A stretch of DNA of 35,857 bases, taken from UHGV virus genome UHGV-0063910. One strand, given 5' to 3'. This DNA comes from a virus. The translations under genes were made by a program, and so were the position numbers. The notes beneath the pieces are model-generated. The model saw only the letters and a program-made list of their open reading frames with translations. It did not search any database and had not been told where the DNA came from. Positions within the stretch are counted from its first letter, which is position 1; every line of letters begins with the position of its first letter. This document shows positions 1-35,857 of this stretch, piece after piece.

Positions 1-415
1 GCTCGATGCGCCAGCGGCTGATCACCTCCTGCTCCGGATCGGCGTCACTGTTTCCATTGACGAAGTTCACCGCATCCAGAAAACGGGCGTAAACCTTACG
101 CCTGACCACCGTTCCGCCGACCAGACTCTGCAGATCTTCCGCCATCCCGGTGACCATACCGTACAGGTTAGAAACCGTCAACGTGGGGCGCGTACTGGTG
201 CCTTTGCCATTCAGTTCAAAACCACTCCCCTGAATGGGATACGGCTGATACTGTCGCCCCTGCCAGGTGACCGGCTCACCTTTTTCGTTCTGCTCATTAC
301 AGAAAAAATAACGTTCTCCACCGACCTCTGTCAGATCGATTTCCCAGAGCACCACGCTGGCCGACTGCTCCGCACGGGTGCATTCATTCAGTGTTTCCTG
401 CCGGATATCCTGCAT
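1..415 (-). CDS. L: Minor tail protein L, 5' portion (gene runs off the window start)
   Basis: Reverse-complement translation from ATG at 413-415 reads MQDIRQETLNECTRAEQSASVVLWEIDLTEVGGERYFF..., matching lambda gpL as recalled. Its ATG overlaps the M stop (ATGA). Confidence 0.85.
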   Translation of the reverse strand, partial: MQDIRQETLNECTRAEQSASVVLWEIDLTEVGGERYFFCNEQNEKGEPVTWQGRQYQPYPIQGSGFELNGKGTSTRPTLTVSNLYGMVTGMAEDLQSLVGGTVVRRKVYARFLDAVNFVNGNSDADPEQEVISRWRIE

Positions 416-744
416 CAGTTCACCACCTGTTTAAACTCTGCGCTGAACTCAACACGCAACATACTGACCTGCGACGACCATTTTGCGCAGGTCACCTTTA
501 TCTGCCTGTAACCATAAGGCGGCGTCCACAGAAAGGCCTTCCAGCCCCCGTGCTCAGCCAGAAACGACTCCAGCGCCGTGGCCTCCTCACGGGAGACAGA
601 CAGCGTCACGCTGTACGTTTTCAGGTCAGCGTTCAGCCCGGCAGGCGCACGCTGGGAATAGCCATCACCAAAGCGCACCTCCCTGACGGAAGGAGCCGAT
701 GTCACATCCATCCCGGGTTTCACTTTCCAGCGGAAGGTTTTCAT
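415..744 (-). CDS. M: Minor tail protein M
   Basis: 109-aa ORF MKTFRWKVKPGMDV... matches lambda gpM in sequence and length; sits between H and L as in lambda. Confidence 0.9.
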   Translation of the reverse strand: MKTFRWKVKPGMDVTSAPSVREVRFGDGYSQRAPAGLNADLKTYSVTLSVSREEATALESFLAEHGGWKAFLWTPPYGYRQIKVTCAKWSSQVSMLRVEFSAEFKQVVN

Positions 745-3320
745 CGTCCACCTCCGGAGAACAGACCACCATCGCGCATCTGTGCCTGGATTTCATCACG
801 GGCACCCTTGCGGGCCATGTCATACACCGCCTTCATCATCTGTGGACCTGGCAGACCATTCGTACCGTCGTTCTGAATCACCACGTTGTTGTTCTGCTCA
901 AACCTGATACCCTCTGAACGCCGCATTTGCGCCGGACTTCCGGTGCCACCGACATAACCGCCGGTGGCATAGCCGCGCATCAGCCGGTAGAGATTTCCCA
1001 CGCCAATCCGGCTGGTTGCCTCCTTCGTGAAGACAAATTCACCACGGTGAACAATCCCCGCTGGCTCATATTTGCCGCCGGTTCCCGTAAATCCTCCGGT
1101 TGCAAAATGGAGTTTCGCCGCAGCGGCCTGAATGGCTGTACCGCCTGACGCGGATGCGCCGCCACCAACAGCCCCGCCAATAGCGCTGCCGATACTCCCG
1201 ACAATCCCCACCATTGCCTGCTTAAGCAGAATTTCTGTCATCATGGACAGCACGGAACGGGTGAAGCTGCGCCAGTTCTGTTCACTGCCGGTCAGCATCG
1301 CCGCCATATTCTGCGCAATACCATCAAAGGTCTGCGTGGCAGCACTTTTAACCTGCGACATACTGTCCGTGGCACTCTCTTTCCACTCGCTCCAGCCGGA
1401 CCTGAGGCCTGCCATCCAGTTCCCGCGAAGCAGGTCTTCAGCCGCCCAGGTCTTTTTCTGCTCTGACATGACGTTATTCAGCGCCAGAGGATTATCGCCA
1501 TACTGTTCCTTCAGGCGCTGTTCCGTGGCTTCCCGTTCTGCCTGCCGGTCAGTCAGCCCCCGGCTTTTCGCATCAATGGCGGCCCGTTTTGCCCGTTGCT
1601 GCTGTGCGAATTTATCCGCCTGCTGCGCCAGCGCGTTCAGGTGCTCCTGATACGTAACCTTGTCGCCAAGTGCAGCCAGCTGGCGTTTGTACTCCAGCGT
1701 CTCATCTTTATGCGCCAGCAGGGATTTCTCCTGTGCAGACAGCTGGCGACGTTGTGCTGCCTCCTCCAGTACTGCGAACTGATTTTCTGCCTTCCACAAA
1801 TCCCGGCGCTGCTGGCTGATTTTCTCATTCGCTCCGGCATGCTTCTCCAGCGTCCGGAGTTCTGCCTGAAGCGTCAGAAGGGCAGCATGAGCACTGTCTT
1901 CCTGACGATCGCCCGCAGACACCTTCACGCCGGACTGTTTCGGCTTTTTCAGCGTCGCTTCATAATCCTTTTTCGCCGCCGCCATCAGCGTGTTGTAATC
2001 TGCCTGCAGGATTTTCCCGTCCTTCAGTGCCTTGTTCAGTTCTTCCTGACGGGCGGTATATTTCTCCAGCGGCGTCTGCAGGCGTTCGTAAGCCTTCTGC
2101 GCCTCTTCGGTATATTTCAGCCGTGATGCCTCAGAGTCGGCCCAGTCCTTTGCTGCCATCTCTCTGGCCTTTTCCAGATCGGCCTGCAACGTGGCAGCTG
2201 AAAGCCCAAGTTGCGCATTCGCTCTGTCCTCCCATGCTCCACGGAGATTGGCAAGAAATGCTGAGGTTTTACCGCGCCGGTGGCTCCGGCTCTGATACCA
2301 CTGCCATTTTTTGTCCGCCTCATCAAAAGCCTTTTCTGCTTTCTCCAGCATTTCCTGGGCTGTGTCCGGGCGACCAATATCCAGCACCGAATCCCACATG
2401 GATTTGAATGCCCGCGCAGTCCTGTCTGCCCAGGTCTCCAGCGTGCCCATGTTCTCTTTCAGGCGGCGGGTCTGGTCATCAAACCCTTTCGTTGCGGCCT
2501 CGTTCGCTGCCTGCAATGCCCCGGCCTCATCGCCGGAACGCTGCAACTGAGCAACATACGCAATTTGCTCCGCCGTCACGTTATGGAACTGGCGCGCCAT
2601 CGCCGTCAGCCCCGACGTCGGGTCAGTGGTCAGCTTCCCGAAGGCTTCAGCGACCTTGTCCACCTCCACGCCGGATGCAGAGGAGAAACGCGCCACACTC
2701 TGGCTGATGGACGCAATCTGAGCCTCACCGCTTACCCCCGCCTTAACCAGTGCACTGAGTGACTCGCTGGTCTGGTTAAACGTCAGCCCTGCCGCCTGCC
2801 CGGCTCTGGACAGGACCAGCATACGATCTGCCGTCAGACCCGACTGATTACCGGAAAGGACCAGCGTTTTGTTGAAATCGGACAGGGTTGAGTTACCCTG
2901 ATACCAGGCATACGCCAGCGCACCGGTCGCCACCGCCAGCGAGGTGGCCCCGACCATCGGCAGGGTGATCGCACCGGCAAGCCCCCGGAACATGGGGATC
3001 ATCCCGCCGAAGGAGTCCTTAACCTGACCACCCTGTTGCAGCAGGATCAGCCACGGACTTTGCCCGCCTGCAAGCTGCGTGGCCACGTCGGTGAACTGCG
3101 CAGGCAGCATACGCATGGCAGCTTTATACTGCCCGACGGAAATCCCCGCTTTCTGTGCAGCCAGCGCCTGCCGGTTCATCGACTGTTCAACGACTGCCGC
3201 TGTTTTTTTCGCATCAGTTTCCGTACCGGAAAAATGACGCCTGACTCTGGCCATCTGCTCGTCAAATCTGGCCGCATCCAGACTTAAATCAACGACCAGA
3301 TCGCCTACCGGTTCAGCCAT
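741..3320 (-). CDS. H: Tail tape measure protein H
   Basis: 859-aa ORF with long coiled-coil-like Ala/Gln/Glu/Lys-rich middle and Gly-rich C-terminus, directly after G/T. Lambda gpH is about 853 aa. Confidence 0.9.
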   Translation of the reverse strand: MAEPVGDLVVDLSLDAARFDEQMARVRRHFSGTETDAKKTAAVVEQSMNRQALAAQKAGISVGQYKAAMRMLPAQFTDVATQLAGGQSPWLILLQQGGQVKDSFGGMIPMFRGLAGAITLPMVGATSLAVATGALAYAWYQGNSTLSDFNKTLVLSGNQSGLTADRMLVLSRAGQAAGLTFNQTSESLSALVKAGVSGEAQIASISQSVARFSSASGVEVDKVAEAFGKLTTDPTSGLTAMARQFHNVTAEQIAYVAQLQRSGDEAGALQAANEAATKGFDDQTRRLKENMGTLETWADRTARAFKSMWDSVLDIGRPDTAQEMLEKAEKAFDEADKKWQWYQSRSHRRGKTSAFLANLRGAWEDRANAQLGLSAATLQADLEKAREMAAKDWADSEASRLKYTEEAQKAYERLQTPLEKYTARQEELNKALKDGKILQADYNTLMAAAKKDYEATLKKPKQSGVKVSAGDRQEDSAHAALLTLQAELRTLEKHAGANEKISQQRRDLWKAENQFAVLEEAAQRRQLSAQEKSLLAHKDETLEYKRQLAALGDKVTYQEHLNALAQQADKFAQQQRAKRAAIDAKSRGLTDRQAEREATEQRLKEQYGDNPLALNNVMSEQKKTWAAEDLLRGNWMAGLRSGWSEWKESATDSMSQVKSAATQTFDGIAQNMAAMLTGSEQNWRSFTRSVLSMMTEILLKQAMVGIVGSIGSAIGGAVGGGASASGGTAIQAAAAKLHFATGGFTGTGGKYEPAGIVHRGEFVFTKEATSRIGVGNLYRLMRGYATGGYVGGTGSPAQMRRSEGIRFEQNNNVVIQNDGTNGLPGPQMMKAVYDMARKGARDEIQAQMRDGGLFSGGGR

Positions 3321-3753
3321 ACCGGACTCCTCCTGCGATCCCTTCTGATACTGTCATCAGCATTACGTCATCCTCCGTCATGCCCGTCACATCCGGGGAA
3401 GCGGGGATAACTTCATTCCCGTCCGGGTCAAAGCGGACGCCTCCGGCAAGCCCTGCCGCTTTCTGCATCAGCACATCATATTCAGGCTCTTCGTCAGCCT
3501 CACGCCGGTTCAGCAGACTGAAATCCAGCGGATGCATATCCGGATCGCTGAAAAACAGGCTGAGTACGGTGTACGTCAGCCCGGAAAAGTGCATATCCAG
3601 CAGAACATCATGAAAATAGTGGGTACTGTAAAAGCGGTGCCAGTCGGCATACTCCGTGGATGACATCCCGGCAAGCATGGCGCGCCAGTCGGGTCGCCCC
3701 ATCTCACGCGCCAGTTTCAGGGCAAAACTCAGCTCACCGTCGAACACTTTCCC
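3313..3753 (-). CDS. T: Tail assembly chaperone T portion, expressed as G-T fusion by programmed -1 frameshift
   Basis: ORF in -1 frame relative to G, with no credible independent start. Slippery heptamer GGGAAAG lies at 3747..3753 (minus strand) at the end of G, as in lambda. Confidence 0.8.
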   Translation of the reverse strand, partial: GKVFDGELSFALKLAREMGRPDWRAMLAGMSSTEYADWHRFYSTHYFHDVLLDMHFSGLTYTVLSLFFSDPDMHPLDFSLLNRREADEEPEYDVLMQKAAGLAGGVRFDPDGNEVIPASPDVTGMTEDDVMLMTVSEGIAGGVRYG

Positions 3754-4151
3754 GCAGAAACAGGCTCTGCAGGCCCGGCGTCCTCTGCCTGTTCAGGGGC
3801 ATTATTCACCACAAACTCAGACATACCGGACAGCCGGTACACCACGTTTTCAGCATGAGAAATTGCCTCTGTGGGCCAGGTGGTAAGCACTTCCTGCTCA
3901 ATCTGTTTAACGGCCTCATTCATGGACGGCATCTGCGTCTTCTTCGGATGGTTATGCCACAGGGACATCGCCACCACAAAAGCGCCGGTTCTGATGACGT
4001 CTTCCACAGTAACCTGCCGGTTGCTGTCTGACTCCGCCTGTTCTGCCTGCCGTTTCATCAGGGCAAGATGCTCAATACGCTGCAGGGCTGACAGTTCAGA
4101 AAGCGTGACGGTCACGCCGTTATGTTCAAATGATTCGGTTTTCAGGAACAT
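3729..4151 (-). CDS. G: Tail assembly chaperone G
   Basis: 140-aa ORF MFLKTESFEHNGVTVTLSEL... matches lambda gpG; the last codons contain the G GGA AAG slippery site. Confidence 0.9.
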   Translation of the reverse strand: MFLKTESFEHNGVTVTLSELSALQRIEHLALMKRQAEQAESDSNRQVTVEDVIRTGAFVVAMSLWHNHPKKTQMPSMNEAVKQIEQEVLTTWPTEAISHAENVVYRLSGMSEFVVNNAPEQAEDAGPAEPVSAGKCSTVS

Positions 4152-4166
4152 CGCTGACTCTCCGGA

Positions 4167-4907
4167 TTAACTGGCGGTGACGGTGATTTCTGCAACCGCA
4201 GCAAACTCACCATTACCGGATACAACCGGAATGTTGACCCTGCCTGCAGCAACGCCGTTCACGGTGATGGTCATACCACTGACCGACACGGTGGCTTTTG
4301 TTTTATCCGCAGACACCGCACGGAAGCTCTTGTCGGTTGCGCCTTCCGGCTGGAATGCCACGGTCAGCGTCGTGCTCTGCCCTTTCACCACCGAGGTGCT
4401 GGCAGGCGTCACGGTCATGCCGGTTGCCGCTGTGACCGTGCTGCGATCTTCTGCCATCGACGGGCGTCCCACATTGGTGACCTTCACCGTGCGGGTGATC
4501 ACTTCCTTCGCCGTCACCGCTTTACCGATACTGCTGACCCAGCCACGGAACACATCGACCGTGCCGTTCGGGAAGCGGATTTTATAGGCACGGGTATCAC
4601 CTTCATTAAACCACGCCAGCAGCGCCTGCTGCCCCTGTTCTCCGGGCATCCACGCCAGCGTGAAGCTGGTATCTCCGGCTGATTTCTGCCCCTGCCCGGT
4701 CGCAGTCCAGTCCGCATCTTCATCATCGAGATAGCTGTCGTCATAGGACTCAGCGGTCAGTTCGCCGGGCGTCAGGTCTTTAACTTTTGCCAGACGCGAC
4801 CAGTCCACGTCTGAAAGCGGGTTCGCATAAGGGTCACCGTTCCCCTTATAAACCCACAGTGTGGTCCCGGCACCTTTCACCGGCATTGTAGGATTTGGTA
4901 CAGGCAT
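4167..4907 (-). CDS. V: Major tail protein V
   Basis: ORF contains [22 protein letters not shown]..., the lambda gpV N-terminus. Start placed at the internal ATG 4905-4907 with GAGGA RBS (the track ORF extends to 4937). C-terminal Ig-like Thr/Val-rich region. Confidence 0.9.
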
Positions 4908-4914
4908 ATCGTCC

Positions 4915-5310
4915 TCACATTTCATAGGTAATGACATAAGTCAGATCGGCTGAACTCCACAGGCCCGCATCATCGTCGCGTCGGTAGTCATAGCCACTGG
5001 CCACCATACTGGTGATCAAATCTGACAGTGCCGGGATATCGCTCATCACCGGATAAATCCGGGACTCCATCCACGAATCCAGCGCTGAATCCGGCACCTG
5101 AGCAGGCAGGAAAACTTCAATATGCAGCTCCGCCTGCCAGGTATCGCTGTCCAGCTCTTCGCCCGTGTATTCAGCGCCGGTGAGATAAACGGCAATTGCC
5201 GGAAAATCCGCCTCATCAAAAACAGCGGGGCGACCATCAAAAAGCGTCGCCCCGGTGTCATGTTTTTCCAGTGCATCCAGTACGGCTGCACGGAGTTCAG
5301 TATGTTTCAT
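4915..5310 (-). CDS. U: Tail terminator protein U
   Basis: 131-aa [36 protein letters not shown]... matches lambda gpU. Confidence 0.9.
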
Positions 5311-5885
5311 CGCTTTATTACCATCCTCAGTTGATGCTGCAGCGCATAGCCCAGCTCTTTCGGAAGACGCTCACGCCGTATCCGCTCAATATTCTGTTTA
5401 AACGCCGTGGTCAGCGGCACCGCCATCGGAATTTTCACCACATCAATGGGGTAACGGTTTTTCCCGGCCACACGCTGCATGACATGCCAGCGGCCATTTT
5501 TCAGTTGCTGAATAAACGCGCCGGGAATACGACGGTTTCCCACCACAAGCACGCTGCCGCCACCTTTCAGGGATGAACGCTGCCCCTTTTTACGACGCCT
5601 GCGTCGGGACAGGACAACCCGCACGTTACCCAGCCTGATTACGGGCAAATCCCCCCGGTTAACTTTGATTCTGGCCTGCGGATTTTTGACTGTGGCCCTT
5701 TTCAGCCTGGCCCTTTCCTTTACCAGTTTCCGGCGTACCTTTGTCTCACGGGCAACCTGTGCCACCGACTGCGATATCGCGGATGAAGCAACGCGGTTAA
5801 TGGCCATTGCGGCGGCACCGGGCACCGCCGTTCTGCTGATACGGCTGAGGTTTTCAACGGCCTGCTCAAGACCTTTTATGGCCAT
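5307..5885 (-). CDS. Z: Tail completion protein Z
   Basis: 192-aa ORF MAIKGLEQAVENLSRISRTAVPGAAAMAINRV... matches lambda gpZ. Confidence 0.9.
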   Translation of the reverse strand: MAIKGLEQAVENLSRISRTAVPGAAAMAINRVASSAISQSVAQVARETKVRRKLVKERARLKRATVKNPQARIKVNRGDLPVIRLGNVRVVLSRRRRRKKGQRSSLKGGGSVLVVGNRRIPGAFIQQLKNGRWHVMQRVAGKNRYPIDVVKIPMAVPLTTAFKQNIERIRRERLPKELGYALQHQLRMVIKR

Positions 5886-5896
5886 ACATCCCCCTT

Positions 5897-6250
5897 TCAG
5901 CGGCGACGGTTAACGGCAGGCGGTACGCCCCGCCCAAGCCAGAGATGACAGCTTCCGCCATCATCCGGCGAAATCCGGTCTATCCAGAAGTTTTCCTCAC
6001 CGATGGTCAGCGTGTCGCCGCGCCGCAGCTGCCGCACATCATCAGTCCGGACAAACAGGGACGGGCTGGAGCCTTCAACGCGCACGCCCTGTCCGGCATA
6101 GCTGATATTTTCAGGGTCATCAAAAACACCACGTATCACAGCACCGGACTGCTCACCGGATGTCATGGTGGCTGACGTTCCCATGTACCCGCGTATCGTT
6201 TCATCGGCGCAGGCAATGGCAGCATCGAACAGGTTATCGAAATCAGCCAC
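5897..6250 (-). CDS. FII: Head-tail joining protein FII
   Basis: 117-aa ORF MADFDNLFDAAIA.ADETIRGYMGTSAT... matches lambda gpFII. Confidence 0.9.
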   Translation of the reverse strand: MADFDNLFDAAIACADETIRGYMGTSATMTSGEQSGAVIRGVFDDPENISYAGQGVRVEGSSPSLFVRTDDVRQLRRGDTLTIGEENFWIDRISPDDGGSCHLWLGRGVPPAVNRRR

Positions 6251-6261
6251 AGCGCCTCCCG

Positions 6262-6657
6262 TTATTGTATTCTGGCCAGGCCGCGCTCTGTCATTTCAGC
6301 TGCCACACCGGCAGAGACACGGAACGCCGTTCCCGGCAGCACAAATGCCACAGCCTCATCCCGCGTGGCGTGAAGTGCATCAGTATGCAGCGTCACCAGT
6401 GCCACAACCGTGACCAGATCAGCCGTATCAGTCACGGTATCCGGCTGCGCTGATACAACCTCATTTTCATGTCCGGTCAGCACATTTTCCGGGCTGAGAG
6501 GGATATCCTGACCGGCAGTGTCGCCCGTGTCATCAAGCTCTTCTTCCAGTTCTGCCACACGGAGCGCCAGTTCTTCTTTCGTCCCCGTCAGGCTGATATC
6601 ACGGTTCAGTTGTTCACCCAGCGAGCGGAGACGGGCAATCAGTTCATCTTTCGTCAT
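6262..6657 (-). CDS. FI: DNA packaging / head completion protein FI
   Basis: ORF contains MTKDELIARLRSLGEQLNRD..., the lambda gpFI N-terminus; start placed at ATG 6655-6657. Confidence 0.85.
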   Translation of the reverse strand: MTKDELIARLRSLGEQLNRDISLTGTKEELALRVAELEEELDDTGDTAGQDIPLSPENVLTGHENEVVSAQPDTVTDTADLVTVVALVTLHTDALHATRDEAVAFVLPGTAFRVSAGVAAEMTERGLARIQ

Positions 6658-6698
6658 GGACTCCTCCACAGAGAAACAATGGCCCCGAAGGGCCATGA

Positions 6699-7489
6699 TT
6701 ACGCCAGTTGTACAGACACGAACTCATCAGGGTCAGCCAGCAGCATCAGCGGTGCTGACTGAATCATGGTGAACTCACGCGCCGGGTCGCCGGTGGTCAC
6801 CCAGTTTTTCGGGTAACGGGCAGAGGCGTTAATGCCTTCGCGCTGTGCGTCCGCATCCTGAATGCAACCATAGGTGCGCAGACCGCGTGCCTGAGTGTTC
6901 CCCAGCACCATCGTGTTGTCCGGCAGGAAGTTCTTTTTGACGCCGTTTTCCACGTACTGTCCGGAATACACGACGATGGCCACATCGCCATACATTCCCT
7001 TATAAGACACCGCTTTGCCCAGGTCTTTTACCGCTGTCTCCAGCTCGGAATGAGAGCCGCGACGGGTATCCAGCTTCTCCTTGACGGCTTTGAAGGAACG
7101 GAACAGCGCCCAGCCTTTCGGATCAAACACGATGATATTCACCACACCGCTGGCGTTCAGCGCGTAGGCTTCGATATCGTCGGTCGGGTCATACGTGGAC
7201 TTGTCACGCTTGCTCCACTCCGTGCCGCCGGACTGCGTGATGTTATTCGCCTCACTGCGGCCCATATCCACCTCAACCGGATCGAAGGCTTCACCGGTCA
7301 TGGTATATTTGCCCTTAAGCACGGCAGAAACTGCCTGCATCTCTTCGACCTGGGCAATCGCCAGATTTTCATCCAGCATATTCTGCCGAATAATACGGCG
7401 ACGACGGTAAGCCGGGTCAGCCAGGTTCTGCGGATCTTCATCCGGCAGGCGACGCAGGGTCATCTGCGGATTCACCTCATGCTTGGGTT
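6699..7489 (-). pseudogene. E: Major capsid protein E, 3' portion (lambda E codons ~82-341), cut off from its 5' end by the island
   Basis: Translation PKHEVNPQMTLRRLPDEDPQNLADPAYRRRR...DPDEFVSVQLA matches the lambda gpE C-terminal ~260 aa. The reading frame is preceded by a TAA where the island begins. The N-terminal 82 codons are at 18606..18849. Confidence 0.9.
7480..7489. repeat. Left copy of 10-bp direct repeat TGCTTGGGTT flanking the island (putative attL core)
   Basis: Identical 10-mer at 18606..18615. Outer flanks on each side are the two halves of the E reading frame (cctca on the left, tgacata on the right). Confidence 0.8.
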
Positions 7490-7608
7490 ACATGAGTCAA
7501 ATATGAAAGGATGTGAATGATTTTTAGTGATAATATGCTTCAGAATTACTTCCAAAACGAACCGTTGCAATACATCATGCAATACACAGGATATGTAAGG
7601 AGTTATTA

Positions 7609-7794
7609 ATGACTAATTCAGTTGATGTTCAAACCCGTAGAGAAGAATTTGAGCAAGGATATCGAGATGGCTTTCGTTCGGTTCAGGGCAATGTTTTACC
7701 CCCAAAAGCTCCAAGAATTGTACTTGAAACGGGTTCAAAACCTTACGATCAAGGCCATGCTTACGGGGTCAGAGATGCTGGAGGCAAGCGGTAG
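7609..7794 (+). CDS. Small hypothetical protein (61 aa), first gene of the island cargo region
   Basis: ATG at 7609 with AAGGAG 8 nt upstream; AT-rich region; directly upstream of the Abi-like gene. Confidence 0.45.
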   Translation: MTNSVDVQTRREEFEQGYRDGFRSVQGNVLPPKAPRIVLETGSKPYDQGHAYGVRDAGGKR

Positions 7795-7838
7795 CTATCA
7801 CTGGTATAGTCCATAGAAAAAGTGTAAGGGGTCCTAAA

Positions 7839-8600
7839 ATGGATAATTTTCTCAATGAGTTTTCGTCGGATCAGGAACGAGCTAGACATTTAGAGAACTT
7901 ATTAATTAAGGTTGCTCGAGGAGGACCTCGAGATAATAGTGAAAATTATATTTCTCTTAGATCGTACTTTATACAAAACTCTGTATTAAAACTGTTGCTT
8001 CCTGCATTCGTAAGAGAAAACAGAAGCCTAAAAAAATTTTGGGGATTCATACAGCAGAAGTTCCCAACATATAAAGAGCGCGAGTACTTCATCTCAACTG
8101 AATTCACACCGTTATTCGATTATTTCGAAGAGAATCATGCTACGCCTTCGGATGTTCACATAACTGACGGATTAAGAAGCTATGATGAGTGTGGCGTGAA
8201 TGAAGCTTGGGCAAAAGCTCTAGACAGAAGAAACAACGATCCTGAAGGGGCTATTACAGCATCTAGAACATTGCTTGAGACGGTTTGTAAACACATTCTT
8301 GATGATTTAAGTATTACTTATGATAGAAATCTAGACATGAGTGAACTTTATAAACTAACATCCAAAGCACTTAATTTGGCTCCAGATCAGCACGGAGAAC
8401 AGATTTTTAAGCAGATACTTAAAGGTTGCTCATCTGTGGTAAATGGCCTTGGCAATTTACGTAATAAATATGGCGATGCTCATGGCATAGGGAAAAAACC
8501 AATAAAACCTGCTGATCGACATGCTCTTTTAGCTGTTAATCTTGCAGGAAGCATGTCAGTTTTCCTCATTCAAACATGGCAAAACTTGTCAAACAAATAA
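7839..8600 (+). CDS. Abortive-infection-like protein with C-terminal HEPN-type motif (candidate anti-phage cargo)
   Basis: 253-aa ORF with AAGGGG RBS; motif LRNKYGDAHG fits the Rx4-6H HEPN signature. AT-rich composition by eye, at the island edge. Confidence 0.5.
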   Translation: MDNFLNEFSSDQERARHLENLLIKVARGGPRDNSENYISLRSYFIQNSVLKLLLPAFVRENRSLKKFWGFIQQKFPTYKEREYFISTEFTPLFDYFEENHATPSDVHITDGLRSYDECGVNEAWAKALDRRNNDPEGAITASRTLLETVCKHILDDLSITYDRNLDMSELYKLTSKALNLAPDQHGEQIFKQILKGCSSVVNGLGNLRNKYGDAHGIGKKPIKPADRHALLAVNLAGSMSVFLIQTWQNLSNK

Positions 8601-9308
8601 TACCTAATTTTTAACCTCAACTGATTAAATTTCGGTCAAACATCCGTTAGTGAAATACAAGTTGCTATGTAAATACACACCTGCAACTTGTATTACCAAC
8701 CAAGTTTAGCTCCCGATATTACTCATTTCCATTATTTTTCCTTGGCTAGCGCTTCGTCGAACATTTTTACGTGTTATCTTCAAGGTAGATGCTCGCAGAA
8801 ATGATAGTACCACCGATTCGGCGTTGACCATAAGCCAGCAGAACAAGATCCCCTTGGCCGGTTGTATTCGTTACACCACCAAATGCATAGAATGCCTTGT
8901 TATCAGTATCTTGCTTACTCGGCTACCCACAAGATTGTGGGGATAGCATTTGAGCAACGTAGCCTATCGTCACAGAAGCCCCTACTACAAACATCATATT
9001 ACTGGACGCTATACGCGCTCCTGACATTCAGATAGACACAGCAACGCAAATCATTTGCAGCAGACCAGAGCTTTTACTTTCCACAATAACTGGCACAAAT
9101 ACGAATTTCCCGACCCTCAGTAGAGAGCACAAGCGCATCTTTTCCAATATTCTGTTTCCTATGAAAAATACAGAATGTCAGCTCGCGAAATTTACTAGTA
9201 TTCAGATACTTTTCTAATCGAACCTCTCAGTTTAATCGTCATCATTACCTTATAGCTCTGCATTTCGAGTTCCTACAGTAGAGTAAGTGTTCAGTAACCC
9301 AAGTTCAG

Positions 9309-9517
9309 GAGAAAGGAAACGATCATGCCATTTTCAGTCCCAAATAATGCTTTCCATTTCCTTTCTTTTCAGGTGGTGTTTTAAATAAAAACATAAAGTT
9401 ACGGCGAAGAAGAACGGAAACGCCTTAAACCGGAAAATTTCCATAAATAGAGAAAAACTGCGCGCCTTCCGCCCCGTAGTCTGCCGGATTGCCGGAAAGG
9501 ACCCGCCAGCCAGAGCG
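9309..9517. other. Island cos-like site, homologous to the prophage cos
   Basis: About 210 bp alignable with 24828..25037. The ggttacggcgaagaagaacggaaacgccttaaaccggaaaatt block is near-identical. The cosN-like segment (about 9463..9474) differs at several positions and the R1-like hairpin has diverged. Confidence 0.75.
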
Positions 9518-9530
9518 GGCCCTAATTTCA

Positions 9531-9875
9531 TCAACCAATCAACTTATTGCGCCCTTTCAGGGCATTACGCCTGGCGCGTTCAATCTTGAGGCATAACGCC
9601 GCATCAGGTTTTTCCGGTGTGGGTACGAGGCAATAGTTTGATGCTCGCGGGATATTGTTAATCCACTCAACAACCTCGCTTAAATACCAAGCCTTACGCC
9701 CTTCCGTAACCTGCACACGCTCAGGGAACTCTCCACGAGCCTCAAGGTTTAGCAGTGTACGGCGACTCAGGGTTGTAAGTTCCATCACCTGATTCATATC
9801 GACAAGACGCTCGCTTAAGCGCATTTTGTCATCGATATCTAATAGCTCTCGTAGCTGACTATCTCTTTCAATCAT
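9531..9875 (-). CDS. AlpA/MerR-type HTH protein next to the cos-like site (regulator or packaging-specificity factor)
   Basis: 114 aa; segment ELTTLSRRTLLNLEARGEFPERVQV...WYLSEVVEWINN fits the AlpA-family HTH pattern. GAGG RBS; last gene of the E-like/D-like operon. Confidence 0.5.
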   Translation of the reverse strand: MIERDSQLRELLDIDDKMRLSERLVDMNQVMELTTLSRRTLLNLEARGEFPERVQVTEGRKAWYLSEVVEWINNIPRASNYCLVPTPEKPDAALCLKIERARRNALKGRNKLIG

Positions 9876-9884
9876 TCTCGTACC

Positions 9885-10226
9885 TCACACACGTGCCAGC
9901 GGCTGAACAGAAATACCTGAGCCAACAAACGCAGCAACTTTTGCTGATAGTTGTGTTACAGACTCAGGCCAGTTCAGAGCATCAACATTTAAGACGCCGG
10001 TTTTATAAACCTGAGCCTGCGTTTTTGTCGCTGTATCGATTTGTACAGCGGAAACATAAACAGCTTTGCCTGCGCTCGTTCCATCCCATACCACCAGTGC
10101 ACCAGTTGCATCTTCTTGCATCAGTGGCGTAAATGCAGGAATTACCCCTTTATTAGCTGAAAATATCCCCAACGTAGTAACCAGTGCTTCAGTGCCAGCC
10201 ATGAGTTCAGTGTAATGAGTAGCCAT
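9885..10226 (-). CDS. Head decoration protein, lambda gpD-like (island-encoded)
   Basis: 113 aa; aligns with lambda D over TPLM...LVVWDGT..GKAV...YKTG....LNWPE.....AFVGSGIS. AAGGGGGAG RBS; immediately downstream of the E-like gene. Confidence 0.75.
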   Translation of the reverse strand: MATHYTELMAGTEALVTTLGIFSANKGVIPAFTPLMQEDATGALVVWDGTSAGKAVYVSAVQIDTATKTQAQVYKTGVLNVDALNWPESVTQLSAKVAAFVGSGISVQPLARV

Positions 10227-10235
10227 TGCTCCCCC

Positions 10236-11276
10236 TTAACCAATGCGAACGGTAACAAAACGATTGATGCGGGCCGGTATTGGCTGTGGTGCAGAGTGCG
10301 TTTGTACGTACTCAATAGCCGGATCTCCAGGCACAATGTAGTTTTTCGGTGCGAGTTCGGCTTTAGTCAGCCCCATTCGGATTAGCTCCGGATCCTGAAT
10401 GCCACCGTATGCAACGATGCCCTGAAGTGATGTATTGCCAAGAACCATCAAATCAGGATCAAGGAAATATTTTTCTGTTCCGTCCTCGTCGGTATAACGT
10501 CCGCTATACACAACAATAGCCACATCGCCTACGTAACCCTTAAAACTGACGGAATCCCCAAGATTTTTCAGGGCCGTTTCAAGAACGGAATTAGATCCCC
10601 GTCGAGTATCAAGGCAATCTTTTACTGCTTTAAAGGCGCGGTATTTTTTCCATACGTTGCGTCCCATTACGATGATATTTGTAGTCCCTTCGCTGATTTC
10701 TGCGTACTCTTCGATGTCATCATTTGGATCAAATGTTGATAAATCTCTACCGCTCCACTCCGTGCCGCCGGACTGCGTGATAATATTTTGTGGTTTTATA
10801 TTCCAGTCCAGTTCATAACGTTCAATGCCATCGCCCTCAATGATATTTTTCCCCGTTGTGATTGCCTGAACAGCAAGCCATTCAATACGTGCGCGAATGG
10901 CCTGCGCTTGTCTTACCATCGCTCGCTTTATTTTGAAATTGCGTGATGAATATGCATTGAATTGTTCCGGTGATACGCCTGGTTGACGAACGGCTATTTT
11001 ATTTGGGTCTATACTACTTTTTGGCTTCATGTAGCCAGGGCGAATTACTTTTGATTCGTAGCCTTCATCGCGTGATACTTTACTACCAACCATAGGGGAA
11101 CAAAATGCAGCCATCGGGATGTCTGGATCGTCAATAATATCAAGCGCAATATCCCGCGTCTCAAATGTAACGACTCGCTTAAAAAACAGGTTTATAAATA
11201 AAGAGTTAATCTGCCATTGAATATCTTCGGCATTAACAGTCTGTATTAACTCCGCTGGCGAATATAAACCACTCAT
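10236..11276 (-). CDS. Major capsid protein, lambda gpE-like, full length (island-encoded second copy)
   Basis: 346 aa. Conserved blocks ITQSGGTEWS, DTRRGS, GDVAIVVYSG, YG.IQD shared with lambda E and the split prophage E. Divergent from the prophage copy (roughly half of positions differ by eye). Confidence 0.85.
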   Translation of the reverse strand: MSGLYSPAELIQTVNAEDIQWQINSLFINLFFKRVVTFETRDIALDIIDDPDIPMAAFCSPMVGSKVSRDEGYESKVIRPGYMKPKSSIDPNKIAVRQPGVSPEQFNAYSSRNFKIKRAMVRQAQAIRARIEWLAVQAITTGKNIIEGDGIERYELDWNIKPQNIITQSGGTEWSGRDLSTFDPNDDIEEYAEISEGTTNIIVMGRNVWKKYRAFKAVKDCLDTRRGSNSVLETALKNLGDSVSFKGYVGDVAIVVYSGRYTDEDGTEKYFLDPDLMVLGNTSLQGIVAYGGIQDPELIRMGLTKAELAPKNYIVPGDPAIEYVQTHSAPQPIPARINRFVTVRIG

Positions 11277-11461
11277 ATAACCTCTTAATACTTAGTAAAA
11301 GTGTCGTATTAATTTTATCATCTGCCTTGATCGGCATCTTTATGCATTGCTATGCAATATTGTGCAAAGTTTCAATCTTCGTTTATTTATCCGGCGTTAC
11401 GTGTCATTCTGTACAGCGTTACAAGTTCAAAGACATAAATTATTCTCTTTGGTGATGAAAG

Positions 11462-11487
11462 GGTCGGAATATTCCGGCCTTTTTTTT
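11462..11487 (+). terminator. Intrinsic terminator on the plus strand (hairpin + T8)
   Basis: ggtcggaatattccggcc palindrome followed by tttttttt. No plus-strand ORF upstream, so it may end an unannotated small or antisense RNA. Confidence 0.5.
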
Positions 11488-11510
11488 GCGTGGTGTGACG
11501 GACTCAACTG

Positions 11511-11532
11511 ATAAAAGCCGGATTTCTCCGGC
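11511..11532 (-). terminator. Intrinsic terminator for the island replication operon (minus strand)
   Basis: On the minus strand gccggagaaatccggc followed by ttttat, immediately after the ssb-like stop. Confidence 0.5.
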
Positions 11533-11540
11533 CTGTGCGT

Positions 11541-11947
11541 TCAGAATGGAATATTGTCACCGTAGAGATCATCCCCTCCCGCTGGTGGTGTGTTGCCCTG
11601 TGTGCCTGTGGTTTTACGTCTGTTCCCGCCAGGTCGCACCGTTCGCGCACTGATTACGCTGTCTGCGATAACCTGCCAGCGCTGCCGCGTTTCACCGTTC
11701 TGTCCAGTCCACTGGCTCACCTGCATGTTACCCGCCACGCTCAGGAGTTCGCCTTTGTGATGCTTTGCCAGCGTGTCGGCTTGTCTGCCAAACGCCAGGA
11801 CAGATAACCACATCGTCGCCTGACCGTCATCCGACTGCAGGGCAGTGATACCGCCATACGCGCCAGCGTCATGGGGATGCCCTTGCTGGTCTGTTTTGTC
11901 TGCGGGTCGTCCACCAACCTCCCGTAAACTGATATTTGCGCCGTCAT
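11541..11947 (-). pseudogene. ssb: ssb-like gene split over two reading frames (frameshift near 11838..11850)
   Basis: The 11947 frame gives an SSB-like N-terminus (ISVYGRLVDDPQTKQ...). A different frame gives the OB-fold C-half (WLSVLAFG...KGELLSV...WTGQNGETR) and an acidic tail ending DNIPF. Confidence 0.55.
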
Positions 11948-12201
11948 GCTGCCTGCTCTCCGGACTTAATATTGATGGTTGTCACTTCCTCCGCTTCAGC
12001 AATCTCCCGTTCGGTCAGAGTGGCAAAGTTTGCAGCCGCCGTTGTCATGAATGCGCTAATCAGTTCGGGATGTGCTTTCGCGTATCCTTCACCGGCGTTG
12101 CGATCTATTGCCTTAATCGCCACCCTTAGCCAGTGTTCAGCCATATCAAGGGCGCGGTAATGTGGCTTTATATGTTTGTTCAGTTTTCCTGATGTGTGCA
12201 T
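11944..12201 (-). CDS. Hypothetical protein (85 aa), between the ori and the ssb-like gene
   Basis: ORF whose stop overlaps the ssb-like start; weak RBS. Confidence 0.4.
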   Translation of the reverse strand: MHTSGKLNKHIKPHYRALDMAEHWLRVAIKAIDRNAGEGYAKAHPELISAFMTTAAANFATLTEREIAEAEEVTTINIKSGEQAA

Positions 12202-12246
12202 TTTTATTTTTACCCCCTCGTTTAAAAAGTTTTGAAATGTGGTGCA

Positions 12247-12475
12247 CCTCCTCTACCTCTCTACCTAATCATCTTTCAGGTCAGTAATGGCGCGGCTTTC
12301 AGATGGGTAGAGGGCTTTCGGGGCCCTCTACCCATCCTCTACCCGCCCCTCACAAATGACCTTAATCATGGTGGAGGAGGTAGAGGGCTTTTATTTGCCT
12401 TCTACCTGACCCTCTACCTGCTTATCATATTGAATAATATATATTTATTTTCTTTAGGTAGAGGAGGTAGAGGGC
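12247..12475. repeat. Iteron array (about 9 copies of GGTAGAGG/CCTCTACC, both orientations) flanking an AT-rich stretch: putative island origin of replication
   Basis: Iterons at about 12251-12265, 12306-12313, 12325-12344, 12379-12386, 12399-12420, 12457-12473; AT-rich core 12421-12456; immediately 3' of the primase-helicase gene. Confidence 0.75.
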
Positions 12476-12487
12476 TTTTGTCTAAAA

Positions 12488-14239
12488 TTATAAAAACGCG
12501 TCGCAATCCTCTGTTGTTGTCACATTGGTTTGCGTAAGTCCTTTAACCCTGCGCGTTATATATTCACATCCGTAAACTTTCGCCGCTGGCTTCATGGCCT
12601 TGCTGAAATCAGCCACGTTTAGCGGCTTGCTTCTGCCTGCGTATGCCATAAACGCCAGATAGACGCGGTAAAGGCTGTTTCTGGTCGTGTACTTCACGGA
12701 ATCGCCACCGCCACCCATCATCAGGCCGCGCGCTTCCTCCAGAAAATTCAGAAACTGGCAAAACTCAATAACCGGATCCGTCTGTTGCTTTATCGCCAGT
12801 GCTTCTTCACCGTCGCGCTGTTCAATCAACAAATGTCGCGCCTTTTCTGGATCAGCAAAGTTTGCCAGCAATCTGCGGATAATCACGGGGATTTCAGCCG
12901 CGACCTTCTCCGGTAAATCCTTGTCCTTTTCTGCCTCGCTAACGATATTGTCGAAGCGGAAAATTACGCGACGACGTGACACACCTCCGGCCCGTTCGGT
13001 GAATATCATCGGGTTATTGTTGGTAGCCAGCACCACCGCCCTGATTACCTCCGTAAAACGCTTTTCATATTTCGGGTTTATTTCCACGGGGTCGCCGCCC
13101 GTGATTTTCTTGATGCCCGTGCCTTCGCCTGTATATTTCGGCTGGTCAGCCAGGACGATAAGACGTCTCCCGACAACCTGAGCACGCCCACCAGCATCAT
13201 CAAGCGAAGTCATTTCAGCGCTTACCGTGTTCTGTTTCCCTGCCAGAAGGCTGGCTATGTGCGTGAATGTACTCTTTCCGCTCCCGCCGTCTCCGGTGGC
13301 CTCAATAAACATCTGCCAGTCGTACCGGTTCGCCATAATCATGTACAGCGCGGCACATATACGCATCATCTTGCGCGGGTCTTTTCCGGCTGCGTGATCA
13401 AGCCATTTATGAAAGTTTGGCGCGTTGTCGCGGATGTTCTCCCCTGGTGCTGGTGGCGTGTACTCAATGCCGTTGTGCGTGGTGATCCAGTTCTCCGGCG
13501 AGTGCGGGGAAAATTCCCCCGTTTTCAGGTCAAGCACACCATTGGCGAACGGTAGCAAATCACCGGACGGCTCCCCCATGGGGTCGGCAATAACTTTTAA
13601 CGCCTCCACGGCGTTATTAATTGCACGCTTGCTGAATGTGGCCCTGTGCTCTGAATAGATCGCCACCATTTCGCGGCTCAGCTCCATTGTGCTGACCGGA
13701 CACCATACCCCGCCGCGCCATACGTGGACGATTTCACTTTCTGCATGAACACACACACCATCAAAGCGATCGGCAAGTAGTTGTGCACGTTCACTGTCTG
13801 CCATCTGTGAAAGTTGCGCCTTTTGCTTCGTCGGAAGATTAAGCACCAGACTTTCCCCACGCTCGCATTCCTCTTTGAGTCGCGGCAACTGGTCGGATAA
13901 ATCCACGGGGCTGGTGTCAGTAATCCCCGCGTATTCGTGTACGGTCTTCACTCCAGCCACAGCCAATAACGTAACAATCTGCGTCATGCTGTGCTCTGTG
14001 ATATGTCCTGCGCGGTAAACACGCACACACTGACGATCTTCATCAATGATCCGGTAATCGGTGATATTTTTCAGTTGCTCATCAGCCAGCACGACAGGCG
14101 GCACATCGTCGGCGGCAATATGTTTACCCGCCCATTCCTGCCACTCTTTCGCATGGCTCCACGCATCACTACCTGCAAAGATGATTACCTCTGTCAGTCT
14201 GTCGCGTGGCTGTTTTTTTAAGTTCGGTGCCAGTTTCAT
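12488..14239 (-). CDS. Primase-helicase (D5/P4-alpha-like, SF3 helicase with Walker A)
   Basis: 583 aa; Walker A motif GDGGSGKST in the C-terminal half; location between regulatory genes and ori typical of satellite replication modules. Confidence 0.8.
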   Translation of the reverse strand: MKLAPNLKKQPRDRLTEVIIFAGSDAWSHAKEWQEWAGKHIAADDVPPVVLADEQLKNITDYRIIDEDRQCVRVYRAGHITEHSMTQIVTLLAVAGVKTVHEYAGITDTSPVDLSDQLPRLKEECERGESLVLNLPTKQKAQLSQMADSERAQLLADRFDGVCVHAESEIVHVWRGGVWCPVSTMELSREMVAIYSEHRATFSKRAINNAVEALKVIADPMGEPSGDLLPFANGVLDLKTGEFSPHSPENWITTHNGIEYTPPAPGENIRDNAPNFHKWLDHAAGKDPRKMMRICAALYMIMANRYDWQMFIEATGDGGSGKSTFTHIASLLAGKQNTVSAEMTSLDDAGGRAQVVGRRLIVLADQPKYTGEGTGIKKITGGDPVEINPKYEKRFTEVIRAVVLATNNNPMIFTERAGGVSRRRVIFRFDNIVSEAEKDKDLPEKVAAEIPVIIRRLLANFADPEKARHLLIEQRDGEEALAIKQQTDPVIEFCQFLNFLEEARGLMMGGGGDSVKYTTRNSLYRVYLAFMAYAGRSKPLNVADFSKAMKPAAKVYGCEYITRRVKGLTQTNVTTTEDCDAFL

Positions 14240-14535
14240 TTTTTGCCCCTGAATGCGTTAATCATGCTTTTCATTTTCTGGATGTTTCCCCGCGCTTTTT
14301 CCCTGCTGATGGGGTTACTGCGGGGTGCGGCATATACCAGGGAAAAATCACGCCGGAACTGATAAACAGGCATCACGCAGTCATAGCTATACCCCTCACG
14401 GCGGTAAGTGATGCGCCGTTCTGCCACGCCTTTAATCGTTACCGTGCCGCCGTATTTATCGCGGTAAATATCGCCGTTCATAAATTCAGGCCGAGCGGGG
14501 CCGCTGGCAATAAAGCCAGAATTTTTCATTTCCAT
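14236..14535 (-). CDS. Hypothetical protein (99 aa), translationally coupled to primase
   Basis: Stop overlaps the primase ATG (ATGA). Confidence 0.5.
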   Translation of the reverse strand: MEMKNSGFIASGPARPEFMNGDIYRDKYGGTVTIKGVAERRITYRREGYSYDCVMPVYQFRRDFSLVYAAPRSNPISREKARGNIQKMKSMINAFRGKK

Positions 14536-14552
14536 ATTATTTATTCCTCGAC

Positions 14553-14774
14553 TTAACTCGACTTATTTGATAGCAGGGCACTATTTATTGCGTCATTGAG
14601 TTTTTCTGCTGCTTCATCAATAAGTGACAACAGGCCATAAGCAATATTTGCATCTTCATTGTCATTTATGCAATCAAGCCACATATTTAATATTGCTTTT
14701 GCTGAATTATTTAAAGTTAATGAACTTTCTGCACATGCTAACAATTTAAAAAAGACTTCCCGTTCTGTATTCAT
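14553..14774 (-). CDS. Hypothetical small protein (73 aa)
   Basis: ORF in the tightly packed minus-strand operon; AT-rich codons. Confidence 0.4.
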   Translation of the reverse strand: MNTEREVFFKLLACAESSLTLNNSAKAILNMWLDCINDNEDANIAYGLLSLIDEAAEKLNDAINSALLSNKSS

Positions 14775-14966
14775 TTAATCCCCCACCAGCTTACTTTCTT
14801 CCTCAATCAAAAAACTAGCGACACTTCCCGAAAGACGCGCCAGTAGGCTCGCCAGTGCGGATATATCAGCATCTGTAATTTTGTTCGGGTATACCTCAAG
14901 AAGGCGGCAAATAATTTCTGTCTGGTGCGCACGTTCAGCGGCTTCGTGTAATGTAATTTCCTGCAT
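14775..14966 (-). CDS. Hypothetical small protein (63 aa)
   Basis: Abuts neighbouring ORFs in the same operon. Confidence 0.4.
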   Translation of the reverse strand: MQEITLHEAAERAHQTEIICRLLEVYPNKITDADISALASLLARLSGSVASFLIEEESKLVGD

Positions 14967-15151
14967 TAATGCACCTCTTTTAATTCATACACTGCTGAAA
15001 TAATGACTTGTGATAAGCCATATTCTGATGATTCGCTTCTCACCGCAGCAATAGCCGTCTGAACATTAACAGCCTTCACGTTCTGAGCGATACCAATTGT
15101 GTGGCCTAGTGGGTTAACCGCACGAGCAAATACACGGAAGGTTTTAAGCAC
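14966..15151 (-). CDS. Hypothetical small protein (61 aa)
   Basis: Abuts neighbouring ORFs in the same operon. Confidence 0.4.
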   Translation of the reverse strand: MLKTFRVFARAVNPLGHTIGIAQNVKAVNVQTAIAAVRSESSEYGLSQVIISAVYELKEVH

Positions 15152-15508
15152 GGCATACCTCCTGACGAATACGGGCGGCGAATATCATCACGCAGCCAGT
15201 TGGGGATTGTTGGCGGGCTTCCTGTTCGCTGGTGGCCTCGATGTGTATTACGCGTGGTTGTGCGGTGCTCAGGGCGATAAAACGCCAGATGAAATTGTTT
15301 TCGCATTTCTGAATAAACAGCGTGTTTTCTTCACGCCCTTTCCAGAAAGCCGCAGTATAGCCCATCTCCTTAACCATCTTGCGGGCATCAACCAGCGTGT
15401 CAGCGGCAACATGTACCGTAGTTGCTCCATCTGCCATGCGGTCGTGGTGTAGTGCCAGAAAGGTGTATATAAATTTAGGGTGAGTTTGGGTATGCTGTGT
15501 TCCAGCCA
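15144..15508 (-). CDS. Hypothetical protein (121 aa), first gene of the island early operon
   Basis: ATG at 15506-15508 with GAGG RBS. The track ORF upstream of this ATG (to 16058) is antisense to the regulator gene and Ser/Arg-rich, so treated as spurious. Confidence 0.5.
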
Positions 15509-15595
15509 TAATCGTTACCTCGTTTAACGGTTTGGTTAGAAGCCCGGTTAGTGTTCGCGCACTGCCGGGTTTCGTCGTTTTTATGAATCGATCAT

Positions 15596-15699
15596 TGTGA
15601 GATACATAGCGACCATAATGTGAGATATACATTATATTGTGGTGATATACATTGCAAGTGTTTTTATATCTCACTTTTGTGTATAGTGATATACACATA
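15596..15699. promoter_or_regulatory. Divergent control region with 5 copies of a GTGA(G/T)ATA(T)ACA(T) operator-like repeat
   Basis: Copies at about 15596-15608, 15619-15632, 15640-15651, 15665-15674 (inverted), 15687-15699, between the minus-strand operon start and the plus-strand regulator. Confidence 0.55.
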
Positions 15700-15717
15700 A
15701 CAAATTGGTGATTAACT

Positions 15718-16020
15718 ATGTCTGTATACAAAAATGCAAAATCGCAAATGACAACGATCAGGGTTCCCCACGATGTTATGGAGGGCATGGAATCCGTAAA
15801 ACTGGACGGCGAAAGCAACGCCGGATTCATAGTAACCGCCATGCGCGGTGAGATCGCCCGCCGCCAGGCAGAAGGAAGCGGAGAAAATCCCCTCGTGTCT
15901 TCACTGGATGCCTTAGCTAAGGTCGAACAAATCGGCATCAAGGCAGCGGAGGAAATCGGGCAACTCGTAGCCGTCGCTCGTGAAGAACTCCAGCGGCGTA
16001 AAGCCAAAGAATCTGAATAA
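15718..16020 (+). CDS. Putative ribbon-helix-helix-like DNA-binding regulator (candidate island repressor)
   Basis: 100 aa; N-terminus QMTTIRVPHDVMEGMESVKLDGESNAGFIVTAMRGEIARRQ fits a strand-helix-helix layout; immediately downstream of the operator repeats. Confidence 0.4.
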   Translation: MSVYKNAKSQMTTIRVPHDVMEGMESVKLDGESNAGFIVTAMRGEIARRQAEGSGENPLVSSLDALAKVEQIGIKAAEEIGQLVAVAREELQRRKAKESE

Positions 16021-16370
16021 TTAGTATCAGCGCCGTGATGTGAGTAACTACGGCGCATTGCTATGTAAATACTGGCAATAAACAGAAAAGGTAGTTCTAC
16101 TCCGAATAATTTTATCTGACACTACTCCTGAACTAACATGCGCTTATCTTACAGGATATAAATATAAATCCATAAAATCACGATTAAATAAAGTCGCTCC
16201 AAACATAAACCACACCCAACGCTTAACAAGATAGCAACAAACAGGTAAATAACTTGCAGAAATATTTATCGCAAGGATTATCATTATTAATGACAAATCA
16301 CTTTACCAAGTCATTCCCCTCTCTTATCATAAAGAGAAAGTAATAAATAAGTTAAGGGAGTTAGAATGCT

Positions 16371-16907
16371 ATGAATCTAAAAAAAATAGCCACAAACACA
16401 AAAAACAAGATAACAGAAACATTTAATAAACTTATATTGGAGGCATCTAAAACCCCCACGCAAGATGAAATTAAAATACTTGAGAGAAGGAGTAAGAAGT
16501 TTAATTACTCCTTTTTCTCATACGCAGTCACAGGAGCTATAATAGTTTTTTGCTCTCAACCATTAATTAAATACGCAAACCCAATACTTATTTTATTGAG
16601 TGGTCTGTTACTGTCTATCATCATTATCATTCTCAGAATGATTTATATTTCACAAGCGAATGCATCATGGACAACCAAAAAACGCTCACATGTACTAGTT
16701 CATTTTCTTTCTGCATGTTTCATAGCATCAACATTGACGTTGCTATATCAGGCTTACGATAATAACATCACACACAAATTGTACTGTAAAAATATACAAC
16801 AACTTATTGAAAAAAGGATAGAAATAGAAAAAAACATCAGCATATTCAGTGGGATGCAATGCACCCCGGTATATGATTACTCTTTATTTGGATTTAATCT
16901 CTTATAA
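16371..16907 (+). CDS. Small membrane protein (about 3 TM helices), AT-rich cargo
   Basis: 178 aa; hydrophobic stretches FFSYAVTGAIIVFCSQPLI, ILILLSGLLLSIIIIILRMIYI, VLVHFLSACFIASTLTLLY; Lys/Asn/Ile-rich; preceded by GGGAG. Confidence 0.5.
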   Translation: MNLKKIATNTKNKITETFNKLILEASKTPTQDEIKILERRSKKFNYSFFSYAVTGAIIVFCSQPLIKYANPILILLSGLLLSIIIIILRMIYISQANASWTTKKRSHVLVHFLSACFIASTLTLLYQAYDNNITHKLYCKNIQQLIEKRIEIEKNISIFSGMQCTPVYDYSLFGFNLL

Positions 16908-16927
16908 AGAATGTTATTACTGATTTG

Positions 16928-16961
16928 AGTACAAATTCTCAAATCAGTAATTCATAATATT
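16928..16961. terminator. Bidirectional terminator hairpin (13-bp stem) between the membrane-protein gene and alpA
   Basis: ttactgatttgag ... ctcaaatcagtaa inverted repeat with an 8-nt loop and T-rich flanks on both sides. Confidence 0.55.
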
Positions 16962-16976
16962 TTATTCTGAGATAAT

Positions 16977-17213
16977 TTAAACTACCCACTCACCTCGAAT
17001 CCATGCCTGCACTTCTGAAAGACGATATGCAACAGCAGTGGAACCAATCTTGATCCGCTTAGGAAATTTTCCTTCCTTCTCCAGCTTCCAGCGTGTGCTG
17101 TTCGCAAGAGTGGTTAGCTCCCGACATTCTTTCTCACGGATCATTCGGTCAATGTTAGGAATGTACTCCAGACCCTTTTTATCAACAATTGCCATTTTTT
17201 TCATGTTAACCAA
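16977..17213 (-). CDS. alpA: AlpA-family HTH regulator / excisionase-like protein
   Basis: 78 aa; ELTTLANSTRWKLEKEGKFPKRIKIGSTAVAYRLSEVQAWI matches the AlpA pattern; directly downstream of int, overlapping it by 8 nt. Confidence 0.7.
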   Translation of the reverse strand: MVNMKKMAIVDKKGLEYIPNIDRMIREKECRELTTLANSTRWKLEKEGKFPKRIKIGSTAVAYRLSEVQAWIRGEWVV

Positions 17214-18441
17214 CCTTTTGTTTGAGGATTGTCACTTTTGAATCAGCACCTGCGATGCTATTGAGATATGTAGTCCAGAGTTCCAGAGCATCCAGTTTTT
17301 TAGCCATAAACTTACTCCGGTTGTAAACACCTGCCACGCCAGGTAGCGCATGGCCTAACAGTTGTTCTACTACATAAAATTCAACACCGAGATCACTTAG
17401 ATGAGTAGATAGCGTTCTTCTAAGGTCGTGTAGTGACCATTGTTTTTCATGGCCCAAACGTTTACCGATTTTCCCCCCAATCTTGCTTACGCTTTCTCTA
17501 ATTCGCAGACTTCCCAGCACATAACCAGTATGTTTTGTCTCTTCGTGAACATCCGTTACCCACTGTCGTAGAATTTCAGGTACTGGTCTGACGATTTCAA
17601 CACCAGTTTTTGAGTGATCTTTTGGTACAGTCCAAACCCAACTTTCGAGATCCCATTCGCTCCATTCTGATAATCGGGCTTCACTCATTCGACATCCAAA
17701 TACTGTACAAAGCACAAACATTTTTCGCGTGTATTCAGACATTAGTTTTAAATCAGGCTCGACAAAAATTGCCTTCCAGAGCTGGCCGAGTTCGGCTTCA
17801 TCCAGAACCCGATCCCGCTTACCTGCAATCTGCCCCACATCACTCATGCGCAAATCCTTTAAAGCATCACACGTCGCGTACTGGCGTACCCGACAAAAAC
17901 GAAGAGCTAATTTAGTGTCAGAAAAAACATACGCCGCCATAACTGGTGCATTACGTTTAATTCGGTCAAAACAGTCCAGCCATTCATATAGGTGAGTGTC
18001 ATTTACGGGCAAATGACCGATATAGGGAAAGATATGCTTTCGAAATCTGCCAAGCGTTACAGCATGAGTTTTACGACGCACCTTACAGTAATTTTCATAC
18101 CAGTAATTTAGTGCATCCTCCACTGTGACCGGCTTTAAGCGTTCTTCAGCCTGAATCTTAATCTGGATACGCGGATCACGTTTGTCAGCCAACCAACCAC
18201 GGCACTCGTCGCGCTTTTCCCTTGCCTGTTTGAGTGACATATCAGGATATTTACCCAACGTTAGCCAGACCGGAGCAGCCCGGCCACCTGCTAACCTGTA
18301 GAAGAAAACAAAGCTTACAGCCCCTTTAGTACTCACACGAATAGAAAGCCCCTTTCCATCAGCAATGGTGATCTGCTTTTCTCTGGGTTTCCCCAGATAT
18401 CCTTTAAGCGCTTTGTCGCTCAGTTTGTTCTCGCCAGCCAT
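17206..18441 (-). CDS. int: Tyrosine integrase (P4-type)
   Basis: C-terminal catalytic region with HDLRRT...LGH...Y residues; sits next to the right repeat. Start placed at ATG 18439-18441 (MAGENKLSDK...); the track ORF extends to 18492. Confidence 0.85.
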   Translation of the reverse strand: MAGENKLSDKALKGYLGKPREKQITIADGKGLSIRVSTKGAVSFVFFYRLAGGRAAPVWLTLGKYPDMSLKQAREKRDECRGWLADKRDPRIQIKIQAEERLKPVTVEDALNYWYENYCKVRRKTHAVTLGRFRKHIFPYIGHLPVNDTHLYEWLDCFDRIKRNAPVMAAYVFSDTKLALRFCRVRQYATCDALKDLRMSDVGQIAGKRDRVLDEAELGQLWKAIFVEPDLKLMSEYTRKMFVLCTVFGCRMSEARLSEWSEWDLESWVWTVPKDHSKTGVEIVRPVPEILRQWVTDVHEETKHTGYVLGSLRIRESVSKIGGKIGKRLGHEKQWSLHDLRRTLSTHLSDLGVEFYVVEQLLGHALPGVAGVYNRSKFMAKKLDALELWTTYLNSIAGADSKVTILKQKVG

Positions 18442-18605
18442 TTTTAGCCCCAAAAAGCAATACAAGCTGCAATACAGAGATGATTGCAACACACAGATAA
18501 CGAGGAAAATTCAGTGAAAGCACCAGATAAACTTATTCTTTATTATCAAAAGATTAAGTGTAAAAACCAGCAACTACACGAAAGCCTCAGAAAGCCATGC
18601 TAAGT

Positions 18606-18615
18606 GCTTGGGTTT
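18606..18615. repeat. Right copy of 10-bp direct repeat TGCTTGGGTT (putative attR core)
   Basis: Identical to 7480..7489; lies inside the codons KPKH of the E 5' fragment. Confidence 0.8.
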
Positions 18616-18849
18616 GACATAACCCGGCGTAAATTCAGAGGTGGAGCCGCCACGGGATCGGATAACCTCACCGGAAACAATCGGCGAAACGTACAGCGCC
18701 ATGTTTACCAGTCCCGGAATTTGTGAGAGATAGACTTTTTCCGTGGTGAAAGGATAGGTTTCACGGAAAAACAGGCGCAGAAACAGCGGATCGAACTTAA
18801 AGTGATGCTGGGTCGATGCCAGTAATTCTGCAGTTGTATATACAGACAT
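18606..18849 (-). pseudogene. E: Major capsid protein E, 5' portion (codons 1-~82), reads into island DNA
   Basis: MSVYTTAELLASTQHHFKFDPLFLRLFFRETYPFTTEKVYLSQIPGLVNMALYVSPIVSGEVIRSRGGSTSEFTPGYVKPKH matches the lambda gpE N-terminus, then continues as LAWLSEAFV-stop in island sequence (track ORF ends at 18574). Confidence 0.9.
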
Positions 18850-18904
18850 AAATTATTTCCATAAAAAAAGCCGCACAGGCGGCCTTTGTTGATGAAGGGG
18901 AAGA

Positions 18905-19237
18905 TTAAACGATGCTGATTGCCGTTCCGGCAAACGCGGTCCGTTTTTTCGTCTCGTCGCTGGCAGCCTCCGGCCAGAGCACATCCTCATAACGGAACGA
19001 GCCGGACTTGTAGAACGTCAGTGTGGTGCTGGTCTGGTCAGCAGCAACCGCAAGAATGCCAACGGCTGCACCGTCGGTGGTGCCATCCCACACAACCAGC
19101 TTACGGATAGTGCCATCCAGCATCAGTGGGGTCATTGCAGGCGTTTTCGCACTCAATCCGCCAGGCGCAATTGCTGTATGAGCTGGATCACTGTTACCCA
19201 GCGGCTGGTAATGGTTAAACTCTTCTTTTGTCGCCAT
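18905..19237 (-). CDS. D: Head decoration protein D
   Basis: 110-aa ORF ...[30 protein letters not shown]... matches lambda gpD. Confidence 0.9.
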
Positions 19238-19246
19238 AACTGCCTC

Positions 19247-19654
19247 TTATACCGGTAAAGCTTCAGGTGTATTAAGTAATTCTTTATTGGTATCAGATGC
19301 CAGGTTACCTGCAGCCAGCGGTGCCGGTGCACCCTGCATCAGACGATCCAGCGCAGTGTCACTGCGCGCCTGTGCACTCTGTGGTGCTGCGGCCAGAATG
19401 CGGCGGGCCGTTTCCACGGTCATTCCGGGGGTTTCTGCCAGAACGCGCGCCTGTTCTTCGCGTCCGTGAGCCTCCTCACAGTTGAGGATCCCCATAATGC
19501 GGCTGTTTTCTGCCGCAACCGCTGCGGTGATCTGTGCGTTCACATCCGGCTGCGCCGCGCTGGCGTTTTCGCCCTCCTTCGCAGGCTCCACGGTGGTGAT
19601 GTCAGCCTGCGAAGCAGTGGCTGAAACAGTTGTTGATTGAGTCTCTTTGGTCAT
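19247..19654 (-). CDS. Nu3: Scaffolding protein Nu3 (in-frame internal start within C)
   Basis: Internal ATG at 19652-19654 begins MTKETQSTTVSATASQAD..., as lambda Nu3, sharing the C-terminus of C. Confidence 0.75.
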   Translation of the reverse strand: MTKETQSTTVSATASQADITTVEPAKEGENASAAQPDVNAQITAAVAAENSRIMGILNCEEAHGREEQARVLAETPGMTVETARRILAAAPQSAQARSDTALDRLMQGAPAPLAAGNLASDTNKELLNTPEALPV

Positions 19655-20558
19655 TCGCCCTCCTGAGAGACGGGATTTACGTGCATCCAGTGCATCACGC
19701 ATGACGGTGATCGCATCGCTGCTGTTAACAAGTTCATCAGCCAGTCCGGCATCAATGGCCTCCTGACCGCTGTACACTGCAGCCTCGGTATCCAGCACAG
19801 CCTGCACAGACAGGCCGGTATATGCCGACACCTTCTGCGCAAACATCTGGCGGGTTGCGTCCATCCGGGACTGCAGTGTCTCCCGGACGTCATCCGGAAG
19901 ATGGCTGTAGGGATTGCCATCCACCTTATGGCTGCCGCTGTAAATCAGCGTGATTTCCACACCCTGTTTCTCCAGGACAGCACCGTAATTACTGTGAGCC
20001 ATCATGACGCCGATGGAGCCTGTCCGGGCGGTCTGCGTGACCAGACGCCGGGAGGCGGCACTGGCAAGCAGCTGACCTGCACTGCAGTTCATGTCGTTGG
20101 CCAGCGCCCATACCGGTTTTATGTCACGCACACGGGCGATGATGTCAGCGCAGTCAAATGCCCCCGCCACCATTCCGCCTGGCGTGTCCATATCGAGCAG
20201 AATGCCGTCCACCATCGGGTCGCTGGCAGCCTGTTGCAGACGGGCGATAATGCCGTTGTAACCGGTCATCCCCGAGTACGGCTGCAGCGCCCGCGTCCGG
20301 CTGACCAGCGTGCCGGACACCGGCAGCACGGCGATGCCGTTCATGACCTGATAACTCCGGGCCTGTCGTGGTCCGTCATCATCACCGGATAATGCCAGCG
20401 TCGCGAGTGCCTCCTGGGCAGTCAGGCTGTCGCCGGACACCGCATCCGTCAGGCGGCTGATCCCAAGCTGGCCTGCAAGCGCACAAAAGAAAACCCGCGC
20501 ATAGGCGGGTTCAAGCATCAGCGGCTCATTAAAGGCCATGCTGGCAATATGCGGGAGA

Positions 20559-20578
<20 letters not shown>
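19247..20578 (-). CDS. C: Head maturation protease / scaffold C (ClpP-like), GTG start
   Basis: Sequence from TAELRNLPHIASMAFNEPLMLEPAYARVFF... matches lambda gpC; GTG at 20576-20578 with GGAGGAG RBS. The track ORF extends upstream into B. Confidence 0.85.
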
Positions 20579-24259
<3,681 letters not shown>

Positions 24260-24285
<26 letters not shown>

Positions 24286-24805
24286 TCAGCAACCCCAGTA
24301 TCAGTTCATCCAGCGCGGCTGCTTTGTTCATGGCTTTGATGATATCCCGTTTCAGGAAATCAACATGTCGGTTTTCCAGTTCCGGAAAACGCCGCTGCAC
24401 CGACAGGGGGATCCCGTCGAGAATACTGGCAATTTCACCTGCGATCCGCGACAACACGAAAGTACAGAATGCGGTTTCCACCACTTCAGCGGAGTCTCTG
24501 GCATTCTTCAGTTCCTGTGCGTCGGCCTGCGCACGCGTAAGTCGATGGCGTTCGTACTCAATAGTCCCTGGCTGGAGATCTGCCTCGCTGGCCTGCCGCA
24601 GTTCTTCAACCTCCCGGCGCAGCTTTTCGTTCTCAATTTCAGCATCCCTTTCGGCATACCATTTTATGACGGCGGCAGAGTCATAAAGCACCTCATTACC
24701 CTTCCCACCACCTCGCAGAACGGGCATTCCCTGCTCCTGCCAGTTCTGAATGGTACGGATACTCGCACCGAAAATGTCAGCCAGCTGCTTTTTGTTGACT
24801 TCCAT
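24260..24805 (-). CDS. Nu1: Terminase small subunit Nu1
   Basis: 181-aa ORF MEVNKKQLADIFGASIRTIQNWQEQGMPVLRGGGKGNEVLYDSAAVIKWYAERD... essentially the lambda Nu1 sequence. Confidence 0.95.
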
Positions 24806-24827
24806 TGTTCATTCCACGGACAAAAAC

Positions 24828-25037
24828 AGAGAAAGGAAACGACAGAGGCTAAAAAGCCCGTTTTCAGCACCTGTCGTTTCCTTTCTTTTCAGGGGGTGTT
24901 TTAAATAAAAACATTAGGTTACGGCGAAGAAGAACGGAAACGCCTTAAACCGGAAAATTTTCATAAATAGCGAAAACCCGCGAGGTCGCCGCCCCGTAAC
25001 GGTCTGGATCACCGGAAAGGACCCGCCAACGACTTTC
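24828..25037. other. Prophage cos site (cosB R elements, cosN with 12-nt cohesive end AGGTCGCCGCCC at 24983..24994, cosQ side)
   Basis: Reverse complement contains GGGCGGCGACCTCGCGGGTTTTCGCTATTTATGAAAATTTTCCGGTTTAAGGCGTTTCCGTTCTTCTTCGCCGTAAC, matching the lambda left end/cos as recalled. Confidence 0.9.
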
Positions 25038-25217
25038 GCGTGCAGGCATTAAAAATTTTGCAGTTCCATGCCTAGTTGAAACCTCGATTTCTATAACATC
25101 CAATTTTGTAAATTTAGATATAGCTCAACTTTTCCCAATGTTTTCAAGTGTATAAAAACAATTGGCGTTACGCCATAACACTATACTTAGGATAAGTAAA
25201 GATTTTAAGGAGTTTTA

Positions 25218-26285
25218 ATGAGTCAACATCAATATTATCCACAGCTGAAATGGAAGCCTGCTGAATATGAATCTCTGATGCTTTTAGATCAAACTACGCT
25301 CTCTGGTTTTACTCCGATCATTACCATTCCAGACATAGACTGGGATTATGAAAACGAATGCTACAAGAAGAGTTTGAGTTCTTACTTATCTGACTTCGGT
25401 ATTAACCTTGCGGCATCCTGGAAAGCCAATCGTCCTGTTTTGCTGGATGTTAAATATTTAGATAAACATGGTTCGAGCCGCCATCATCCTCTAGATATGT
25501 GTATCCAAGATGCTAGAGTAAATGGTAAGGAAATTATCCCTGTTGTTTCTCCCGCATATTCAACAAACTATATACATGCTGTTCAACGCAACTTAATCAA
25601 TGGGCTCGCTATATCTATCACCCCCCAGACATGGCACCAATTCACAAGTCTGGTTAACCACTTAAATATTCATCCTAGTTTAATTGATGTAATCATTGAT
25701 TTTGGAGATATTCAAAACGCAACTGATAGTTTAAAACAACAAGCATTAAGCATGGTCAACACATTATCAGGCCAAGCTCCGTGGAGAAACTTGATTTTAT
25801 CTTCAACCGCATACCCGGCATCACAGGCAGGGATACCGCAACATCAAGTTCATCATATTCCGCGCCATGAATACGATCTTTGGATGTACGTAGTACAGAA
25901 TTTTAGCAATGGAAGAACGCCAAGTTTTAGTGATTATCCCACCGCTAGCTCTACCATTACGAGCGTAGACCCACGCTTCATGTCTCAGTATGTCTCAGTG
26001 AGATATTCGAACGATACCTCATGGATCTTTGTAAAAGGTACCGCAGTTAAAGGAAATGGATGGGGCCAAACTAAAAACTTATGTACTACCCTTGTTAGTT
26101 CGCCAGAGTATCAAGTCTTTGGCTCCAAATTTAGTTGGGGGGATGATTACATTTACCAAAGATCATTAGGCGCTAACAAATCTGGCGGCTCTAAAGAATG
26201 GCGTAAAGTTGCACATACGCACCATATTACGTTAGTCGTGAGACAGCTTTATTGGTTGGCGCAGACTCAGCCTGCCAAGCCTTAA
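25218..26285 (+). CDS. Hypothetical protein (355 aa), AT-rich cargo gene next to cos
   Basis: ATG with TAAGGAG RBS. Opposite strand to the phage late genes, in the position lambda uses for bor-type accessory genes. No family recognised with confidence. Confidence 0.6.
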   Translation: MSQHQYYPQLKWKPAEYESLMLLDQTTLSGFTPIITIPDIDWDYENECYKKSLSSYLSDFGINLAASWKANRPVLLDVKYLDKHGSSRHHPLDMCIQDARVNGKEIIPVVSPAYSTNYIHAVQRNLINGLAISITPQTWHQFTSLVNHLNIHPSLIDVIIDFGDIQNATDSLKQQALSMVNTLSGQAPWRNLILSSTAYPASQAGIPQHQVHHIPRHEYDLWMYVVQNFSNGRTPSFSDYPTASSTITSVDPRFMSQYVSVRYSNDTSWIFVKGTAVKGNGWGQTKNLCTTLVSSPEYQVFGSKFSWGDDYIYQRSLGANKSGGSKEWRKVAHTHHITLVVRQLYWLAQTQPAKP

Positions 26286-26847
26286 CTTTCCAGCCTACGC
26301 GTTTCTTTAAGGCTGTTCTGACTTCAAGCCTGAGATTCGCTATTGGAATATTTTCCGCAATAATATTCCATAACTCAAATCGGGGCTTGCTTTTTATTCC
26401 TTTGGAATAGCCCCATCGTTCAAGTACGTCGATACATTCATCTTTCCAAAGCAATTGAGCGAGCATCAATGTGTCATGGTTTCGATTAAGCTTTTCTCCA
26501 CGCATGTGCTTTATAAGAATGGCGCCTTTTGGCCCAACAGAAACCGTTTTAACGCCCCACCAACCTGGGATTAACTTTAATGCTCCCTCAAGGTGTTTCT
26601 CAGCTACGACAAGAGTAACCTTGTCCATTACAGAAGAATAATGCTTGATTTGAAGAGGCAAACGCTCCAAAGAGTCATATTCACTTTTGAGCTCGTACCC
26701 GTGTATAACACCATTTATTACAGCAATGTCTGCTCTACTGGCGCCAAGGGATATGGAAAATTCATCGACCACAAGGCAGTCTGGATCTAAATGCGATTCT
26801 TTCAAAAGCTTATGATGCACCGCGAACCTAACATCTTGATCTTTCAT
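26227..26847 (-). CDS. Hypothetical protein (206 aa) with possible PD-(D/E)xK nuclease-like motif, AT-rich cargo gene
   Basis: ATG with AAGGAG RBS; segment VVDEFSISLGASRADIAVINGVIHGYELK has the D...(E)xK spacing of restriction-endonuclease-like folds. Its 3' end overlaps the 355-aa gene convergently by 59 bp. Confidence 0.55.
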   Translation of the reverse strand: MKDQDVRFAVHHKLLKESHLDPDCLVVDEFSISLGASRADIAVINGVIHGYELKSEYDSLERLPLQIKHYSSVMDKVTLVVAEKHLEGALKLIPGWWGVKTVSVGPKGAILIKHMRGEKLNRNHDTLMLAQLLWKDECIDVLERWGYSKGIKSKPRFELWNIIAENIPIANLRLEVRTALKKRVGWKVKAWQAESAPTNKAVSRLT

Positions 26848-27263
26848 GACTTCTCCTTACTCCCTCCGTTATTGAATTATAGCGCACTGCATTTTACTGC
26901 ATTTGAGAGATTTGACCACTTCAATCACAAAATGCTTATCTGCAGCAACAAGATTCATAGCCATACGACTATGGTGATTACCTTTTGTCTGGAAAACTGA
27001 CCATTCCACGAAGATCAGATAGGTCTATAGAATCTTGGTTTGTCATAGCGTTCGCCTTACTTTGAGATGAACCTTTGCTGCATAGGAGATCAGCCCGTCA
27101 AGGCTCACCAGCACTAACTGACTACTCAAAGGCTCATTCCAAAGGGTTTGGTTCGACGTGGTTGAGTGCGCTCCGGTGCGCGGTGAAATACCTGTACAAA
27201 AATGCCCCGCATCTGCGAGGCATTTTCCTGAAAGTCACGTATAAAATTTCAGTGAAATTAAAA

Positions 27264-27701
27264 TTATTTTAAGCACTGCGTCCTGATGTATTCCTGCAGG
27301 TAGTTAACCTGCGCGGTTATCCTGTCGATTCCACTTCGGAGACGGTAATAATTGAGTTCAGCATCTGCTGTAAGTCTTGGGCTTTCTCCATCGCCCATGC
27401 TGCTGGCTCCGGTCGTTGACTTTGCACAGGTGGCGGAGACTTGCAGGCGCTTACGACCAACAGAAACATCAGCACGGAGACTTTCGATAGTCGCGTTAGC
27501 ATCAGCAAGCTCCTTTGTGTATCTGGCGTCGAGTTCTGCTACATCACGTTGACGCTTCTGCATGTCAGCGATTGTGGATGTGGCTTTATCGCGCTGCTCT
27601 TTGTAGGCGATGGCGTTATCACGGTAATGATTAACAGCCCATGACAGGCAGACGATGATGCAGATAACCAGAGCGGAGATAATCGCGGTTACTCTGCTCA
27701 T
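27264..27701 (-). CDS. Rz: Spanin inner-membrane subunit Rz
   Basis: 145-aa [40 protein letters not shown]... matches lambda Rz. Confidence 0.9.
27317..27508 (-). CDS. Rz1: Spanin outer-membrane lipoprotein Rz1 (embedded in +1 frame within Rz)
   Basis: Embedded ORF with lipobox LVVSAC followed by a Pro-rich segment (SPPPVQ). True start may be an internal Met. Confidence 0.6.
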
Positions 27702-28174
27702 ACCTCAATCTCTCTGACCGTTCCGCCAGCTTCTTTGAATTTTGCAATCAGGCTGTCAGCCTTATGCTCGAACTGACCATAACCAGCCCCCGGCAGTGAA
27801 GCCCAGATATTGCTGCAACGGTCGATAGCCTGACGAATATCACCGCGATCAATCATCGGTAAAGCGCCACGCTCCTTAATCTGCTGCAGTGCAACAGCGT
27901 CCTGGCTTTTTGGAGAGAAGTCTTTCAGGCCAAGCTGCTTACGATAGGAATCCCACCAACGGGAAAGAAGCTGGTAGCGCCCGGCTGCTGTTGATTTGAG
28001 TTTTGGGTTTAGCGTGACAAGTTTGCGAGGGTGATCGGAGTAATCAGTAAATAGCTCTCCGCCTACAATGACGTCATAACCATGATTTCTGGTTTTCTGC
28101 CGTCCGTTATCCGTTCCTTCTGACCATGCCACCATATCGAGGAAAGCTTTACGCTGAGGATTAAGATTTTGCAT
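27698..28174 (-). CDS. R: Endolysin R (lytic transglycosylase)
   Basis: 158-aa ORF ...[47 protein letters not shown]... matches lambda gpR. Confidence 0.9.
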
Positions 28175-28478
28175 TTTTCACCCCTGTCAGTCGTTCCCAG
28201 AAGTACGTCAGTGCAACCGAACCCATCGCACCACTAATCCCCGCTGTCGCGAGAATCATGTAAATACTGAATCCACTTTCGATGCTGATCAGGCCACCAA
28301 TAACACCGGTGAATCCTGATACCACTATCTGAGCCAGAGCATTTATCCAACTCCACGTTGCTTTACTCTGCTTCACATCTATCAGGTAGCGGACTAGACC
28401 GCCCCAACCTGCGATGATCAGCAAAACGAGCCAGAACGCTCCGGCAAGGCTCTCTTTTTCGTGCATATGAATAGCCAA
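28161..28478 (-). CDS. S: Holin (non-lambda-S sequence type)
   Basis: 105-aa hydrophobic ORF with 2-3 TM segments and a charged C-terminus, immediately upstream of and overlapping R; sequence differs from lambda S. Confidence 0.7.
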   Translation of the reverse strand: MAIHMHEKESLAGAFWLVLLIIAGWGGLVRYLIDVKQSKATWSWINALAQIVVSGFTGVIGGLISIESGFSIYMILATAGISGAMGSVALTYFWERLTGVKNAKS

Positions 28479-28581
28479 TGTTTCGCCGCCGACAAAAGGC
28501 CGGGACGTTAAATGTCAGAAATCAGGCTCACGGGGTAATTTAACGACAAAGCACGGAGTTGATGCTCCCCGCAAGCCTGGA

Positions 28582-28606
28582 ATAAAAAAGCCAGCATGTA
28601 GCTGGC
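28582..28606 (-). terminator. tR'-like intrinsic terminator of the short late leader (6S-like) transcript
   Basis: On the minus strand gccagc-tacat-gctggc followed by tttttt, between the Q stop and the holin start. Confidence 0.55.
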
Positions 28607-28787
28607 AACAGAGGGTTAAGCAATATCAACTCAACAGCTGAAGACACCCTGGCTGGGGTACGTTGGAAGGATACTCACCGCCCAGAAACAGAAAAGCCCA
28701 AGGCTTTAAACCTCGAGCTTGAATTTGGATTACTGCCAGTGCGTACAATATTGGCAAAATATCAGATTTATATGAAATATATGCTTT

Positions 28788-29477
28788 TTAATCCAGTTTT
28801 GCAATATTTTGCTGTGAAAATGTCGCCTTTTGTTTTGAACGTGTTCTCGTTAGAAGCAATAAAGCTTCGCTATCAAGCTGTAGAAAAATGTGCTTCATTG
28901 CAACCCAGCGTTCAGTGAATGTCTCAGACCAGTTTTTTGATGTCACTCCCACCAGTGACGCCAGTTCCTGGTATTCATAAGCCTCACGCCCTGCCAGTTC
29001 GCTCTTCACATCCTGTGCCGCCAGCCAGATCAACTTCTTCAGGCGTTCCAGTGTCTTACCTGCAATTTTTCTGGTACCCAACAGAGTCTTAAACTCGCTC
29101 CATGCCCACTGCGTTATGGCAACCTGATGCTCCCAGCGAATATTTTCACTGTAACTCCACAGCAACCATGCTTTCTGATGCTCATCGAGAGACAGAACAG
29201 CGCGGCGCCATGAAGAGGTTGAAAACTCGACCGGACTGATCAGGGCGACAGATGAACCTTTTGCGTACGACTGTTTACCGGAAATCGGCGGATTATCCAG
29301 CATAATAATCTTGCCAGTTACCTCATCCAGAATGCGTCGCTTCTTTCGTTTGTATGTACCAGTATCAAATTGTGCATGCTCCAGCCAGGCTTCAAGCTGG
29401 CCTTTCGTTGCTCCGCTCAAGTCAGCGGTAGCCACCATGAGTTGCTCGCGGACATACTGTAAATATTGGGTATTCAT
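28788..29477 (-). CDS. Late-gene antiterminator Q-like protein (non-lambda type)
   Basis: 229-aa ORF in the canonical position between the nin region and the lysis genes; not similar to lambda Q. Assignment is mainly positional. Confidence 0.55.
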   Translation of the reverse strand: MNTQYLQYVREQLMVATADLSGATKGQLEAWLEHAQFDTGTYKRKKRRILDEVTGKIIMLDNPPISGKQSYAKGSSVALISPVEFSTSSWRRAVLSLDEHQKAWLLWSYSENIRWEHQVAITQWAWSEFKTLLGTRKIAGKTLERLKKLIWLAAQDVKSELAGREAYEYQELASLVGVTSKNWSETFTERWVAMKHIFLQLDSEALLLLTRTRSKQKATFSQQNIAKLD

Positions 29478-29614
29478 GCGGCAGCTCCTTTCAGTGTTTT
29501 GGCGTAATTCCTCAGTATTCGGTAATCGGTCAAAACAGAACCAGGAAAACGATATAAGCGCAGGCGCACCCAGCGGCGGCGAAGACGCTCTGCCATATAA
29601 GACTCAAACATCAT
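29474..29614 (-). CDS. ylcG: Small protein YlcG (46 aa)
   Basis: [46 protein letters not shown], between rusA and Q; both ends overlap neighbours (TGATG / ATGA). Matches the DLP12 ylcG product as recalled. Confidence 0.7.
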
Positions 29615-29973
29615 TCATTCCCCAGTTCAGTGATGGTCAGTTCCAGCTTCCCACCTTTGGTAACAGGCATCTTCACAACGCGGTAATCAACGACCAGCTC
29701 ATCATCCAGCCAGAAACCTGCTTTAGTGAGTGCGTCAAAAGCGGCTTTTTGCAGATTATCCAGGTCACGGCGACGGCGATCCGGCATGTGGCACTCAATG
29801 CGGATTTTCACAGGCATAGCCAGACCGATATCCAGCATTGAGCCTTTAATGATTCGGGCGACGTTATCACGGTATGCCTGCCCTTCTGCGCTGATGTGCG
29901 TGCGCCCGCGATTATGGCGGTAATAGCGATTATTGCTCGGAGGCCAGGGTAATGTGATGCTGTAGGTATTCAC
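29611..29973 (-). CDS. rusA: Holliday junction resolvase RusA
   Basis: 120-aa [45 protein letters not shown]... near-identical to E. coli RusA as recalled. Confidence 0.95.
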
Positions 29974-30260
29974 GCCTTAATAACCCCCTCTTTCAGCCAG
30001 ATAACCTGTGTTCTCGCCATACCTTCCAGCGCGCATTCTTTTGCATATGCAGCATCGACAAAATGTGTGCGGCGGTCGATTTCGTCGTGGCAGGCAGAAC
30101 ATGCAATGGTGGCAATCAGGTCTGGCGGTTTGGTACCGGTGCCGCACAATCCAGCCAGCCGGATATGTGCCAGTACTGACGTTTCAGAATTGCCATTACA
30201 TACGCCAGGGATTCTTACCTGGCATTCCCGACCACGCGCTGCTTTTCTCAAATCAGCCAT
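29970..30260 (-). CDS. ybcO: YbcO-like protein (DUF1364 family, putative nuclease)
   Basis: [65 protein letters not shown]... matches DLP12 YbcO; start at ATG 30258-30260 overlapping the ninE stop. Confidence 0.85.
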
Positions 30261-30423
30261 GATTCCTCCTTGCTGCCAGTCGCAACCATTTTTTATCAAC
30301 CAGGCTAGCGGTATATCCGAGCAGTGTTGGTATTTCGGATGGCTTCAGCTCAGGCTTACGCTTACGACGATTTGATACTCTGTAGATGTGTCCGTTCATG
30401 ACACGAATAAGCGGTGTAGCCAT
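30253..30423 (-). CDS. ninE: NinE-like protein (56 aa), not in the ORF track
   Basis: Manual translation gives [56 protein letters not shown]; overlaps the ybcN stop (TAATG) and the ybcO start. Confidence 0.7.
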   Translation of the reverse strand: MATPLIRVMNGHIYRVSNRRKRKPELKPSEIPTLLGYTASLVDKKWLRLAARRNHG

Positions 30424-30878
30424 TACGCCTCCTGCTTGTCGCGGAGCAGCTGGAACTCGCAGCTCTGCGGAATAGTCAGGTGGCAGCCAATATTCACCGC
30501 CCAGGCTTCAACCTTACACAGGAAGACATACATCTCTCCGGTATCAAGATCGGAGGTATGGCGTAACGACTGGATAGTGGTGATATCACCGGTTACGACA
30601 TCAACCAGGTCTTTGGTTTCATAACCGAGATATGTGTGTTTGAGAGCATCTTTTACCCATGCTGCAGTAGCGAACGATTTCCCCCTGCTTATGAGGTATT
30701 CACTGATTTCGCTGTACCACATGTGGCTAAGTGCATTCTGGGAAAGACTGCGTCTCTCGCGCCACGGTTTAAGCACCATGCGAAAGCATTTGCCGTCCTC
30801 CAGATAAGGCTGGATCTGCTGACCGATAGCGGTGAAGTTACCGCGATGCAGTTTGATGCCATCTTGTGGTAGGTTCAC
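30423..30878 (-). CDS. ybcN: YbcN-like protein
   Basis: 151-aa [63 protein letters not shown]... matches DLP12 YbcN as recalled. Confidence 0.8.
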
Positions 30879-31325
30879 GCTTCACCTCCACAGAGGTCAG
30901 ACGCTGGATGCAAAAAAACGCAGGTGCATTTCTGCATCTGTGAAGGGAGAAGAGAGTTTGGATTGTGTGTGCGCATAAACGTCCCCGTTTAGCGCAGAAG
31001 TCACCGAAGTTGTTCAGGCTCCGGTGATACAATTATGGCGAATTGATTATTCATAATCAAACAAGATAAGGTCTCAAACTTCATGCAAGCCAAGATTTAT
31101 TTCTGACAGAATCATACAAAGAAGCTATTGGTCAGAATCTACTCGGACTGTAAAACATACGCATAACCTTAAGCTCTCACTTTAAGCATTGTTGAAATAA
31201 TAGCCGTCAAGTACAACCTTAACCACGACTGGGATATTTCCCTAGCTACCACGAGTTGTACGGCTATTAAACTGCCGTTAAATTCAGTAAGAGAATTTCA
31301 TCCGATAAGTCAAGGCATGTAAAAC

Positions 31326-32369
31326 ATGAAAATTAACAAGATATTATCATCTGCAACACTATTGTATGGTATGTCAATGGCCATGTCGGTCGGGAGTTGT
31401 GCAACACCTGTCCAGACTAATCTTCCTGGTTACACCCCGGGTGCAGATATCATTAGTGTTTCACCGACCAGAAACCAGGTCGATCTCATTGGTGATGTTG
31501 TTTATTCCCAGATAAAAGGAACTCGTTCTGTCAGACAGCTTCACATGTCAGTTCTTGTCCCACGAACAAATGATTTAAAACCAGCCATTATTTATTATCC
31601 CGGCGGCGGATTCATGTCTTCTGAACATGACAAATTTATTGAAATGAGAATGGCTCTGGCTGAAGCTGGTTTTGTTGTGGCCGCTGTAGAATACAGAACA
31701 ATTCCTGATACATTTCCAGCACCAGTTGAGGATGGGAAAGCTGCAATACGTTACTTGAGAGAACATGCCAGCGATTATGGGATTGATCCTCAAAGAATCG
31801 GAGTTCTGGGTGACTCTGCCGGTGGATGGCTTGCCCAGATGATGGGAACTACAAATGGTGACAAAACCTTTAATAAAGGTGACTTTCTTCAGCAATCAGC
31901 AGATGTTCAGGCAGTTGCCACACTTTATGGGATTTCTGACTTGTTGAATATTGGCGAGGGGTTCCCTGAATCAGTGCAGGAGGTTCATCGATCTCCTGCC
32001 GTAACCGAAGCCTTAATGATCAATGGCCCTGCATTCAGAAGTTTTGCGGGAGCCCCCATAACAGCGTCAAAAGAAAAAGCGCTAAACGCCAGTCCAATCG
32101 GACATATGAAAGGAGTAAAACCCCCATTTCTTATTATGCATGGTAGCAAAGACACTCTGGTTTCACCTGAGCAAAGCGCCAAACTATTCAGGATGTTGAA
32201 GAAGAACGGCGATAACGCTGAGTACGTTCTGGTAGAAGGGGCTGAGCATGGCGATAATACATGGTATCAGCCAATTATTATAAACAGAGTTGTTGAGTGG
32301 TTTACTAAAAACCTGGGAACCCCCATAAAAACCGCTACCCAACAACAAAAAACAAACGCTGACCTGTAA
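31326..32369 (+). CDS. Secreted/lipoprotein alpha/beta-hydrolase esterase (HSL-type), cargo gene
   Basis: 347 aa; N-terminal signal peptide with lipobox-like MSVGSC; PGGGF oxyanion-hole-type motif and GDSAGG nucleophile elbow; hairpin gcccgca-ctta-tgcgggc right after the stop. Confidence 0.75.
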   Translation: MKINKILSSATLLYGMSMAMSVGSCATPVQTNLPGYTPGADIISVSPTRNQVDLIGDVVYSQIKGTRSVRQLHMSVLVPRTNDLKPAIIYYPGGGFMSSEHDKFIEMRMALAEAGFVVAAVEYRTIPDTFPAPVEDGKAAIRYLREHASDYGIDPQRIGVLGDSAGGWLAQMMGTTNGDKTFNKGDFLQQSADVQAVATLYGISDLLNIGEGFPESVQEVHRSPAVTEALMINGPAFRSFAGAPITASKEKALNASPIGHMKGVKPPFLIMHGSKDTLVSPEQSAKLFRMLKKNGDNAEYVLVEGAEHGDNTWYQPIIINRVVEWFTKNLGTPIKTATQQQKTNADL

Positions 32370-32718
32370 AAAGCAGCCCGCACTTATGCGGGCTAACCTA
32401 TTTCACTCGATTCAAAAGAAATTATTTTTAATGGGGGCGTGACCAGCCTCTCGGTGCTCAGATACTTAATGAAGTGGAGTGGCATTCAGGCAAGAGGTTA
32501 ACATCACCTGTTCGCCATAACCAAGCACGTGCACAAAGTTTGTTATCAGTGAATTGTTTTGTGATTGGGTATTGTTGAGCTACTAGAGCAAGAATGCCAA
32601 CATCCAGTGGCAGTGCCTATAGTAAAACTATAGCTCAGGGCGCTTCGTTCAAGATAGTTAATATCATATTAGTTACTTTACTTTCATACCATAGCACGGT
32701 TGAAAAAGTGATTATTAC

Positions 32719-34245
32719 TCAAAAATAAATCTCACCATCAACCATATATTTAAGAGTACTTATCGCCTGCTGGGCGGATATTACTTTCATTAAAGGATAG
32801 TGTTTAAAAACAATGCCATTCATAAAATAGATATCACAGGTTTTATTATCTGTATTAATTATAATTTTTTCGAATATTTTATAGGCAAGTGTTCGACATA
32901 GCTCTCGCCCATTTTTACTGGTTAAATCAATAGCATGAAAATCACCAAGTGAACTCACCCCTTTACTCTTCAAAGTTTTTAATGATACCGAAGCCCTTCG
33001 TAATTCCTTATCTAATAGTCTTATTTTCTCTGCTATAGCGGTAACTTCAGGCGCGACAGACAATGCAACGATTAAATTATTAATTTTCATCTGAAGCTCA
33101 ATAATTTTTAACTCTAAAGTTTCATTAGCATCTTTCTTGTTTTCAACTGGTTGAATTTTGCTACAATTAAAAAGCAATTCATTAATGATATTATAATCAA
33201 CCAAATCTCTTTTTATTGATGGTCTGTCACATCGATGTAATCTTCTCATCGGACAAACATAATAGCCATGCAAACTTCCAGATACCGCATGAACAATCAT
33301 GGTATTACCACAAGCCTCACACTTCATAACTGTTCGAAGTAGATTTATTAGCATAGGATTCTTGCTACTATTGCTAATACCAAAAGGTGCCAACCGAATT
33401 TCCTGTACAGCGTAAAACAAATCATCTGATATGACTCTGGGATAATAGCCAGCGATTTCACTTATCCCTTTCCCTCTTGCACGATATGAAGGTACGCATA
33501 TACCTATCAGAGCTTTATTCGCTAATAATTTTTCAATTACAGAAGGTCCCCATGCACTTTCTTTTCCTGAGAAATTCTTTACAGCATGATCATTTAAATA
33601 CTTGGCTATTGCATTCAATGAGCGCCTTTCCATCCTGAGTTTAAAAATTAGCTCAATAGTTTTCACCCTGTCGGGGTCTGGAACAAAAGCCGTTCTTTTG
33701 TCATCCAATGAGAGCCATCTCGGACAAGAAGCCGTCATAATCGTGCCTGACTCCAGTGCATCCTGCCGTTTTTTCTTCCATGATAATTTAACCCGACTTG
33801 ACTTTATCTCGCTTTCTTCATTTGCCCTTTGTGCTATAAGTATGGCTTTTATTAATGAATATGGCTCATTCAATGAGTCAATATTATAGACTGTATTATC
33901 GCAAAGAGTTATAACATCAATACCGTGATTCAAAATCAATTTCAGACGCTCAATCGCTTCACCGACTTTTTCTCTTGAAAGTCTGTCCAGACTTTCAACT
34001 AACAATGTAGTCCCTGGCAATATATAACCATGTTCTATAGCATCTAAAAATTCCGAAAAAGCTCCTGATTGTGCATGCTTTCCATTGAATGCGCTTAACC
34101 CCAAATCTTCATACGTTACGGTATCAAGGTAATAATCACTATTTACCTTTAGCCATTCAGTAATAAGCCTTCTCTGGCGGTTTAATGAATCACCAGACAT
34201 CTGACCTGGTGATGAAAATCGCATATATGCTATGGCTTTTTTCAT
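32719..34245 (-). CDS. ybcK: Large serine recombinase (YbcK-like)
   Basis: 508 aa; N-terminal resolvase-type catalytic motif AYMRFSSPGQ (catalytic Ser), large C-terminal domain with Cys-rich zinc-ribbon-like segment and coiled coil; AT-rich; position matches DLP12 ybcK next to emrE. Confidence 0.8.
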   Translation of the reverse strand: MKKAIAYMRFSSPGQMSGDSLNRQRRLITEWLKVNSDYYLDTVTYEDLGLSAFNGKHAQSGAFSEFLDAIEHGYILPGTTLLVESLDRLSREKVGEAIERLKLILNHGIDVITLCDNTVYNIDSLNEPYSLIKAILIAQRANEESEIKSSRVKLSWKKKRQDALESGTIMTASCPRWLSLDDKRTAFVPDPDRVKTIELIFKLRMERRSLNAIAKYLNDHAVKNFSGKESAWGPSVIEKLLANKALIGICVPSYRARGKGISEIAGYYPRVISDDLFYAVQEIRLAPFGISNSSKNPMLINLLRTVMKCEACGNTMIVHAVSGSLHGYYVCPMRRLHRCDRPSIKRDLVDYNIINELLFNCSKIQPVENKKDANETLELKIIELQMKINNLIVALSVAPEVTAIAEKIRLLDKELRRASVSLKTLKSKGVSSLGDFHAIDLTSKNGRELCRTLAYKIFEKIIINTDNKTCDIYFMNGIVFKHYPLMKVISAQQAISTLKYMVDGEIYF

Positions 34246-34500
34246 GGTGACATCTGCTAAAGTATGCTTTTATAAACCTTAGTGGTGAGATATGATTTTT
34301 GTTTAATTTTTATTTAAAAAGACAATTAAGGTCACATTATCTTGAATATACAACAATAATCGTATTGCAATTTTCTTACACCATAATCTTGAAAGCACAA
34401 AAGAATGAATAAAAACTAAAGACATTAACAAAAAACATAAAACGAGGCCCATATAAATATACGAGCCTCCATATTTTAGTCGTTTAAAAACAAATTATTT

Positions 34501-34833
34501 TTAATGTGGTGTGCTTCGTGACAATAAATTAATAACCAACACACCGGCACAAATCAACATCATGCCTATAATGGCTGGCAGGTCCAACCGTTGGCCGAAA
34601 AATCCCCATGATAGTAAGCTAATCAGGACAATACCGACTCCTGACCAGATAGCATAAGCAATCCCTGTAGGAATATAAGCCAGCGTCTGAGCTAATAACC
34701 AGAATGATGCACAATAACAAATAATTGTACCAACAGATGGCCATAACCGTGTAAAACCTTCTGAAAACTTCATTAAGGTTGTACCAATGACCTCTGCAAG
34801 TATTGCACCACCAAGATAAATATAAGGATTCAT
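34501..34833 (-). CDS. emrE: Small multidrug resistance efflux transporter EmrE
   Basis: From the internal ATG (34831-34833, AGGAAAG RBS) the 110-aa product MNPYIYLGGAILAEVIGTTLMKFSEGFTRLWPSVGTIICYCASFWLLAQTLAYIPTGIAYAIWSGVGIVLISLLSWGFFGQRLDLPAIIGMMLICAGVL.INLLSRSTPH is essentially E. coli EmrE. Confidence 0.95.
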   Translation of the reverse strand: MNPYIYLGGAILAEVIGTTLMKFSEGFTRLWPSVGTIICYCASFWLLAQTLAYIPTGIAYAIWSGVGIVLISLLSWGFFGQRLDLPAIIGMMLICAGVLVINLLSRSTPH

Positions 34834-34900
34834 AGTATATTCTTTCCTGTTCAAACTGGAGAGAATTGTACTACAGTTTGAACTCAACTCACCTGTTTCA

Positions 34901-35203
34901 TCATTGTGTACCCATTGATGTTCTTTTATATACCCTCAATACCCGTTTCATCGCGGCACTCTGGCGACACTCCTTAAAAATCAAATTCGTGCTCACCTTT
35001 CCTTCCCATTCTTCTCTGGTAGCGAACCGATAATACACCGTTCGCCAGACCTTACCATCAACGACCAGGATTCCTGCCCGCGCCATTTTAGCCGCAGCCT
35101 GATTTATGCTGGTTACGGTTGCGCCTGTTACCGCGGCAACGTCCTGCGCACAGAAGTTCTTATGAGTCCCCAGGTAATGAATAATTGCCTCTTTGCCCGT
35201 CAT
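34901..35203 (-). CDS. ren: Ren protein (Rex exclusion)
   Basis: 100-aa ORF MTGKEAIIHYLGTH..FCA.DVAA.TGATVTSINQAAAKMARAG.LV..GKVWRTVYYRFATREE... matches lambda Ren. Confidence 0.85.
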   Translation of the reverse strand: MTGKEAIIHYLGTHKNFCAQDVAAVTGATVTSINQAAAKMARAGILVVDGKVWRTVYYRFATREEWEGKVSTNLIFKECRQSAAMKRVLRVYKRTSMGTQ

Positions 35204-35857
35204 ACACTTGCTCCTTTCAGCCCAAACTTAGCTTTGATTTCTGCGATCTTCGCCAGAGCCTGTGCACGATTTAGAGGTCTACCGCCCATGACAGGAAGTT
35301 GTTTTACTGGTTCAGGTATCGCCTCACCACGGTTAATTCGCGCGGTCATACAGGACAGTTCATCGGCAGCCTTGCGCCGTAATTCCGCGTCAGTCAACGC
35401 ATTGGCCCGCATGTTCTGATACAGGTTGGTAACCAGCCAGTAGTGCGCGTTTGATTTCCACGGATAAGACTCTGCATCCGGATACAGACCACGCTTCCGG
35501 CAATACTCGTAAACCATATCAACCAGCTCGCTGACGTTTGGCAGCCCGGCGGTAACGGATGCTTCTTCCCGGCACCATGCAACAAACTGCCCGGGTGATG
35601 GCAGAAATGGTCTATTCTGCCGACGGGCAACACGCATTCCGGCGCTCACCTGCTCCATCGTGGTGATCCCGTTTTCCCGGAAAGCCAGAACCCACTGGCG
35701 GCGGATTTCGTTCAGTTCGTTCTGGTCACGATTAGCCAGGCTCGCCGGGAAAGTTGCCAGTAACTGGCTGAATACACCGTTGATTATCTGCGCTACCTGC
35801 TGTACCTGCGGCTTTTCGTCGTACTGTTCCGGCATGTTGTTGGCGATCCGACGCATC
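35200..35857 (-). CDS. P: Replication protein P (DnaB helicase loader), 3' portion; 5' end lies beyond the window
   Basis: 218 aa in window: MRRIANNMPEQYDEKPQVQQVAQIINGVFSQLLATFPASLANRDQNE.NEIRRQWVLAFRENGITTMEQV... near-identical to lambda gpP residues ~16-233. Confidence 0.9.
   Translation of the reverse strand, partial: MRRIANNMPEQYDEKPQVQQVAQIINGVFSQLLATFPASLANRDQNELNEIRRQWVLAFRENGITTMEQVSAGMRVARRQNRPFLPSPGQFVAWCREEASVTAGLPNVSELVDMVYEYCRKRGLYPDAESYPWKSNAHYWLVTNLYQNMRANALTDAELRRKAADELSCMTARINRGEAIPEPVKQLPVMGGRPLNRAQALAKIAEIKAKFGLKGASV

Follow-up and report, generated by a model that had tools for sequence, protein, structure and literature searches.

The 35,857-nt virus genome UHGV-0063910 (the window, meaning the whole stretch analysed) contains part of a lambda-like prophage whose major capsid gene E is interrupted by an 11.1-kb insert (7480..18614). 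The question raised by this locus is what the insert is, how it came to lie in a structural gene of its likely helper, and what becomes of the capsid gene while it is there.

The interrupted gene E and the attachment sites

Both ends of the insert are marked by a perfect 10-bp direct repeat, TGCTTGGGTT, which has exactly two copies in the window.

6699..7489, minus strand: C-terminal fragment of helper E, from the core to the stop codon
7480..7489: attL core, the left TGCTTGGGTT copy of the 10-bp identity block
18605..18614: attR core, the right TGCTTGGGTT copy of the 10-bp identity block
18605..18849, minus strand: N-terminal fragment of helper E, codons 1 to ~82; its reading frame enters the island and stops at 18574

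When the flanks are fused over one repeat copy (6699..7489 and 18615..18849, minus strand), the 1026 nt read in frame as an intact 341-aa lambda-type E, with ...GYVKPKHEVNPQMTL... across the join. The core corresponds to nt 236-245 of E, codons 79-82. The GC content is ~0.57 in the flanks versus 0.32-0.54 in the insert. The first-pass annotation had described a lambda-like E split by the insert, bounded by this repeat and restored as an uninterrupted frame on rejoining. The split, the repeat and its left copy stand as described; the right copy had been placed at 18606..18615, 1 bp off, a coordinate that breaks the frame, and E is restored only at the corrected join.

This configuration was published in 2023 under the name HE-PICI (helper-embedded PICI; Tommasini, Mageeney & Williams 2023, NAR Genom Bioinform 5:lqad036; PMC10111431), and the window thus holds another copy of a known element. 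The recombination module lies next to the right repeat.

17206..18441, minus strand: HE-PICI tyrosine integrase, 411 aa from the MAGENKL start (Pfam Arm-DNA-bind_3 and Phage_integrase)
16977..17213, minus strand: alpA, excisionase/transcriptional activator family (Pfam Phage_AlpA, E = 3e-15; PHROG 2790)
18457..18476, minus strand: doubled motif TGTATTGCagctTGTATTGC of the int-side attP arm; the full 23-nt motif starts 131.5 bp downstream of the attP centre
7567..7586, minus strand: doubled motif TGTATTGCatgaTGTATTGC of the other attP arm; the full 23-nt motif ends 81.5 bp upstream of the attP centre

Both the P4-type tyrosine integrase, whose mechanical reading frame reaches a GTG at 18492 (17206..18492), and AlpA are thus present beside the right repeat, as had been proposed. 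The window has just two copies of the doubled TGTATTGC motif specific to HE-PICIs, both on the int strand, and the published positions are 81 +/- 2 bp upstream and 132 +/- 2 bp downstream of the attP centre (PMC10111431). The predicted attP of the island reads ...CATGCTAAG-TGCTTGGGTT-ACATGAGTC..., with the 10-bp core AACCCAAGCA between the two doubled arm motifs, and carries no substitute for the lost part of E. The integrase type, the 10-bp core and the match to a near-identical published element support the proposed site-specific integration into helper E.

Gene content of the island and its helper

Between the recombination module and the left repeat the island carries the following features.

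15144..16907: variable regulatory zone, at the position of the published 'Bro zone'
16371..16907, plus strand: predicted membrane protein, variable zone
15718..16020, plus strand: YlcI/YnfO-family gene, variable zone (NCBIfam YlcI_YnfO_N)
about 15144..15434, minus strand: Icd-like gene, variable zone
14553..14774, 14775..14966 and 14966..15151, minus strand: three small co-oriented ORFs upstream of the primase gene
14236..14535, minus strand: DUF4222 gene upstream of the primase gene
12488..14239, minus strand: replication primase, 583 aa (D5_N, DUF5906 and Pox_D5-like; PHROG 864, E = 5e-162)
12306..12478: putative ori with three perfect 13-bp iterons GGTAGAGGGCTTT, bordering the primase gene on its downstream side
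11541..11947, minus strand: ssb, frameshifted by a 4-bp deletion near 11830
10236..11276, minus strand: major capsid protein encoded by the island itself, lambda-E family, 346 aa (Pfam Phage_cap_E, E = 3e-42)
9885..10226, minus strand: head decoration protein encoded by the island itself, lambda-D family, 113 aa (Pfam HDPD, E = 3e-16; PHROG 49)
9531..9875, minus strand: second AlpA-family helix-turn-helix protein, adjoining the cos-like site (Pfam Phage_AlpA; PDB 8c3t, E = 4e-11)
9357..9508, minus strand: cos-like site, 87% identical to the helper cos region
7839..8600, plus strand: AbiJ-like/Abi_C abortive-infection family protein, cargo in opposite orientation (Pfam Abi_C, E = 2e-23; PADLOC AbiJ, E = 2e-22)
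7609..7794, plus strand: 61-aa ORF, accessory cargo in opposite orientation

The calls in the variable zone also lean on the RefSeq annotation of the homologous segment of E. coli NRG857c (99.25% identity from 15390 onward); a 304-aa ORF at 15144..16058 is probably not a real gene over its full length. In the zone beside alpA, a domain and RNA search found no Bro-N domain and no C4/isrK RNA. The small ORFs and the DUF4222 gene (14236..15151) have the identical gene order in the annotation of VCSW7.

The primase-helicase, the iteron ori and the cos-like site claimed by the first-pass annotation were all found. The iterons start at 12306, 12379 and 12466 (spacing 73 and 87 bp), and the putative ori lies where it does in published PICIs (PMC10111431). 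In the island cos, the cosB side is kept and the right half of cosN has diverged (GGGCGGAAGGCG), about half of the cosN positions differing from those of the helper. None of the int, alpA, primase, E and D ORFs is truncated.

The island's E and D homologs had been overlooked in the first pass. At the protein level the island E is 42% identical to the helper E, and its best PDB match is 3bqw (E = 1e-122), which we take to be a CFT073 protein. The earlier view that the integrated island leaves the prophage unable to make capsid protein of its own therefore needs qualifying: helper E is indeed disrupted, but the island supplies E and D homologs of its own. Such an E copy may serve as a backup for the interrupted gene, as suggested for the published elements (PMC10111431).

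The helper prophage is only partly inside the window, which includes its late operon.

18905..29477, minus strand: late operon of the helper, lying upstream of the island and running in the same direction (Q, holin, Rz, cos, Nu1, A, W, B, C, D)
28788..29477, minus strand: Q antiterminator of the helper
24877..25028, minus strand: helper cos region, with the exact lambda cosN GGGCGGCGACCT at 24983..24994

From D through Nu1 and cos, these assignments are backed by what RefSeq annotates in the NRG857c stretch of 99.25% identity. The helper late genes within the window have lambda-like lengths throughout, and the island backbone genes all share the direction of the late operon (Q, lysis, cos, Nu1, A, W, B, C, D, E').

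Relation to Eco567.11capE and other mobile elements

HE-PICIs were named in 2022/2023, with 201 instances at the same E site and 491 more over 14 late-gene sites (PMC10111431); a satellite in its helper's capsid gene is thus not the unusual case that the first-pass annotation had taken it for. The closest characterized relative is 11capE in prophage 50icd of NRG857c (site group E:Phage_cap_E:80). The two islands share the target codons in E, the 10-bp identity block, the spacing of the doubled TGTATTGC motif, the orientation and the order of zones (int-alpA, variable zone, primase-ori-ssb, E-D-HTH-cos, cargo). Their integrases are 99.5% identical over 411 aa, their attR arms show no differences in the 110 bp compared, and the helper late genes flanking the islands are 99.3-99.7% identical.

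The window island nevertheless differs from 11capE in having a mosaic backbone. It is 11capE-like only in 15390..18614 (99.25%), with 82% identity in the late zone and an alignment limited to a 302-bp patch of 74% identity in the primase; the remainder is closest to the VCSW7 island (~91-92%). The cargo slot (7609..8600) holds the AbiJ-like gene in the window island and DUF262+HEPN genes in 11capE. The frameshifted ssb is unbroken in NRG857c and VCSW7, and the lysis and moron region of the window helper differs from that of 50icd.

In NRG857c, mitomycin C first makes the composite excise; replication follows, and at 2 h the satellite itself is excised precisely (PMC10111431). 11capE excision reached 42-98%, and qPCR and deep sequencing verified the two resulting junctions, attB and attP (PMC10111431). 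Repair of E by precise excision, as predicted in the first pass, has thus been demonstrated experimentally for an element with a nearly identical integrase. Neither partner yielded detectable virions or plaques in that study (PMC10111431), so that packaging and transfer, and with them the relationship of helper and satellite, are inferred rather than shown.

Of 5,426 complete E. coli genomes, 176 have the int arm. Among the 40 evenly sampled records listed, 39 match over the full length, and in every one of these the arm adjoins an E (capsid) pseudogene. The right junction (int|E'|D) takes the same form in 171 complete E. coli genomes of diverse origin (unrelated hosts, various countries), and the same layout occurs in Kosakonia and Cedecea. 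The comparison with intact-E prophages suggested earlier bears the prediction out: LF82 is among the strains that have the predicted empty (repaired) site, with 100% identity over 800 bp. One human-gut metagenome contig has the attP junction exactly as predicted, with the order pri-ssb-E-D-HTH-cargo-attP-int-alpA.

Other known systems share some of these properties. The Gram-negative cos-type PICI EcCICFT073 (Fillol-Salom et al. 2018 ISME J; 2019 Mol Cell, PMC6739421) likewise has int, alpA, a primase with an ori downstream of it, an E-family capsid gene of its own, a cos site, a length of ~11 kb and lambdoid helpers, and both elements are without terminase genes. However, EcCICFT073 sits at a chromosomal site away from its helper, whereas the window island lies inside its own helper. 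EcCICFT073 keeps cosN and cosQ, with a diverged cosB read by an Rpp-TerS complex (PMC6739421); in the window island the cosB-side elements are helper-like, cosN has diverged, and the HTH ORF beside cos (9531..9875) gave no match when compared with Rpp. The cf-PICIs (Alqurainy et al., bioRxiv 10.1101/2022.09.08.507074) are also satellites encoding their own HK97-fold major capsid protein, but they carry everything needed for capsid and packaging (terminase subunits, portal, protease, connectors), whereas the window island has only E and D homologs. Regulated gene integrity or 'active lysogeny' elements, such as the skin element in sigK and phi10403S in comK, also split a gene without replacing it and mend it by timed precise excision. 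In the window island, by contrast, the gene that is split is part of a different mobile element (the helper phage), and it is the satellite and not the cell that profits from the timing, as the authors of the HE-PICI study discuss (PMC10111431).

Alternative explanations and a model for late excision

The first-pass annotation had itself raised the a priori possibility that E only looks split because of misassembly or the chimeric joining of two prophages. This has a negligible probability and is refuted by the recurrence of the identical int|E'|D junction across independent complete genomes (171 in E. coli, also Kosakonia and Cedecea). Moreover, the E fragments match up exactly and in frame, and RefSeq annotates E in both NRG857c and VCSW7 as the same two pseudogene halves, the C-terminal one labelled 'major capsid protein, missing N-terminus' in NRG857c. 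Entry by homologous recombination between island E and helper E, and not by the integrase, could draw on patches of 74-87% nucleotide identity between the two genes, but it is contradicted by the junction anatomy and is extremely improbable. The junctions lie outside island E, which is 2.7 kb inside the island and differs at several positions of the 10-bp core; the island ends are classical attP arms beside int with conserved motifs and precise spacing; and one breakpoint is used in 171 genomes and across genera with diverged E.

Two further explanations concern what the element does now. It is unlikely, though the least unlikely of these alternatives, that this copy is an abandoned HE-PICI, inserted by the same mechanism but by now a fossil in a defective prophage that has lost excision and transfer. 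The frameshifted ssb, the partial view of the prophage in the window, the truncated appearance of many HE-PICI helpers and the absence of virions from the type element (PMC10111431) would fit an inactive copy. On the other hand, the int, alpA, primase, E and D ORFs show no truncation, neither att core has a mismatch, the two arm motifs are intact and correctly spaced, the helper late genes are lambda-like in length, and ssb would be unlikely to be essential given the host SSB. We consider it rather less probable still that the element is mainly a prophage-disabling or defence island, in which the host gains from a broken capsid gene and Abi while satellite mobility is secondary. The AbiJ-like gene, the DUF262+HEPN cargo in the same slot of NRG857c and the lack of virions in the published work (PMC10111431) point in this direction; against it stand the E-restoring excision of 11capE on induction (PMC10111431), the retention of a replication module, cos-like site and capsid genes typical of transferable PICIs, and the occurrence in many lineages and genera with mosaic backbones, which implies horizontal transfer.

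Together, our results strongly suggest that 7480..18614 is an HE-PICI belonging to site group E:Phage_cap_E:80 and related, as a mosaic, to Eco567.11capE, and that it most likely works by the mechanism proposed. The arrangement is already known, and the features specific to this copy are limited to details, namely the AbiJ-like cargo, the mosaic backbone and the frameshifted ssb.

For this HE-PICI we propose the following model. The integrase would recombine attP with the 10-bp sequence at codons 79-82 of a lambdoid prophage E and thereby split the gene. Upon SOS induction, the helper-plus-island composite would leave the chromosome and replicate, the island being copied passively, as shown for 11capE. 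Q-dependent late transcription of the helper may then continue across the E fragment and reach int and alpA; scans for consensus promoters and terminators scored no better than chance, and thus neither support nor refute such read-through. Expression of int and alpA by this route would cause late, precise excision of the island and rebuild E, both of which have been shown for 11capE. The freed island could replicate from its own primase and iteron ori, and the helper terminase would presumably package it, by way of its cos-like site, into particles derived from the helper. The net effect would be a form of 'regulated gene integrity', in which capsid production by the helper is delayed and the satellite gains.

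An island bounded by short repeats splits the helper capsid gene

The window contains only two copies of the 10-mer TGCTTGGGTT, one at 7480..7489 and the other at 18605..18614, and the two att cores are 11,125 bp apart. The GC content drops from ~0.57 in the flanks to 0.32-0.54 in the insert. The first-pass annotation had described an island with repeat-bounded ends inside the lambda-like gene E of the helper prophage, and this observation is confirmed after a 1-bp correction: its left repeat stands, and its right repeat (18606..18615) was placed 1 bp too far to the right. Joining the flanks at 18616 gives a frameshifted product and was rejected; 18615 is the correct position. The corrected join of 6699..7489 and 18615..18849 (minus strand) is 1026 nt long and encodes an intact 341-aa lambda-type major capsid protein that reads ...GYVKPKHEVNPQMTL... 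across the junction, in line with the prediction that excision would restore E. The core corresponds to nt 236-245 of E (codons 79-82). In the split state, the N-terminal fragment enters island DNA and meets a stop 9 codons later, and the C-terminal fragment lacks a start. The attP side of the island provides no replacement for the disrupted part of E, as is required of a helper-embedded phage-inducible chromosomal island (HE-PICI). The predicted attP junction of the island is ...GAAAGCCATGCTAAG-TGCTTGGGTT-ACATGAGTCAA..., and the predicted attB junction of the repaired E is ...CACCTCA-TGCTTGGGTT-TGACATAACC....

The gene content of the island, from the integrase end to the cargo end, is as follows.

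Gene content of the island
17206..18441, minus strand, tyrosine integrase with an Arm-DNA-bind_3 domain
16977..17213, minus strand, AlpA, directly after int, which points inward
Next to alpA, variable zone with a membrane protein gene, a YlcI/YnfO-family gene and an Icd-like gene
Between the variable zone and the primase, small ORFs and a DUF4222 gene
12488..14239, minus strand, D5_N/DUF5906 primase
12306..12478, three perfect iterons, after the primase gene
11541..11947, ssb, frameshifted in the window copy
10236..11276, minus strand, island capsid gene of the lambda-E family (346 aa, 42% identical to helper E)
9885..10226, minus strand, island decoration gene of the lambda-D family
9531..9875, second AlpA-family HTH gene
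9357..9508, cos-like segment, 87% identical to the helper cos
Opposite strand, cargo consisting of a 61-aa ORF and an AbiJ-like/Abi_C protein (7839..8600)

The integrase, AlpA, primase, iterons and cos-like site named in the first-pass annotation are all present; the island's own E and D homologs had been overlooked. E, int, alpA, the primase gene, island E and island D all lie on the minus strand, and the late region of the helper is co-oriented with the island: Q antiterminator, holin, Rz, an exact lambda cosN, Nu1, A, W, B, C, D and E' on one side, and 'E, FI, FII, Z, U, V, G/T and H on the other.

Several further features were seen along the way. The 304-aa mechanical ORF at 15144..16058 (minus strand) is probably not a real gene over its full length: only its 3' part matches the Icd-like gene annotated in related islands, and on the opposite strand it encloses a YlcI/YnfO-family gene. 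The helper interval between Rz and cos (25218..26847) is low in GC (~0.40) and moron-like, holds an opposite-strand 355-aa PF14350 'Beta_protein' ORF and a 206-aa ORF without a family match, and is unlike its counterpart in prophage 50icd of E. coli NRG857c. The early region of the helper encodes a large serine recombinase (Resolvase, Recombinase and Zn_ribbon_recom domains; 508 aa) at 32719..34245, ybcK-like in the NRG857c annotation, beside a low-GC stretch; the 347-aa ORF in this stretch (31326..32369) corresponds to a gene that carries an alpha/beta hydrolase annotation in NRG857c.

A mosaic HE-PICI of the 11capE subclade

Integration into a helper's capsid gene had been presented as unusual; both the phenomenon and this element family are already known, having been published in 2023 with induction experiments (PMC10111431). 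The type member, Eco567.11capE (11capE), is an 11-kb island in the lambda-E-like capsid gene of prophage 50icd of E. coli NRG857c; it carries a capsid gene of its own and has a 10-bp attL/attR identity block (PMC10111431). Upon mitomycin C treatment, the composite was seen by qPCR and deep sequencing to excise and replicate first, and 11capE then left precisely at ~2 h (42-98%), giving attB and attP as predicted; neither virions nor plaques were recovered in these experiments (PMC10111431). A search of the later literature returned citing papers only, with no experimental follow-up.

The integrase of the window island is 99.5% identical over 411 aa to that of 11capE, and we accept it as a member of the 11capE subclade because this pairwise comparison makes it nearly identical to the type member. 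The attR arm does not differ from that of 11capE in the 110 bp compared, on the attL side the two sequences agree as far as the first 11 bases of the island, and the same TGCTTGGGTT core is found at both ends of 11capE. NRG857c was itself among the genome hits, and with its 10-bp block at about codon 80 of E the window island falls into the HE-PICI site group E:Phage_cap_E:80. HE-PICI attP sites carry two co-oriented copies of a doubled motif, tgTGTATTGCantgTGTATTGCa, one 81 ± 2 bp upstream of the centre and the other 132 ± 2 bp downstream (PMC10111431). The window has two copies of this doubled motif and no more, at 7567..7586 and 18457..18476, each on the int strand. Measured from the centre of the reconstructed attP, the 23-nt motif ends 81.5 bp upstream on one side and begins 131.5 bp downstream on the other, in agreement with the published distances. 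The disrupted gene is a late gene of a lambdoid prophage, as the Q, holin, Rz, Nu1, A, D and tail genes of the host element show. HE-PICIs are organised in four zones, Integration, Bro, Replication and Late (PMC10111431). The Integration, Replication and Late zones are clear here; the zone next to alpA holds the membrane protein, YlcI/YnfO-family and Icd-like genes, and no Bro-N domain or Bro-network content was detected in it. An Rfam scan of the whole window at gathering thresholds gave no matches; P4-like C4/isrK immunity RNAs, which some HE-PICIs are reported to have, thus went undetected in the window.

The island has the makeup of a Gram-negative PICI, being of the ~10-20 kb class with int, alpA, a primase/ori and a cos signal, and having no terminase, tail or lysis genes. 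A capsid-forming PICI (cf-PICI) would bring TerS, TerL, portal, protease, capsid and connectors; only the E and D homologs are present, no leftover ORF is large enough for TerL or portal, and this assignment was rejected. With P4 the island shares only a P4-type integrase, a D5_N primase and an Icd-like gene; none of the Psu, Sid, Delta or Ash/Epsilon families was matched and the helper is lambdoid rather than P2-type, so a P4-like satellite was rejected as well. Together, the 99.5% identical integrase and the identical attR arm support the interpretation of the first-pass annotation, a site-specific satellite insertion into helper E.

The similarity to 11capE is uneven along the island. Its int-alpA-variable zone (15390..18614) matches 11capE at 99.25% identity. 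In the late zone the identity to 11capE is 82%, and of the primase gene only a 302-bp patch can be aligned, at 74%. From the cargo through the Icd-like gene, covering the cargo, late and replication zones, the closest relative is the island of E. coli VCSW7 (~91-92% identical), which carries the same Abi cargo. Judged by these identities, the island backbone is mosaic. The ssb frameshift results from a 4-bp deletion near 11830, where an GACTGACT repeat is reduced to GACT; the NRG857c and VCSW7 genes are intact (149 aa), and the window copy could be a real pseudogene.

The cargo slot (7490..9356, from the island cos to attL) holds the AbiJ-like/Abi_C protein and the 61-aa ORF in the window, DUF262 and HEPN proteins in NRG857c, and different ORFs with an Abi-like gene in a human gut metagenome contig. 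Between islands, conservation is limited to the first 46 bp at the attL end (7490..7535). A left junction joined to the Abi cargo was found in only 4 genomes; elsewhere the match ends 46 bp into the island, which indicates that the slot is variable. It looks like a defence-gene hotspot.

Distribution of the island and its empty sites

An assembly chimera was considered as an explanation of the split E. The 810-bp right junction, which spans int, the N-terminal E fragment and D, was found at ≥80% coverage in 171 of 5,426 complete E. coli genomes, and its recurrence in independent complete genomes rules the chimera out. Another route of entry, homologous recombination through the island's own E gene, is ruled out by the junction anatomy. 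At the position homologous to the core, island E has a different sequence and is therefore not expected to be targeted itself, as the original authors also state (PMC10111431).

The 600-bp island-side arm alone is present in 176 of 5,426 complete E. coli genomes (~3%), in 174 of them at full length. Comparison of related genomes for the same island at other loci, as had been proposed earlier, led back to the same gene: among 40 records sampled evenly down the ranking, all 39 full-length matches had a 'major capsid protein' feature under the match end and the arm abutted gene E, which makes gene E in effect the dedicated target of this integrase lineage. The same comparison for intact E at the insertion site was also positive. 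When the empty site was rebuilt with 400 bp to either side of one core copy, LF82, NGF1 and others matched it over 800 bp at 100% identity, and an uninterrupted homolog exists in 3,157 genomes in all. On sequence grounds, the empty sites in LF82 and the others are the natural 'before' state of the insertion. None of the complete E. coli genomes in the set searched covered at least 80% of the island, the best reaching 79% coverage at 94% identity.

The predicted 36-nt attP junction had no match in IMG/VR viral contigs. It was found exactly in one human gut metagenome contig (ORSG01002381, 6599..6634), which is 8,651 bp long and of low coverage (~2.9x). The gene order of this contig, pri-ssb-E-D-HTH-cargo-attP-int-alpA, points to a related HE-PICI that was present in a natural sample as an excised circle, a concatemer or a tandem copy. 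Together with the predicted attB in LF82 and other strains, this junction lends indirect support to precise excision that restores E.

Among GTDB species representatives, integrase relatives were found at only three loci. Two are informative, in Kosakonia sp. S29 (88% integrase identity; 5193..7233 of the locus) and Cedecea sp. S5-13 (83%; 5202..7233); the third is a partial integrase in Kluyvera without capsid context. Both informative loci contain D, E codons 1-82 ending in GYVKPK, the attR arm, the doubled motif and int; another island E lies downstream. Their core variants are AGCCAAAGCA and AACCAAAGTA. The shared layout indicates that the site is conserved across genera despite the varying core sequence.

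The cos site, the capsid genes and control of the helper

A 258-bp cos-like segment is common to 11capE and its helper (PMC10111431). In the window, the island cosN (within 9357..9508) differs from that of the helper (24877..25028) at about half of its positions: it reads GGGCGGAAGGCG in the window island and GGGCGTCAGGCG in 11capE, compared with GGGCGGCGACCT in the helper and lambda. The nearby cosB-side sequence remains close to that of the helper, and 11capE has the same pattern; toward cosB, the similarity of the window island ends at a point where the 11capE alignment continues. In contrast, EcCICFT073, a Gram-negative cos-type PICI, shows the opposite pattern, having conserved cosN and cosQ and a diverged cosB that is read by Rpp-TerS (PMC6739421). 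The HTH gene beside the island cos matched only an AlpA-family structure and not Rpp.

The island capsid protein matches PDB 3bqw (E = 1e-122) far better than lambda gpE (E = 4e-77), which suggests that the island capsid gene is an old PICI-lineage gene and not a recent capture from the present helper. The E/D pair is present in the islands of the three E. coli strains and the one metagenome contig examined, and island E is also found in Kosakonia and Cedecea.

The authors of the 11capE study propose cis-regulation through passive replication and late read-through, a 'regulated gene integrity' in the service of the satellite, and a possible backup function for the island capsid gene (PMC10111431). 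The co-orientation with the Q-dependent late operon can be read directly from the DNA, as can the site-specific junction anatomy, the natural empty sites and one attP junction. Late read-through would drive int and alpA, the helper terminase may package the island via its cos-like site, and the helper yield would be reduced; what island E, island D and the Abi cargo do is likewise inferred. A promoter and terminator scan of the island gave counts no different from those of shuffled sequence and is therefore uninformative on late read-through.

A further reading is that E-group HE-PICIs keep the helper capsid gene broken so that early procapsids consist of satellite E and D on helper portal, protease and scaffold, with the satellite-specific cos variant then cut and packaged preferentially. 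We regard this as improbable. The cosN divergence, which 11capE also has, and the occurrence of the E/D pair in several islands are compatible with such procapsids and do not require them; alternatively, island E, island D and the diverged cosN may be dispensable leftovers. If true, the satellite-E/D procapsid model would define a 'partial capsid-forming' strategy enforced in cis, separate from Rpp-type PICIs and cf-PICIs.

What the window adds to the published family is modest: one more mosaic genotype with AbiJ-like defence cargo, an independent confirmation in complete genomes (176/5,426), a natural attP junction in a gut metagenome, and a family pattern of diverged cosN and conserved cosB that is the reverse of EcCICFT073/Rpp. 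The residual interest lies in this cosN/cosB pattern and in the packaging and capsid questions left by the published work. Since the satellite physically gates its helper's capsid gene, HE-PICIs represent a striking cis control of one mobile element by another.

Follow-up and report, generated by a model that had tools for sequence, protein, structure and literature searches.

What is a pair of plus-strand genes doing at the AT-rich edge of a mobile island? The question arises in a window of 35,857 nucleotides, the whole stretch of viral DNA analyzed here (UHGV virus genome UHGV-0063910), in which an earlier note had marked two ORFs just inside the left repeat of an island as candidate anti-phage defense cargo, the larger one Abi/HEPN-like and the smaller one perhaps its partner or antitoxin. 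We consider it probable that the larger gene encodes a stand-alone HEPN RNase of the AbiJ family, carried as exchangeable abortive-infection cargo that would protect the satellite, its helper and the host. The 61-aa gene beside it would be a small gene in its own right, which merely shares the cassette with it.

The left repeat is real, as its 10-bp core, TGCTTGGGTT, recurs in a second copy at the other end of the island (Table 1). Just inside it, the GC content drops from 0.558 at positions 7001-7500 to 0.380, 0.390, 0.402 and 0.416 in the next four 500-nt intervals, bearing out the AT-rich composition described for this edge over the following 2 kb. The left core falls in the KPKH codons of an interrupted lambda-E-like capsid gene, and the two capsid fragments are in frame when joined across the 10 bp (...GYVKPKH/EVNPQMTL...). 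The element between the cores (7480-18614) is 11.1 kb long and is inserted in a lambda-E-like major capsid gene. It carries an integrase, two AlpA-family genes, an Icd-like gene, DUF4222 and a P4-type primase, together with its own E and D homologs and a lambda-like cos site. Integration in a prophage late gene at a short att block, with the gene restored on excision as the in-frame fragments indicate, is what characterizes helper-embedded PICIs (HE-PICIs), as is a gene set of integrase, AlpA, primase, own capsid homolog and cos site. [quoted passage not shown] It shares with the published 11capE (Mageeney et al., 2023; PMC10111431) the integration site in the lambda-E homolog, the 10-bp att block, the integrase, AlpA and primase genes, the satellite's own E and D homologs and the cos site, whose published location agrees with the one found here. 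Annotations of other E. coli genomes show an insertion arranged in the same way. The 11capE paper does not discuss defense cargo, and the Abi cassette is described here; that accessory defense genes sit at a satellite's end is an established theme of PICI and P4 defense hotspots, which this island shares.

Table 1. Features of the island and of its capsid-gene insertion site (positions in the window; strand given as + or -, or as a point for the att cores).
Feature	Position	Strand	Basis or remark
Capsid gene 3' fragment (lambda-E-like)	6699-7475	-	Adjoins left att core
Left att core, TGCTTGGGTT	7480-7489	.	Identical 10-mer at 18605-18614; matches 11capE identity block (PMC10111431)
61-aa basic hydrophilic protein, pI 9.3	7609-7794	+	ORF, RBS, purifying selection
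253-aa AbiJ-family (Pfam Abi_C) HEPN protein	7839-8600	+	Abi_C and PADLOC AbiJ profile matches
Predicted catalytic motif R208-N-K-Y-G-D-A-H215 (Rx6H, or R-polar-x5-H)	8460-8483	+	Conservation; resemblance to SadR motif
Perfect 12-bp inverted repeat, 54 nt past the Abi stop codon	8654-8694	+	Fold energy -17.1 kcal/mol, z -3.4
Decayed, frameshifted, N-terminally truncated Lambda_tail_I-family remnant	8773-9214	-	tblastn
Satellite's own cos site, lambda-like; bounds the variable slot on its inner side	9357-9506	-	Aligns with helper cos region
AlpA-family HTH gene, satellite late zone, conserved slot flank	9531-9875	-	phrog_2790, E 4e-39
Satellite integrase	17206-18492	-	Adjoins right att core
Capsid gene 5' fragment	18574-18849	-	Adjoins right att core
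Right att core	18605-18614	.	Identical to left 10-mer

Both ORFs lie exactly where they had been placed, and each is preceded by a ribosome-binding site that is plain to see in the sequence: AAGGAG stands 6 nt ahead of the ATG of the 61-aa gene and AAGGGG 7 nt ahead of that of the 253-aa gene. The profile search that had been suggested for the larger protein returned two family matches. Pfam Abi_C (PF14355) matches residues 169-244 with 83 bits, where the gathering score is 24 (E 1.7e-23), spanning profile positions 2-82 of 83, and the PADLOC AbiJ profile matches residues 129-245 (E 2.4e-22). Every one of 46 aligned homologs likewise matches Abi_C, RefSeq names the exact sequence 'abortive infection family protein', and the protein matches a full-length PHROG to which no function is assigned. 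The family is populous, with 4416 homologs among 90% clusters, full length at about 250 aa, and 3442 as representatives of 50% clusters. Judged by its sequence, the gene is clearly a member of the AbiJ/Abi_C family.

Within the Abi_C match lies the string LRNKYGDAHG (residues 207-216), which had been taken for the Rx4-6H signature of HEPN RNases in the protein's C-terminal region. Its R208 (nt 8460-8462) and H215 (nt 8481-8483) frame an Rx6H motif, R208-N209-KYGDA-H215, of the R-polar-x3-5-H form that marks the Abi_C/AbiJ family. R208, N209, D213 and H215 are invariant among the 46 homologs (53-83% identity) and at least 90% conserved among 54 representatives at 37-55% identity. Because the motif residues are conserved in near and distant homologs alike, the Rx6H string is not a product of chance, which the 83-bit match around it also rules out.

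A single-sequence structure prediction of the protein was set aside (pLDDT 46). The AlphaFold model built with an alignment (pLDDT 82.9, pTM 0.51) displays the helical bundle of the HEPN fold at approximately residues 117-253, and together with the profile matches and the conserved motif this upholds the Abi/HEPN-like identity. No solved structure was found among the protein's sequence relatives. Residues 1-100 are confidently modeled as a separate, all-helical N-terminal domain, in which R41, F44, P55, R62, F67, W68, Y78 and R81 are invariant among the 46 homologs. Neither the query nor any of these homologs has a Pfam match in this domain at E ≤1, AbiJ_NTD1-5 included, and the PADLOC AbiJ profile aligns only at its positions 160-275 of 281. 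The C-terminal 150 amino acids, the HEPN half, are 55-57% identical to proteins that bear AbiJ_NTD3. We thus regard the protein as an AbiJ/Abi_C member whose sequence carries an unnamed N-terminal domain that typifies a large subfamily. Since this half lacks homology to the N-terminus of lactococcal AbiJ and to AbiJ_NTD1-5, the trigger of the protein may differ from theirs.

The known relatives show what such an architecture can do. The AbiJ family has been described as a conserved HEPN effector joined to swappable N-terminal domains, proposed to be sensors or built-in inhibitors (Anantharaman et al., 2013; PMC3710099). Our protein shares with the AbiJ-NTD1 to NTD5 architectures a variable, putatively sensing N-terminus ahead of the conserved effector, and differs from them in that its N-terminal 100 residues match no Pfam NTD family. 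The closeness of its HEPN half to that of AbiJ_NTD3-bearing proteins is an instance of the domain exchange by which the family is defined. Lactococcal AbiJ (Abi-859), the prototype of Abi_C and of the PADLOC AbiJ profile, has the same C-terminal HEPN domain and likewise acts in abortive infection as a single gene borne by a mobile element, but its N-terminal 160 residues have no counterpart in the 253-aa protein. Phage mutants that escape lactococcal AbiJ map to a single-strand-annealing protein (SSAP), its mechanism being otherwise unresolved (PMC13064643).

The closest parallel in the literature is SadR of S. aureus, a single-gene Abi_C protein of 266 aa (Kondo et al., 2026; PMC13590631). 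Its motif, RNEYGDAH, is nearly identical to the RNKYGDAH found here. [quoted passage not shown] It lowers the plating of several phages 10- to 10,000-fold and also lowers plasmid transformation; mutation of R, N or H in the motif abolishes RNase activity and defense together, and an escape phage carries a change in its SSAP (PMC13590631). Like the 253-aa protein, SadR is the product of one gene with a C-terminal Abi_C domain, carried beside or within mobile elements, a likeness drawn from its published description. By contrast, SadR belongs to a host of another phylum and adjoins rlmH/SCCmec, not a phage satellite. By analogy with SadR and lactococcal AbiJ, the 253-aa protein may have RNase and anti-phage activity. 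A third relative, Taranis, is an anti-phage single-gene Abi_C cassette of the Vibrio cholerae chromosomal integron, and its description also notes Abi_C systems in Klebsiella PICIs (bioRxiv 10.1101/2024.07.02.601686). Compared by description, Taranis is similar in being a single-gene system with an Abi_C domain, often near integrases, and different in its N-terminus, which is reported to be distantly AbiJ_NTD5-like, and in its residence in an integron cassette.

The N-terminal domain invites a bolder reading, which we think unlikely: it could be a new sensor module, and the AbiJ subfamily that it marks, a very large one, would then be distinct and respond to a trigger of its own. In this satellite, embedded in its helper, the sensor might be set to spare the helper, or else to fire upon helper induction, and the satellite would control which lambdoid phage replicates in the cell. 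On the same supposition, the 61-aa protein, which is conserved by itself in another mobile element, might be not filler but a small independent modulator, for example an anti-defense or regulatory peptide.

We now turn to the surroundings of the cassette. The satellite genes and the helper's late operon all lie on the minus strand, and both cargo genes lie on the plus strand, converging on the satellite's cos site. Because the Abi gene is oriented against the satellite genes and against helper late transcription, it needs a promoter of its own. A promoter scan found no consensus sigma-70 promoter upstream of the cassette, and expression of the candidate RNase in the lysogen is an assumption on our part. 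By eye, we infer an extended -10-like element, TGATAATAT, at approximately 7528-7536. Downstream, the inverted repeat that follows the Abi stop codon is possibly a hairpin at the transcript's end; it has no U-tract, and a terminator scan identified no canonical intrinsic terminator.

The 930-nt gap beyond the Abi gene (8601-9530), considered as a possible regulatory or RNA locus, resolves into a tail_I pseudogene and the satellite's cos site. With a 198-aa Lambda_tail_I-like protein of a K. oxytoca PICI as tblastn query, the pseudogene aligns at 55% identity over residues 85-197 in frame -2 and at 40% identity over residues 46-93 in frame -1. The cosB of the satellite is near-identical to that of the helper prophage, and cosN differs, reading GGGCGGAAGGCG in the satellite and GGGCGGCGACCT in the helper (24983-24994). 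This cos segment occurs in 4699 of 5426 E. coli genomes.

From the cos site to the att site distal to the integrase, the satellite forms a slot of variable content; beyond its inner boundary stands an AlpA-family gene (Table 1) whose equivalents in sister loci match Pfam Phage_AlpA. Among the seven loci that we sampled, sister satellites carry in the slot a pair of GmrSD_N and RiboL-PSP-HEPN genes that PADLOC recognizes as NsnA / PD-T4-2, another sister element has a DUF3892 gene with hypothetical proteins, and yet another has a 311-aa protein without assigned function; in a chromosomal PICI and a portal-embedded relative, the slot contains terS. Varied content between conserved flanks, a recognized defense system among it, is the signature of a satellite defense hotspot. 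The view of the Abi gene as candidate defense cargo at the island's edge is thereby strengthened. The carriers of the Abi cassette share it at 99.6% identity, while their capsid module is only 85% identical to that of the window; the window's integrase end, in turn, is 99.1% identical to elements with other cargo. This mosaic pattern of identity indicates that the Abi cassette has been swapped among satellites. The cassette itself is found in only 4 of 5426 complete E. coli genomes, so any benefit that it confers is not widespread. The exact 253-aa protein is nonetheless present on many assemblies, identical and intact on hundreds of contigs.

Is the Abi gene, then, a weapon in the dealings between satellite and helper, curbing the helper's reproduction upon induction, or an addiction module by which cells that lose the satellite or the prophage are killed, and not a defense against outside phages? 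Its position lends itself to such an idea: it belongs to a satellite that is embedded in the capsid gene of its own helper, and this helper is a lambdoid phage, a group that commonly carries recombinases of the kind mutated in the phages that escape SadR and AbiJ. Satellites are, moreover, known to interfere with their helpers (PMC10111431). Against it stands the distribution of the family. Abi_C homologs do occupy the integrase-distal edge of PICI-like islands that are integrated at fis in Klebsiella and Pantoea, and the one in Klebsiella adjoins an intact tail_I-like gene; but members are also found outside satellites, in Serratia beside type I restriction-modification genes and a P2-like prophage, and in Lonsdalea alone, adjoining fis. 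In all, we saw Abi_C homologs on their own in five unrelated contexts. Moreover, unrelated cargo takes the place of the Abi gene in sister satellites, from which it follows that the gene is not part of the satellite's life cycle, and no antitoxin is present to make addiction work. We consider a role in satellite-helper conflict or addiction distinctly unlikely.

The small gene has to be weighed next, since it had been put forward as a possible partner or antitoxin. The 61-aa ORF is a real gene by the record of its sequence. It falls into only three clusters among 5.8 billion proteins. Its one diverged homolog has equal length and 69% identity. Similarity between the two loci is confined to the stretch from the ribosome-binding site through the stop codon, and 33 of the 58 differences affect the third base of a codon, with a dN/dS of 0.147; together, the confined homology and the low dN/dS rule out a spurious ORF. 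It is probably co-transcribed with the 253-aa gene, which follows 44 nt downstream on the same strand with no terminator in between.

This arrangement, and the joint travel of the two genes in E. coli, E. albertii and Citrobacter braakii, would suit a two-component toxin-antitoxin or Abi system in which the 61-aa protein neutralizes or regulates the HEPN RNase, all the more because many HEPN toxins are paired with antitoxins (PMC3710099; PMC13064643). However, all joint occurrences trace back to one cassette, whose near-identical copies (98-100% identity) count as a single event. Where the sequences diverge, the two genes part. Abi_C homologs at 54-80% identity have no relative of the 61-aa protein upstream in the contexts that we examined (Lonsdalea, Serratia, Klebsiella, Pantoea and metagenomic contigs), and the sole diverged homolog of the small protein, which belongs to a plasmid-like contig (ParA, RHH, DpnII/MboI), has no Abi_C gene in its vicinity. 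A 48-aa hydrophobic ORF precedes the Serratia-type Abi_C copies and is unrelated to the 61-aa protein. The adjacent partner conserved across diverged homologs that characterizes two-gene HEPN toxin-antitoxin systems is thus missing here, and since each gene occurs without the other, the proposal of a partner or antitoxin is left unsupported. The profile check suggested for the small protein gave it no help either: it matches nothing in Pfam, PHROG, NCBIfam or PADLOC and contains no MNT or other antitoxin domain. Finally, SadR and lactococcal AbiJ both function as single genes. We therefore judge the two-component reading very unlikely.

Could the 253-aa gene be a decaying or inactive passenger with no current function? 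Its neighbor is a pseudogene, truncated Abi copies exist in some E. coli records and the cassette is rare; but intact, identical copies of the ORF are present on hundreds of contigs, the protein keeps all residues that are invariant in its family, and the gene has a good ribosome-binding site, which together make mere decay highly improbable. One may also think of a type III toxin-antitoxin system of the AbiV or AbiF kind, whose antitoxin would be an RNA encoded ahead of the HEPN gene. AbiV, an HEPN Abi protein inhibited by such an RNA, is a precedent (PMC13064643), but the idea is barely credible here: no tandem or direct repeats were found upstream of or around the Abi gene, a scan showed no terminator-like site, a search for an RNA antitoxin or structured RNA in the cassette gave no Rfam match, and the upstream space is a protein-coding gene under purifying selection.

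For the stand-alone AbiJ-family RNase that we favor, a course of action can be sketched from S. aureus SadR and lactococcal AbiJ. The 253-aa protein would be made in the lysogen, as we assume by this analogy, and would dimerize so that the active site is formed by two Rx6H motifs together. Its N-terminal half, the conserved helical domain, might hold it inactive; this autoinhibition is speculative, because the model (pTM 0.51) leaves the orientation of the domains uncertain. A competing phage, on infecting the cell, would then switch the RNase on; the SadR and AbiJ escape mutants map to phage SSAPs. Once activated, it would cut single-stranded RNA non-specifically, bring translation to a stop and abort the infection, an outcome that would shield the host, the helper prophage and the satellite together.

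Much of this picture is already in print: the protein family, the satellite type and satellite-borne defense are published, and RefSeq names the gene correctly. Three points are new: the Abi cassette is placed in the HE-PICI slot, the small ORF is rejected as its partner, and the N-terminal domain that marks a very large subfamily, one of thousands of sequence clusters, is recognized as an unnamed one. The alternation of the Abi cassette with PD-T4-2-like cargo at the slot is likewise described here, on the basis of only a few loci. Sound as it is, the finding is an ordinary one and leaves current understanding unchanged. It adds a further documented case of satellites ferrying defense genes, in the unusual class of helper-embedded PICIs. 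At the slot that runs from cos to the distal att site, entire defense cassettes appear to be exchanged between otherwise diverged satellites, and this makes the slot a convenient place to mine for new systems; because the subfamily is very large, work in E. coli on the 253-aa protein would inform many genomes.

An 11.1-kb element (window 7480-18614) with the 10-bp att core TGCTTGGGTT interrupts the major capsid gene, a lambda-E-like gene, of the lambdoid prophage around it. This element is a helper-embedded PICI of the 11capE type, an element type that is already known (PMC10111431). In addition to E and D homologues of its own, the satellite possesses a lambda-like cos site separate from that of the helper. 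The cosB-like part is nearly identical between satellite and helper prophage, and the 12-nt cosN is unlike, reading GGGCGGAAGGCG in the satellite versus GGGCGGCGACCT in the helper. Of 5426 E. coli genomes, 4699 contain the 150-nt satellite cos segment at 87-93% identity; it also occurs on plasmids of about 46 kb. The satellite SSB gene, which sits in a patch of low GC (0.386 in 11001-11500), is apparently shortened, with a product of 90 aa in the window and at locus L028, versus 149 aa in the carrier strains VCSW7 and RM14723.

Features of the satellite, its helper and the sister satellites
Feature	Locus	Coordinates	Strand
Perfect 12-bp inverted repeat, 17-nt loop, 54 nt past the Abi stop codon	window	8654-8694	
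Lambda_tail_I-family gene remnant, frameshifted and N-terminally truncated	window	8773-9214	minus
Satellite lambda-like cos site	window	9357-9506	minus
Satellite D homologue	window	9885-10226	minus
Satellite E homologue	window	10236-11276	minus
Satellite SSB gene	window	11541-11813	minus
178-aa protein, no family match, in second variable region	window	16371-16907	plus
Helper cosN	window	24983-24994	minus
GmrSD_N (DUF262) and RiboL-PSP-HEPN proteins, same cargo slot as the Abi gene	L018, sister 11capE satellite	6956-8672	
GmrSD_N (DUF262) and RiboL-PSP-HEPN proteins, same cargo slot as the Abi gene	L025, sister 11capE satellite	2280-3996	

The inverted repeat that follows the Abi gene folds at -17.1 kcal/mol (z -3.4), lacks a U-tract, and may mark the end of the Abi transcript. 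Between the Abi gene and cos lies the tail_I remnant, an intact homologue of which (L009 7117-7713) adjoins the Abi_C gene in a fis-integrated PICI of Klebsiella oxytoca. Strain RM14723 and E. albertii (L002 16192-16800) have a second tail_I-like gene, which is intact.

Close Abi_C homologues in Lonsdalea, Klebsiella oxytoca and Pantoea (L003, L009 and L022; gene at 6001 or 8001) have dusB-fis directly upstream. In Klebsiella oxytoca and Pantoea the homologue belongs to a fis-integrated PICI-like island and sits at its integrase-distal edge, and the Lonsdalea gene stands alone by fis, possibly as a remnant left behind at the att site. At two further loci, both from the rpoD-mug region of Serratia-type genomes, a conserved hydrophobic 48-aa ORF (L007 5638-5784 and L020 1538-1684) precedes the Abi_C homologue by roughly 220-245 nt. 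Unrelated to the 61-aa ORF upstream of the Abi gene, this ORF may encode a small membrane peptide or represent a type I toxin-like gene. The sole diverged homologue of the 61-aa protein (L013 1031-1216) is encoded on a plasmid-like metagenomic contig with ParA, RHH and DpnII/MboI-like genes, where its neighbours are the gene for a membrane protein of 85 aa on one side and, on the other, a convergent gene for a 336-aa protein with no family match.

In the sister satellites, PADLOC scored the GmrSD_N and RiboL-PSP-HEPN pair as NsnA (E 6e-59) and PD-T4-2 A/B. A second variable region of the satellite (about 15300-17000 in the window) adjoins integrase and AlpA and is the equivalent of what the HE-PICI paper (PMC10111431) calls the 'dynamic/Bro zone'. 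Its counterparts in sister elements hold either DUF2971 together with a SWIM protein or HicB with a 241-aa unknown, and further accessory or defence genes may reside in this region.

Follow-up and report, generated by a model that had tools for sequence, protein, structure and literature searches.

A decayed lambda gpI-type tail assembly gene next to the cos of a helper-embedded satellite island

The prophage and its embedded island

The window, the entire 35,857-nucleotide stretch of viral DNA that was analyzed (UHGV-0063910), is a lambdoid prophage. Its tail genes (741-7475) and its head and terminase genes (18574-24805) are all on the minus strand, and its major capsid gene E is interrupted by an island of about 11.1 kb. 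The features of the island that are of concern here are the following:

7490..18614, minus strand: helper-embedded PICI of about 11.1 kb, splitting the major capsid gene E after codon 82
7839..8600, plus strand: Abi_C/AbiJ-like accessory gene of 253 aa, the left neighbor of the gpI pseudogene and convergent with it
8601..8766, no strand assigned: spacer of 166 bp between convergent genes, from the Abi stop to the stop of the gpI pseudogene
8654..8694, no strand assigned: hairpin with a perfect 12-bp stem (arms 8654-8665 and 8683-8694) and a 17-nt loop
8767..9263, minus strand: pseudogene of a lambda gpI-like tail assembly protein, with its ATG at 9263-9261 and its TAA at 8769-8767
9264..9308, minus strand: leader of 45 bp between R1 of cosB and the start of the pseudogene
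9309..9478, minus strand: island cos, with R1 at 9309-9322, R2 at 9357-9370, R3 at 9405-9424 and the left flank of cosN at 9469-9478

The N-terminal 82 codons of E occupy positions 18849-18604. The frame picks up again at about 7490 and runs down to 6699, and both capsid halves are marked as partial in RefSeq. The att core is a 10-bp direct repeat, TGCTTGGGTT, with copies at 7480-7489 and 18605-18614. The island encodes a tyrosine integrase, an AlpA-family regulator, a D5-type primase and gpE- and gpD-like capsid proteins. The first three are minus-strand open reading frames with Pfam matches (17206-18492, 9531-9875 and 12488-14239, respectively). All of these genes are co-oriented with the late operon, and the Abi_C/AbiJ-like gene is opposite to them. 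The latter matches Pfam PF14355 with an E-value of 1.7e-23 and the AbiJ model of PADLOC with an E-value of 2.4e-22, and its product is called 'abortive infection family protein' in the annotation of RM14723.

The island is a helper-embedded PICI of the E:Phage_cap_E:80 group, a kind of element that is already known. The type was described in 2023 by Tommasini, Mageeney and Williams under the name '11capE' (PMC10111431). The island has the insertion site in the capsid gene near codon 80, the terminal direct repeats, the orientation of integrase, AlpA and primase, and the helper-like cos that characterize this group. Like the '11capE' PICIs, it is about 11 kb long, is inserted at about codon 80 of the major capsid gene of a prophage, and carries integrase, AlpA, D5-type primase, homologs of gpE and gpD, and a copy of a cos of the helper type, each in the orientation of the late operon. 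The island cos and the prophage cos are about 90% identical. The published element type includes a dynamic 'Late zone' made up of late genes captured from prophages (PMC10111431), and the gpI pseudogene occupies the position of this zone in the published scheme. Unlike in that account, the terminal gene of the late zone is documented here as a relic at several stages of decay.

The segment between the Abi-like gene and cos

A preliminary description of the island drew attention to positions 8601-9308, reporting that no open reading frame of 60 or more residues is present there. This is correct: the longest frame in the segment has 57 residues (8862-9035, plus strand), and the next listed frame to the right, 9334-9534 on the minus strand, overlaps cos. 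The neighbors are also those that were named, with the Abi_C/AbiJ-like gene ending at 8600 on the left and a lambda-type cos, whose cosB begins at 9309, on the right. RefSeq annotates no feature in this gap of about 700 bp. The gap was further described as unusual, which is true when one considers how densely genes are packed in a compact element, but not in statistical terms. An equal lack of frames of 60 or more residues is seen in 53% of mononucleotide shuffles of the 708-bp segment (41% GC), and the median longest frame of the shuffles is 58 residues compared to 57 observed.

Three alternatives had been offered for the segment, namely a decayed gene, a structured non-coding RNA and small proteins. 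The first of these accounts for 497 of the 708 bp, as established both by homology and by the existence of intact orthologs, whereas Rfam gives no backing to the second, nor Pfam and PHROGs to the third. The segment has three pieces: the pseudogene (8767-9263), the spacer (8601-8766) and the leader (9264-9308). It can be stated with high confidence that the segment consists for the most part of a ruined lambda gpI-type tail assembly gene, together with a short spacer that contains a hairpin, and that it represents ordinary gene decay, with no new RNA and no hidden gene. Among 5426 complete E. coli genomes the identical segment occurs in four, and it is also found on one IMG/VR contig that carries the same prophage-island composite; every one of these copies is 100% identical.

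Identity of the pseudogene

The pseudogene makes up 70% of the segment. In a low-stringency DNA search, positions 8774-8960 weakly match genes annotated as 'tail assembly protein' and a pseudogene in a sister island. Intact gpI-type proteins align by tblastn to 8773-9217 of the minus strand in two frames that are joined by a frameshift and contain two in-frame stops. The amino acid identity is 59% to the gpI of a capsid-forming PICI (L003; E-value 5e-38) and 50% to a phage gpI (L004; E-value 3e-32). When the frame is repaired, the translation matches PHROG 32, 'tail assembly protein', with an E-value of 3.3e-38 over positions 39-200 of the 203 in the profile. The nearest proteins among 5.8 billion are intact Lambda_tail_I proteins of 197 residues with identities of 66-70%. 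The closest of them, P0001 from a Citrobacter satellite (197 aa), has 70% amino acid identity, and its gene has 80% nucleotide identity. A search of genome contigs with exact peptide patterns of the repaired protein found no relative.

The repaired translation has no match in Pfam, even at E-values up to 1, and its N-terminal Lambda_tail_I domain is not recognized. The Pfam model Lambda_tail_I (PF06805) has 83 positions and covers N-terminal residues only, and even the intact relatives L003 and L004 obtain only weak scores with it. The repaired protein goes unmatched because a deletion of 86 bp has largely removed these 83 residues.

Like members of the lambda gpI family (PHROG 32; PF06805), the pseudogene is homologous over profile residues of about 40-200 and retains the hydrophobic middle segment and the C-terminal motif (YAFGGVTNT...YG.RRIGG.IIS). 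Unlike them, it has no open frame of about 200 codons and most of its N-terminal domain is gone. Its position is also different: it lies beside cos in a satellite, whereas lambda gpI is located between K and J in the tail-tip module.

Lesions and loss of coding constraint

Five disabling lesions were placed by a three-way nucleotide alignment with intact relatives (alignment A1). In the direction of the pseudogene, they are:

9219..9220, minus strand: junction of an 86-bp frameshifting deletion (A1 columns 478-563)
9097..9099, minus strand: frameshifting +1 insertion in an A/T run (A1 column 684; the switch of frame is seen in tblastn and in frame translations)
9047..9048, minus strand: junction of a 12-bp in-frame deletion (A1 columns 736-747)
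9028..9030, minus strand: nonsense codon TGA, where the intact relatives have TGG (Trp) (tblastn, frame translations and A1)
8923..8925, minus strand: nonsense codon TAG, where the intact relatives have TTG (Leu) (tblastn, frame translations and A1)

The N-terminal Lambda_tail_I domain loses about 28 codons through the largest deletion. Because two of the lesions shift the frame and two others are nonsense codons, the sequence is classed as a pseudogene of the gpI family and not as a member gene.

The substitutions that are unique to the pseudogene are spread evenly over codon positions 1, 2 and 3 (17:18:20), whereas those unique to the two intact lineages are concentrated at the third position (12:8:73; Fisher p 5e-7). 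Thus this copy is evolving without coding constraint.

Leader and cos

The motifs of the island cos have the same order and spacing as those of the prophage cos at 24829-24998, and motifs R1, R2 and R3 are identical in the two. The labels R1, R2, R3 and cosN follow textbook knowledge of phage lambda cos. The right boundary of the segment is thus a full cosB, arranged like lambda cosB (R3-I1-R2-R1), with motifs and spacing identical to those of the helper. The homology to phage cos ceases just after R1. Phages have the small terminase gene Nu1 after cosB, whereas the gpI relic follows R1 here.

In alignments A1 and A2, the last 35 or so nucleotides of the leader are weakly similar to the 3' end of a DUF1441 open reading frame that precedes gpI in a Citrobacter island. 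By tblastn the match to the DUF1441 tail comprises about 10 codons with 70% identity and an E-value of about 0.015 in a tiny search space of 450 nt. Judging from this similarity, the end of the leader may tentatively be derived from a DUF1441 (TerS-like) frame. Positions 9309-9478 are mostly lambda-type cosB and not a DUF1441 remnant.

A perfect inverted copy of the junction between the att core and the island arm (CTTGGGTTAC, 10 nt) is present in the leader, at 9294-9303 compared to 7482-7491, and lies 5 bp from the point where the phage cos homology ends. By a hand estimate, about 0.3 such copies are expected by chance in the island, and the copy may be due to chance. By analogy with another island, for which integrase-assisted capture has been suggested (PMC10111431), it could mark such a capture.

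The spacer and its hairpin

The homology to intact relatives stops at the stop codon of gpI (alignment A1). The spacer that follows has no homology in blastn searches outside the identical copies of the island, which are those in the four E. coli genomes and one IMG/VR copy. It contains the hairpin that the preliminary description had noted, which is real and slightly longer than was stated, its arms being perfect over 12 bp. The folding energy is -17.1 kcal/mol on the plus strand (z -4.2) and -25.6 kcal/mol on the minus strand (z -6.1), and inverted repeats with perfect 12-bp arms and loops of up to 30 nt number about 0.1 per shuffled window.

The hairpin is most plausibly an element that forms the 3' end of, or terminates, the transcripts of one or both of the convergent units, a reading in which our confidence is low. 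In its strongest form, this explanation holds that the hairpin is a working terminator or 3'-end stabilizer common to the convergent Abi (plus) and late-zone (minus) transcripts, and the sole functional element of the segment. It is compatible with the pseudogene and may be regarded as possible, if somewhat doubtful. The stem is strong, and it is situated between convergent genes, 54 nt past the Abi stop and 73 nt past the stop of the pseudogene. However, the hairpin does not have the G+C-rich stem and U-tract of an intrinsic (Rho-independent) terminator: only 4 of the 12 pairs are G-C, and a U-tract is absent on both strands, the tails being UACCAACC on the plus strand and UUUCACUA on the minus strand. 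A scan with the terminator consensus called no site in the region, the hairpin included. Furthermore, the convergent stops in related islands are 17-110 bp apart, without this hairpin.

The two Abi loci closest to the one described here (83% and 81% amino acid identity) stop at contig ends or are interrupted, and an Abi relative with 63% identity has no such hairpin. A search for the two arms with any loop between them retrieved no metagenome sequence, and from IMG/VR it retrieved the same prophage-island composite alone. An integron attC-like site was rejected on inspection, the R'/R'' core motifs and an integron integrase being absent.

RNA and small proteins as alternatives

The segment might instead encode a structured non-coding RNA with the hairpin as its core, either a satellite immunity RNA or one that serves the Abi gene as an antitoxin-like or regulatory RNA. 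Shuffled sequences are far less stable than the hairpin, which is also too long to be expected by chance, and its 150-nt context on the minus strand folds somewhat better than shuffles do (z -3.0). Immunity RNAs have been reported in satellites of this group, though in the Bro zone (PMC10111431). Against these points, the covariance-model search that had been proposed at the outset yielded no match to Rfam 15 at the gathering threshold in the whole window. At E-values up to 5, the best scores in 8400-9600 are 17-23 bits compared to gathering scores of 37-55, with E-values of 0.2-4.7, which is the level of chance. A repeat scan of 7400-9600 found no tandem or meaningful direct repeats, which speaks against a repeat RNA of the ToxI kind and against a CRISPR-like array. 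Promoter-like sites number three where 4.8 are expected, the pseudogene already explains 70% of the segment, and the hairpin is absent from viral and metagenome contigs other than those of the same composite. No test detected a larger RNA to which the hairpin would belong. Such an RNA is therefore very unlikely.

Least probable of all is that the segment encodes at least one small protein of fewer than 60 residues, such as the 57-residue frame at 8862-9035 (plus strand) or the 46-residue frame at 8706-8846 (minus strand): several frames of 22-57 residues do exist, but the longest is what shuffling produces, none matches a Pfam or PHROGs family at E-values up to 0.1, the protein-like pieces of the minus strand are fragments of gpI, and the plus-strand frames are antisense to these fragments and are not preserved in the sequence context of the intact orthologs.

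Intact genes and graded remnants in related satellites

The translated comparison with related islands, which had likewise been proposed, uncovered both pseudogene remnants and intact genes. An intact gpI gene is present in a Citrobacter freundii satellite (L005, 10001-10594), which is located between the portal and head-completion genes of a prophage, and in a satellite on a contig of a metagenome assembly (Logan; L006, 7026-7619). The homologous islands thus have an intact gene where the copy in the window is degraded, a finding that the preliminary description had named as part of its refutation. The gene order in both is integrase, AlpA, primase, capsid, cos, gpI, a convergent accessory gene and att. 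The late zone of these related satellites ends with gpI, which is directly downstream of cos. In both of them, a short DUF1441 frame (a small-terminase-like helix-turn-helix) is found between cos and gpI (9757-10014 in L005 and 6851-7039 in L006), overlapping the start of gpI. It could be a truncated DNA-binding module for packaging specificity.

The same gene family is terminal in the late operon of the capsid-forming PICIs that are integrated at fis, for example in E. coli FDAARGOS_1283 and Enterobacter soli (L003, 5991-6590, and L011, 5859-6458). As in the island described here, gpI comes at the end, just before convergent accessory or defense genes and att, and one of the accessory genes of the Enterobacter soli island (L011) is an Abi_C homolog. 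Unlike the relic, the gene in the fis-integrated elements is intact (199 aa) and is preceded by the large terminase gene, not by a bare cos.

In E. coli, the best match to the intact Citrobacter gene among complete genomes is the pseudogene of the present segment. Two sister islands have shorter remnants in the same place. In T-HYM1 (L002) the remnant is 198 bp long, is annotated as a pseudogene or incomplete hypothetical protein, and adjoins a restriction endonuclease instead of Abi; in MDR_56 (L078) it is 86 bp long and unannotated. The E. coli family members at the capsid-gene site therefore have gpI remnants of 497, 198 and 86 bp at one and the same position. Thus gpI is recurrent as the terminal late-zone gene of these satellites and is being lost in the E. 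coli lineage that is embedded in the capsid gene.

The stretches from alpA to the accessory gene in the two sister islands have little or no annotation: there is none in 4612-5538 of L078 and only the one partial pseudogene of 198 bp in 5493-6539 of L002. Both stretches consist of cos and the shorter gpI remnants, and the 'ORF-free gap' is therefore a trait of the family and not a peculiarity of this window.

The RM14723 island (L001) has an extra insert of about 780 bp between cos and alpA (12993-13681), composed of a tail-gene fragment and an intact gpI. This gpI is about 31% identical to the relic and matches Lambda_tail_I with an E-value of 1e-23. The insert looks like a fresh capture of a late gene beside the decayed copy.

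Decay of gpI and its presence in tail-stealing satellites

A satellite that resides inside its helper prophage would always be accompanied by the tail genes of the helper, so that its own copy of gpI would be redundant and dispensable. Such a copy might then have been eroded by deletions. The relic most likely does nothing now beyond spacing, and would be a neutral remnant that separates cosB from the Abi cassette. The decay would, we infer, follow from the embedding in the helper. However, gpI is intact in the Citrobacter island L005, although this island also looks embedded in a helper; therefore, redundancy with the helper cannot be the whole cause of the decay.

The intact gpI-type genes of satellites are under purifying selection, as is evident from the pattern of substitutions over codon positions. 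A tentative proposal, which we consider possible but would not favor, is that satellites that borrow lambdoid tails keep an intact and constrained terminal gpI and so may take part in, or bias, the assembly of the helper's tail tip, beyond stealing finished tails, in which case this function would have disappeared from the E. coli capsid-embedded lineage, repeatedly or progressively. The satellites in question are the fis-integrated capsid-forming PICIs and the Citrobacter and Logan helper-embedded islands, with gpI next to cos or the terminase genes. The proposal concerns these intact relatives; the window holds only a dead copy. The feature in the window itself is an ordinary decayed late gene, and the mildly novel lead is found only in the intact relatives.

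The main text of PMC10111431 makes no mention of gpI or Lambda_tail_I, of 'tail assembly' or of pseudogenes. No account of gpI homologs in satellites was found in the related papers that were read or by a search of the literature for cf-PICIs together with tail assembly protein, and none of the papers found takes up why tail-stealing satellites carry a tail-tip assembly gene. The Tai tail-assembly-inhibition systems were considered as a link and rejected: neither gpI nor 'tail assembly protein' occurs in PMC11364771, and the escape mutations from Tai map to the central tail fiber J (PMC11364771).

With respect to annotation, an unannotated gap of 700 bp is resolved into a pseudogene and a spacer, and a candidate 'mystery RNA' is removed. 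For satellite biology, the locus is a small, concrete example of how the dynamic late zone of helper-embedded PICIs turns over: the same gene is intact in Citrobacter, while E. coli has it in three states of erosion. The unexplained presence of gpI homologs in satellites that steal tails is a testable question.

Variable regions of the island

Just upstream of the Abi_C gene there is a frame of 61 residues (7609-7794, plus strand), which is hypothetical in RefSeq and has no match in Pfam or PADLOC. This frame and the Abi gene may be partners. Two further frames, 15144-16058 on the minus strand (304 aa) and 16371-16907 on the plus strand (178 aa), have no significant family in Pfam or PADLOC. 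They are within a region that differs from RM14723 (window positions 15292-16974) and fall in the variable Bro zone, as it is named in PMC10111431.

The window and RM14723 (L001) share a block that is 100% identical, 7459-9477, with the first mismatches at 7458 and 9478. It begins about 20 bp to the left of the att core and extends as far as the left flank of cosN. On the other side of cosN the identity of the two islands drops to about 85%, and it is about 97% in the flanking prophage. The accessory arm, from att to cosN, therefore seems to have been swapped as a whole, one of the boundaries being the site where terminase cuts. Such an exchange would fit recombination stimulated by cos ends.

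Follow-up and report, generated by a model that had tools for sequence, protein, structure and literature searches.

A helper-embedded PICI in gene E of a lambda-like prophage carries a second lambda-type cos site with a natural right-half cosN allele

Introduction

Which terminase would cut a satellite's cos site that resembles the helper's at the terminase-binding cosB and differs from it at cosN? The question arises from a 35,857-nucleotide stretch of viral DNA (UHGV virus genome UHGV-0063910; the whole stretch is referred to here as the window), in which a lambda-like prophage is interrupted by an island with a cos site of its own. The first-pass annotation of the window took the cosN changes of the island to suggest an altered nicking specificity, perhaps supplied by an HTH protein encoded directly beside the site, as E. 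coli cos-type PICIs can redirect the helper terminase with a protein of their own.

A related arrangement has been described at the family level. The HE-PICI 11capE sits in gene E of prophage 50icd in E. coli NRG857c, and 201 instances have been counted at the E site (PMC10111431). The island and its helper have a cos-like segment of 258 bp in common, at 90% identity, and Tommasini, Mageeney & Williams (2023) presumed that 11capE is packaged by the helper cos machinery (PMC10111431). The cos subsites, the cosN alleles and the cos classes of the family were not dissected in that paper (PMC10111431), and our search for follow-up literature on HE-PICI cos sites found none. Below, the island, its helper and the two cos sites are described, the cosN alleles are traced through related phages and satellites, and the possible readings of the island site are weighed.

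The island and its gene content

An 11,125-bp island (7490-18614, minus strand) splits the lambda-type capsid gene E of the prophage. Its borders and length are set by an exact 10-bp direct repeat, the att core TGCTTGGGTT, found at 7480-7489 on the tail-gene side and at 18605-18614 on the head-gene side. The N-terminal piece of gene E (18849-18605, the first ~80 codons) holds Pfam Phage_cap_E positions 1-78, and the C-terminal piece (7489-6699) holds positions 94-328. Cutting the island out in silico restores the gpE frame, with GYVKPKH joined to EVNPQM.

The island comprises int (17206-18492), an AlpA gene (16977-17213), a D5-type primase gene (12488-14239), an SSB gene, complete capsid genes of its own (E-like, 10236-11276; D-like, 9885-10226), an AlpA-like gene, cos and an Abi cargo; int, AlpA, the primase gene and the capsid genes lie on the minus strand. 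This is the gene order of a PICI, in which int-AlpA, a regulatory zone, primase-replication genes and a late zone with a capsid gene follow one another. The island genes are co-oriented with the helper head genes on the minus strand, as they are in annotated relatives, and the insertion lies inside a lambda-type gene E with a short identity block flanking it, which is the mark of capE-site HE-PICIs. This layout recurs in many complete E. coli genomes, where three features are annotated as "major capsid protein", and their same-site islands are 93-94% identical in nucleotide sequence to the window island. The island is a helper-embedded PICI of the 11capE family, residing in gene E of a lambda-like prophage. 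It is an element other than 11capE, since the best complete-genome match covers only 79% of the island at 94% identity.

Several features of the gene content vary within the family. The SSB gene (11541-11947) is broken by a frameshift, and its homologue in relative L313 is intact (149 aa). The segment from cos to att is variable cargo (7839-8600 in the window, 10692-11380 in L314, 8867-9625 in L315); in the window it holds an Abi_C-domain gene on the opposite strand, and in relatives it holds DUF2971 genes or other ORFs. L314 also has captured tail-gene fragments between cos and the AlpA-like gene.

The helper prophage and its terminase

The late genes of the prophage all lie on the minus strand, in the order Nu1 (24805-24260), A (24285-22360), W, B, C and D (19237-18905), with FI, FII, Z, U, V, G, T and H farther down. 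The helper cos (24828-25028, minus strand; R1 at 24828-24843, R3 at 24930-24945) is identical to that of lambda DE3 at 186 of 201 positions, and its cohesive end (24983-24994, minus strand), AGGTCGCCGCCC, is identical to lambda's. Helper Nu1 (TerS; 24260-24805, minus strand) matches lambda Nu1 at 179 of 181 residues. The differences are at residues 132 and 170 only, and the DNA-binding domain is identical. Helper gpA (TerL; 22360-24285, minus strand) is identical at 634-640 of 641 residues to the gpA of phages that have the cosN allele of the island.

A 20-mer in the tape measure gene H (2846-2865), GATTACCGGAAAGGACCAGC, matches the cosQ block at 18 of 20 positions. No cosN-like sequence was found beside it, so it was rejected as a real site and is probably a coincidence.

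Anatomy of the island cos

The island contains a second cos site in the helper's orientation, as the first-pass annotation had recognised. Positions 9308-9508 (minus strand) align to 24828-25028 at a constant offset of 15,520, with 153 of 201 positions identical and zero gaps. The similarity had been drawn out over ~210 bp, to 9517 and 25037; it is real and ends at 9508 and 25028. A repeat search recovers 9357-9508 against 24877-25028 (87% identity, 152 nt), and a pattern anchored on the cosN flanks matches nowhere in the window but at these two cos sites (expectation from shuffles, 0). By lambda convention (cosQ-cosN-cosB), the island site and all of the subsites that follow are read on the minus strand.

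The terminase-binding part of the site is well kept. R3 (9410-9425, lambda bp 65-50) is identical to the helper at all 16 positions, and its spacing to cosN is unchanged; the core contacted by TerS is bp 55-63 of R3 (PMC9026076). The I1 (IHF-site) region (9369-9409) is identical at 34 of 37 positions over 9373-9409. The R2 box (9353-9368), TCCATTTCCTTTCTTT in the island and GTCGTTTCCTTTCTTT in the helper, has three changes at its outer edge and an intact core, TTTCCTTTC. The outer four bases have gone from GTCG to TCCA and do not belong to the TTTCC(T/G)TTC core with which TerS makes contact, and the core segment 9357-9372 is identical at 16/16. Over the R2-I1-R3 block as a whole, 66 of 69 positions agree, which confirms the near identity reported earlier for this block.

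R1 had been described as rewritten, and this does not hold. The R1 box (9308-9323), GGAGAAAGGAAACGAT, keeps 14 of the 16 helper bases even though the flanks on both of its sides are unrelated. What has been replaced is the R1-R2 spacer (9324-9352), which retains the helper's length, together with the four outer bases of R2. This 33-nt segment (9324-9356) is identical to the helper at 7/33 positions and is 100% identical in islands L313, L314 and L276.

cosN occupies 9461-9476. Its 12-nt cohesive-end sequence lies at 9463-9474 and that of the helper at 24983-24994, exactly where they had been placed; it reads CGCCTTCCGCCC on the plus strand and 5'-GGGCGGAAGGCG in lambda orientation, and is named type 2 here. 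Five bases differ from the helper (bp 7, 8, 9, 10 and 12), all in the cosB-proximal half. Thus, bp 12-7 (9463-9468) match at 1/6 and bp 6-1 (9469-9474) at 6/6, and the CG dinucleotides flanking the nicks are conserved (2/2 each). The R3-cosN spacer is identical to the helper at 31 of 35 positions and I2 at 7 of 14. The cosQ-containing block (9491-9508) is identical at 17 of 18 and is 0.99 conserved among islands; it includes AGGACCC at 9498-9504, which we take to be the lambda cosQ GGGTCCT.

With cosQ, an intact left half of cosN and R3-I1-R2(-R1) at fixed spacing, the island site is a lambda-type cos. An Rfam scan of the whole window gave no family at its gathering score, and a promoter and terminator scan around cos gave nothing exceeding the shuffled expectation.

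Natural cosN alleles and terminase compatibility

The lambda-like phages YDC107_1 and PhiR46_1, which have Nu1 and A genes of their own, carry exactly the type-2 sequence. In an exhaustive scan of IMG/VR, type 2 was present at 56 sites, at least 34 of which adjoin Nu1 and gpA and only 5 of which lie in islands. Phages are thus the main carriers of type 2. Most of them are represented by prophage or metagenome contigs, and PhiR46_1 is the only type-2 entry that was deposited as a phage and for which a propagation host is named; a literature search on PhiR46_1, which bears on the viability of a type-2 phage, found no paper. A further allele, type 3 (CGCCTGACGCCC), was found at 57 IMG/VR sites, mostly in 11capE-family islands but also in a few phage contexts. 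Type 2 differs from the lambda cohesive end at 5 positions and type 3 at these 5 plus bp 6; types 2 and 3 are 2 nt apart.

Cohesive-end differences at bp 7-12 are common in lambda-like phages, and the natural cosN variation of lambda, N15 and gifsy-1 is likewise confined to these positions (Feiss et al. 2015, PMC4669245). In N15 and gifsy-1, 2-3 cosN positions are described as differing, a number that types 2 and 3 exceed (PMC4669245). Rare cohesive-end variants were also seen (L236, L093, L105), with CGTCTGCCGCCC in an island and AGGTCGACGCCC and CGGTCGCCGCCC in phage contexts.

Three gpA sequences, identical over 641 aa, each occur beside both lambda-type and type-2 cosN, and the same is true of four identical Nu1 sequences. 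Neither gpA nor Nu1 covaries with the cosN allele, and no gpA residue tracks it. Published genetics agree with this picture. TerL-lambda is without cosN specificity, and it nicks right-half cosN variants efficiently because TerS anchors it at cosB (PMC4669245). The change G2C is deleterious, whereas the symmetric C11G has no phenotype (PMC4669245). The positioning of TerL by TerS at cosB renders bottom-strand nicking insensitive to sequence (PMC4669245, PMC9026076). The phage contexts of type 2, the identical gpA and Nu1 beside both alleles and these genetics all contradict the suggestion of an altered nicking specificity. By comparison with the phages, the island cosN is an ordinary natural right-half allele, one used by the same gpA elsewhere.

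cos architectures in the family

An allele-unbiased sample of 80 related islands proved polymorphic at cosN, with ~37 lambda-type, 36 type 3, 4 type 2 and 1 other. Three cos architectures were found. In the first and commonest, the island has its own 180-aa Nu1-like TerS and an unrelated cosB. In the second, a lambda-type cosB lies beside a Nu1 gene (~72% identity), which is a pseudogene in L315. The third, that of the window island, is a lambda-type cosB alone.

The intact 180-aa TerS (L317 9610-10152, L318 9610-10152 and L129/L233; RefSeq WP_001588504.1) has 34% identity to full-length Nu1. It adjoins a cosB that lacks R3/R2/R1 similarity, and in the IMG/VR sample this was seen in ~37 of 68. 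The type element is described as lacking terS, yet the 180-aa TerS configuration is the commonest in the sample.

Association of cosB and cosN

The cosB class and the cosN allele are associated in these islands. Among IMG/VR island cos sites with a lambda-type R3, a lambda-type cosN was found on 0 contigs and type 2 or 3 on 27, whereas phages with the same cosB mostly have the lambda-type cosN. In composites of a helper and a lambda-cosB island (composites L313-L320), the island and the resident helper differ at cosN in 9/9, and the only two composites with equal cosN involve islands with their own cosB and TerS. The simplest reading of this association is linkage. As cosN lies ~35 bp from R3, linkage and common descent from one captured haplotype suffice without selection.

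The same counts could also reflect an adaptive difference at cosN. The island cohesive end, with 5/12 mismatches, would not anneal with the helper's, and a chromosome begun at the cos of one element and ended at that of the other, on an unexcised composite or on mixed concatemers, could not cyclise. This proposal is compatible with cutting by the helper terminase, and a 2-bp mismatch is known to cost ~4-fold in viable yield (PMC4669245). We nevertheless regard it as unlikely. Beyond the short distance between cosN and R3, the islands share specific substitutions right beside cosN, the 27 contigs are non-independent samples, and all three alleles occur in islands that have a cosB of their own; moreover, a clear gain in fitness for the satellite has yet to be formulated.

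A broader form of the proposal, in our view equally doubtful, is that lambda-like phages and their satellites may fall into "cohesive-end compatibility groups" set by the right half of cosN, with PICIs that reuse the helper cosB always outside the group of a lambda-type helper. If so, a shared terminase would cut both elements, but chromosomes with mixed ends could not cyclise.

A chimeric junction at cosN

The island cos is a clean chimera. To the left, 16 of 16 informative sites match L313, and islands L313, L314 and L276 are 100% identical to the window island over 8601-9433. On the right, starting with cosN itself, all 84 of 84 informative sites belong to the L233/L129 lineage and match L233. 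A single lineage switch falls within 9459-9468, at the N1 nick.

Packaging that begins at one cos and terminates at a different one produces a chimeric cos (PMC4669245). The island junction has the form of the footprint expected when the left end of one element joins the right end of another (PMC4669245), and would then be evidence that the site has been used in the past. Homologous recombination inside GCGCGCCT, which is short and shared, could instead have produced the junction. If cohesive-end compatibility groups exist, the junction would be an end-joining footprint within one such group.

A proposed route for packaging the island

The island is probably packaged by the helper's own terminase through its copied cosB, at about four copies per lambda head. 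We infer binding, cleavage and multimer packaging from what the sequences display directly, namely the anatomy of the site, its conservation, the distribution of its alleles and the absence of terminase or HTH covariation. Because cosB is intact, its spacing is exact and the DNA-binding domain of helper Nu1 is lambda's, the helper terminase should bind and cut the island cos without an adaptor; the earlier expectation that helper Nu1 should bind the island cosB thus seems well founded. An island-encoded specificity factor would be unneeded, since the island has neither terS nor rpp and its natural cosN allele is used by the same gpA.

In the proposed sequence of events, the satellite would excise and replicate, and the helper terminase would then recognise satellite DNA directly. 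Nu1 and IHF would bind the copied R3-I1-R2(-R1) cosB, and the anchored gpA would nick the island cosN 12 bp apart. The DNA would be translocated toward lower coordinates, that is, toward the Abi/att side, and the downstream island cos would be cut using the conserved cosQ and the left half of cosN. With a unit of 11,125 bp, it would take about four copies (44.5 kb) to fill a head of lambda size.

Conservation within the family supports a working site. Over 29 unique lambda-cosB island cos sequences, conservation is 0.94-0.99 for the R boxes, cosN and cosQ (R1 box, 0.94) and 0.60-0.80 for the flank, the spacer and I2. The diverged islands L242 and L281 keep the R boxes and have changed spacers. 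However, the three substitutions at the R2 edge and the replaced R1-R2 spacer could weaken cosB.

The site might, alternatively, be a decaying, non-functional relic of a captured Nu1-cos module, with the changes in cosN and the spacer due to drift. The neighbourhood of cos does decay, since relatives L002/L315 keep a Nu1 pseudogene with an internal stop beside the same cos; the window island has lost the Nu1 gene entirely and has damaged genes, such as the frameshifted SSB gene. In addition, virions were not detected for the 11capE/50icd pair by Tommasini et al. (PMC10111431). Drift would not be expected to keep functional subsites selectively while spacers and flanks diverge, nor to preserve spacing to the base. 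Furthermore, bp 1-6 of cosN and cosQ are invariant, the cosN variants seen are all confined to the mutation-tolerant half, and cos lies beside the AlpA-like gene in nearly all 80 sampled islands. A relic is, accordingly, quite unlikely, and packaging by the helper terminase remains the preferred reading.

The AlpA-like gene beside cosQ

The HTH protein to which an altered nicking specificity had been tentatively ascribed is a 114-aa product of the gene at 9531-9875 (minus strand). It belongs to the AlpA/excisionase family by its matches to Pfam PF05930 (Phage_AlpA), PDB 8c3t (AlpA) and phrog_2790. The last of these, annotated as "excisionase and transcriptional regulator", is common to this protein and to the int-adjacent AlpA (16977-17213). 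The island has two AlpA/excisionase paralogues, one by int and one by cos. In relatives, the 9531-9875 protein takes a 127-aa form that differs at the N-terminus. One identical 127-aa homologue adjoins each of the three cosN alleles, and the gene is found with either cosB class of the family; the AlpA-like protein covaries with neither the cosN allele nor the cosB class.

Searches for a link to Rpp or TerS were negative. The 114-aa protein gave no Rpp match among PDB sequences even at E <= 10, and blastp against the RppA-like protein of L007 gave no similarity. A tblastn search of the window with that protein (144 aa, R21 and T22) detected no homologue, the best hit having E = 0.83. There are no ORFs of at least 60 aa in 8601-9333, tblastn over the 8600-9309 gap recovered no remnant of Nu1, TerS or Rpp, and no TerS or Rpp family member was found among the scanned island ORFs. 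The island has no Nu1 or nu180 homologue either, and the sole tblastn match is the helper's own Nu1. Therefore, the window island is not a TerS-encoding satellite.

The location of the gene is also unlike that of rpp. In L007 (344-1102), an EcCICFT073-like locus, two inverted cos sites ~700 bp apart flank a 144-aa RppA-type gene with R21 and T22, a cos1/cos2 and rppA layout that agrees with the published arrangement. In EcCICFT073-like loci, rpp lies on the Nu1 side of cos, whereas the 9531-9875 gene lies across cos from it, on the cosQ side. Rpp-dependent PICIs encode, on the Nu1 side of cos, an Rpp of 139-154 aa that mimics the DNA-binding domain of TerS, and their cosB is unrelated to the helper's; the window island has neither feature.

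The 9531-9875 protein is an AlpA/excisionase paralogue and would not be a packaging factor. Although its gene directly adjoins cos, Rpp-type redirection exists in E. coli PICIs (PMC6739421) and the protein has a weak HTH-level resemblance to Nu1 (27% over 48 aa, E = 0.16), a role in nicking is very improbable and already largely refuted computationally, given its family, its position, its identical homologue beside three alleles, the identical gpA and Nu1 that serve both alleles in phages without such an island, and the fact that Rpp retargets cosB recognition rather than cosN nicking (PMC9026076).

Relation to known satellites

The window island is closest to 11capE. Both are ~11 kb long, occupy the same gene E site with a 10-bp core and are co-oriented with the helper late genes; both have int-AlpA, a primase, their own E and D homologues and a ~200-260-bp cos-like segment shared with the helper. 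That a satellite island with a helper-type cos is present here, as the first-pass annotation stated, is borne out by the anatomy of both the island and its cos. An HE-PICI with a helper-like cos is an already published arrangement at the family level, and the site is ordinary for its family, since the altered-nicking claim, the sole new one, fails.

Other E. coli PICIs offer a partial parallel (Fillol-Salom 2018/2019; Murialdo & Feiss 2022). EcCICFT073, which is Rpp-type, likewise has an island cos beside E-like and D-like genes and uses a lambda-like terminase. It is packaged as multimers in full-size heads, the terminase skipping intermediate cos sites (PMC6092414). Rpp-type PICIs keep cosN and cosQ and replace cosB (PMC6739421, PMC9026076); they have a lambda-like cosQ and cosN, no lambda-like cosB, and an Rpp on the Nu1 side that retargets TerS. 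In the window island, by contrast, cosB is retained, the right half of cosN varies and rpp is absent. The analogy that had been drawn with these elements is therefore inverted.

In using a copy of the helper cos without terS, and an unmodified helper terminase, the island resembles SaPIbov5-type SaPIs and P4 (PMC6092414), although here this is predicted from sequence. SaPIbov5 and P4 are unrelated elements with unrelated helpers, and capsid-size redirection is a feature of theirs.

Implications

The association of cosB class with cosN allele and the chimera exact to cosN are minor leads. Three smaller points may be of interest to workers on lambda packaging and on PICIs. First, one satellite family would have at least three packaging solutions, namely its own TerS with its own cosB, a copied cosB with a decaying Nu1, and a copied cosB alone. 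Second, rare right-half cosN alleles are enriched in satellites, in which cosN is never of the lambda type when cosB is. Third, cos sites in the 11capE family recombine exactly at cosN.

Follow-up and report, generated by a model that had tools for sequence, protein, structure and literature searches.

The locus analyzed here raises the question of why a phage satellite retains genes for a major capsid protein and a head decoration protein. The two genes (E' and D') are strongly conserved, yet the only knockouts, made in the satellite EcCICFT073, were without phenotype. The window, that is, the whole stretch of DNA that was analyzed, comprises 35,857 nucleotides of the virus genome UHGV-0063910, and the coordinates of its relevant features are collected in table 1.

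An island of 11,125 bp splits the E gene of a lambda-like helper prophage at a 10-bp core (AACCCAAGCA) that is present as a direct repeat at both island ends. In-silico removal of the island results in an intact helper E of 341 amino acids, of which 328 out of 341 positions match lambda gpE. The island lies between the helper D and FI genes and shares the strand of all head and tail genes. Its integrase has 99% identity with that of the HE-PICI of Escherichia coli VCSW7, which is likewise inserted in E, and 82–86% identical to the integrases of the Cedecea and Kosakonia HE-PICIs (islands in E), and its primase is 82% identical to the EcCICFT073 primase. An Abi_C gene (Pfam) is also carried. 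The best match among complete E. coli genomes covers 79% of the island at 94% identity. A domain search of the island identified neither TerL nor lysis domains and, in agreement with an earlier note made from the sequence alone, no portal, protease/scaffold, terminase, or tail domains; neither a TerS nor an Rpp gene was found in this island copy.

Table 1. Positions of the island, helper, and cos features in the window.
Feature	Position	Strand	Evidence or remark
Helper E, C-terminal fragment	6699..7479	(-)	Pfam Phage_cap_E profile positions 94-328
att core AACCCAAGCA	7480..7489	(-)	Junction: island / C-terminal part of helper E
Island cos, lambda-like	~9300..9480	(-)	Sequence reading and alignment with prophage cos
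AlpA-type winged-HTH, 114 aa, third gene of the E'-D'-HTH module	9531..9875	(-)	Pfam PF05930 Phage_AlpA
D', head decoration protein, lambda gpD / phage 21 SHP family, 113 aa	9885..10226	(-)	Pfam PF02924 HDPD 2.6e-16
E', major capsid protein, lambda gpE family, 346 aa	10236..11276	(-)	Pfam PF03864 Phage_cap_E E=3.4e-42 over 8-343
30-nt patch in E' with the same nucleotides as helper and lambda E, coding for ITQSGGTEWS	10752..10781	(-)	Sequence comparison
Island primase/replicase	12488..14239	(-)	D5_N, DUF5906, Pox_D5
Island alpA, regulator/excisionase family, beside int	16977..17213	(-)	Pfam PF05930 3e-15
Island tyrosine integrase	17206..18492	(-)	Pfam Arm-DNA-bind_3 + Phage_integrase
att core AACCCAAGCA	18605..18614	(-)	Junction: N-terminal part of helper E / island
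Helper E, N-terminal fragment, ~80 codons before core	18615..18849	(-)	Phage_cap_E profile positions 1-78
Helper D, intact, 110 aa	18905..19237	(-)	Pfam HDPD 8e-20

The island combines features of the classical PICIs of Gram-negative bacteria (int, alpA, primase, capsid homolog, cos, and a size of 10–20 kb) with those of HE-PICIs (a late-gene site, co-orientation, and a short att block whose removal heals E). Classical PICIs of this type are also characterized by an ori downstream of the primase and by induction, packaging, and frequent transfer that depend on a helper. SatelliteFinder counts a capsid homolog among its five core components of PICIs (de Sousa 2023, PMC10085698). According to the study that describes the HE-PICIs (Barth et al. 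2023, NAR Genom Bioinform, PMC10111431), these islands are recognized by an integrase from a specific late-gene-targeting clade, a doubled DNA motif flanking att is unique to them, and there are 201 instances at the 11capE site, including Eco567.11capE in prophage 50icd of E. coli NRG857c. The region is the conserved late module (E'-D'-HTH-cos) of a Gram-negative PICI of the helper-embedded 11capE type. The earlier note had described a satellite that disrupts the helper E gene, which is borne out by int, alpA, the D5-type primase, cos, the precise att sites, the many relatives, and purifying selection. The alternative of a degraded phage fragment is rejected, given that the att sites are precise, that no part of the PICI gene set is missing, and that selection is purifying.

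E' is a complete capsid protein of the HK97 fold that is colinear with lambda gpE. It was assigned to PHROG 29 (major head protein) and is 41.9% identical to lambda gpE, 55% identical to c1499 of EcCICFT073 (crystal structure PDB 3BQW), and 46% and 33% identical to the C-terminal and N-terminal fragments of the helper E, respectively. An AF2 model of E' (pLDDT 85) superimposes on 3BQW with a TM score of 0.96 and on gpE (7SJ5) with a TM score of 0.91. The earlier note had proposed such a comparison to look for an altered capsid geometry; model and alignment agree in being colinear, with no large indel that would suggest one. The divergence from the helper E peaks in residues 1–160 of E', which we take to comprise the N-arm, the E-loop, and the spine helix based on our own mapping, whereas the presumed A-domain region is 50–80% identical to gpE. 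A 30-nt patch that is identical in E', the helper E, and lambda E is probably the product of gene conversion, judging from its nucleotide identity. The position of gpE W308 is occupied by Y or W in the satellite clade, and a search of the available literature found no assembly data for gpE W308A.

D' is 54% identical to c1500 of EcCICFT073 and 42% identical to the helper D, and its best PDB match is SHP of phage 21 (1TD0). Its divergence from the helper D peaks in the N-terminal 30 residues, where the identity is just 13–20%. Since these parts of gpD and gpE form a four-stranded sheet on expanded lambda capsids (PMC5701804), the divergence of E' and D' from the helper proteins is, at the level of the alignments, concentrated at a known gpE-gpD contact. 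The third gene of the module encodes an AlpA-type protein whose sole PDB match is AlpA (8C3T, 3.7e-11) and which is syntenic and 72–79% identical in Kluyvera, Superficieibacter, Cedecea, Kosakonia, and E. coli VCSW7. A role as Rpp or TerS analogue was considered for this protein and is not supported by the comparisons made, in which it has no similarity to the EcCICFT073 protein encoded directly after the decoration gene and no PDB match to RppC. Overall, the earlier note was correct in describing, on the minus strand, E and D homologs of 346 and 113 amino acids that are homologous to the prophage's own proteins yet diverged from them and that are followed by an HTH gene and a cos-like site.

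The three genes are each preceded by a Shine-Dalgarno-like sequence (AAGAGG in the case of E') and are separated by 9-nt gaps. A scan upstream of E' returned fewer promoter-like sites than were found in shuffled controls, and no promoter is therefore claimed. A terminator-like hairpin upstream of E' was seen only by eye. The island cos contains a cosN-like 12-nt overhang (GGGCGGAAGGCG) at positions 9463–9474, and the prophage cos contains the exact lambda cosN at positions 24983–24994. The cosB side of the island cos is almost identical to that of the prophage's own cos (helper-type cosB). A Nu1-like small terminase gene (terS) is present in close relatives with an identical E' allele and is missing from this copy, which has the helper-type cosB instead.

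Among 50,697 phage genomes, the closest phage proteins are 42.3% identical to E' and 42.9% identical to D', and relatives at ~50–100% identity are present in Enterobacterales genomes. All genomic contexts examined (L001, L004–L012, and L014–L018) are PICIs. Based on these comparisons, the E'/D' lineage is specific to satellites, with no sequenced phage above 43% identity. With no phage above this value, a recent capture of E and D from the helper is rejected; the sole link to the helper E is the 30-nt conversion patch. The pair is found in 395 out of 5,426 (~7%) complete E. coli genomes, and the module is present in chromosomal PICIs (L004, L005, L006, L009, L012, L014, and L015), with a 100% identical E' in an island at a chromosomal site (L015) and a gpC-like S49 protease following D' in L012. 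A scan of contigs with the clade alignment recovered only four loci, since its peptide patterns were too specific, and distant members were reached via their encoding contigs.

The open reading frames of E' and D' are intact in every genus examined, and all copies that were compared (seven out of seven) are intact. Close relatives of E' display pS values of 0.57–0.84, at which synonymous sites are saturated, and pN values of 0.04–0.15. Where dS could be estimated, the dN/dS ratios among close relatives are 0.02–0.09 for E' and 0.04–0.12 for D', and in pairs with EcCICFT073 they are 0.08–0.18 for E' and 0.14–0.26 for D'. By these ratios, E' and D' alike evolve under strong purifying selection.

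We infer, with a confidence that stops somewhat short of even, that E' and D' may be cognate partners that make, or help to make, heads of full size on helper parts and that supplement the helper shell or take its place in part. E' and D' would assemble, alone or mixed with the helper gpE and gpD, on the helper portal, protease, and scaffold. Heads formed in this way would be of normal T=7 size, and each would receive from the helper terminase a concatemer of about four copies of the island, bounded by cos. The gpC-like protease of L012, the full-size packaging and the concatemers reported for EcCICFT073, and the helper-type cosB of the island are in line with this reading. In the embedded state, E' and D' are probably transcribed by read-through of the Q-antiterminated late transcript of the helper; co-orientation and late read-through were proposed by Barth et al. 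(PMC10111431). The pair would leave the capsid size unchanged and be dispensable under laboratory conditions. A decoration protein is useful only on an expanded, DNA-filled shell, and the retention of D' therefore argues that E' lattices are really made. The island encodes no portal, scaffold, or protease and the N-terminus of E' is its most diverged part, so that the fit of E' with the helper gpNu3, gpC, and gpB is only putative. Further points count against a structural role of the pair: PICI particles are generally described as consisting of phage proteins, the c1499 and c1500 deletions of EcCICFT073 had no phenotype, the promoter scan upstream of E' did not exceed chance, and an E'/D'-bearing relative (L011) resides in a P2-like prophage with a capsid protein from a different family.

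The earlier note had suggested two other roles, a redirection of capsid size and a substitution for the interrupted helper subunit. In the case of size redirection, E' together with D' would act like Ccm and force heads of T=3 or T=4 size, with room for one or two copies of the island but not for the helper genome. Ccm of SaPIbov5, a capsid-protein homolog, gives rise to small capsids, small heads are also produced by PmCI172 of Pasteurella, which encodes a capsid homolog, and by our own arithmetic 11.1 kb would take up ~82% of a T=3 head if its capacity is scaled from lambda. However, EcCICFT073 carries the same module and all of its packaged DNA is phage-sized, and the deletions of c1499 and c1500 affected neither interference nor transfer (3.8e3 and 8.7e3 vs. 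8e3 transductants/ml), with good transfer also of a c1499::cat island (Fillol-Salom et al. 2018, ISME J, PMC6092414), which argues against size redirection. Furthermore, the DNA of Gram-negative PICIs is packaged as ~45 kb concatemers according to Barth et al. (2023, PMC10111431) and four copies of this island (4 × 11.1 kb, 44.5 kb) fill a lambda head, and E' is colinear with gpE without a geometry-altering indel. Size redirection is thus quite improbable. A role of E' mainly as a backup that supplies capsid protein while the island interrupts the helper E has an equally low probability. The helper E is indeed split during integration, and the possibility is raised by Barth et al. (PMC10111431), but according to the same study satellite excision restores E, the island carries D' despite an intact helper D, and the module is also present in the chromosomal PICIs and in L010, which interrupts a portal gene yet contains no portal copy. 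Given the chromosomal and portal-interrupting PICIs, the replacement of an interrupted E cannot be the main role of the pair.

E' and D' might instead poison or divert capsid assembly, be it that of the helper or that of rival lambdoid phages, or serve as a decoy for capsid-sensing host defences. PICIs often interfere with their helpers and carry defence cargo, for which the Abi_C gene of this island is an example, and the presumed A-domain is similar enough to gpE for co-assembly. This explanation is unlikely, as the deletion of c1499 or c1500 did not relieve the interference of EcCICFT073 with lambda (PMC6092414), which is accounted for by RppA (c1503), and a poison would presumably need no co-evolving decoration protein. 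That the pair is a functionless remnant of a captured phage head-gene block would fit the missing phenotype of the c1499 and c1500 deletions. It is nevertheless hardly credible in light of the intact reading frames in every genus, the dN/dS ratios of ~0.02–0.12 among close relatives with saturated synonymous sites, the presence of the pair in 395 E. coli genomes, and the lack of a phage donor closer than 43% among the phages searched.

The reading of E' and D' as a cognate structural pair has a stronger form, which is possible but doubtful. In this form, E' and D' would be no accessory but the actual shell of the transducing particles, mounted on the helper portal, scaffold, protease, and tail, and the island would represent a "shell-only" satellite between classical PICIs and cf-PICIs. 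Through an E'-D' interface of their own, satellite shells would stay apart from helper shells, and in combination with the native helper such a shell might differ in stability or size, or escape from capsid-sensing defences. If the pair does form the satellite's shell on parts of the helper, it would close the gap that separates satellites stealing entire capsids from those making a complete capsid themselves, and would also be relevant to the engineering of PICI-based delivery particles.

The presence of a capsid and decoration pair in E. coli PICIs is already known and its finding here is a rediscovery, so that the distinct solution seen in it by the earlier note is not new: the pair is present in EcCICFT073 (c1499, capsid, and c1500, head decoration; Fillol-Salom et al. 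2018, PMC6092414), and Barth et al. (PMC10111431) describe a capsid gene in 11capE. The analysis adds the satellite-specific lineage, the strong purifying selection, and the focus of the divergence at the gpE-gpD contact. Eco567.11capE, as published for NRG857c, is like this island an 11-kb PICI that is co-oriented in a lambda-type E, with a 10-bp identity block and its own capsid homolog; the accessible text of the publication mentions the capsid gene and does not mention a decoration gene (PMC10111431). EcCICFT073 is a classical PICI of ~11 kb in which the pair follows pri and ssb in the order seen here, but it is chromosomal and uses RppA (c1503) and a cosB of its own, and the gene next to its decoration gene on the downstream side encodes a different protein. 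Compared with lambda gpE and gpD and with SHP of phage 21, the pair shares the Pfam families, length, fold, gene adjacency, and conserved core regions. It differs from lambda in its identity of ~42%, in the gene order (E'-D' vs. D-E), and, within the satellite clade, in a D N-terminus that is shorter and bears a motif of its own and in an SVQPL extension at the C-terminus. Like Ccm of SaPIbov5, E' is encoded by a satellite and homologous to the helper's major capsid protein, but it belongs to another sequence family and host, and small capsids are made by Ccm and not by the closest tested relative of E'. We know of no decoration protein that is paired with Ccm. The cf-PICI EcCIEDL933 similarly encodes its own capsid shell protein; cf-PICIs, however, add a portal, a protease, head-tail connectors, HNH, TerS, and TerL and form their own small capsids, whereas this island contributes only E' and D'.

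The window covers a lambda-like prophage's late region on the minus strand, in which capsid gene E is split by an island of 11,125 bp. The N-terminal fragment of E ends near position 18605, the C-terminal fragment starts near 7489, and the 10-bp repeat AACCCAAGCA is identical at both E/island junctions. With the 11,125 bp between the repeats taken out, the healed gene encodes 341 amino acids (328 out of 341 positions match lambda gpE). Domain and ORF annotation of the whole island identified no portal, protease/scaffold, terminase or tail genes. The earlier note had described an island with its own homologs of gpE and gpD (E' and D') inside a disrupted helper E, which was borne out in every particular (ORFs, cos, att repeats, absence of other head and tail genes), and it was right that the island is a satellite. 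In related islands, the position of the Abi_C gene (abortive infection C-terminal domain) is occupied by other cargo (AF_1680, DUF2971, DUF262/HEPN). E. coli VCSW7 (L001) has an intact ssb gene; in L014, the chromosomal phage-inducible chromosomal island (PICI) with the closest E'-D' allele, it is frameshifted.

Features of the helper prophage and the island
Feature	Position	Strand	Remark
Prophage cosN	24983-24994		exact lambda match
Nu1	24260-24805	-	head of late region; then A, W, B, C
Helper D	18905-19237	-	after A, W, B, C; then FI, FII, Z, U, V, G/T, H
178-aa predicted membrane protein	16371-16907	+	low-GC cargo, opposite strand
Tyrosine integrase and alpA	island	-	
Several small ORFs and DUF4222 protein	island	-	
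D5-type primase	island	-	
85-aa ORF	island	-	
ssb	11541-11947	-	frameshifted, 68-aa and 90-aa ORFs
E'	10236-11276	-	
D'	9885-10226	-	
AlpA-type HTH	9531-9875	-	
cos site	9300-9480	-	
Abi_C gene	7839-8600	+	low GC, opposite strand

The best match to E' among 50,697 phage genomes displayed 42.3% identity (41.9% for lambda itself), and the best match to D' among phage decoration proteins 42.9%. Bacterial genomes contained relatives in a graded series from ~50% to 100% identity, spanning Escherichia, Salmonella, Kluyvera, Kosakonia, Cedecea, Scandinavium, Serratia, Edwardsiella, Lelliottia, Klebsiella and others. The context was a PICI at all loci examined (L001, L004-L012, L014-L018). These islands are chromosomal in EcCICFT073 (the model PICI of E. 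coli CFT073, L004), Kluyvera (L005), Superficieibacter (L006), Serratia (L009), Lelliottia (L012), E. coli Z1323CEC0007 (L014) and a further E. coli (L015), and embedded in helper E in E. coli (L001, L016-L018), Cedecea (L007) and Kosakonia (L008), in a portal gene in Edwardsiella (L010) and within a P2-like prophage's cluster of tail genes in Salmonella (L011). The pair is therefore neither a recent capture from the helper nor tied to the interrupted gene. This E'-D' type was present in 395 of 5,426 complete E. coli genomes.

Several of these loci have individual features. The Edwardsiella tarda island (L010, 765-12681) interrupts a lambdoid prophage's portal gene and carries E'-D' without a portal copy and without an HTH gene after D'. 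In Salmonella enterica (L011, 4283-15165), the island encodes int, an AAA_25 replication protein and E'-D'-AlpA, and is flanked by tail-fibre genes on one side and by a sheath ORF without its N-terminus on the other; if E' has to assemble together with helper capsid protein, a lambda-type pair beside a myovirus whose capsid protein is from a different family would not be expected. The Lelliottia sp. SL45 island (L012, 10001-12752) at fis-dusB has a more complete head module than the E. coli islands, with E'-D' followed by a 447-aa S49 peptidase (gpC-like protease/scaffold), and also a Phage_HCP-domain gene adjoining alpA. An island with a 100% identical E' (L015, 1766-12941, GCA_052627445.1) is flanked on the chromosome by ynfA-like and rspA-like genes; it begins on the left precisely at the att core, and fragments of helper E were not detectable, which suggests either that this is a secondary chromosomal site or that the helper has been lost. 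Two proteins on short contigs (P0002, 463 aa; P0064, 470 aa) join Phage_cap_E and HDPD in a single ORF and are probably assembly or frameshift artefacts, because the E'-D' spacer is only 9 nt.

All compared copies (seven E' genes and the corresponding D' genes) are intact. Synonymous differences among the E' genes are saturated (pS 0.57-0.84), and close E' relatives displayed pN values of 0.04-0.15 and dN/dS of 0.02-0.09 where dS could be estimated, with dN/dS of 0.04-0.12 for the matching D' genes. Against the more distant EcCICFT073 genes, dN/dS reached up to 0.08-0.18 (E') and 0.14-0.26 (D'). Judged from these substitution patterns, E' and D' are working proteins.

The AF2 model of E' (pLDDT 85) aligns with the crystal structure of the EcCICFT073 capsid protein c1499 (PDB 3BQW, TM 0.96) and with monomeric gpE (7SJ5, TM 0.91), and the E'-gpE alignment is colinear with gaps of only 1-4 residues; nothing in either suggests a changed capsid geometry. 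Identity to gpE is 15-40% at residues 1-160 and 50-80% at residues 161-260, which we take to be the N-arm/E-loop/spine helix and the A-domain, respectively. D' shares 13-20% identity with helper D in the first 30 residues versus 47-60% in the core, and in the satellite D clade the N-terminus is shorter and contains a conserved motif of the clade's own (Y.EL.AGT...TL), while the C-terminus has a conserved extension (SVQPL). In the expanded lambda shell, a four-stranded sheet is formed by the gpD N-terminus together with the E-loop from one gpE subunit and a neighbouring subunit's N-arm (PMC5701804). The low-identity regions of E' and D' coincide with these contact parts, so both partners have diverged mainly where E meets D, the pattern expected of a cognate pair that co-evolves. 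Decoration proteins are of use only once a capsid is expanded and filled, and among indirect arguments for E' lattices really being built, the maintenance of D' under selection is the strongest. Within E', a stretch of 30 nt (10752-10781, minus strand, ATCACGCAGTCCGGCGGCACGGAGTGGAGC, encoding ITQSGGTEWS) is nucleotide-identical to helper and lambda E, whereas the gene is otherwise ~40-55% identical at the nucleotide level; other genera carry QAGGAAWS, and in another E. coli allele five codons differ but the amino acids do not. The patch looks like a short gene conversion from helper E to E'.

The island cosN overhang (GGGCGGAAGGCG) differs from that of the prophage (GGGCGGCGACCT) at 5 of 12 positions. 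On the cosB side the two sites hardly differ, so helper Nu1 should recognise the island cos. In three E. coli islands with a 100% identical E' (L015, L016, L018), similarity ends from ~9434 onward, where a Nu1-like small-terminase gene (terS) is found (10843-11490 in L016/L018 was compared with the island cos region). Similar islands with terS in Kosakonia and Superficieibacter have a different cosB, and terS with its own cosB seems to alternate with a helper-type cosB without terS. Furthermore, the island is mosaic (window 9434-12392 compared with L001, L014 and L016): int, alpA and Abi_C are 97-100% protein-identical to those of E. coli VCSW7, but E' only 84.7% (pS 0.57). The closest E'-D' allele among complete E. 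coli genomes (95.9% nucleotide identity) belongs to a chromosomal PICI located at abgR-smrA; the integrase gene of this PICI is as long as that of EcCICFT073. Embedded and chromosomal PICIs seem to exchange the late module.

Our preferred reading, to which we give slightly less than an even chance, is that E' and D' assemble on helper parts into heads of normal size. Both would be expressed late after induction, in the embedded state probably by read-through of the helper late transcript (suggested by Barth et al., PMC10111431), and would build heads, alone or mixed with gpE/gpD, on the helper portal, protease and scaffold; the helper terminase would fill these from the island cos. Against such a structural role, the EcCICFT073 knockouts are silent, and we only infer that E' and D' are present in particles and that E' fits the helper scaffold. 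Deletion of c1499 or c1500 left transfer unchanged (3.8e3 and 8.7e3, respectively, vs 8e3 transductants/ml) and, with phage 80, transfer of an island carrying cat in place of c1499 reached as much as 1e6 per ml; the authors detected no phenotype for c1499 (PMC6092414). An interfering or decoy function is unlikely, since neither deletion restored lambda plaquing (PMC6092414) and RppA (c1503) is responsible for interference by EcCICFT073. That the genes are functionless remnants is highly improbable given intact copies and low dN/dS with saturated synonymous sites.

The earlier note raised redirection of capsid size or substitution for the interrupted helper E as possible roles. Redirection is quite unlikely and contrary to the available experiments: EcCICFT073 DNA packaged with lambda was all phage-sized (PMC6092414), the c1499 and c1500 deletions were silent, and E' is colinear with gpE. 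Gram-negative PICIs are packaged as concatemers of phage length (Barth et al., PMC10111431) and four island copies amount to 44.5 kb, ~92% of lambda, therefore no change in capsid size is needed. A backup for helper E has similarly little probability and would be at best a side benefit, as the same module occurs in chromosomal PICIs and in the portal-gene PICI (L010).

The suggestion that a satellite-borne pair is a distinct solution does not hold, as earlier papers describe both the pair and this embedded arrangement (PMC6092414, PMC10111431). A capsid homolog is one of five core PICI components in SatelliteFinder and typical of enterobacterial PICIs (PMC10085698). Barth et al. (PMC10111431) report Eco567.11capE, an 11-kb PICI in prophage 50icd (E. 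coli NRG857c), where it is integrated at a 10-bp identity block within the lambda-type capsid gene; it "bears its own capsid gene", and they list 201 further instances at that site. The role of E' and D' is a real but already known question, which the lineage, selection and interface analyses sharpen. The published gene list of EcCICFT073 includes the capsid protein c1499 and the head decoration protein c1500 (Fillol-Salom et al., PMC6092414), to which E' and D' are 55% and 54% identical, respectively.

Follow-up and report, generated by a model that had tools for sequence, protein, structure and literature searches.

The satellite island and its prophage

The window, by which we mean the whole 35,857-bp stretch of DNA analysed here, contains a lambdoid prophage with a satellite of approximately 11.1 kb lying on the minus strand at 7480–18614. 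A 10-bp core, TGCTTGGGTT, is duplicated at the island bounds (7480–7489 and 18605–18614), and the lambda-E-like capsid gene of the prophage is split at KPKH into fragments at 6699–7475 and 18574–18849. Tail genes are found on one side of the split gene and the protease, portal, and terminase genes on the other, and the island has the same orientation as these prophage late genes. The minus strand gene order is int (17206–18492), alpA (16977–17213), an Icd-like gene (15144–16058), a DUF4222 gene (14236–14535), the initiator-helicase gene (12488–14239), a spacer, an 85-aa ORF (orf85, 11944–12201), ssb (11541–11947, frameshifted), a lambda-E-type capsid gene (10236–11276), and a decoration gene (9885–10226). 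After these come a second AlpA-family gene on the same strand (9531–9875) and a cos-like segment (9357–9510). An Abi_C gene at the distal end of the island (7839–8600) is on the plus strand, opposite to the other island genes, and is probable defence cargo.

The unidirectional int, alpA, and pri genes, a size within the range of 10–20 kb, and the absence of tail and lysis genes mark the island as a Gram-negative PICI. Its insertion within a prophage late gene, in the same orientation, marks it as a helper-embedded PICI. Until excision of the island, the helper is unable to produce capsid protein. This capsid-gene-embedded arrangement is found in many E. coli genomes. The helper-embedded configuration has been published for 11capE, and embedded PICIs have been described as having their own primase and ori (PMC10111431).

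The island has additional features of its own. Of its two AlpA-family genes, one is beside int and the other is past the decoration gene. The ssb frameshift is near 11831–11837, where residues 1–39 are read in one frame and residues 39–136 in another; either the gene is a pseudogene or the sequence is in error here. The cos-like segment is approximately 95% identical to the cos region of the prophage (24877–25028), although its cosN diverges: at 24983–24994 the prophage has an exact copy of the lambda cosN, GGGCGGCGACCT, and the island counterpart is CGCCTTCCGCCC when read on the plus strand. Antisense to the Icd-like region, at 15504–15576 on the plus strand, there is a weak match to the SymR antitoxin in Rfam (35 bits versus a gathering score of 61).

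The repeat array and the initiator

The spacer between the initiator-helicase gene and orf85 contains an array of short repeats. The repeat GGTAGAGG, or its complement CCTCTACC, is present in eight exact copies in the window, all of them inside 12250–12473. The expectation for the whole window is 0.46 copies and, in 100 dinucleotide-preserving shuffles, the maximum was three and none attained eight. Three one-mismatch variants within the cluster, GGTAGAGA at 12258 on the minus strand, GGTGGAGG at 12370 on the plus strand, and GGTAGAAG at 12399 on the minus strand, bring the total to 11 sites. The sequence-only reading had counted at least nine copies, a figure that holds when near-copies are included and is one too many for exact copies. 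Outside the cluster there are 15 one-mismatch matches in the window, which is the chance level, and no second cluster of this type was found in the island or the rest of the window with zero or one mismatch allowed.

The repeats are in both orientations, as had been noted, with five on the plus strand (12306, 12370, 12379, 12457, and 12466) and six on the minus strand (12250, 12258, 12325, 12336, 12399, and 12411). Adjacent iterons on the same strand are spaced by 8, 11, 9, 12, and 9 bp, approximately one helical turn. Position 12473 is the end of the final iteron, and the initiator, a minus strand gene, has its stop codon at 12488–12490. The array is thus approximately 12 nt 3' of the gene and at lower coordinates, and its earlier description as directly 3' of the gene is correct. 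A literature text search for the iteron sequences gave no relevant match in published text; published iterons are shown only in a figure.

An AT-rich tract of 38 bp (12419–12456; 13% GC) is bracketed by opposed iteron pairs, at 12399 and 12411 on the minus strand and at 12457 and 12466 on the plus strand. It is the only strongly AT-rich tract with opposed flanking sites. The description of the iterons as surrounding a 36-bp AT-rich stretch is borne out in that sites flank the tract on both sides; its length is 38 bp, however, and it is off-centre, with two iterons on the gene side and nine on the far side. Two other elements are present in the spacer. One is a 21-bp non-iteron box at 12281–12301, CAGTAATGGCGCGGCTTTCAG. 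The other, separate from the iteron array, is the leader and RBS of orf85 (12202–12236), which reads GAGGGGGTAAAAATAAAAATG on the minus strand and is invariant in the spacer alignments. Motif scans of the origin region for the DnaA-box consensus (including any box with no mismatch), the IHF consensus, and GATC found none of these. A scan of 11800–12800 detected neither a sigma-70-like promoter nor an intrinsic terminator, and no Rfam family attained threshold in a scan of 7000–19000 at E<=1. Two sub-threshold Rfam matches in the spacer resemble miRNA precursors because of the inverted repeats. The minus strand transcript of 12202–12495 folds far beyond its shuffles (z = -8.1), as does the DNA hairpin of 12395–12480 (z = -5.5), and both scores arise because one 8-mer is repeated in both orientations.

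The protein encoded 5' of the array, annotated as a 'DNA primase family protein', is 583 aa and has matches in Pfam, NCBIfam, P4 alpha, and the PDB. It is comprised of an N-terminal domain (aa 1–136), a D5_N collar, an SF3 helicase with the Walker A motif GDGGSGKS, and a C-terminal origin-binding domain. The Pfam matches are D5_N, DUF5906 (the SF3 helicase), and, sub-threshold, the Pox_D5 C-terminal family; the NCBIfam match is TIGR01613, "primase, P4 family, C-terminal". By BLASTP the initiator is 41% identical to P4 alpha over 443 aa (aa 137–578 versus 321–762 of alpha), an alignment that spans the helicase and the origin-binding domain and leaves out the primase part of alpha. Searching PDB sequences with phmmer matched the helicase core to SaPI5 PriRep (7OLA, E 1e-13) and aa 487–578 to the P4 origin-binding domain (1KA8, E 2.7e-7). 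An identical initiator (100%) is present on an IMG/VR contig (L047). Among complete E. coli genomes, about 950 have matches, at as many as 8 places in one genome.

The winged-helix origin-binding domain comprises aa 487–583 (12491–12781, minus strand), on the basis of the 1KA8 match and an AF2 model. The model, with a pLDDT of 68, was built on a shallow alignment, the protein search having yielded only close E. coli fragments; it has a helix at 542–556 and a hairpin at 561–572. Its top Foldseek match is again 1KA8, albeit weak (E 0.35). Residues A546 and S549 are tentatively placed by the model on the helix preceding the beta-hairpin wing, which would be the expected recognition helix.

Is the protein also a primase, as its annotation and the sequence-only reading have it? 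The Walker A motif and the SF3 helicase are present as described. Within aa 1–136, however, neither Pfam nor NCBIfam has a match, and nothing aligns with aa 1–320 of P4 alpha. Foldseek matches of the initiator in the PDB are limited to the D5/PriRep collar-helicase part, and the N-terminal domain has no primase match, only weak matches to response-regulator-like proteins and DnaG (probability <=0.28). With no detectable primase domain, "primase" is a family label only. The N-terminal domain itself (13832–14239) is a confident small alpha/beta fold (pLDDT 75–92) for which no known family was matched. It has at least two divergent alleles and, in E. coli, also occurs in fusion with RepA/AAA_25-type helicases, and it may serve as an exchangeable adaptor.

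Conservation, iteron classes, and the mosaic block

The 286-bp spacer aligns with its EcCICFT073 counterpart, likewise 3' of the primase gene, in which there are 11 sites with equal positions and orientations. The BLAST match to CFT073 spans the left 117 bp of the spacer. These 11 sites are co-positioned and co-oriented in 12 E. coli PICI loci, including EcCICFT073. Among 50 unique homologous spacers there is little or no variation in the GGTAGA core, the orf85 RBS, the box at 12281–12301, and parts of the AT-tract; the sequence between the sites varies.

The iterons of this family are of two classes, GGTAGANG and GGTAGAYA, told apart by the base at position 8 (G or A). The GGTAGA(N)G class is found in the window, AVS0542, O157:H7 FRIK2455, TUM9803, and RM10466. 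The GGTAGA(Y)A class is found in CFT073, O55:H7, ATCC 25922, and the usual capsid-embedded islands. Each class has its own motif in the origin-binding domain: ..V-A-[DE]-F-S-K.. is paired with the G class and ..V-N-[DE]-F-G-K.. with the A class. The iteron class agrees with the 546/549 motif in 52 of 53 unique loci on IMG/VR viral contigs and in all 12 genome loci, a covariation that rests on few independent lineages and involves codons only some 130 bp from the ori. In some G-class domains, 546, (547), and 549 are the sole differences from that of CFT073. The single exception (L080, IMGVR_UViG_3300029303_000153) has an A-class origin and an initiator with the A/S motif. Its A/S patch is 50 bp or less, within the last ~150 nt of the initiator gene, and could be either real gene conversion or a chimera of metagenome assembly. 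Judging by these sequence comparisons, cognate specificity appears to be determined by base 8 of the iteron together with residues 546 and 549.

The ori and the last ~85 codons of the initiator lie within a block (12168–12746), delimited by sliding identity, whose identity with the chromosomal PICI of E. coli AVS0542 is approximately 99–100%. The flanks on either side are 97–100% identical to typical capsid-gene-embedded PICIs, which bear the other iteron class. The block thus matches one kind of island and its flanks another, which indicates that the ori and the binding domain were exchanged together; the ori and the coding region of the origin-binding domain look like a single recombined cassette in these alignments. 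Taking this further, we tentatively propose that the E. coli PICIs of this family comprise at least two incompatibility-like replicon classes, in which A546/S549 or N546/G549 would read base 8. The ori-domain cassette of approximately 0.6 kb would be exchanged between chromosomal and prophage-embedded satellites, and a class unusual for capsid-embedded islands would have been acquired here, possibly escaping cross-talk with co-resident elements. This broader proposal is possible rather than probable. A two-residue, one-base switch, together with cassette exchange, would offer a testable handle on initiator-origin recognition and on the compatibility of co-resident satellites.

Probable origin function and comparison with known systems

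What, then, is the function of the array? On the strength of sequence comparison, we consider it highly probable that the cluster at 12250–12473 serves a Gram-negative PICI of the EcCICFT073 family, here embedded in a lambda-like prophage's capsid gene, as its vegetative replication origin. This reading is supported because the module is homologous to that of EcCICFT073, which has been tested experimentally. The pri-ori of EcCICFT073 maintains a ts plasmid at the restrictive temperature; deletion of pri abolished this maintenance and deletion of ori significantly reduced it (PMC6092414). PICI origins have been described as sets of iterons on either side of an AT-rich region directly 3' of pri/rep (PMC6092414). 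The layout of a satellite ori recognised in the sequence-only reading agrees with this published organisation, and the architecture of the island's spacer is homologous to that of EcCICFT073 site for site.

For the window element we infer binding, melting, helicase loading, and autonomy. After induction, the 583-aa SF3 helicase-initiator would bind the 8-bp iterons via its C-terminal winged helix. The inverted iteron pairs that flank the 38-bp AT-rich tract would place helicase assemblies on either side of it, and the tract, the presumed melting site by analogy, would then melt. The helicase would load itself and unwind 3'->5'. The other seven sites probably contribute cooperative binding, and priming is probably from another protein since no primase domain is detectable in the initiator.

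Some points weigh against an origin at this position. By analogy, the positional equivalent of the array in P4, crr, would make it an enhancer required in cis rather than the site of initiation. Additionally, the tract is off-centre, the island ssb is frameshifted, and the embedded island could replicate passively from the prophage origin; embedded islands can also be replicated with their helper in this way (PMC10111431). The first of these points can be stated as an alternative: the cluster is a cis-acting enhancer like the P4 crr, bound by the initiator, and initiation takes place elsewhere in the island or at the origin of the helper prophage. The initiator is a homologue of alpha, and crr has an equal relative position, iterons in both orientations, and 9-bp tandem pairs, while the true ori of P4 is a separate cluster. 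No second GGTAGAGG-type cluster is present in the island or the window to serve as such an ori, however, and the sole strongly AT-rich tract with opposed sites is within the spacer. In EcCICFT073 the pri gene and the homologous spacer sufficed for plasmid maintenance (PMC6092414). We regard this alternative as unlikely. The repeats might instead be mainly operators, for transcription of the orf85-ssb-capsid module or for autoregulation of the initiator. The cluster is between co-oriented gene blocks and abuts the orf85 leader and RBS, and the island encodes two AlpA-like DNA-binding proteins. Plasmid iterons commonly double as autoregulatory sites, which also speaks for operators. Against this, neither a sigma-70-like promoter nor an intrinsic terminator was found in 11800–12800, the iteron class follows the DNA-binding domain of the initiator and not another regulator, and the functional data for EcCICFT073 indicate replication (PMC6092414). 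That the repeats are operators and not an origin is therefore quite improbable, although they may have a dual role as origin and operator.

The strong folding of the minus strand transcript of the spacer and of the DNA hairpin (the z-scores of -8.1 and -5.5 given above) would be accounted for if the inverted repeats encoded a structured RNA, a hairpin terminator, or an attenuator. Such folding follows from the recurrence of one 8-mer in both orientations, however, and there is neither an Rfam family above threshold nor a terminator-like T-run. Moreover, in several alleles position 7 of the iteron is not complementary between the opposed arms (211-TA/259+CA, 210-GG/256+AG, and 209-GG/255+TG), which argues against selection for pairing and leaves a role as RNA highly improbable. 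We give almost no credence to the idea that the helper terminase recognises the cluster as a cos or pac packaging site. A satellite does have to carry a signal for packaging, and TerS binding sites can consist of repeats. The island has, however, a separate cos-like segment at 9357–9510 that is approximately 95% identical to the prophage cos region, and the prophage cos around 24983–24994 is without GGTAGAGG sites.

Replication from the array, as we favour, would mean that this prophage-embedded satellite bears an intact, self-specified replicon, as its sequence suggests. This is relevant to the amplification and spread of capsid, abortive-infection, and virulence-linked cargo. A close relative has already been tested, so this adds annotation rather than new biology.

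The array resembles several known origins. It shares with those of the iteron plasmids (of the pSC101, F, R6K, and RK2 type) the repeated initiator sites beside an AT-rich tract and the winged-helix initiator. Plasmid iterons are direct repeats of 17–22 bp, usually accompanied by DnaA boxes, and the plasmid Rep is not a helicase. Unlike these origins, that of the window has 8-bp sites in both orientations, no DnaA or IHF consensus, and an SF3-helicase initiator. The SaPI origins likewise are immediately downstream of rep, have 6–12 short iterons, and are served by a self-loading helicase-initiator with a C-terminal winged helix; the helicase core of the window initiator matches SaPI5 PriRep. 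The SaPI Reps bind their iterons via this winged helix and need no ATP to melt the AT-rich centre (PMC9371898). SaPI iterons are 5–6 bp with the AT-rich tract roughly central, whereas those of the window are 8 bp with the tract off-centre, and there is no sequence similarity between the two oris.

In P4, alpha is comprised of a DnaG-type primase, an SF3 helicase, and a winged-helix domain that binds DNA (PMC2777425). The window initiator is like alpha in having the homologous SF3 helicase and C-terminal winged-helix origin-binding domain; the DnaG-type N-terminal primase of alpha was not found in its aa 1–136. The iterons of both are 8 bp, in both orientations, with a cluster directly 3' of the initiator gene and 9-bp tandem pairs. 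In the P4 record crr has 10 iterons and is 46 nt 3' of alpha, and the true ori, with six iterons (GGTGAACA), is approximately 2 kb away on the other side of alpha. P4 requires these two separated clusters, ori and crr, both with type-1 iterons GGTGAACA, whereas the window island has one, with GGTAGAGG. This cluster is the positional equivalent of crr, yet it is the sole cluster in the island. Four of eight bases are common to the window and P4 iterons, and the CFT073-class iteron, GGTAGACA, differs from GGTGAACA at only two of eight positions. Distant homologues of the initiator (42–51% identity, 31 loci) provide further comparisons. Among loci L005, L006, and L010/L013/L035, the sequence ATGAACA is present 11 times 3' of the initiator gene in Morganella, the exact P4 iteron GGTGAACA five times 3' of the gene in Pectobacterium, and CTGTTCAC four times 3' of the gene in Serratia. 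By exact k-mer counting, most Pantoea and Erwinia loci have no repeat cluster 3' of the gene. At least four copies of an exact 7–8-mer are present 3' of the gene in approximately 8 of the 31 loci, and so the layout is not demonstrably universal in the wider family. The repeat clusters of the Morganella, Pectobacterium, and Serratia loci suggest that P4-type and PICI-type origins form a continuum.

With the embedded PICIs of the 11capE type the window island shares int, alpA, primase, ori, capsid, and decoration genes. The capsid-embedded relatives examined (L001, L044, and the NEFG group) have A-class iterons and the N/G motif, whereas the window has the G-class block, which is otherwise seen, as ori and domain together, in chromosomal PICIs such as those of AVS0542 and O157:H7 FRIK2455. 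EcCICFT073 has the same gene order (DUF4222, primase, spacer, 85-aa ORF, ssb, capsid, and decoration) and an initiator that is 83% identical. Its spacer is similar in length (~286–288 bp across the two) and has 11 matching sites, an AT-rich tract, the conserved box, and the RBS. The two elements differ in their iteron allele, GGTAGA(N)G in the window versus GGTAGA(Y)A in CFT073, in residues 546/549, A/S versus N/G, and in the allele of the N-terminal 140 aa of the initiator. They also differ in location, the window island being in a prophage capsid gene and EcCICFT073 at a chromosomal site. This kind of origin and the embedded configuration have both been published already, and the window element is a recombinant member of the group.

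Follow-up and report, generated by a model that had tools for sequence, protein, structure and literature searches.

A candidate autoregulated ribbon-helix-helix repressor, its putative operator array and a candidate cis-antisense RNA at the replication operon of a satellite embedded in a lambdoid Escherichia coli prophage

The ribbon-helix-helix (RHH) partition proteins omega (of pSM19035) and ParG bind arrays of short repeats in mixed orientation, and they do so cooperatively. In Gram-negative PICIs, helper-dependent expression of AlpA is the sole experimentally established trigger, related islands are induced by the overexpression of AlpA alone, and the origins of PICIs were mapped downstream of pri (PMC6092414). 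As reported by Tommasini, Mageeney and Williams in 2023 (PMC10111431), PICIs may adopt a helper-embedded configuration, which includes "11capE" in the capsid gene E. For such an embedded element, read-in by late transcription of the prophage was proposed to be possible as well (PMC10111431). In P4, as far as the work of Forti et al. (1999) is relayed in PMC10111431, the 65-aa kil is nested in eta, which starts upstream of the internal PLE, and the translation of eta from upstream transcripts prevents termination. The YlcI/YnfO family, to which the protein described below belongs, appears in island tables merely as a prophage-associated protein (PMC13612085). Our literature search returned no description of the repressor proposed here, of its operators or of its antisense RNA.

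The window, i.e. the whole stretch of 35,857 nucleotides that we analyzed, is a lambdoid E. coli prophage with tail, head and terminase genes all on the minus strand. A satellite island of ~11 kb sits inside the major capsid gene of the prophage, which is interrupted so that its N-terminal part lies at 18574-18849 and its C-terminal part at 6699-7475. The 10-bp att core identity block TGCTTGGGTT was present at both island junctions, at 7480-7489 and 18605-18614. With its split capsid gene, att cores, Int, AlpA and primase, the window island is a helper-embedded PICI, and a near-identical RefSeq locus carries the same gene annotation. The island context is already known; the new finding is one of the few plus-strand features of the island. 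The genes needed below are as follows.

17206-18492, minus strand: int, island gene
16977-17213, minus strand: alpA, island gene
15718-16020, plus strand: regulator gene (100 aa, YlcI/YnfO family), the proposed repressor
15144-15509, minus strand: Icd-like gene (121 aa), first in the leftward operon, with its start at 15509
between the Icd-like gene and the primase, minus strand: three small ORFs and a DUF4222 gene
12488-14239, minus strand: D5_N/DUF5906 primase, island gene
past the primase in the island, minus strand: SSB fragment, second major capsid gene and head-decoration gene

The regulator gene has a GGTGA ribosome site 6 nt 5′ of its start. Its product matched the NCBIfam model NF041551 (YlcI/YnfO, a 42-position N-terminal model) with residues 8-49 over the full model, at 70.5 bits against a cut-off of 30, and the RefSeq entry for the identical protein bears the same YlcI/YnfO name. 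The best Pfam match, PSK_trans_fac, an RHH antitoxin family, was below threshold (16.3 bits, cut-off 28.3). RHH antitoxins were the closest structural matches, and some homologues are labelled "Arc-like DNA binding domain" in UniRef. Foldseek with the monomer model against the PDB gave no useful match, and the profile searches of PDB sequences gave no RHH protein. In the AlphaFold monomer (22 homologues, mean pLDDT 77), residues 1-17 were unstructured and were followed by helices at residues 18-27 and 34-53 and by a long helix at residues 58-99; the N-terminal strand was absent. As predicted, the model resembles an RHH monomer whose strand is without its partner, with an extra C-terminal helix. 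A weak helix-hairpin-helix-like match to Hef among the PDB profile results (E = 0.011) found no support in the model, where there is a single continuous helix.

The N-terminal alignments in hhalign gave P = 0.001 against Arc and P = 0.005 against Mnt and placed Arg15, Val16 and Pro17 of the regulator on Arg13, Trp14 and Pro15 of Arc. The base-contacting residues of Arc are Gln9, Asn11 and Arg13, which in this register correspond to regulator residues 11, 13 and 15. Several modest signals from sequence and model thus agree that the regulator is likely an RHH protein. The sequence-only reading of the window had noted an RHH-like N-terminus. An Arc/Mnt-like head at approximately residues 8-53 is plausible, and the predicted order of two helices and then a long one agrees with it; the strand took no form in the monomer, and neither Pfam at its threshold nor the PDB supplied an RHH relative.

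The regulator gene was present in 656 of 5426 complete E. coli genomes (~12%), and the module was found in Nissle 1917 and in an O157:H7 capsid-forming island with cf-PICI gene content. The latter may correspond to the prototype EcCIEDL933. The 100-aa form had no match among 50,697 phage records. In a related prophage, the region upstream of ynfO contained no phased repeats. An interaction between a prophage ynfO copy near cos and the island was also considered and dropped; other cargo occupies that place in the window prophage.

The sequence-only reading had placed five motif copies between the 100-aa plus-strand gene and the divergent minus-strand operon running from the Icd-like gene to the primase. 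Both the copies and the layout were confirmed, with all five copies found at 15597-15696. The picture needs one correction, in that a single copy is inverted and the lengths differ by a 2-nt TA indel. The consensus of the array is GTGA(G/T)ATA(TA)CA(T/C), and the sites, with P_L and P_R denoting the predicted leftward and regulator promoters listed further below, are:

15597-15607, plus strand: S1, GTGAGATACAT, within the leftward leader at ~+15 to +25 of the transcript and at -121 from the regulator ATG
15620-15632, plus strand: S2, GTGAGATATACAT, overlapping the edge of the P_L -10 and the predicted start
15642-15652, plus strand: S3, GTGATATACAT, in the P_L spacer and abutting the P_L -35
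15664-15674, minus strand: S4, TTATATCTCAC (plus-strand letters), the inverted copy, in the P_R spacer region
15686-15696, plus strand: S5, GTGATATACAC, overlapping the end of the P_R -10 and the predicted start of the regulator transcript

S1 was the least conserved of the five, and its position is as in related loci. The start-to-start spacing from S1 to S5 was 23, 22, 22 and 22 bp, i.e. two helical turns. Allowing at most one mismatch, GTGAKATAYAC had 8 matches in the 35.9-kb window against 1.28 expected, a count reached by none of 100 shuffles, and 5 of the 8 fell within the 100-bp array. The best 8-mer count in the 130-bp AT-rich region was weakly significant, as 48 of 1000 local shuffles also reached 5. 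Such a simple k-mer count is merely marginal against local shuffles because the array region is AT-rich. As it is unconvincing alone, we applied a statistic for phased chains, and a run of five sites at intervals of 20-24 bp turned up in 1 of 1000 local dinucleotide shuffles. Directly past the regulator stop codon lies a hairpin without a U-run:

16031-16057: hairpin GCGCCGT...ACGGCGC, its loop containing the weak motif-like GTGAGTAAC

A distal operator downstream of the regulator was considered and dropped, as none was conserved in other loci.

A stock promoter scanner detected no promoter in the intergenic region. The promoters were deduced from conservation in an alignment of 19 representative intergenic regions and from a simple weight matrix. 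In these 19 loci, the invariant columns of the alignment were three promoter elements, and the variable columns were the repeat sites. A conserved block, GTCAA/TTGCAA, corresponds to TTGAC(A/G/C) on the minus strand, and a conserved T-A-n-n-n-T hexamer lies 17 nt further along that strand. The P_L -35 and the T-A...T columns of its -10 were invariant or nearly so. The weight matrix put its top minus-strand sigma-70-like site at one common position in all 19 loci. On the plus strand, TATAnT was conserved across loci at -36 to -31 from the regulator ATG. The resulting predictions in the window are:

15629-15657, minus strand: predicted P_L, the leftward sigma-70 promoter of the Icd-like-to-primase operon, from conservation and weight matrix
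15652-15657, minus strand: predicted P_L -35, TTGCAA
15629-15634, minus strand: predicted P_L -10, TAATGT, with a 17-nt spacer
15631-15636, minus strand: alternative P_L -10, TATAAT, with a 15-nt spacer
15682-15687, plus strand: predicted P_R -10 of the regulator gene, TATAGT, the conserved TATAnT

The start of P_L is predicted near 15622. For P_R, the -35 is weak and T-rich, and no good -35 was found. S3 occupies the P_L spacer and S2 its start, while S4 lies in the P_R spacer and S5 over its start. The sites lie across the conserved promoter of the leftward operon as well as that of the regulator gene itself. The regulator is therefore most likely a repressor that acts on the replication operon and on its own gene, as suggested by the positions of the sites.

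The sign of the regulation would be different if the regulator bound the array as an activator or as a bidirectional switch, for instance turning on the leftward operon after induction. Some RHH proteins both activate and repress, and P_R, being devoid of a -35, could need help. Nevertheless, we regard such activation as quite improbable, given that the sites fall inside both promoter spacers and on both transcription starts, which are typical occlusion positions. Moreover, P_L is near consensus and should therefore need no activator.

The proposed autorepressor and its sites were compared across 32 related loci from 12 genera, comprising 11 loci from a scan of one genome per species, 15 E. 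coli loci chosen across the identity range, and six loci fetched later as a test. The genera were Escherichia, Yersinia, Enterobacter, Xenorhabdus, Photorhabdus, Serratia, Erwinia, Edwardsiella, Cronobacter, Klebsiella and Phytobacter, together with a contig labelled Martelella. In all 32 loci, the regulator gene was divergent from a short Icd-like gene heading the replication operon, and 4 or 5 sites were located at about -121, -98, -76, -53 and -31 from the regulator ATG. The idea of a regulatory array would have suffered had the repeats not been conserved in related islands; the layout was conserved throughout the 32 loci, and the site sequence was class-specific. We distinguished at least nine classes of site sequence, which correspond one-to-one with regulator residues 11-14 in the N-terminal strand. 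They are listed with the residues first, then the motif and the sources.

MTT(I/V): GTGAGATAC; the window, Yersinia, Enterobacter
L(T/F)TV: GTGTGTTTCA; E. coli, Xenorhabdus, Photorhabdus, Serratia
S(L/V)TA: GTGTAAGAC; E. coli, Enterobacter, Edwardsiella
QLNA: TGGTATTCAC; E. coli
QINA: TGGGATTCA; Phytobacter
QISI: TGTGATTCA; E. coli, Cronobacter
MKNI: GGTGTATA or GCACACC; E. coli
(L/V/I)KN(I/V): GTGTGTATTT; Erwinia, Serratia, the contig labelled Martelella
ALAA: GTGTAAAC; Klebsiella

The same operator class recurs in different genera. That the strand residues follow the operator class is an indirect sign in favor of an RHH dimer, which would place its two-stranded sheet in the major groove of the sites. 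Among the six loci fetched later, the five with a known strand type carried the expected motif class, and the sixth (Klebsiella, ALAA) formed a new one. Two near-isogenic loci (L022 and L023) have identical AlpA (WP_000072422) and Icd-like (WP_000929266) proteins and differ in both the motif and the regulator head. The left-flank types are shuffled with respect to the operator classes, one Icd-like/leader type occurring with five classes and another with six. Operator similarity correlated with regulator residues 1-35 at r = 0.67, and the neighboring segments gave 0.25-0.45, among them the left flank with 0.29, the N-terminus of the Icd-like protein with 0.37 and the C-terminus of the regulator with 0.25. 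The regulator's C-terminal half is nearly invariant across classes. Within 1.5 kb on either side, the class motif was confined to the array in most loci, with a few scattered one-mismatch matches outside it in two of the classes (C and D). It counts against our reading that the heads of the window type and of the L type are set apart chiefly by residue 11 and the N-terminal arm, although their motifs are quite different.

The regulator head is the only class-specific coding sequence nearby, which makes it the candidate reader of the class-specific repeats. The operators and the 5′ third of the regulator gene lie between two conserved segments, so that cassette exchange is possible and linkage contributes to the association. 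Across the 32 loci, the comparison of sequences supports the conclusion that the repeats behave as cognate operators of the regulator. A different reader of the repeats, such as AlpA, an integrase of the arm-type kind, a host factor or an iteron- or centromere-binding system, with the regulator unrelated to them, appears very improbable. Phased repeat arrays are indeed also found at origins and partition sites. However, the motif class tracked neither the AlpA, the Icd-like protein, the integrase nor the replicase type, no partition ATPase is present, PICI origins lie downstream of pri (PMC6092414), and outside the array the class motif was either absent or reduced to the scattered matches mentioned above.

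Beside the array and over the start of the Icd-like gene, the plus strand encodes a candidate RNA:

15504-15582, plus strand: candidate cis-antisense RNA of ~78 nt, two hairpins and then a U-rich tail, UUUCGUCGUUUUU
15491-15496, plus strand: candidate -10 of the antisense RNA, TATGCT

The RNA is complementary to the Shine-Dalgarno sequence and the start codon of the Icd-like gene, with the anti-SD CCUC in the first loop. At gathering thresholds, no Rfam family matched in the window. At a relaxed threshold, SymR (RF01809) matched 15504-15576 on the plus strand with 35.3 bits and E = 2.7e-5 in a 281-nt search; the gathering score is 61, so the RNA falls outside the SymR family by the Rfam criterion, yet as predicted from its sequence it is SymR-like in build and placement. 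The z-score of folding was -5.55 on the plus strand vs -1.68 on the minus strand. Among 23 distinct sequences, the two hairpins were paired in 96.9% of cells, compared to 37-48% with partners slid, and eight pairs had compensatory changes. The hairpins contain many G-U pairs, which would not form on the opposite strand. A TAnnnT box was located 7-8 nt 5′ of the RNA in all types. A covariance model placed the RNA on the plus strand in all 32 loci, scored the six held-out loci at 63-87 bits, and found second copies in three loci. An RNA of the P4 C4/CI type was considered and dropped, as there was no C4 or isrK match at gathering thresholds in the window or at E ≤ 10 in 15100-16400.

The Icd-like protein matched NCBIfam NF033153 with 77.6 bits. 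The window protein is made of two tandem units of a domain whose length is 65-68 aa in most related islands, and its PHROG matches fell in two stretches. A homology to P4 Kil was not borne out, as in a tblastn search of the phage collection the Icd-like protein matched a single satellite-like record and not P4. The gene is contained in a much longer frame:

15144-16058, minus strand: long ORF of 304 aa, with its ATG at 16058 and the frame open from 16121, containing the Icd-like gene

This frame crosses the leader, the operator array and then the whole regulator gene in antisense. It was open in 23 of the 32 loci, for 600-1600 nt, and in some loci it reached the alpA stop codon or came within a few tens of nt of it. 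The other two minus-strand frames had 2-10 stops within the 215-nt intergenic part alone. The antisense RNA and the long minus-strand ORF lie within the same 600 bp, and both had been missed by the sequence-only reading.

The long frame raises the question of which strand is expressed. If the 100-aa plus-strand ORF were unexpressed, the role of the true gene would fall to the long minus-strand ORF, whose coding or leader sequence would include the repeats. The openness of the minus frame through the region in 23 of the 32 loci speaks for this, as do the Icd-like pseudogene fragments that NCBI annotates on the minus strand. On the other hand, the plus frame gives a match to a curated family with further members in prophages that have no such overlap, and a purine-rich ribosome site precedes the regulator ATG in every locus. 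Substitutions were more conservative in the plus frame, with 0.311 amino-acid changes per nucleotide change vs 0.384 in the minus frame. The upstream peptides of the minus frame are nonsense-like and radically different between loci. Second positions of the plus frame were the least variable; codon-position counts fail to separate the overlapping frames because their third positions coincide. We therefore judge an unexpressed plus-strand ORF to be very improbable. We read the minus frame as one in which selection probably acts on the openness of the frame and not on the sequence of a protein.

With an expressed regulator, the properties of the first operon gene and of the RNA permit one further explanation, namely that the module is mainly an addiction or toxin-control cassette, serving maintenance or abortive infection and not induction. 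A toxic Icd-like cell-division inhibitor would then be held by an antitoxin-like RHH autorepressor and by an RNA resembling a type I antitoxin. The Icd-like nature of the first gene, the resemblance of the antisense RNA to the type I antitoxin SymR in sequence and layout, the RHH antitoxins as the closest structural matches, and the movement of the cassette between islands with differing replicases and integrases all fit such a role. Against it, the regulator lacks a co-transcribed toxin gene, and its downstream genes vary or are absent among the loci, unlike in a type II toxin-antitoxin system. The promoter covered by the sites also serves the replication operon in its full length, as far as the primase, and the toxicity of the Icd-like protein is assumed from its family name. 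We consider a mainly addictive function unlikely.

We favor instead, as the rather probable reading, an immunity-type lock by which a Gram-negative phage satellite would keep its replication operon shut. It would be composed of a repressor and an antisense RNA and bypassed from upstream. At rest, dimers of the regulator would bind the five sites, with P_L off and P_R throttled. As the sites are two helical turns apart, all of them would be on one face of the DNA. The long conserved C-terminal helix probably ties the dimers together, which would make the binding cooperative. The regulator would in this manner shut off the leftward operon (Icd-like gene, small ORFs, DUF4222 gene and primase) and limit its own synthesis. 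As a second lock, the 78-nt antisense RNA, presumably constitutive, would pair with the ribosome site and the start codon of the probably toxic Icd-like gene. Transcripts that escape repression would be blocked at the Icd-like start, and, by analogy with P4, polarity may extend the block to the downstream replication genes. Upon induction, transcription from upstream would cross the regulator gene in antisense and run through the operators into the operon, bypassing both locks. Such transcription might be activated by AlpA, or it might be late transcription of the prophage reading through int and alpA.

We must also note that AlpA overexpression alone induces related islands (PMC6092414), which means that the lock would be insufficient to block induction and may be peripheral. 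The sequence-only reading had proposed a master switch that holds the island silent until a helper signal arrives. Its core, a regulator with operators, is supported by the covariation in 32 loci and by the sites over both promoters; a switch awaiting the helper is unproven, and the published induction is through AlpA. More tentatively, we put forward a broader proposal that we ourselves hold to be doubtful. The cassette might be the missing global repressor of Gram-negative PICIs, a swappable immunity module in which an RHH head and its operator of five sites would co-evolve into at least nine groups of specificity, with a cis-antisense RNA as reinforcement. It would be placed in antisense within an eta-like ORF, and translation of that ORF from transcripts driven by AlpA or by the helper would override both locks. 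The invariant C-terminal helix could then be a handle for oligomerization or for a helper-encoded anti-repressor.

The module provides a concrete and directly testable repressor candidate, and YlcI/YnfO, an uncharacterized family, gains a proposed function from the sequence comparison. The natural pairs of heads and operators could help in dissecting the specificity of RHH proteins or in building orthogonal repressors. With a repressor gene plus operators inside a frame that is kept open on the opposite strand, the region would also be an unusually dense case of regulatory coding.

In comparison with known systems, the regulator resembles Arc and Mnt of phage P22 in the xRxPx(D/E)V strand-turn-helix signature, in the alignment register and in its small size. 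It is also like Mnt, which has a C-terminal coiled-coil tetramerization domain, in having a C-terminal helix after the DNA-binding head. Both here and in P22, operators lie across promoters and autoregulation is to be expected. The similarity in sequence is marginal (P ~1e-3 in hhalign), with no RHH Pfam model reaching its cut-off. For Arc and Mnt, the operator is a single 21-bp site occupied by a tetramer, whereas here five sites at 22-bp intervals cover two divergent promoters. With omega and ParG, the array shares several short asymmetric repeats, direct and inverted, upstream of promoters. The heptads of omega are contiguous, however, whereas the sites here are 22 bp apart and belong to no partition system. 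As in Gram-positive PICIs, where Stl/Rpr is the repressor (PMC6092414), the regulator gene points away from the satellite's replication operon. Stl differs in being a helix-turn-helix protein that is transcribed with int and relieved by a helper protein (PMC6092414); here int and alpA are on the strand opposite to the regulator, and the fold class is another.

In terms of RNA, SymR of the E. coli SymR/SymE pair is also a cis-antisense RNA of ~77 nt with two hairpins over the ribosome site and start codon of its target, and the sequence of the second loop is similar. The target here is an Icd-like gene heading an operon and not symE, and the score was 35.3 bits vs 61. The arrangement likewise recalls P4 immunity, as far as it is described in PMC10111431. 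A short, probably toxic first gene is nested in a long ORF that begins upstream of an internal promoter, beside an alpA homologue, an RNA blocks, or here would block, that first gene, and a bypass by upstream transcription would apply. In contrast to P4 as portrayed in that source, the RNA here is cis-antisense and not processed from the sense strand, and no C4, CI or isrK match was found here; PLE, according to the same source, is without a protein repressor or operator array. An RHH repressor with an array of repeat operators is a well-known kind of system. What is new, as judged from the sequences compared, is that Gram-negative satellites carry it as a swappable specificity cassette, that it is paired with a candidate cis-antisense RNA, and that it is nested in antisense in an eta-like frame.

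The prophage major capsid gene was interrupted by an island of ~11 kb (window 7480-18614), an arrangement that matches the already published helper-embedded PICI (PMC10111431). The interrupted gene and the island's ends, together with some of the features carried inside, were placed in the window as follows.

6699-7475 and 18574-18849: fragments of the major capsid gene
7480-7489 and 18605-18614: att core TGCTTGGGTT
7839-8600, plus strand: accessory gene with an Abi_C (abortive infection) domain, at the far end of the island
9531-9875, minus strand: second AlpA-family gene (114 aa), downstream of the island capsid and decoration genes
16302-16330: promoter-like site near the gene of the 178-aa protein
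16371-16907, plus strand: predicted membrane protein of 178 aa, between the regulator gene and alpA

The predicted 178-aa membrane protein gave no family match, and in other islands the slot between the regulator gene and alpA was either empty or occupied by small ORFs or by genes of the Bro-N or AntA kind. The far-end position looks like a defence-gene hotspot, since the near-identical island of NZ_CP067307 has a gene with a TIR domain where the window has the Abi_C gene. The SSB-like ORF (11541-11813, minus strand) encodes 90 aa, and its profile match was confined to the second half of SSB; it may be truncated, because the protein in related islands is ~140-150 aa long. Outside the island, a further gene pair adjoins the prophage terminase genes.

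25218-26847: Beta_protein (PF14350) gene, overlapped by a convergent gene of 206 aa

The 206-aa gene had no family match, and in a related prophage the corresponding position is occupied by ynfO instead. The two are possibly a cargo or defence pair.

Parts of the regulatory module recurred in extra or shortened form among the 32 related loci. Some islands have a second antisense-RNA element between the regulator gene and alpA, which suggests duplicated or remnant leader modules; three such copies are given here in each locus's own coordinates.

L019, 3148-3240: second antisense-RNA element
L026, 3037-3127: second antisense-RNA element
L032, 2326-2418: second antisense-RNA element

In a Xenorhabdus vietnamensis contig (L008), a single 11.5-kb stretch contains the full regulator twice and the antisense-RNA element three times, a sign of islands that lie in tandem or are nested. 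The regulator of L026, an E. coli island, has only 59 aa (2452-2631) and no C-terminal helix, yet it still accompanies an operator array of three sites of the matching class. This naturally short version is about as large as the prophage YlcI/YnfO.

The Icd-like protein of the window (15144-15509, minus strand) has 121 aa, and the domain in most related islands has 65-68 aa. Two separate stretches of the longer protein were matched by PHROG models, and the domain appears to be duplicated in tandem in it (FIYTFLAL... and FIWRFIAL...). The frame of its gene runs without stops across the operator array and the entire regulator gene, antisense to the latter (15144-16121, minus strand). It is likewise open in 23 of the 32 related loci, in some of which it reaches, or almost reaches, the alpA stop codon. 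This openness looks like the product of selection, and in that respect the Icd-like frame resembles P4 eta/kil, where an open frame also appears to be selected for.

Follow-up and report, generated by a model that had tools for sequence, protein, structure and literature searches.

In phage lambda, the exclusion genes are co-transcribed with the maintenance regulator as cI-rexA-rexB, and they include one for a small polytopic membrane protein. The P22 sieA gene encodes 164 aa on the reverse strand, with 33.7% GC against 47.1% for the phage and an annotated promoter of its own. Satellites and prophages keep anti-phage genes in defence hotspots, such as those of P4 (psu-int) and P2 (Rousset et al. 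2022, PMC9122126), and immune systems are borne by PICIs as well. These hotspots are fixed slots between core genes, where the content differs between near-identical elements and the cargo, anti-phage genes included, is low in GC. The concept of a satellite defence hotspot is already known. An E. coli PICI also adds superinfection immunity to helper lysogens, and the responsible gene is not known (PMC11773190).

The satellite described here is likewise a known element, a helper-embedded PICI (HE-PICI) of the E:Phage_cap_E_80 group (Tommasini, Mageeney & Williams 2023, PMC10111431). The sections of that paper used here treat the dynamic zone of these islands as a place of Bro-network DNA-binding proteins and immunity RNAs, and no mention of membrane or defence cargo in the zone was found in them.

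The window, meaning the whole stretch of 35,857 nt that was analysed (UHGV-0063910), is an E. coli lambdoid prophage with its lambda-E-type major capsid gene split by an HE-PICI of ~11 kb. At the right junction, the N-terminal fragment of the helper capsid gene (18574-18849, minus strand; ~82 codons) ends after ...GYVKPKH. At the left junction, the C-terminal fragment of the same gene (6699-7475, minus strand) covers the Phage_cap_E profile positions 94-328. No att direct repeats of at least 10 nt were found in the tested stretches at the island ends.

The tyrosine integrase gene (int, 17206-18492, minus strand; RefSeq calls a shorter 411-aa form), alpA (16977-17213, minus strand; Phage_AlpA, E 3e-15) and the primase gene are all on the minus strand, co-oriented with the interrupted capsid gene. 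The island's minus strand carries int, alpA, an Icd-like gene, small ORFs, a DUF4222 gene, the D5_N/DUF5906 primase gene, the SSB gene, the island's own capsid and decoration genes and a second AlpA-like gene. By Pfam on the window and the RefSeq annotation of a 99.8%-identical island (L001; SSB, major capsid and head decoration), they fall into four zones of Phage_integrase with Phage_AlpA, the dynamic genes, D5_N+DUF5906 with SSB, and the late capsid genes. The insertion at about codon 82, the orientation of int, alpA and primase, the own capsid and decoration genes, and the zone order of integration, dynamic ('Bro'), replication and late are all shared with the published group, as given in those sections of PMC10111431.

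The gene studied here (16371-16907, plus strand; 537 nt from an ATG start to a TAA stop) encodes a 178-aa predicted inner-membrane protein and stands at the head of the dynamic (Bro) zone, immediately past the integration zone. A co-oriented gene for a 100-aa small regulator of the YlcI/YnfO family (15718-16020, plus strand) is upstream, and the convergent alpA and int are on the other side, just where an earlier note on this DNA had placed it, between the island regulator and alpA/int. The AT-richness claimed in that note is confirmed, as the gene has 31.5% GC (GC3 31.8%) against about 44–53% for its neighbours (YlcI-like gene 52.1%, alpA 43.9%, int 44.9%, primase 52.6%) and 49.2% for the window overall. 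Its description of a 178-aa protein with about three TM helices also holds by three Kyte-Doolittle segments and an alignment-based AlphaFold2 model.

The AT-richness extends beyond the frame. The 350-nt 5′ leader (16021-16370) has 34% GC, the 69-nt 3′ spacer has 22%, and a block of ~31% GC (16060-16976, plus strand) forms the cargo cassette proper with leader, ORF and terminator. A Shine-Dalgarno sequence read from the DNA, tAAGGGAG (16353-16360, plus strand), precedes the ATG by ~10 nt. A candidate sigma-70 promoter, TTTACC-17-TATCAT (16302-16330, plus strand), which matches the consensus at only 9 of the 12 positions, lies in the AT-rich leader ~40 nt 5′ of the start codon. An Rfam search of the leader found no structured RNA, and the leaders of three island lineages gave no convincing alignment.

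A hairpin of a perfect 14-bp inverted repeat (16916-16951; arms 16916-16929/16938-16951) begins 8 nt past the stop codon and is probably a terminator shared by the convergent target gene and alpA. Its extended fold has −23.7 kcal/mol (z = −5.96), and none of 200 shuffled sequences folds equally well. A terminator scanner calls it on the minus strand, the alpA direction. On the plus strand, the U-rich run is interrupted and begins a few bases past the stem, which itself has only 4 G-C pairs. Thus, of the strong bidirectional terminator proposed earlier, 'bidirectional' is plausible but 'strong' is somewhat generous.

The 537-nt frame is intact in all 24 collected copies (14 distinct DNA alleles), so the gene is real rather than a chance ORF in AT-rich DNA. 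The E. coli-type copies form two allele classes with 88% amino-acid identity. Outside residues 82-116, pN/pS is 0.11–0.18 over the 24 copies, and within this patch, pS is 0.32 and pN/pS is 1.07. The patch consists of the end of TM2, the predicted cytoplasmic loop and the start of TM3. It looks like a mosaic segment recombined from a more distant allele and is possibly under relaxed or diversifying selection. Except for the patch, the E. coli alleles are under purifying selection, and the gene is functional by its intact alleles and this selection.

The surroundings of the gene are replaceable as a unit. Set against sister islands (integrase 99% identical where computed), the window shows a variable zone (15300-16984, no strand assigned) with the left breakpoint at 15299 or 15539 and the right one at ~16984, the alpA stop codon. 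Since homology to the sister islands resumes only at ~16985, the hairpin belongs to the swapped cassette. The int-alpA segment is present in 179 of 5,426 complete E. coli genomes, and the target segment is in only 68 of those 179, chromosomal every time.

At least six different cargos are found behind the same integrase across the sister islands. In place of the target, the slot holds DUF2971 and SWIM proteins (L002 and L003), a 467-aa protein without known function (L004), a CAP12/Pycsar-type TIR-domain protein (L053; Pfam 1.2e-33), a HicB-like small protein with a 241-aa protein without known function (L054), or a YlcI/YnfO gene followed directly by a putAbiC protein gene (L055; 2.8e-16). 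All these alternatives have 30–35% GC. PADLOC gave weak candidate matches for the DUF2971 and SWIM proteins. Known anti-phage gene types are thus among the slot alternatives, namely the CAP12/Pycsar TIR and putAbiC.

A second cargo site is at the far end of the island. It carries an AbiJ-like/Abi_C protein gene in the window (7839-8600) and different content in the near-identical L001, namely a PD-T4-2/NsnA-like DUF262+HEPN pair.

The alpA-proximal slot of the E-site HE-PICIs is a variable, defence-flavoured cargo hotspot, and this recognition is new. It differs from the P4 and P2 hotspots in that it is in an HE-PICI inside a prophage and is flanked by alpA and the YlcI/Icd regulatory region, and the target matches none of the defence systems catalogued in PADLOC. 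It also departs from the dynamic zone as described in the sections used of PMC10111431 by holding swappable low-GC cargo such as the target TM protein, TIR, putAbiC and DUF2971.

The slot varies in content and has defence-type genes in sister islands, and therefore the reading of the target as an acquired accessory gene is well supported. Most int/alpA carriers lack it, and unrelated low-GC genes replace it from ~15300/15540 to 16984 behind the 99%-identical int. Accessory status thus stands from the earlier note, but acquisition as a one-off event does not, as diverged homologues recur in the same slot across genera.

E-site HE-PICIs from other hosts carry homologues of 32–36% identity in this slot, oriented as the target is, namely the Phytobacter/Kosakonia/Citrobacter island L014 (with L046 and L049) and L047 on a metagenomic virus contig. 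Hence the family is a recurrent occupant of the slot. The L014 and L047 islands have Int 88–91% and AlpA 92–95% identical to those of the window, and this recurrence at such homologue identity fits a fast-evolving or frequently exchanged gene. Both of them carry a co-oriented YlcI/YnfO ORF of 59–61 aa, 30–67 nt upstream of the homologue, so the order of small regulator, TM cargo and convergent alpA is conserved.

Other homologues are found outside the satellites. In Enterobacter prophages, the homologue P0020 (162 aa) is the sole reverse-strand gene of the head-gene operon, between a Mu-F-like head gene and the scaffold and capsid genes, which is a classic moron position. One homologue is near a partial integrase gene and umuDC, and another (L050), near smpB, has a T6SS cluster on one side and an HNH gene on the other. 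The Ewingella homologue is at an ordinary-looking chromosomal spot between a DUF2756 gene and a LysR regulator gene, and further members are at undistinguished chromosomal spots.

In Pseudomonas mandelii (L005), a retron type XI RT-protease gene precedes the homologue by 49 bp, and both share an islet of 38.7% GC within flanks of 51–62%. In the sections used of Mestre et al. 2020, retron type XI is a fusion of an RT with a trypsin-like protease, and no mention of a TM partner was found. An accessory partnership with this retron was rejected with this one adjacency, as a family member was near none of 25 RT-protease relatives, while the same family HMM recovered all seven positive controls.

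All family members are far more AT-rich than their own loci, for example 26.9% versus 48.6% GC and 28.7% versus 52.4%. No conserved partner or neighbour gene was found across at least 12 homologue contexts, and therefore the target protein appears self-sufficient.

The protein belongs to a membrane-protein family that is unannotated and new here. A word-indexed search found only E. coli copies of at least 87% identity. In an exhaustive phmmer search of 1.84 billion representatives, 11 proteins of 148–178 aa and 24–36% identity passed E ≤ 1e-3, and a profile search yielded further members. They come from E. coli, E. marmotae, Enterobacter, Citrobacter, Phytobacter/Kosakonia, Ewingella, Pantoea and Pseudomonas, so the family spans two bacterial orders, Enterobacterales and that of Pseudomonas, with every member annotated as hypothetical. 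A scan of the GTDB species representatives gave only three loci, and therefore the family is rare.

The HMMER searches thus delivered a small diverged family but no name for it, as the family has no match in Pfam, NCBIfam, PHROG, PADLOC or PDB sequences. For the target itself, Pfam gave only a sub-threshold DUF443 match (E 0.0012), and no Pfam family was common to 25 members. Fold searches with the target model returned generic helical hairpins only. No tblastn match was found for the E. coli, Enterobacter and Phytobacter members among 50,697 phage records or for the E. coli member among 72,556 plasmid records.

The hydrophobic segments of the target are at residues ~47-66, 70-95 and 106-126. 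The single-sequence AlphaFold2 model was poor (pLDDT 59.7), and the MSA-based model was used instead (pLDDT 82.5). It is all-helical, with helices of residues 3-26, 31-68, 71-94, 101-147 and 152-161. On average over the family, loop 2 carries charges of +2.5/−0, and positive and negative charges balance in the C-terminal domain. With the positive-inside rule, the invariant Cys pair and this model, we infer an N-in/C-out topology of the three hydrophobic helices and a probable Cys139–Cys164 disulfide in the periplasm.

In 25-sequence alignments, P71, C139, Q143, F159 and C164 are invariant, as are F48 and P64 in one alignment (A3), and G78 and K67 are nearly so. A QPLxK[YF]xNP motif sits between TM1 and TM2, and a C-terminal block of C-x3-Q...F-x4-C is common to the family alignments. 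The Cys pair is present in all 25 members at a distance of 25–26 residues. Column entropy is lowest in the predicted periplasmic parts, at 0.89 bits for loop 1 and 1.76 bits for the C-terminal domain. It is highest (2.3–2.55 bits) in TM3 and in the predicted cytoplasmic N-terminus and loop 2, the latter two having 2.3–2.4 bits. The most conserved parts, the motif loop and the Cys-pair domain, are predicted to face the periplasm.

What could such a cargo protein do? That it is a stand-alone anti-phage protein at the cell envelope, with exclusion its most likely action, has about an even chance. On a rough split, superinfection exclusion is the leading but tentative choice, abortive infection is rather unlikely, and the rest goes to non-defence roles. 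The earlier guess of exclusion or abortive infection is plausible and is strengthened by the location, because sister islands hold TIR and putAbiC in the slot and an AbiJ-like gene is at the far end. This guilt by location is circumstantial, and the slot occupants include several without known function. The proposed role has a precedent in the superinfection immunity conferred by the E. coli PICI mentioned above.

The exclusion would work as follows. The target, an HE-PICI cargo whose variable slot has alpA on one side and the divergent regulatory region on the other, would be expressed most likely while the island is quiescent, because it is co-oriented with the YlcI/YnfO regulator gene and opposite to the int-alpA and replication operons. 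The product would have a lysine-rich cytoplasmic N-terminus, three TM helices and a helical periplasmic C-terminal domain of ~50 residues, probably stapled by the Cys139–Cys164 disulfide. Genome entry of incoming phages would be blocked at the periplasmic face of the inner membrane, protecting the satellite-plus-helper lysogen. Both the expression state and the anti-phage activity are what we infer here.

The closest analogue in style would be P22 sieA. Both are single genes of similar size (164 versus 178 aa) that encode multi-TM proteins and are low in GC relative to their elements, and the target fits the profile of a small, polytopic, low-GC and self-contained moron with its three TM helices, 31.5% GC, promoter, Shine-Dalgarno sequence and terminator, all predicted. 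The family member P0020 also shares with sieA the character of a reverse-strand moron in a phage or prophage late operon. However, the TM layouts differ, the target has a candidate promoter where sieA has an annotated one, and no sequence relationship is detectable by hhalign or PHROGs. Homology to SieA or SieB was rejected, as hhalign of the family profile (A4) gave a probability of 0.14% for P22 SieA and less than 1% for both proteins. More widely, no homology of the target to known Sie or Abi proteins or defence models was found in PADLOC, PHROGs, Pfam and NCBIfam.

Lambda cI-rexA-rexB resembles the locus in gene order, as the target is downstream of and co-oriented with a small regulator gene and divergent from the lytic or replication operon. 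Unlike rexAB, the target has no RexA-like partner and no homology to the Rex proteins by PHROGs. Moreover, co-transcription with the regulator is a feature of lambda, whereas the 350-nt leader between regulator and target in the window has its own candidate promoter.

An unlikely alternative is that the gene is cargo for conflict or fitness unrelated to phages, either an orphan immunity protein against a toxin acting at the membrane or periplasm (a pore-forming bacteriocin or T6SS effector, for example) or an envelope factor of lysogenic conversion. The immunity genes of pore-forming colicins are of similar size, multi-TM and low in GC, and lie in reverse orientation with their own terminator, and the target resembles them in all these respects. 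Homologues are also near a pyocin-S gene (L006), an Imm42 gene (L015) and the T6SS cluster with the HNH protein gene (L050), and a conserved surface facing the periplasm would suit the neutralising of an incoming toxin. However, none of the 25 members has a Pfam match to colicin or other immunity families, and no pore-forming toxin gene is next to any member examined. The pyocin gene of L006, 3.4 kb from the homologue, encodes a nuclease type and has a small gene of its own beside it. The best-conserved contexts are cargo slots of satellites and prophages, not toxin loci.

Abortive infection by a membrane effector, the chief competitor of exclusion, is also unlikely. There, the protein would be inert in the membrane until a phage cue on its cytoplasmic N-terminal helices led to oligomerisation, inner-membrane depolarisation and death of the infected cell, in likeness to RexB or the small TM effectors of the CBASS, retron and Thoeris systems. 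It would suit the Abi types among other occupants of the slot and the far end (TIR, putAbiC and AbiJ-like), the retron RT-protease adjoining the P. mandelii homologue in the low-GC islet, and the patch of residues 82-116, which differs between the two E. coli allele classes and is predicted to face the cytoplasm. Against it, the homologue contexts offer neither a sensor partner nor a conserved neighbour, the conserved features are predicted to face the periplasm rather than the cytoplasm, and the sub-threshold Pfam matches to DUF4231 and Saf_2TM in single members do not recur in the rest of the family. The periplasm-facing conservation and the missing sensor partner are the sole grounds for holding such a membrane-damaging effector less likely than superinfection exclusion.

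A role in the satellite's own life cycle is quite improbable. The protein would be a membrane factor for helper lysis timing, DNA packaging or release, or induction, or a toxin paired with the RHH-like YlcI/YnfO. The order of a YlcI/YnfO gene and then a TM gene does occur in three diverged HE-PICI lineages, closely spaced in L014 and L047, and the family recurs within one island lineage. However, ~60% of the islands with the same int and alpA carry unrelated cargo instead, so the life cycle does not require the target. L004 and L053 have YlcI-type genes but no family member, L055 has one beside other cargo, L005, L007, L019 and L050 have the TM gene but no YlcI, and in the window the two genes are separated by the 350-nt leader. 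The P0020 prophage has its own holin and lysozyme genes elsewhere.

Two specific candidates of this kind were rejected. An obligate type II toxin–antitoxin pair with YlcI disagrees with the occurrence of each gene without the other and with the 350-nt gap in the window. A holin disagrees with the location, as the target is not near lysis genes and the Phage_holin_3_3 and lysozyme genes of the P0020 prophage are ~6 kb away from the homologue.

A decaying or functionless ORF in acquired DNA, to which the absence of annotation and known domains and the ready generation of hydrophobic Ile/Leu/Lys/Asn-rich ORFs by AT-rich DNA would point, is hardly credible and effectively refuted by the conservation data, namely the 24 intact copies in 14 alleles with low pN/pS and the homologues of 24–36% identity in two orders with shared invariant residues, length and architecture, as well as by the confident MSA-based model (pLDDT 82.5).

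Superinfection exclusion thus stays the preferred reading of the target. It is a doubtful further step that the protein is the first of a new family of single-gene exclusion proteins acting in the periplasm, which HE-PICIs would deploy from their maintenance transcript to keep the genomes of competing phages out of the satellite-plus-helper lysogen. Its working surface would then consist of the disulfide-stapled periplasmic helical domain and the QPLxK[YF]xNP loop, and would engage either an inner-membrane entry factor of the host or the ejection machinery of the phage.

HE-PICIs were described only in 2023. The sections used of that description discuss their dynamic zone as regulatory, with Bro and immunity RNAs, and its alpA-proximal part behaves here as a cargo hotspot. 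If the target does not exclude phages, it would be an ordinary uncharacterised moron. If it does, it would be a compact single-gene envelope defence missed by PADLOC, Pfam, PHROGs and NCBIfam, and the superinfection immunity that helper lysogens can gain from PICIs would have a concrete gene behind it. Further systems could then be sought with the slot as bait.

The satellite of about 11 kb interrupts the lambda-E-type major capsid gene of the helper prophage at about codon 82. The fragments of this gene lie at 6699-7475 and 18574-18849, and the DNA of about 7476-18573 is inserted between them. The satellite carries capsid and decoration genes of its own, and it is a helper-embedded PICI (HE-PICI) of the published E:Phage_cap_E_80 group.

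Downstream of the island capsid and decoration genes sits a second AlpA-family gene on the minus strand (9531-9875; Pfam 2.1e-09), encoding 114 amino acids, or 127 in its relatives. The island thus has two AlpA paralogues. The YlcI/YnfO family of small regulators is common to the helper and the satellite, since the helper prophage in E. coli 14EC020 (locus L001) has its own ylcI gene outside the island, adjoining nohD (27083-27277 of L001). The same helper carries the moron iss for the increased serum survival lipoprotein (27639-27932 of L001), likewise outside the island.

The E. coli alleles of the 178-aa membrane protein gene fall into two classes with 88% amino-acid identity, and their differences are almost all in a patch of 35 codons. 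This patch, codons 82-116 (16615-16716), runs from the end of TM2 through the cytoplasmic loop into the start of TM3. Its pS is 0.32 and its pN/pS 1.07, against 0.05-0.11 and 0.11-0.18, respectively, in the rest of the gene. The patch is a mosaic or recombinant segment. On the opposite strand of the gene's AT-rich leader, a very hydrophobic ORF of 50 amino acids with a TTG start (16144-16296, minus strand) is probably no more than a chance product of AT-rich DNA; its copies are too alike to show conservation.

A homologue from Pseudomonas mandelii (AZQQ01000096) is found with a retron type XI RT-protease (8303-10447 of locus L005; PADLOC 1.4e-174 for the RT-protease). The two form a single block of 38.7% GC, which has Fic and DUF4238 genes at its sides and lies in surrounding DNA of 51-62% GC. 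In 25 relatives of the RT, this pairing is not kept.

Within the dynamic zone, the segment at 15467-15574 (103-108 nt) is the sole part kept, at 80-88%, in L014 and L047, which are diverged HE-PICIs. Rfam gives a symR-like match on the plus strand (15504-15576) with E 7e-4 and 35.3 bits, which falls short of the gathering score of 61. The match runs antisense to the Icd-like gene, across its 5′ UTR and start codon. By analogy with P1 C4/icd or P4 CI, this stretch may be an antisense immunity RNA. Its conservation may equally do no more than mirror that of the Icd-like N-terminus (MAGTQHTQTHPKF).

The island's far end, next to att, encodes an AbiJ-like protein of 253 amino acids on the plus strand (7839-8600; Pfam Abi_C 1.7e-23, PADLOC AbiJ 2.4e-22) within a block of 38-40% GC. 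The 99.8%-related island of E. coli 14EC020 has a PD-T4-2/NsnA-like DUF262 and HEPN pair in place of this gene. The att-proximal far end is a second cargo hotspot of the island.

Follow-up and report, generated by a model that had tools for sequence, protein, structure and literature searches.

Results

A two-gene beta/cII cassette in an E. coli lambdoid prophage

We analysed a pair of convergent genes at positions 25218–26847 of UHGV virus genome UHGV-0063910 (35,857 nucleotides, referred to as the window). We propose that the pair is a gop-less, two-gene form of the beta/cII cassette and that it most likely acts against phages, with a nuclease as the effector and beta as its sensor or controller; we give this reading a probability of about 0.55. 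The window comes from a lambdoid prophage of E. coli, in whose Rz–cos hot spot the pair is carried as a mobile moron.

The open reading frame (ORF) listing placed a 355-aa gene on the + strand (25218–26285) and a 206-aa gene on the − strand (26227–26847), both starting with ATG. Their 3' ends share 59 bp (26227–26285), which confirmed the convergent, overlapping arrangement that had been described from the sequence alone. The strong ribosome-binding sites noted in that sequence-only reading were also found: AAGGAG lies 5 nt before each ATG, at 25207–25212 (+) for the 355-aa gene and at 26853–26858 (−) for the 206-aa gene. The GC content was 0.38–0.42 over 25001–27000, whereas it was 0.51–0.58 on the terminase side and above 0.5 outside the cassette in general.

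The location between cos and the lysis genes was verified as well. One edge of the cargo site is marked by GGGCGGCGACCT at 24983–24994 (−), the lambda cohesive-end sequence (cosN); the match is exact, with 0 expected by chance. Nu1 (24260–24805) and the large terminase gene are on the cos side of the pair, and Rz, endolysin and holin genes are on the far side, starting at 27264. Phage records aligned to 24800–25032 on the Nu1 side and to 27043–27300 on the Rz/rha side, and the interior was unmatched. Together with GC content, these matches delimited a low-GC cassette of ~2.0 kb with approximate bounds of 25033–27042, containing both genes and their own regulatory regions. The right flank, 27043–27300, matched the rha–Rz junction of P22 and Salmonella phages; thus, the cassette has seemingly displaced most of a rha-like gene. 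As judged at the DNA level from this flank match, a 22-codon ORF at 26978–27046 (−) is probably the 5' remnant of the rha-like gene, truncated by the cassette. A 46-aa ORF at 26869–27009 was rejected as a gene because it was not conserved in relatives.

Of 5426 complete E. coli genomes, 126 contained this 2.5-kb stretch at the same site (identity of at least 98.8%), and there the proteins carry the PGAP names 'beta family protein' and 'sce7726 family protein'; the latter name belongs to an E. coli protein identical to the 206-aa product. The flanks without the cassette were found in ~4450 complete E. coli genomes, indicating that the cassette is dispensable cargo. In IMG/VR contigs, a near-identical cassette was located between Nu1 alleles that were 36–99% identical and Rz alleles that were 84–94% identical. 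A chance pair of ORFs is ruled out, since 126 E. coli genomes share the site and the pair is found again in many other phyla.

A second defence-like moron in this prophage is an AbiJ-like gene. For the element in the capsid gene, a search for an att duplication found no DNA direct repeat of at least 25 nt.

The 206-aa protein is a predicted PD-(D/E)xK nuclease

The product of the − strand gene (26227–26847) belongs to the sce7726 family and is related to P4 cII. It matched the NCBIfam model NF033832 (sce7726) over profile positions 1–182 of 184 with 184.1 bits (E = 2.3e-54; curated cut-off, 70 bits) and the PADLOC profile 'cll' with E = 4.3e-31, and it shared 27% identity with P4 cII (BLASTP E = 1e-18). 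The D...ExK motif pointed out earlier, ADIAVINGVIHGYELK, was confirmed: E29, D40, E52 and K54 were invariant in 60 homologues with 40–85% identity to the query. The catalytic E-D-ExK-Q residues are also kept in P4 cII.

An AlphaFold2 model of the protein (pLDDT 89.5) displayed the alpha-beta-beta-beta-alpha-beta core of PD-(D/E)xK nucleases, in agreement with the fold expected from the motif. The nuclease domain spans residues ~1–120; its strand 2 carries D40, and its strand 3 carries E52-x-K54. It is followed by a SAP-like helical C-terminal domain (126–182) and a disordered tail, whose residues 187–206 had pLDDT values below 50 and were unconserved. The best structural match was an MmcB-like DNA-repair family protein (SPO1766, 3dnx), and the sequence itself did not match any solved structure. 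By fold and catalytic residues, the 206-aa protein is a predicted PD-(D/E)xK nuclease.

Some databases call relatives of this protein 'regulatory protein' or 'DNA repair protein MmcB-like'. Lytic phages of Staphylococcus and Bacillus, as well as plasmids, encode more distant sce7726 relatives that stand alone, which leaves room for other roles of the fold.

The 355-aa protein is a beta-family TIM barrel

Profile and fold assignments identified the + strand gene (25218–26285) as encoding a TIM-barrel protein of the beta family, related to P4 beta and to PD-lambda-2 C. It matched Pfam Beta_protein (PF14350) over the complete profile, positions 1–342 of 342, with 190.4 bits (E = 8e-56; gathering threshold, 27 bits). 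The PADLOC profile PD-Lambda-2_C gave E values of 4.4e-32 and 2.2e-25, and the match to the PADLOC P4 'beta' profile was weaker (3.5e-10). Identity to P4 beta was 22% over the full length (BLASTP E = 3e-7).

PF14350 was also matched by 32 of 32 diverse beta partners, and a homology search with a broad beta alignment gained only five further proteins. Among beta proteins that were 20–31% identical, Y6, E16, P33, P108, D161, D239 and H336 were invariant, and D77, R216 and Y240 nearly so. These residues lie mostly at or just past the predicted barrel strand ends or in the terminal segments; the clustering suggests that the predicted barrel has an enzyme-like conserved pocket, for catalysis or ligand binding. 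The structural matches of beta were generic TIM barrels at no more than 10–14% identity, and no related solved structure was found. A methyltransferase or TGT family signal was not detected in the 32 beta proteins.

The sequence-only reading had likened the pair to sce7725/sce7726. The sce7726 half of this suggestion was borne out by the NF033832 match. For the partner, the sce7725 NCBIfam model gave no match at E ≤ 1 to the 355-aa protein and none to eight diverse beta homologues, two of them from Sorangiineae; at two plasmid loci picked for this purpose, no annotated sce7725 neighbour was present. No profile match thus backs sce7725 as a label for the partner.

beta accompanies sce7726 across phyla

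A peptide-pattern scan for sce7726, with one genome per species, yielded 389 confirmed relatives, and we analysed the best 80 of the 389 loci. These span Proteobacteria, Bacillota, Myxococcota, Desulfobacterota, Acidobacteriota, Bacteroidota, Elusimicrobiota, Armatimonadota, Gemmatimonadota, Melainabacteria and several CPR lineages. Three of the 80 had no beta gene: two were cut by contig ends, leaving 78 testable loci, and one, from Xenorhabdus, genuinely lacked it. A beta homologue was thus present in 77 of 78 testable loci, and it was downstream of and convergent with sce7726 in all 77. Viral contigs anchored on beta gave the same picture, with a convergent partner in 40 of 40 testable cases. 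The two families co-diverge (r = 0.83; Mantel 0/500).

The pair occurs on plasmids, integrative elements, prophages and chromosomes of many phyla, also outside prophages. Further two-gene examples came from E. coli phage Rac-SA53, which has the pair in its nin region, and from an E. coli phage-plasmid. No co-directional ORF was directly upstream of beta in 27 of 74 loci. A HigB-like and/or an Xre-peptidase gene, matching the PD-Lambda-2_A and _B profiles, abuts beta in 12–14 of the 77 loci; such loci are operons of the PD-lambda-2 type in which a convergent sce7726 makes up the fourth gene, and PGAP annotates this very arrangement on a Sinorhizobium plasmid. In a few loci, hydrophobic ORFs resembling gop abut beta.

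The dependence between the two genes is asymmetric. In a beta-anchored search of annotated plasmids, 18 of 29 matches overlapped an annotated sce7726 gene, and divergent plasmid beta genes with only an Xre-family partner had no sce7726. While beta is found without sce7726 (Xre-peptidase plus beta), members of this sce7726 subfamily are hardly ever seen without beta. Hence beta can work with various partners and looks like a hub or regulator, and sce7726 looks like a dependent effector.

The 3' overlap has a fixed register

In the window, the 59-bp antiparallel overlap (26227–26285) encodes residues 337–355 of beta on one strand and the disordered tail (187–206) of the sce7726-like protein on the other. 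The 3' ends overlapped in 76 of the 77 paired loci, by 4–158 nt (median ~54); in a crude control, the other convergent neighbours at these loci overlapped in only ~19% of pairs. The distance from the codon of the invariant beta His (H336) to that of the invariant sce7726 Arg (R183) on the opposite strand was exactly 34 nt in 65 of 74 loci, and the loci with this spacing come from at least 11 phyla; the exceptions (37, 58, 73 and 74 nt) were mostly in-frame changes. In the common spacing class, the most conserved segment was CTCGCCA, which codes for L-A of beta and, on the other strand, for W-R of sce7726.

In the window and the enterobacterial loci most closely related to it, a 39-nt in-frame expansion separates the conserved motifs and gives a spacing of 73. 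The 59-bp overlap of the window is therefore a derived form, and it covers only the unconserved nuclease tail and the end of the last helix of beta. Alifold found no conserved RNA structure in the overlap on either strand, and the folding energy (MFE) equalled that of shuffled sequences; an AACCAC/GTGGTT inverted repeat in the overlap consensus was accordingly discarded as a candidate hairpin or terminator. The overlap is not indispensable, since P4 keeps beta and cII apart with a terminator. Our literature search found no paper describing the conserved overlap. This phylum-spanning antiparallel overlap in a fixed register is the most unexpected feature of the locus and appears to be undescribed.

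The overlap might have no regulatory role and be the product of a ratchet, in which the dual coding of two conserved C-termini, once established, forbids insertions and deletions. We consider the odds of this slightly below even. The results for RNA structure and folding energy fit it, and the conservation of CTCGCCA is accounted for by the conserved residues on both strands. Dual coding is also relaxed in P4 (27-bp gap plus terminator) and by the 39-nt expansion in the subclade of the window, and the genes are kept in both. Yet even where the motifs have been separated, the genes have stayed convergent and overlapping or adjacent, as in 77 of 77 loci; the low overlap rate of the other convergent pairs also argues against a ratchet, as does the lack of a terminator between the genes (see below), which makes convergent transcription unavoidable.

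Conserved, putative regulatory regions flank the pair

Upstream of beta, a conserved block, TTAGATATAGCTCAA ... TTTTCA..TATAAA (25114–25158, +), is kept in relatives from Edwardsiella, Klebsiella, Pantoea and Pectobacterium, and its surroundings diverge. A strict sigma-70 scan gave no call at this block, so we regard it as a probable promoter and/or operator of beta. Between the block and the gene, a consensus scan detected a terminator-like hairpin on the − strand (25163–25175), which could stop read-through from sce7726.

On the other side, a stretch of ~90 nt preceding the nuclease gene shows conservation among five genera. The promoter scan found a promoter-like sequence for the sce7726-like gene, TGGTCA-16-TAAAAT (26891–26918, −), that is conserved across genera. 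Its −10 element is overlapped by a tandem 8-mer, AATGCAGT-AA-AATGCAGT (26886–26903, −), a candidate operator; the tandem is near-invariant in five genera, with one variable base in the second copy, and its flanks diverge. Downstream of Rz, an inverted repeat with 13-nt arms (27199–27226) likely acts as a terminator in both directions, keeping the cassette insulated from the lysis operon. Consensus and inverted-repeat scans found no terminator between beta and the sce7726-like gene; thus, convergent read-through transcription is expected.

Relationship to gop-beta-cII, PD-lambda-2 and other systems

The P4 gop-beta-cII locus has a layout like that of the pair in the window. It consists of cos, gop (+), beta (+, also 355 aa) and a convergent cII (−) that is itself annotated as sce7726 family, and both pairs adjoin cos in a variable cargo hot spot in the same orientation. 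Unlike P4, which encodes the small membrane toxin Gop, the window lacks both a gop gene and any ORF resembling it: in a tblastn search of the window with P4 Gop, no match went below E = 1.7, and there is no + strand ORF of at least 40 aa between cos and beta. With the 46-aa and 22-codon ORFs also set aside, no candidate for a third gene was left. The window differs from P4 in further ways: both proteins have diverged strongly, its beta scores higher on PD-Lambda-2_C than on the P4 beta profile, its cII-like protein does not have the ~60-aa C-terminal extension of P4 cII, its genes overlap by 59 bp whereas those of P4 are 27 bp apart, and its host element is a lambdoid prophage rather than a P4-like satellite. 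In P4, these genes are not essential and provide defence, and gop-beta-cII gives protection from lambda and P1 (Rousset et al., 2022; PMC9122126). The trigger of its toxicity is the phage gene orf184 (10.1101/2023.04.06.535777). Neutralization of Gop toxicity by P4 beta is reported (Ghisotti, 1990, as cited in PMC9122126).

With PD-lambda-2, which comprises HigB-like A, Xre-peptidase B and beta-like C (Vassallo et al., 2022; PMC9519451), the window shares the C homologue, but no HigB-like or Xre-peptidase gene is beside the pair, whose neighbours are cos/Nu1 and Rz. The beta-like C is needed for defence and not for toxin neutralization (PMC9519451). The validated PD-lambda-2 clone stops ~396 bp after gene C and so cannot hold an intact sce7726; thus, the nuclease is not universally required where beta acts. 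Judged by profile matches and gene order, beta plus sce7726 is the conserved core common to these two validated defence systems.

MmcB-like and VRR-NUC-type nucleases (SPO1766 3dnx, FAN1) have the same core fold and arrangement of catalytic motifs as the 206-aa protein, and FAN1 likewise combines a SAP domain with a PD-(D/E)xK nuclease domain in one protein. However, identities are 8–18%, the domain order and context differ, and there is no beta partner. Convergent type II restriction-modification (R-M) and toxin-antitoxin (TA) cassettes are also mobile gene pairs with a nuclease, in which a dependent, potentially toxic member is almost never found without its partner. In contrast to type II R-M, the pair does not include a methyltransferase: the only partner of the nuclease is the TIM-barrel Beta_protein, which gave no match to a methyltransferase family. 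To our knowledge, an antiparallel coding overlap in a fixed register across phyla has not been described for convergent R-M or TA cassettes.

No paper was found on PF14350, on the two-gene form or on the function of an sce7726 protein, and mentions of sce7725/sce7726 were confined to gene lists. A 2026 paper on a 'beta family protein' concerns the 2TM-beta family and was set aside as not relevant.

Discussion

In the mechanism that we favour, the 206-aa protein would be the effector, a metal-dependent DNA endonuclease of the PD-(D/E)xK superfamily that carries a SAP-like domain for DNA binding, and beta would be its obligatory TIM-barrel partner, sensing infection and/or restraining the nuclease. 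Each gene would be transcribed from its own conserved promoter region, and the two units would read into each other. The tail-to-tail overlap would lock the genes together and may set their expression ratio through antisense interference. The effect on phages would be superinfection exclusion or abortive infection. The analysis establishes how the genes are built, their families and folds, the invariance of the catalytic residues, the near-obligate pairing, the conserved geometry and the mobility of the cassette; we infer from these that the 206-aa protein cuts DNA, how the two proteins divide the work, that antisense control operates and that the pair defends against phages. The idea that the pair forms a defence or exclusion module, already raised from the sequence, is partly supported: near-obligate pairing and the family match to defence systems stand behind the module, and its defensive purpose is drawn from the phage resistance of relatives. 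A point against defence is that the sole toxin reported in P4 is Gop, which is absent from the window.

A bolder version takes beta/sce7726 to be an autonomous, very widespread two-gene defence and the ancestral core of gop-beta-cII and PD-lambda-2, with the obligatory overlap as its control device. Convergent transcription or antisense pairing would lower nuclease expression in healthy cells, and a phage that disturbs host transcription or RNA turnover would tip the balance and free the nuclease; the overlap would then serve as a conserved means of regulation and not simply to save space. We consider this version unlikely. It is rather unlikely that the pair is chiefly an addiction cassette that stabilizes itself or the prophage, in which the nuclease is the toxin, beta or an antisense transcript is the antidote, and any anti-phage effect is incidental. 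The reported neutralization of Gop by beta (Ghisotti, 1990, as cited in PMC9122126), the asymmetric dependence of the nuclease on beta, an overlap that physically blocks separation of the genes, and the presence of the pair on plasmids, integrative elements and prophages would all suit such a cassette. However, the related three-gene systems give measurable phage resistance, and the cassette occupies a classic moron/defence position in a prophage that also has the AbiJ-like gene; moreover, TA and abortive-infection roles can coexist.

An arrangement like R-M, in which beta is a DNA-modifying TIM barrel (for example, of the TGT/DpdA class of base exchange) that marks host or prophage DNA and the nuclease cuts unmarked DNA, would give the convergent layout a function in controlling establishment, as in some type II R-M systems. 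The conserved barrel of beta did not bear this out: its match to DpdA was no better than its matches to dozens of unrelated TIM barrels, and the 32 beta proteins gave no methyltransferase or TGT signal. Furthermore, beta pairs with non-nuclease toxins (Gop, HigB/Xre-peptidase) and also occurs without any nuclease, which is more in keeping with a regulator or sensor than with an enzyme that modifies DNA. We regard this arrangement as quite unlikely. Very unlikely, in our view, is a function in the life cycle of the phage itself, either in lysogeny control, as the name cII would imply, or in DNA repair or processing, as for MmcB-like proteins. The closest structural match (3dnx), the database names of relatives, the distant relatives in lytic Staphylococcus and Bacillus phages, and the SAP-like DNA-binding domain together with the operator-like repeat in the gene's own promoter are compatible with it. 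Against it stand the small number of E. coli genomes carrying the cassette relative to those with matching flanks, the wide distribution of the pair in chromosomes and plasmids of many phyla outside prophages, and the non-essential, defensive nature of the P4 genes.

We therefore retain the two-gene anti-phage cassette as the preferred reading. As commonly defined, gop-beta-cII and PD-lambda-2 call for gop or for A and B. Should the two genes be active on their own, the cassette would be a common defence system that rule-based finders probably miss: a single pattern-limited scan matched it in at least 389 species, and 126 complete E. coli genomes carry it. If our reading is true, the two validated systems would be elaborations of one beta-centred core, and PD-lambda-2-type loci may often carry an unreported fourth gene. 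With the nuclease as the likely effector, there are precise residues to mutate. The overlap, kept in the same register from Enterobacteria to CPR, offers an unusually clean case for studying the constraints on, and the possible regulatory use of, antiparallel overlapping genes.

Exchange and candidate control of the beta/sce7726 cassette

The cassette formed by the TIM-barrel gene beta and the convergent sce7726-like nuclease gene was 99-100% identical in the beta-anchored IMG/VR viral contigs L082-L121. In the same contigs, the proteins flanking it showed 36-99% (Nu1) and 84-94% (Rz) identity. Different lambdoid backbones therefore exchange the cassette as a whole, at one shared position between Rz and cos.

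A tandem 8-mer, AATGCAGT-AA-AATGCAGT, was identified at 26886-26903 (minus strand), overlapping the -10 element of the predicted sce7726-like promoter. The tandem repeat was near-invariant in the Escherichia, Edwardsiella, Klebsiella, Pantoea and Pectobacterium copies while the adjacent bases varied; its second copy had one variable base across these five genera. The repeat is a candidate operator.

Gene neighbourhoods of sce7726 and beta

Operons of the type of PD-lambda-2, the validated three-gene defence system made up of a HigB-like gene, an Xre-peptidase gene and the beta-like gene C, were found with a convergent, overlapping sce7726 nuclease gene in many phyla (L037, L045, L053, L057, L060-L063, L070, L072, L074-L078 and L133, 4537-5142). 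This fourth gene lies outside the published three-gene description of PD-lambda-2, and the validated clone (ECOR42) is not long enough to include it.

At L066 and L081 (both Desulfovibrionaceae), L068 and L004, strongly hydrophobic ORFs (54-329 aa) lie directly against the 5' end of beta. They recall Gop, the membrane toxin of P4, but clustering gave no homology. The sole testable locus with sce7726 but without beta was that of Xenorhabdus koppenhoeferi (L008, 6001-7810), a locus situated right after a prophage Rz-like gene. Two co-directional ORFs (165 aa and 241 aa) lie 3' of this sce7726 gene; by their sequences, they resemble a fragment of a protein kinase and a phosphatase of the PP2C type.

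Other accessory regions of the prophage

An AbiJ-like gene (7839-8597, plus strand; Pfam Abi_C, 1.7e-23; PADLOC AbiJ, 2.4e-22) lies within a low-GC island (7501-9500), between the head-completion and tail genes and on the strand opposite to them. It is a second defence-type moron in the prophage that carries the beta/sce7726 pair. Past the Q antiterminator gene (28791-29477), a low-GC block (31326-34245) contains genes for a BD-FAE/alpha-beta hydrolase (31326-32366, plus strand) and a large serine recombinase (32722-34245, minus strand).

The major capsid gene (Phage_cap_E) is present as a 91-aa 5' fragment (18577-18849, minus strand), adjoined by a tyrosine integrase gene (17209-18492, minus strand), and as a full-length copy (10239-11276, minus strand). 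Between the two copies are a D5_N/DUF5906 primase-helicase gene (12491-14239), two ORFs without an assigned function and a stretch of very low GC content (0.31-0.33 at 16001-17000). The N-termini of the fragment and the full-length copy share only 33% identity, and a search for direct DNA repeats of at least 25 nt at this element found none. The arrangement looks like a ~7-kb integrative, satellite-like element inserted in the prophage's own capsid gene, with a replacement 5' end.

Distant relatives in lytic phages

Distant sce7726-like proteins were also found in large lytic phages, namely Staphylococcus Kayvirus-like and Bacillus SPO1-like phages (records H73-H110), aligning with part of the nuclease domain at ~25-38% identity. 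No beta partner was evident beside these genes. The sce7726 fold may also serve other functions in the DNA metabolism of phages.
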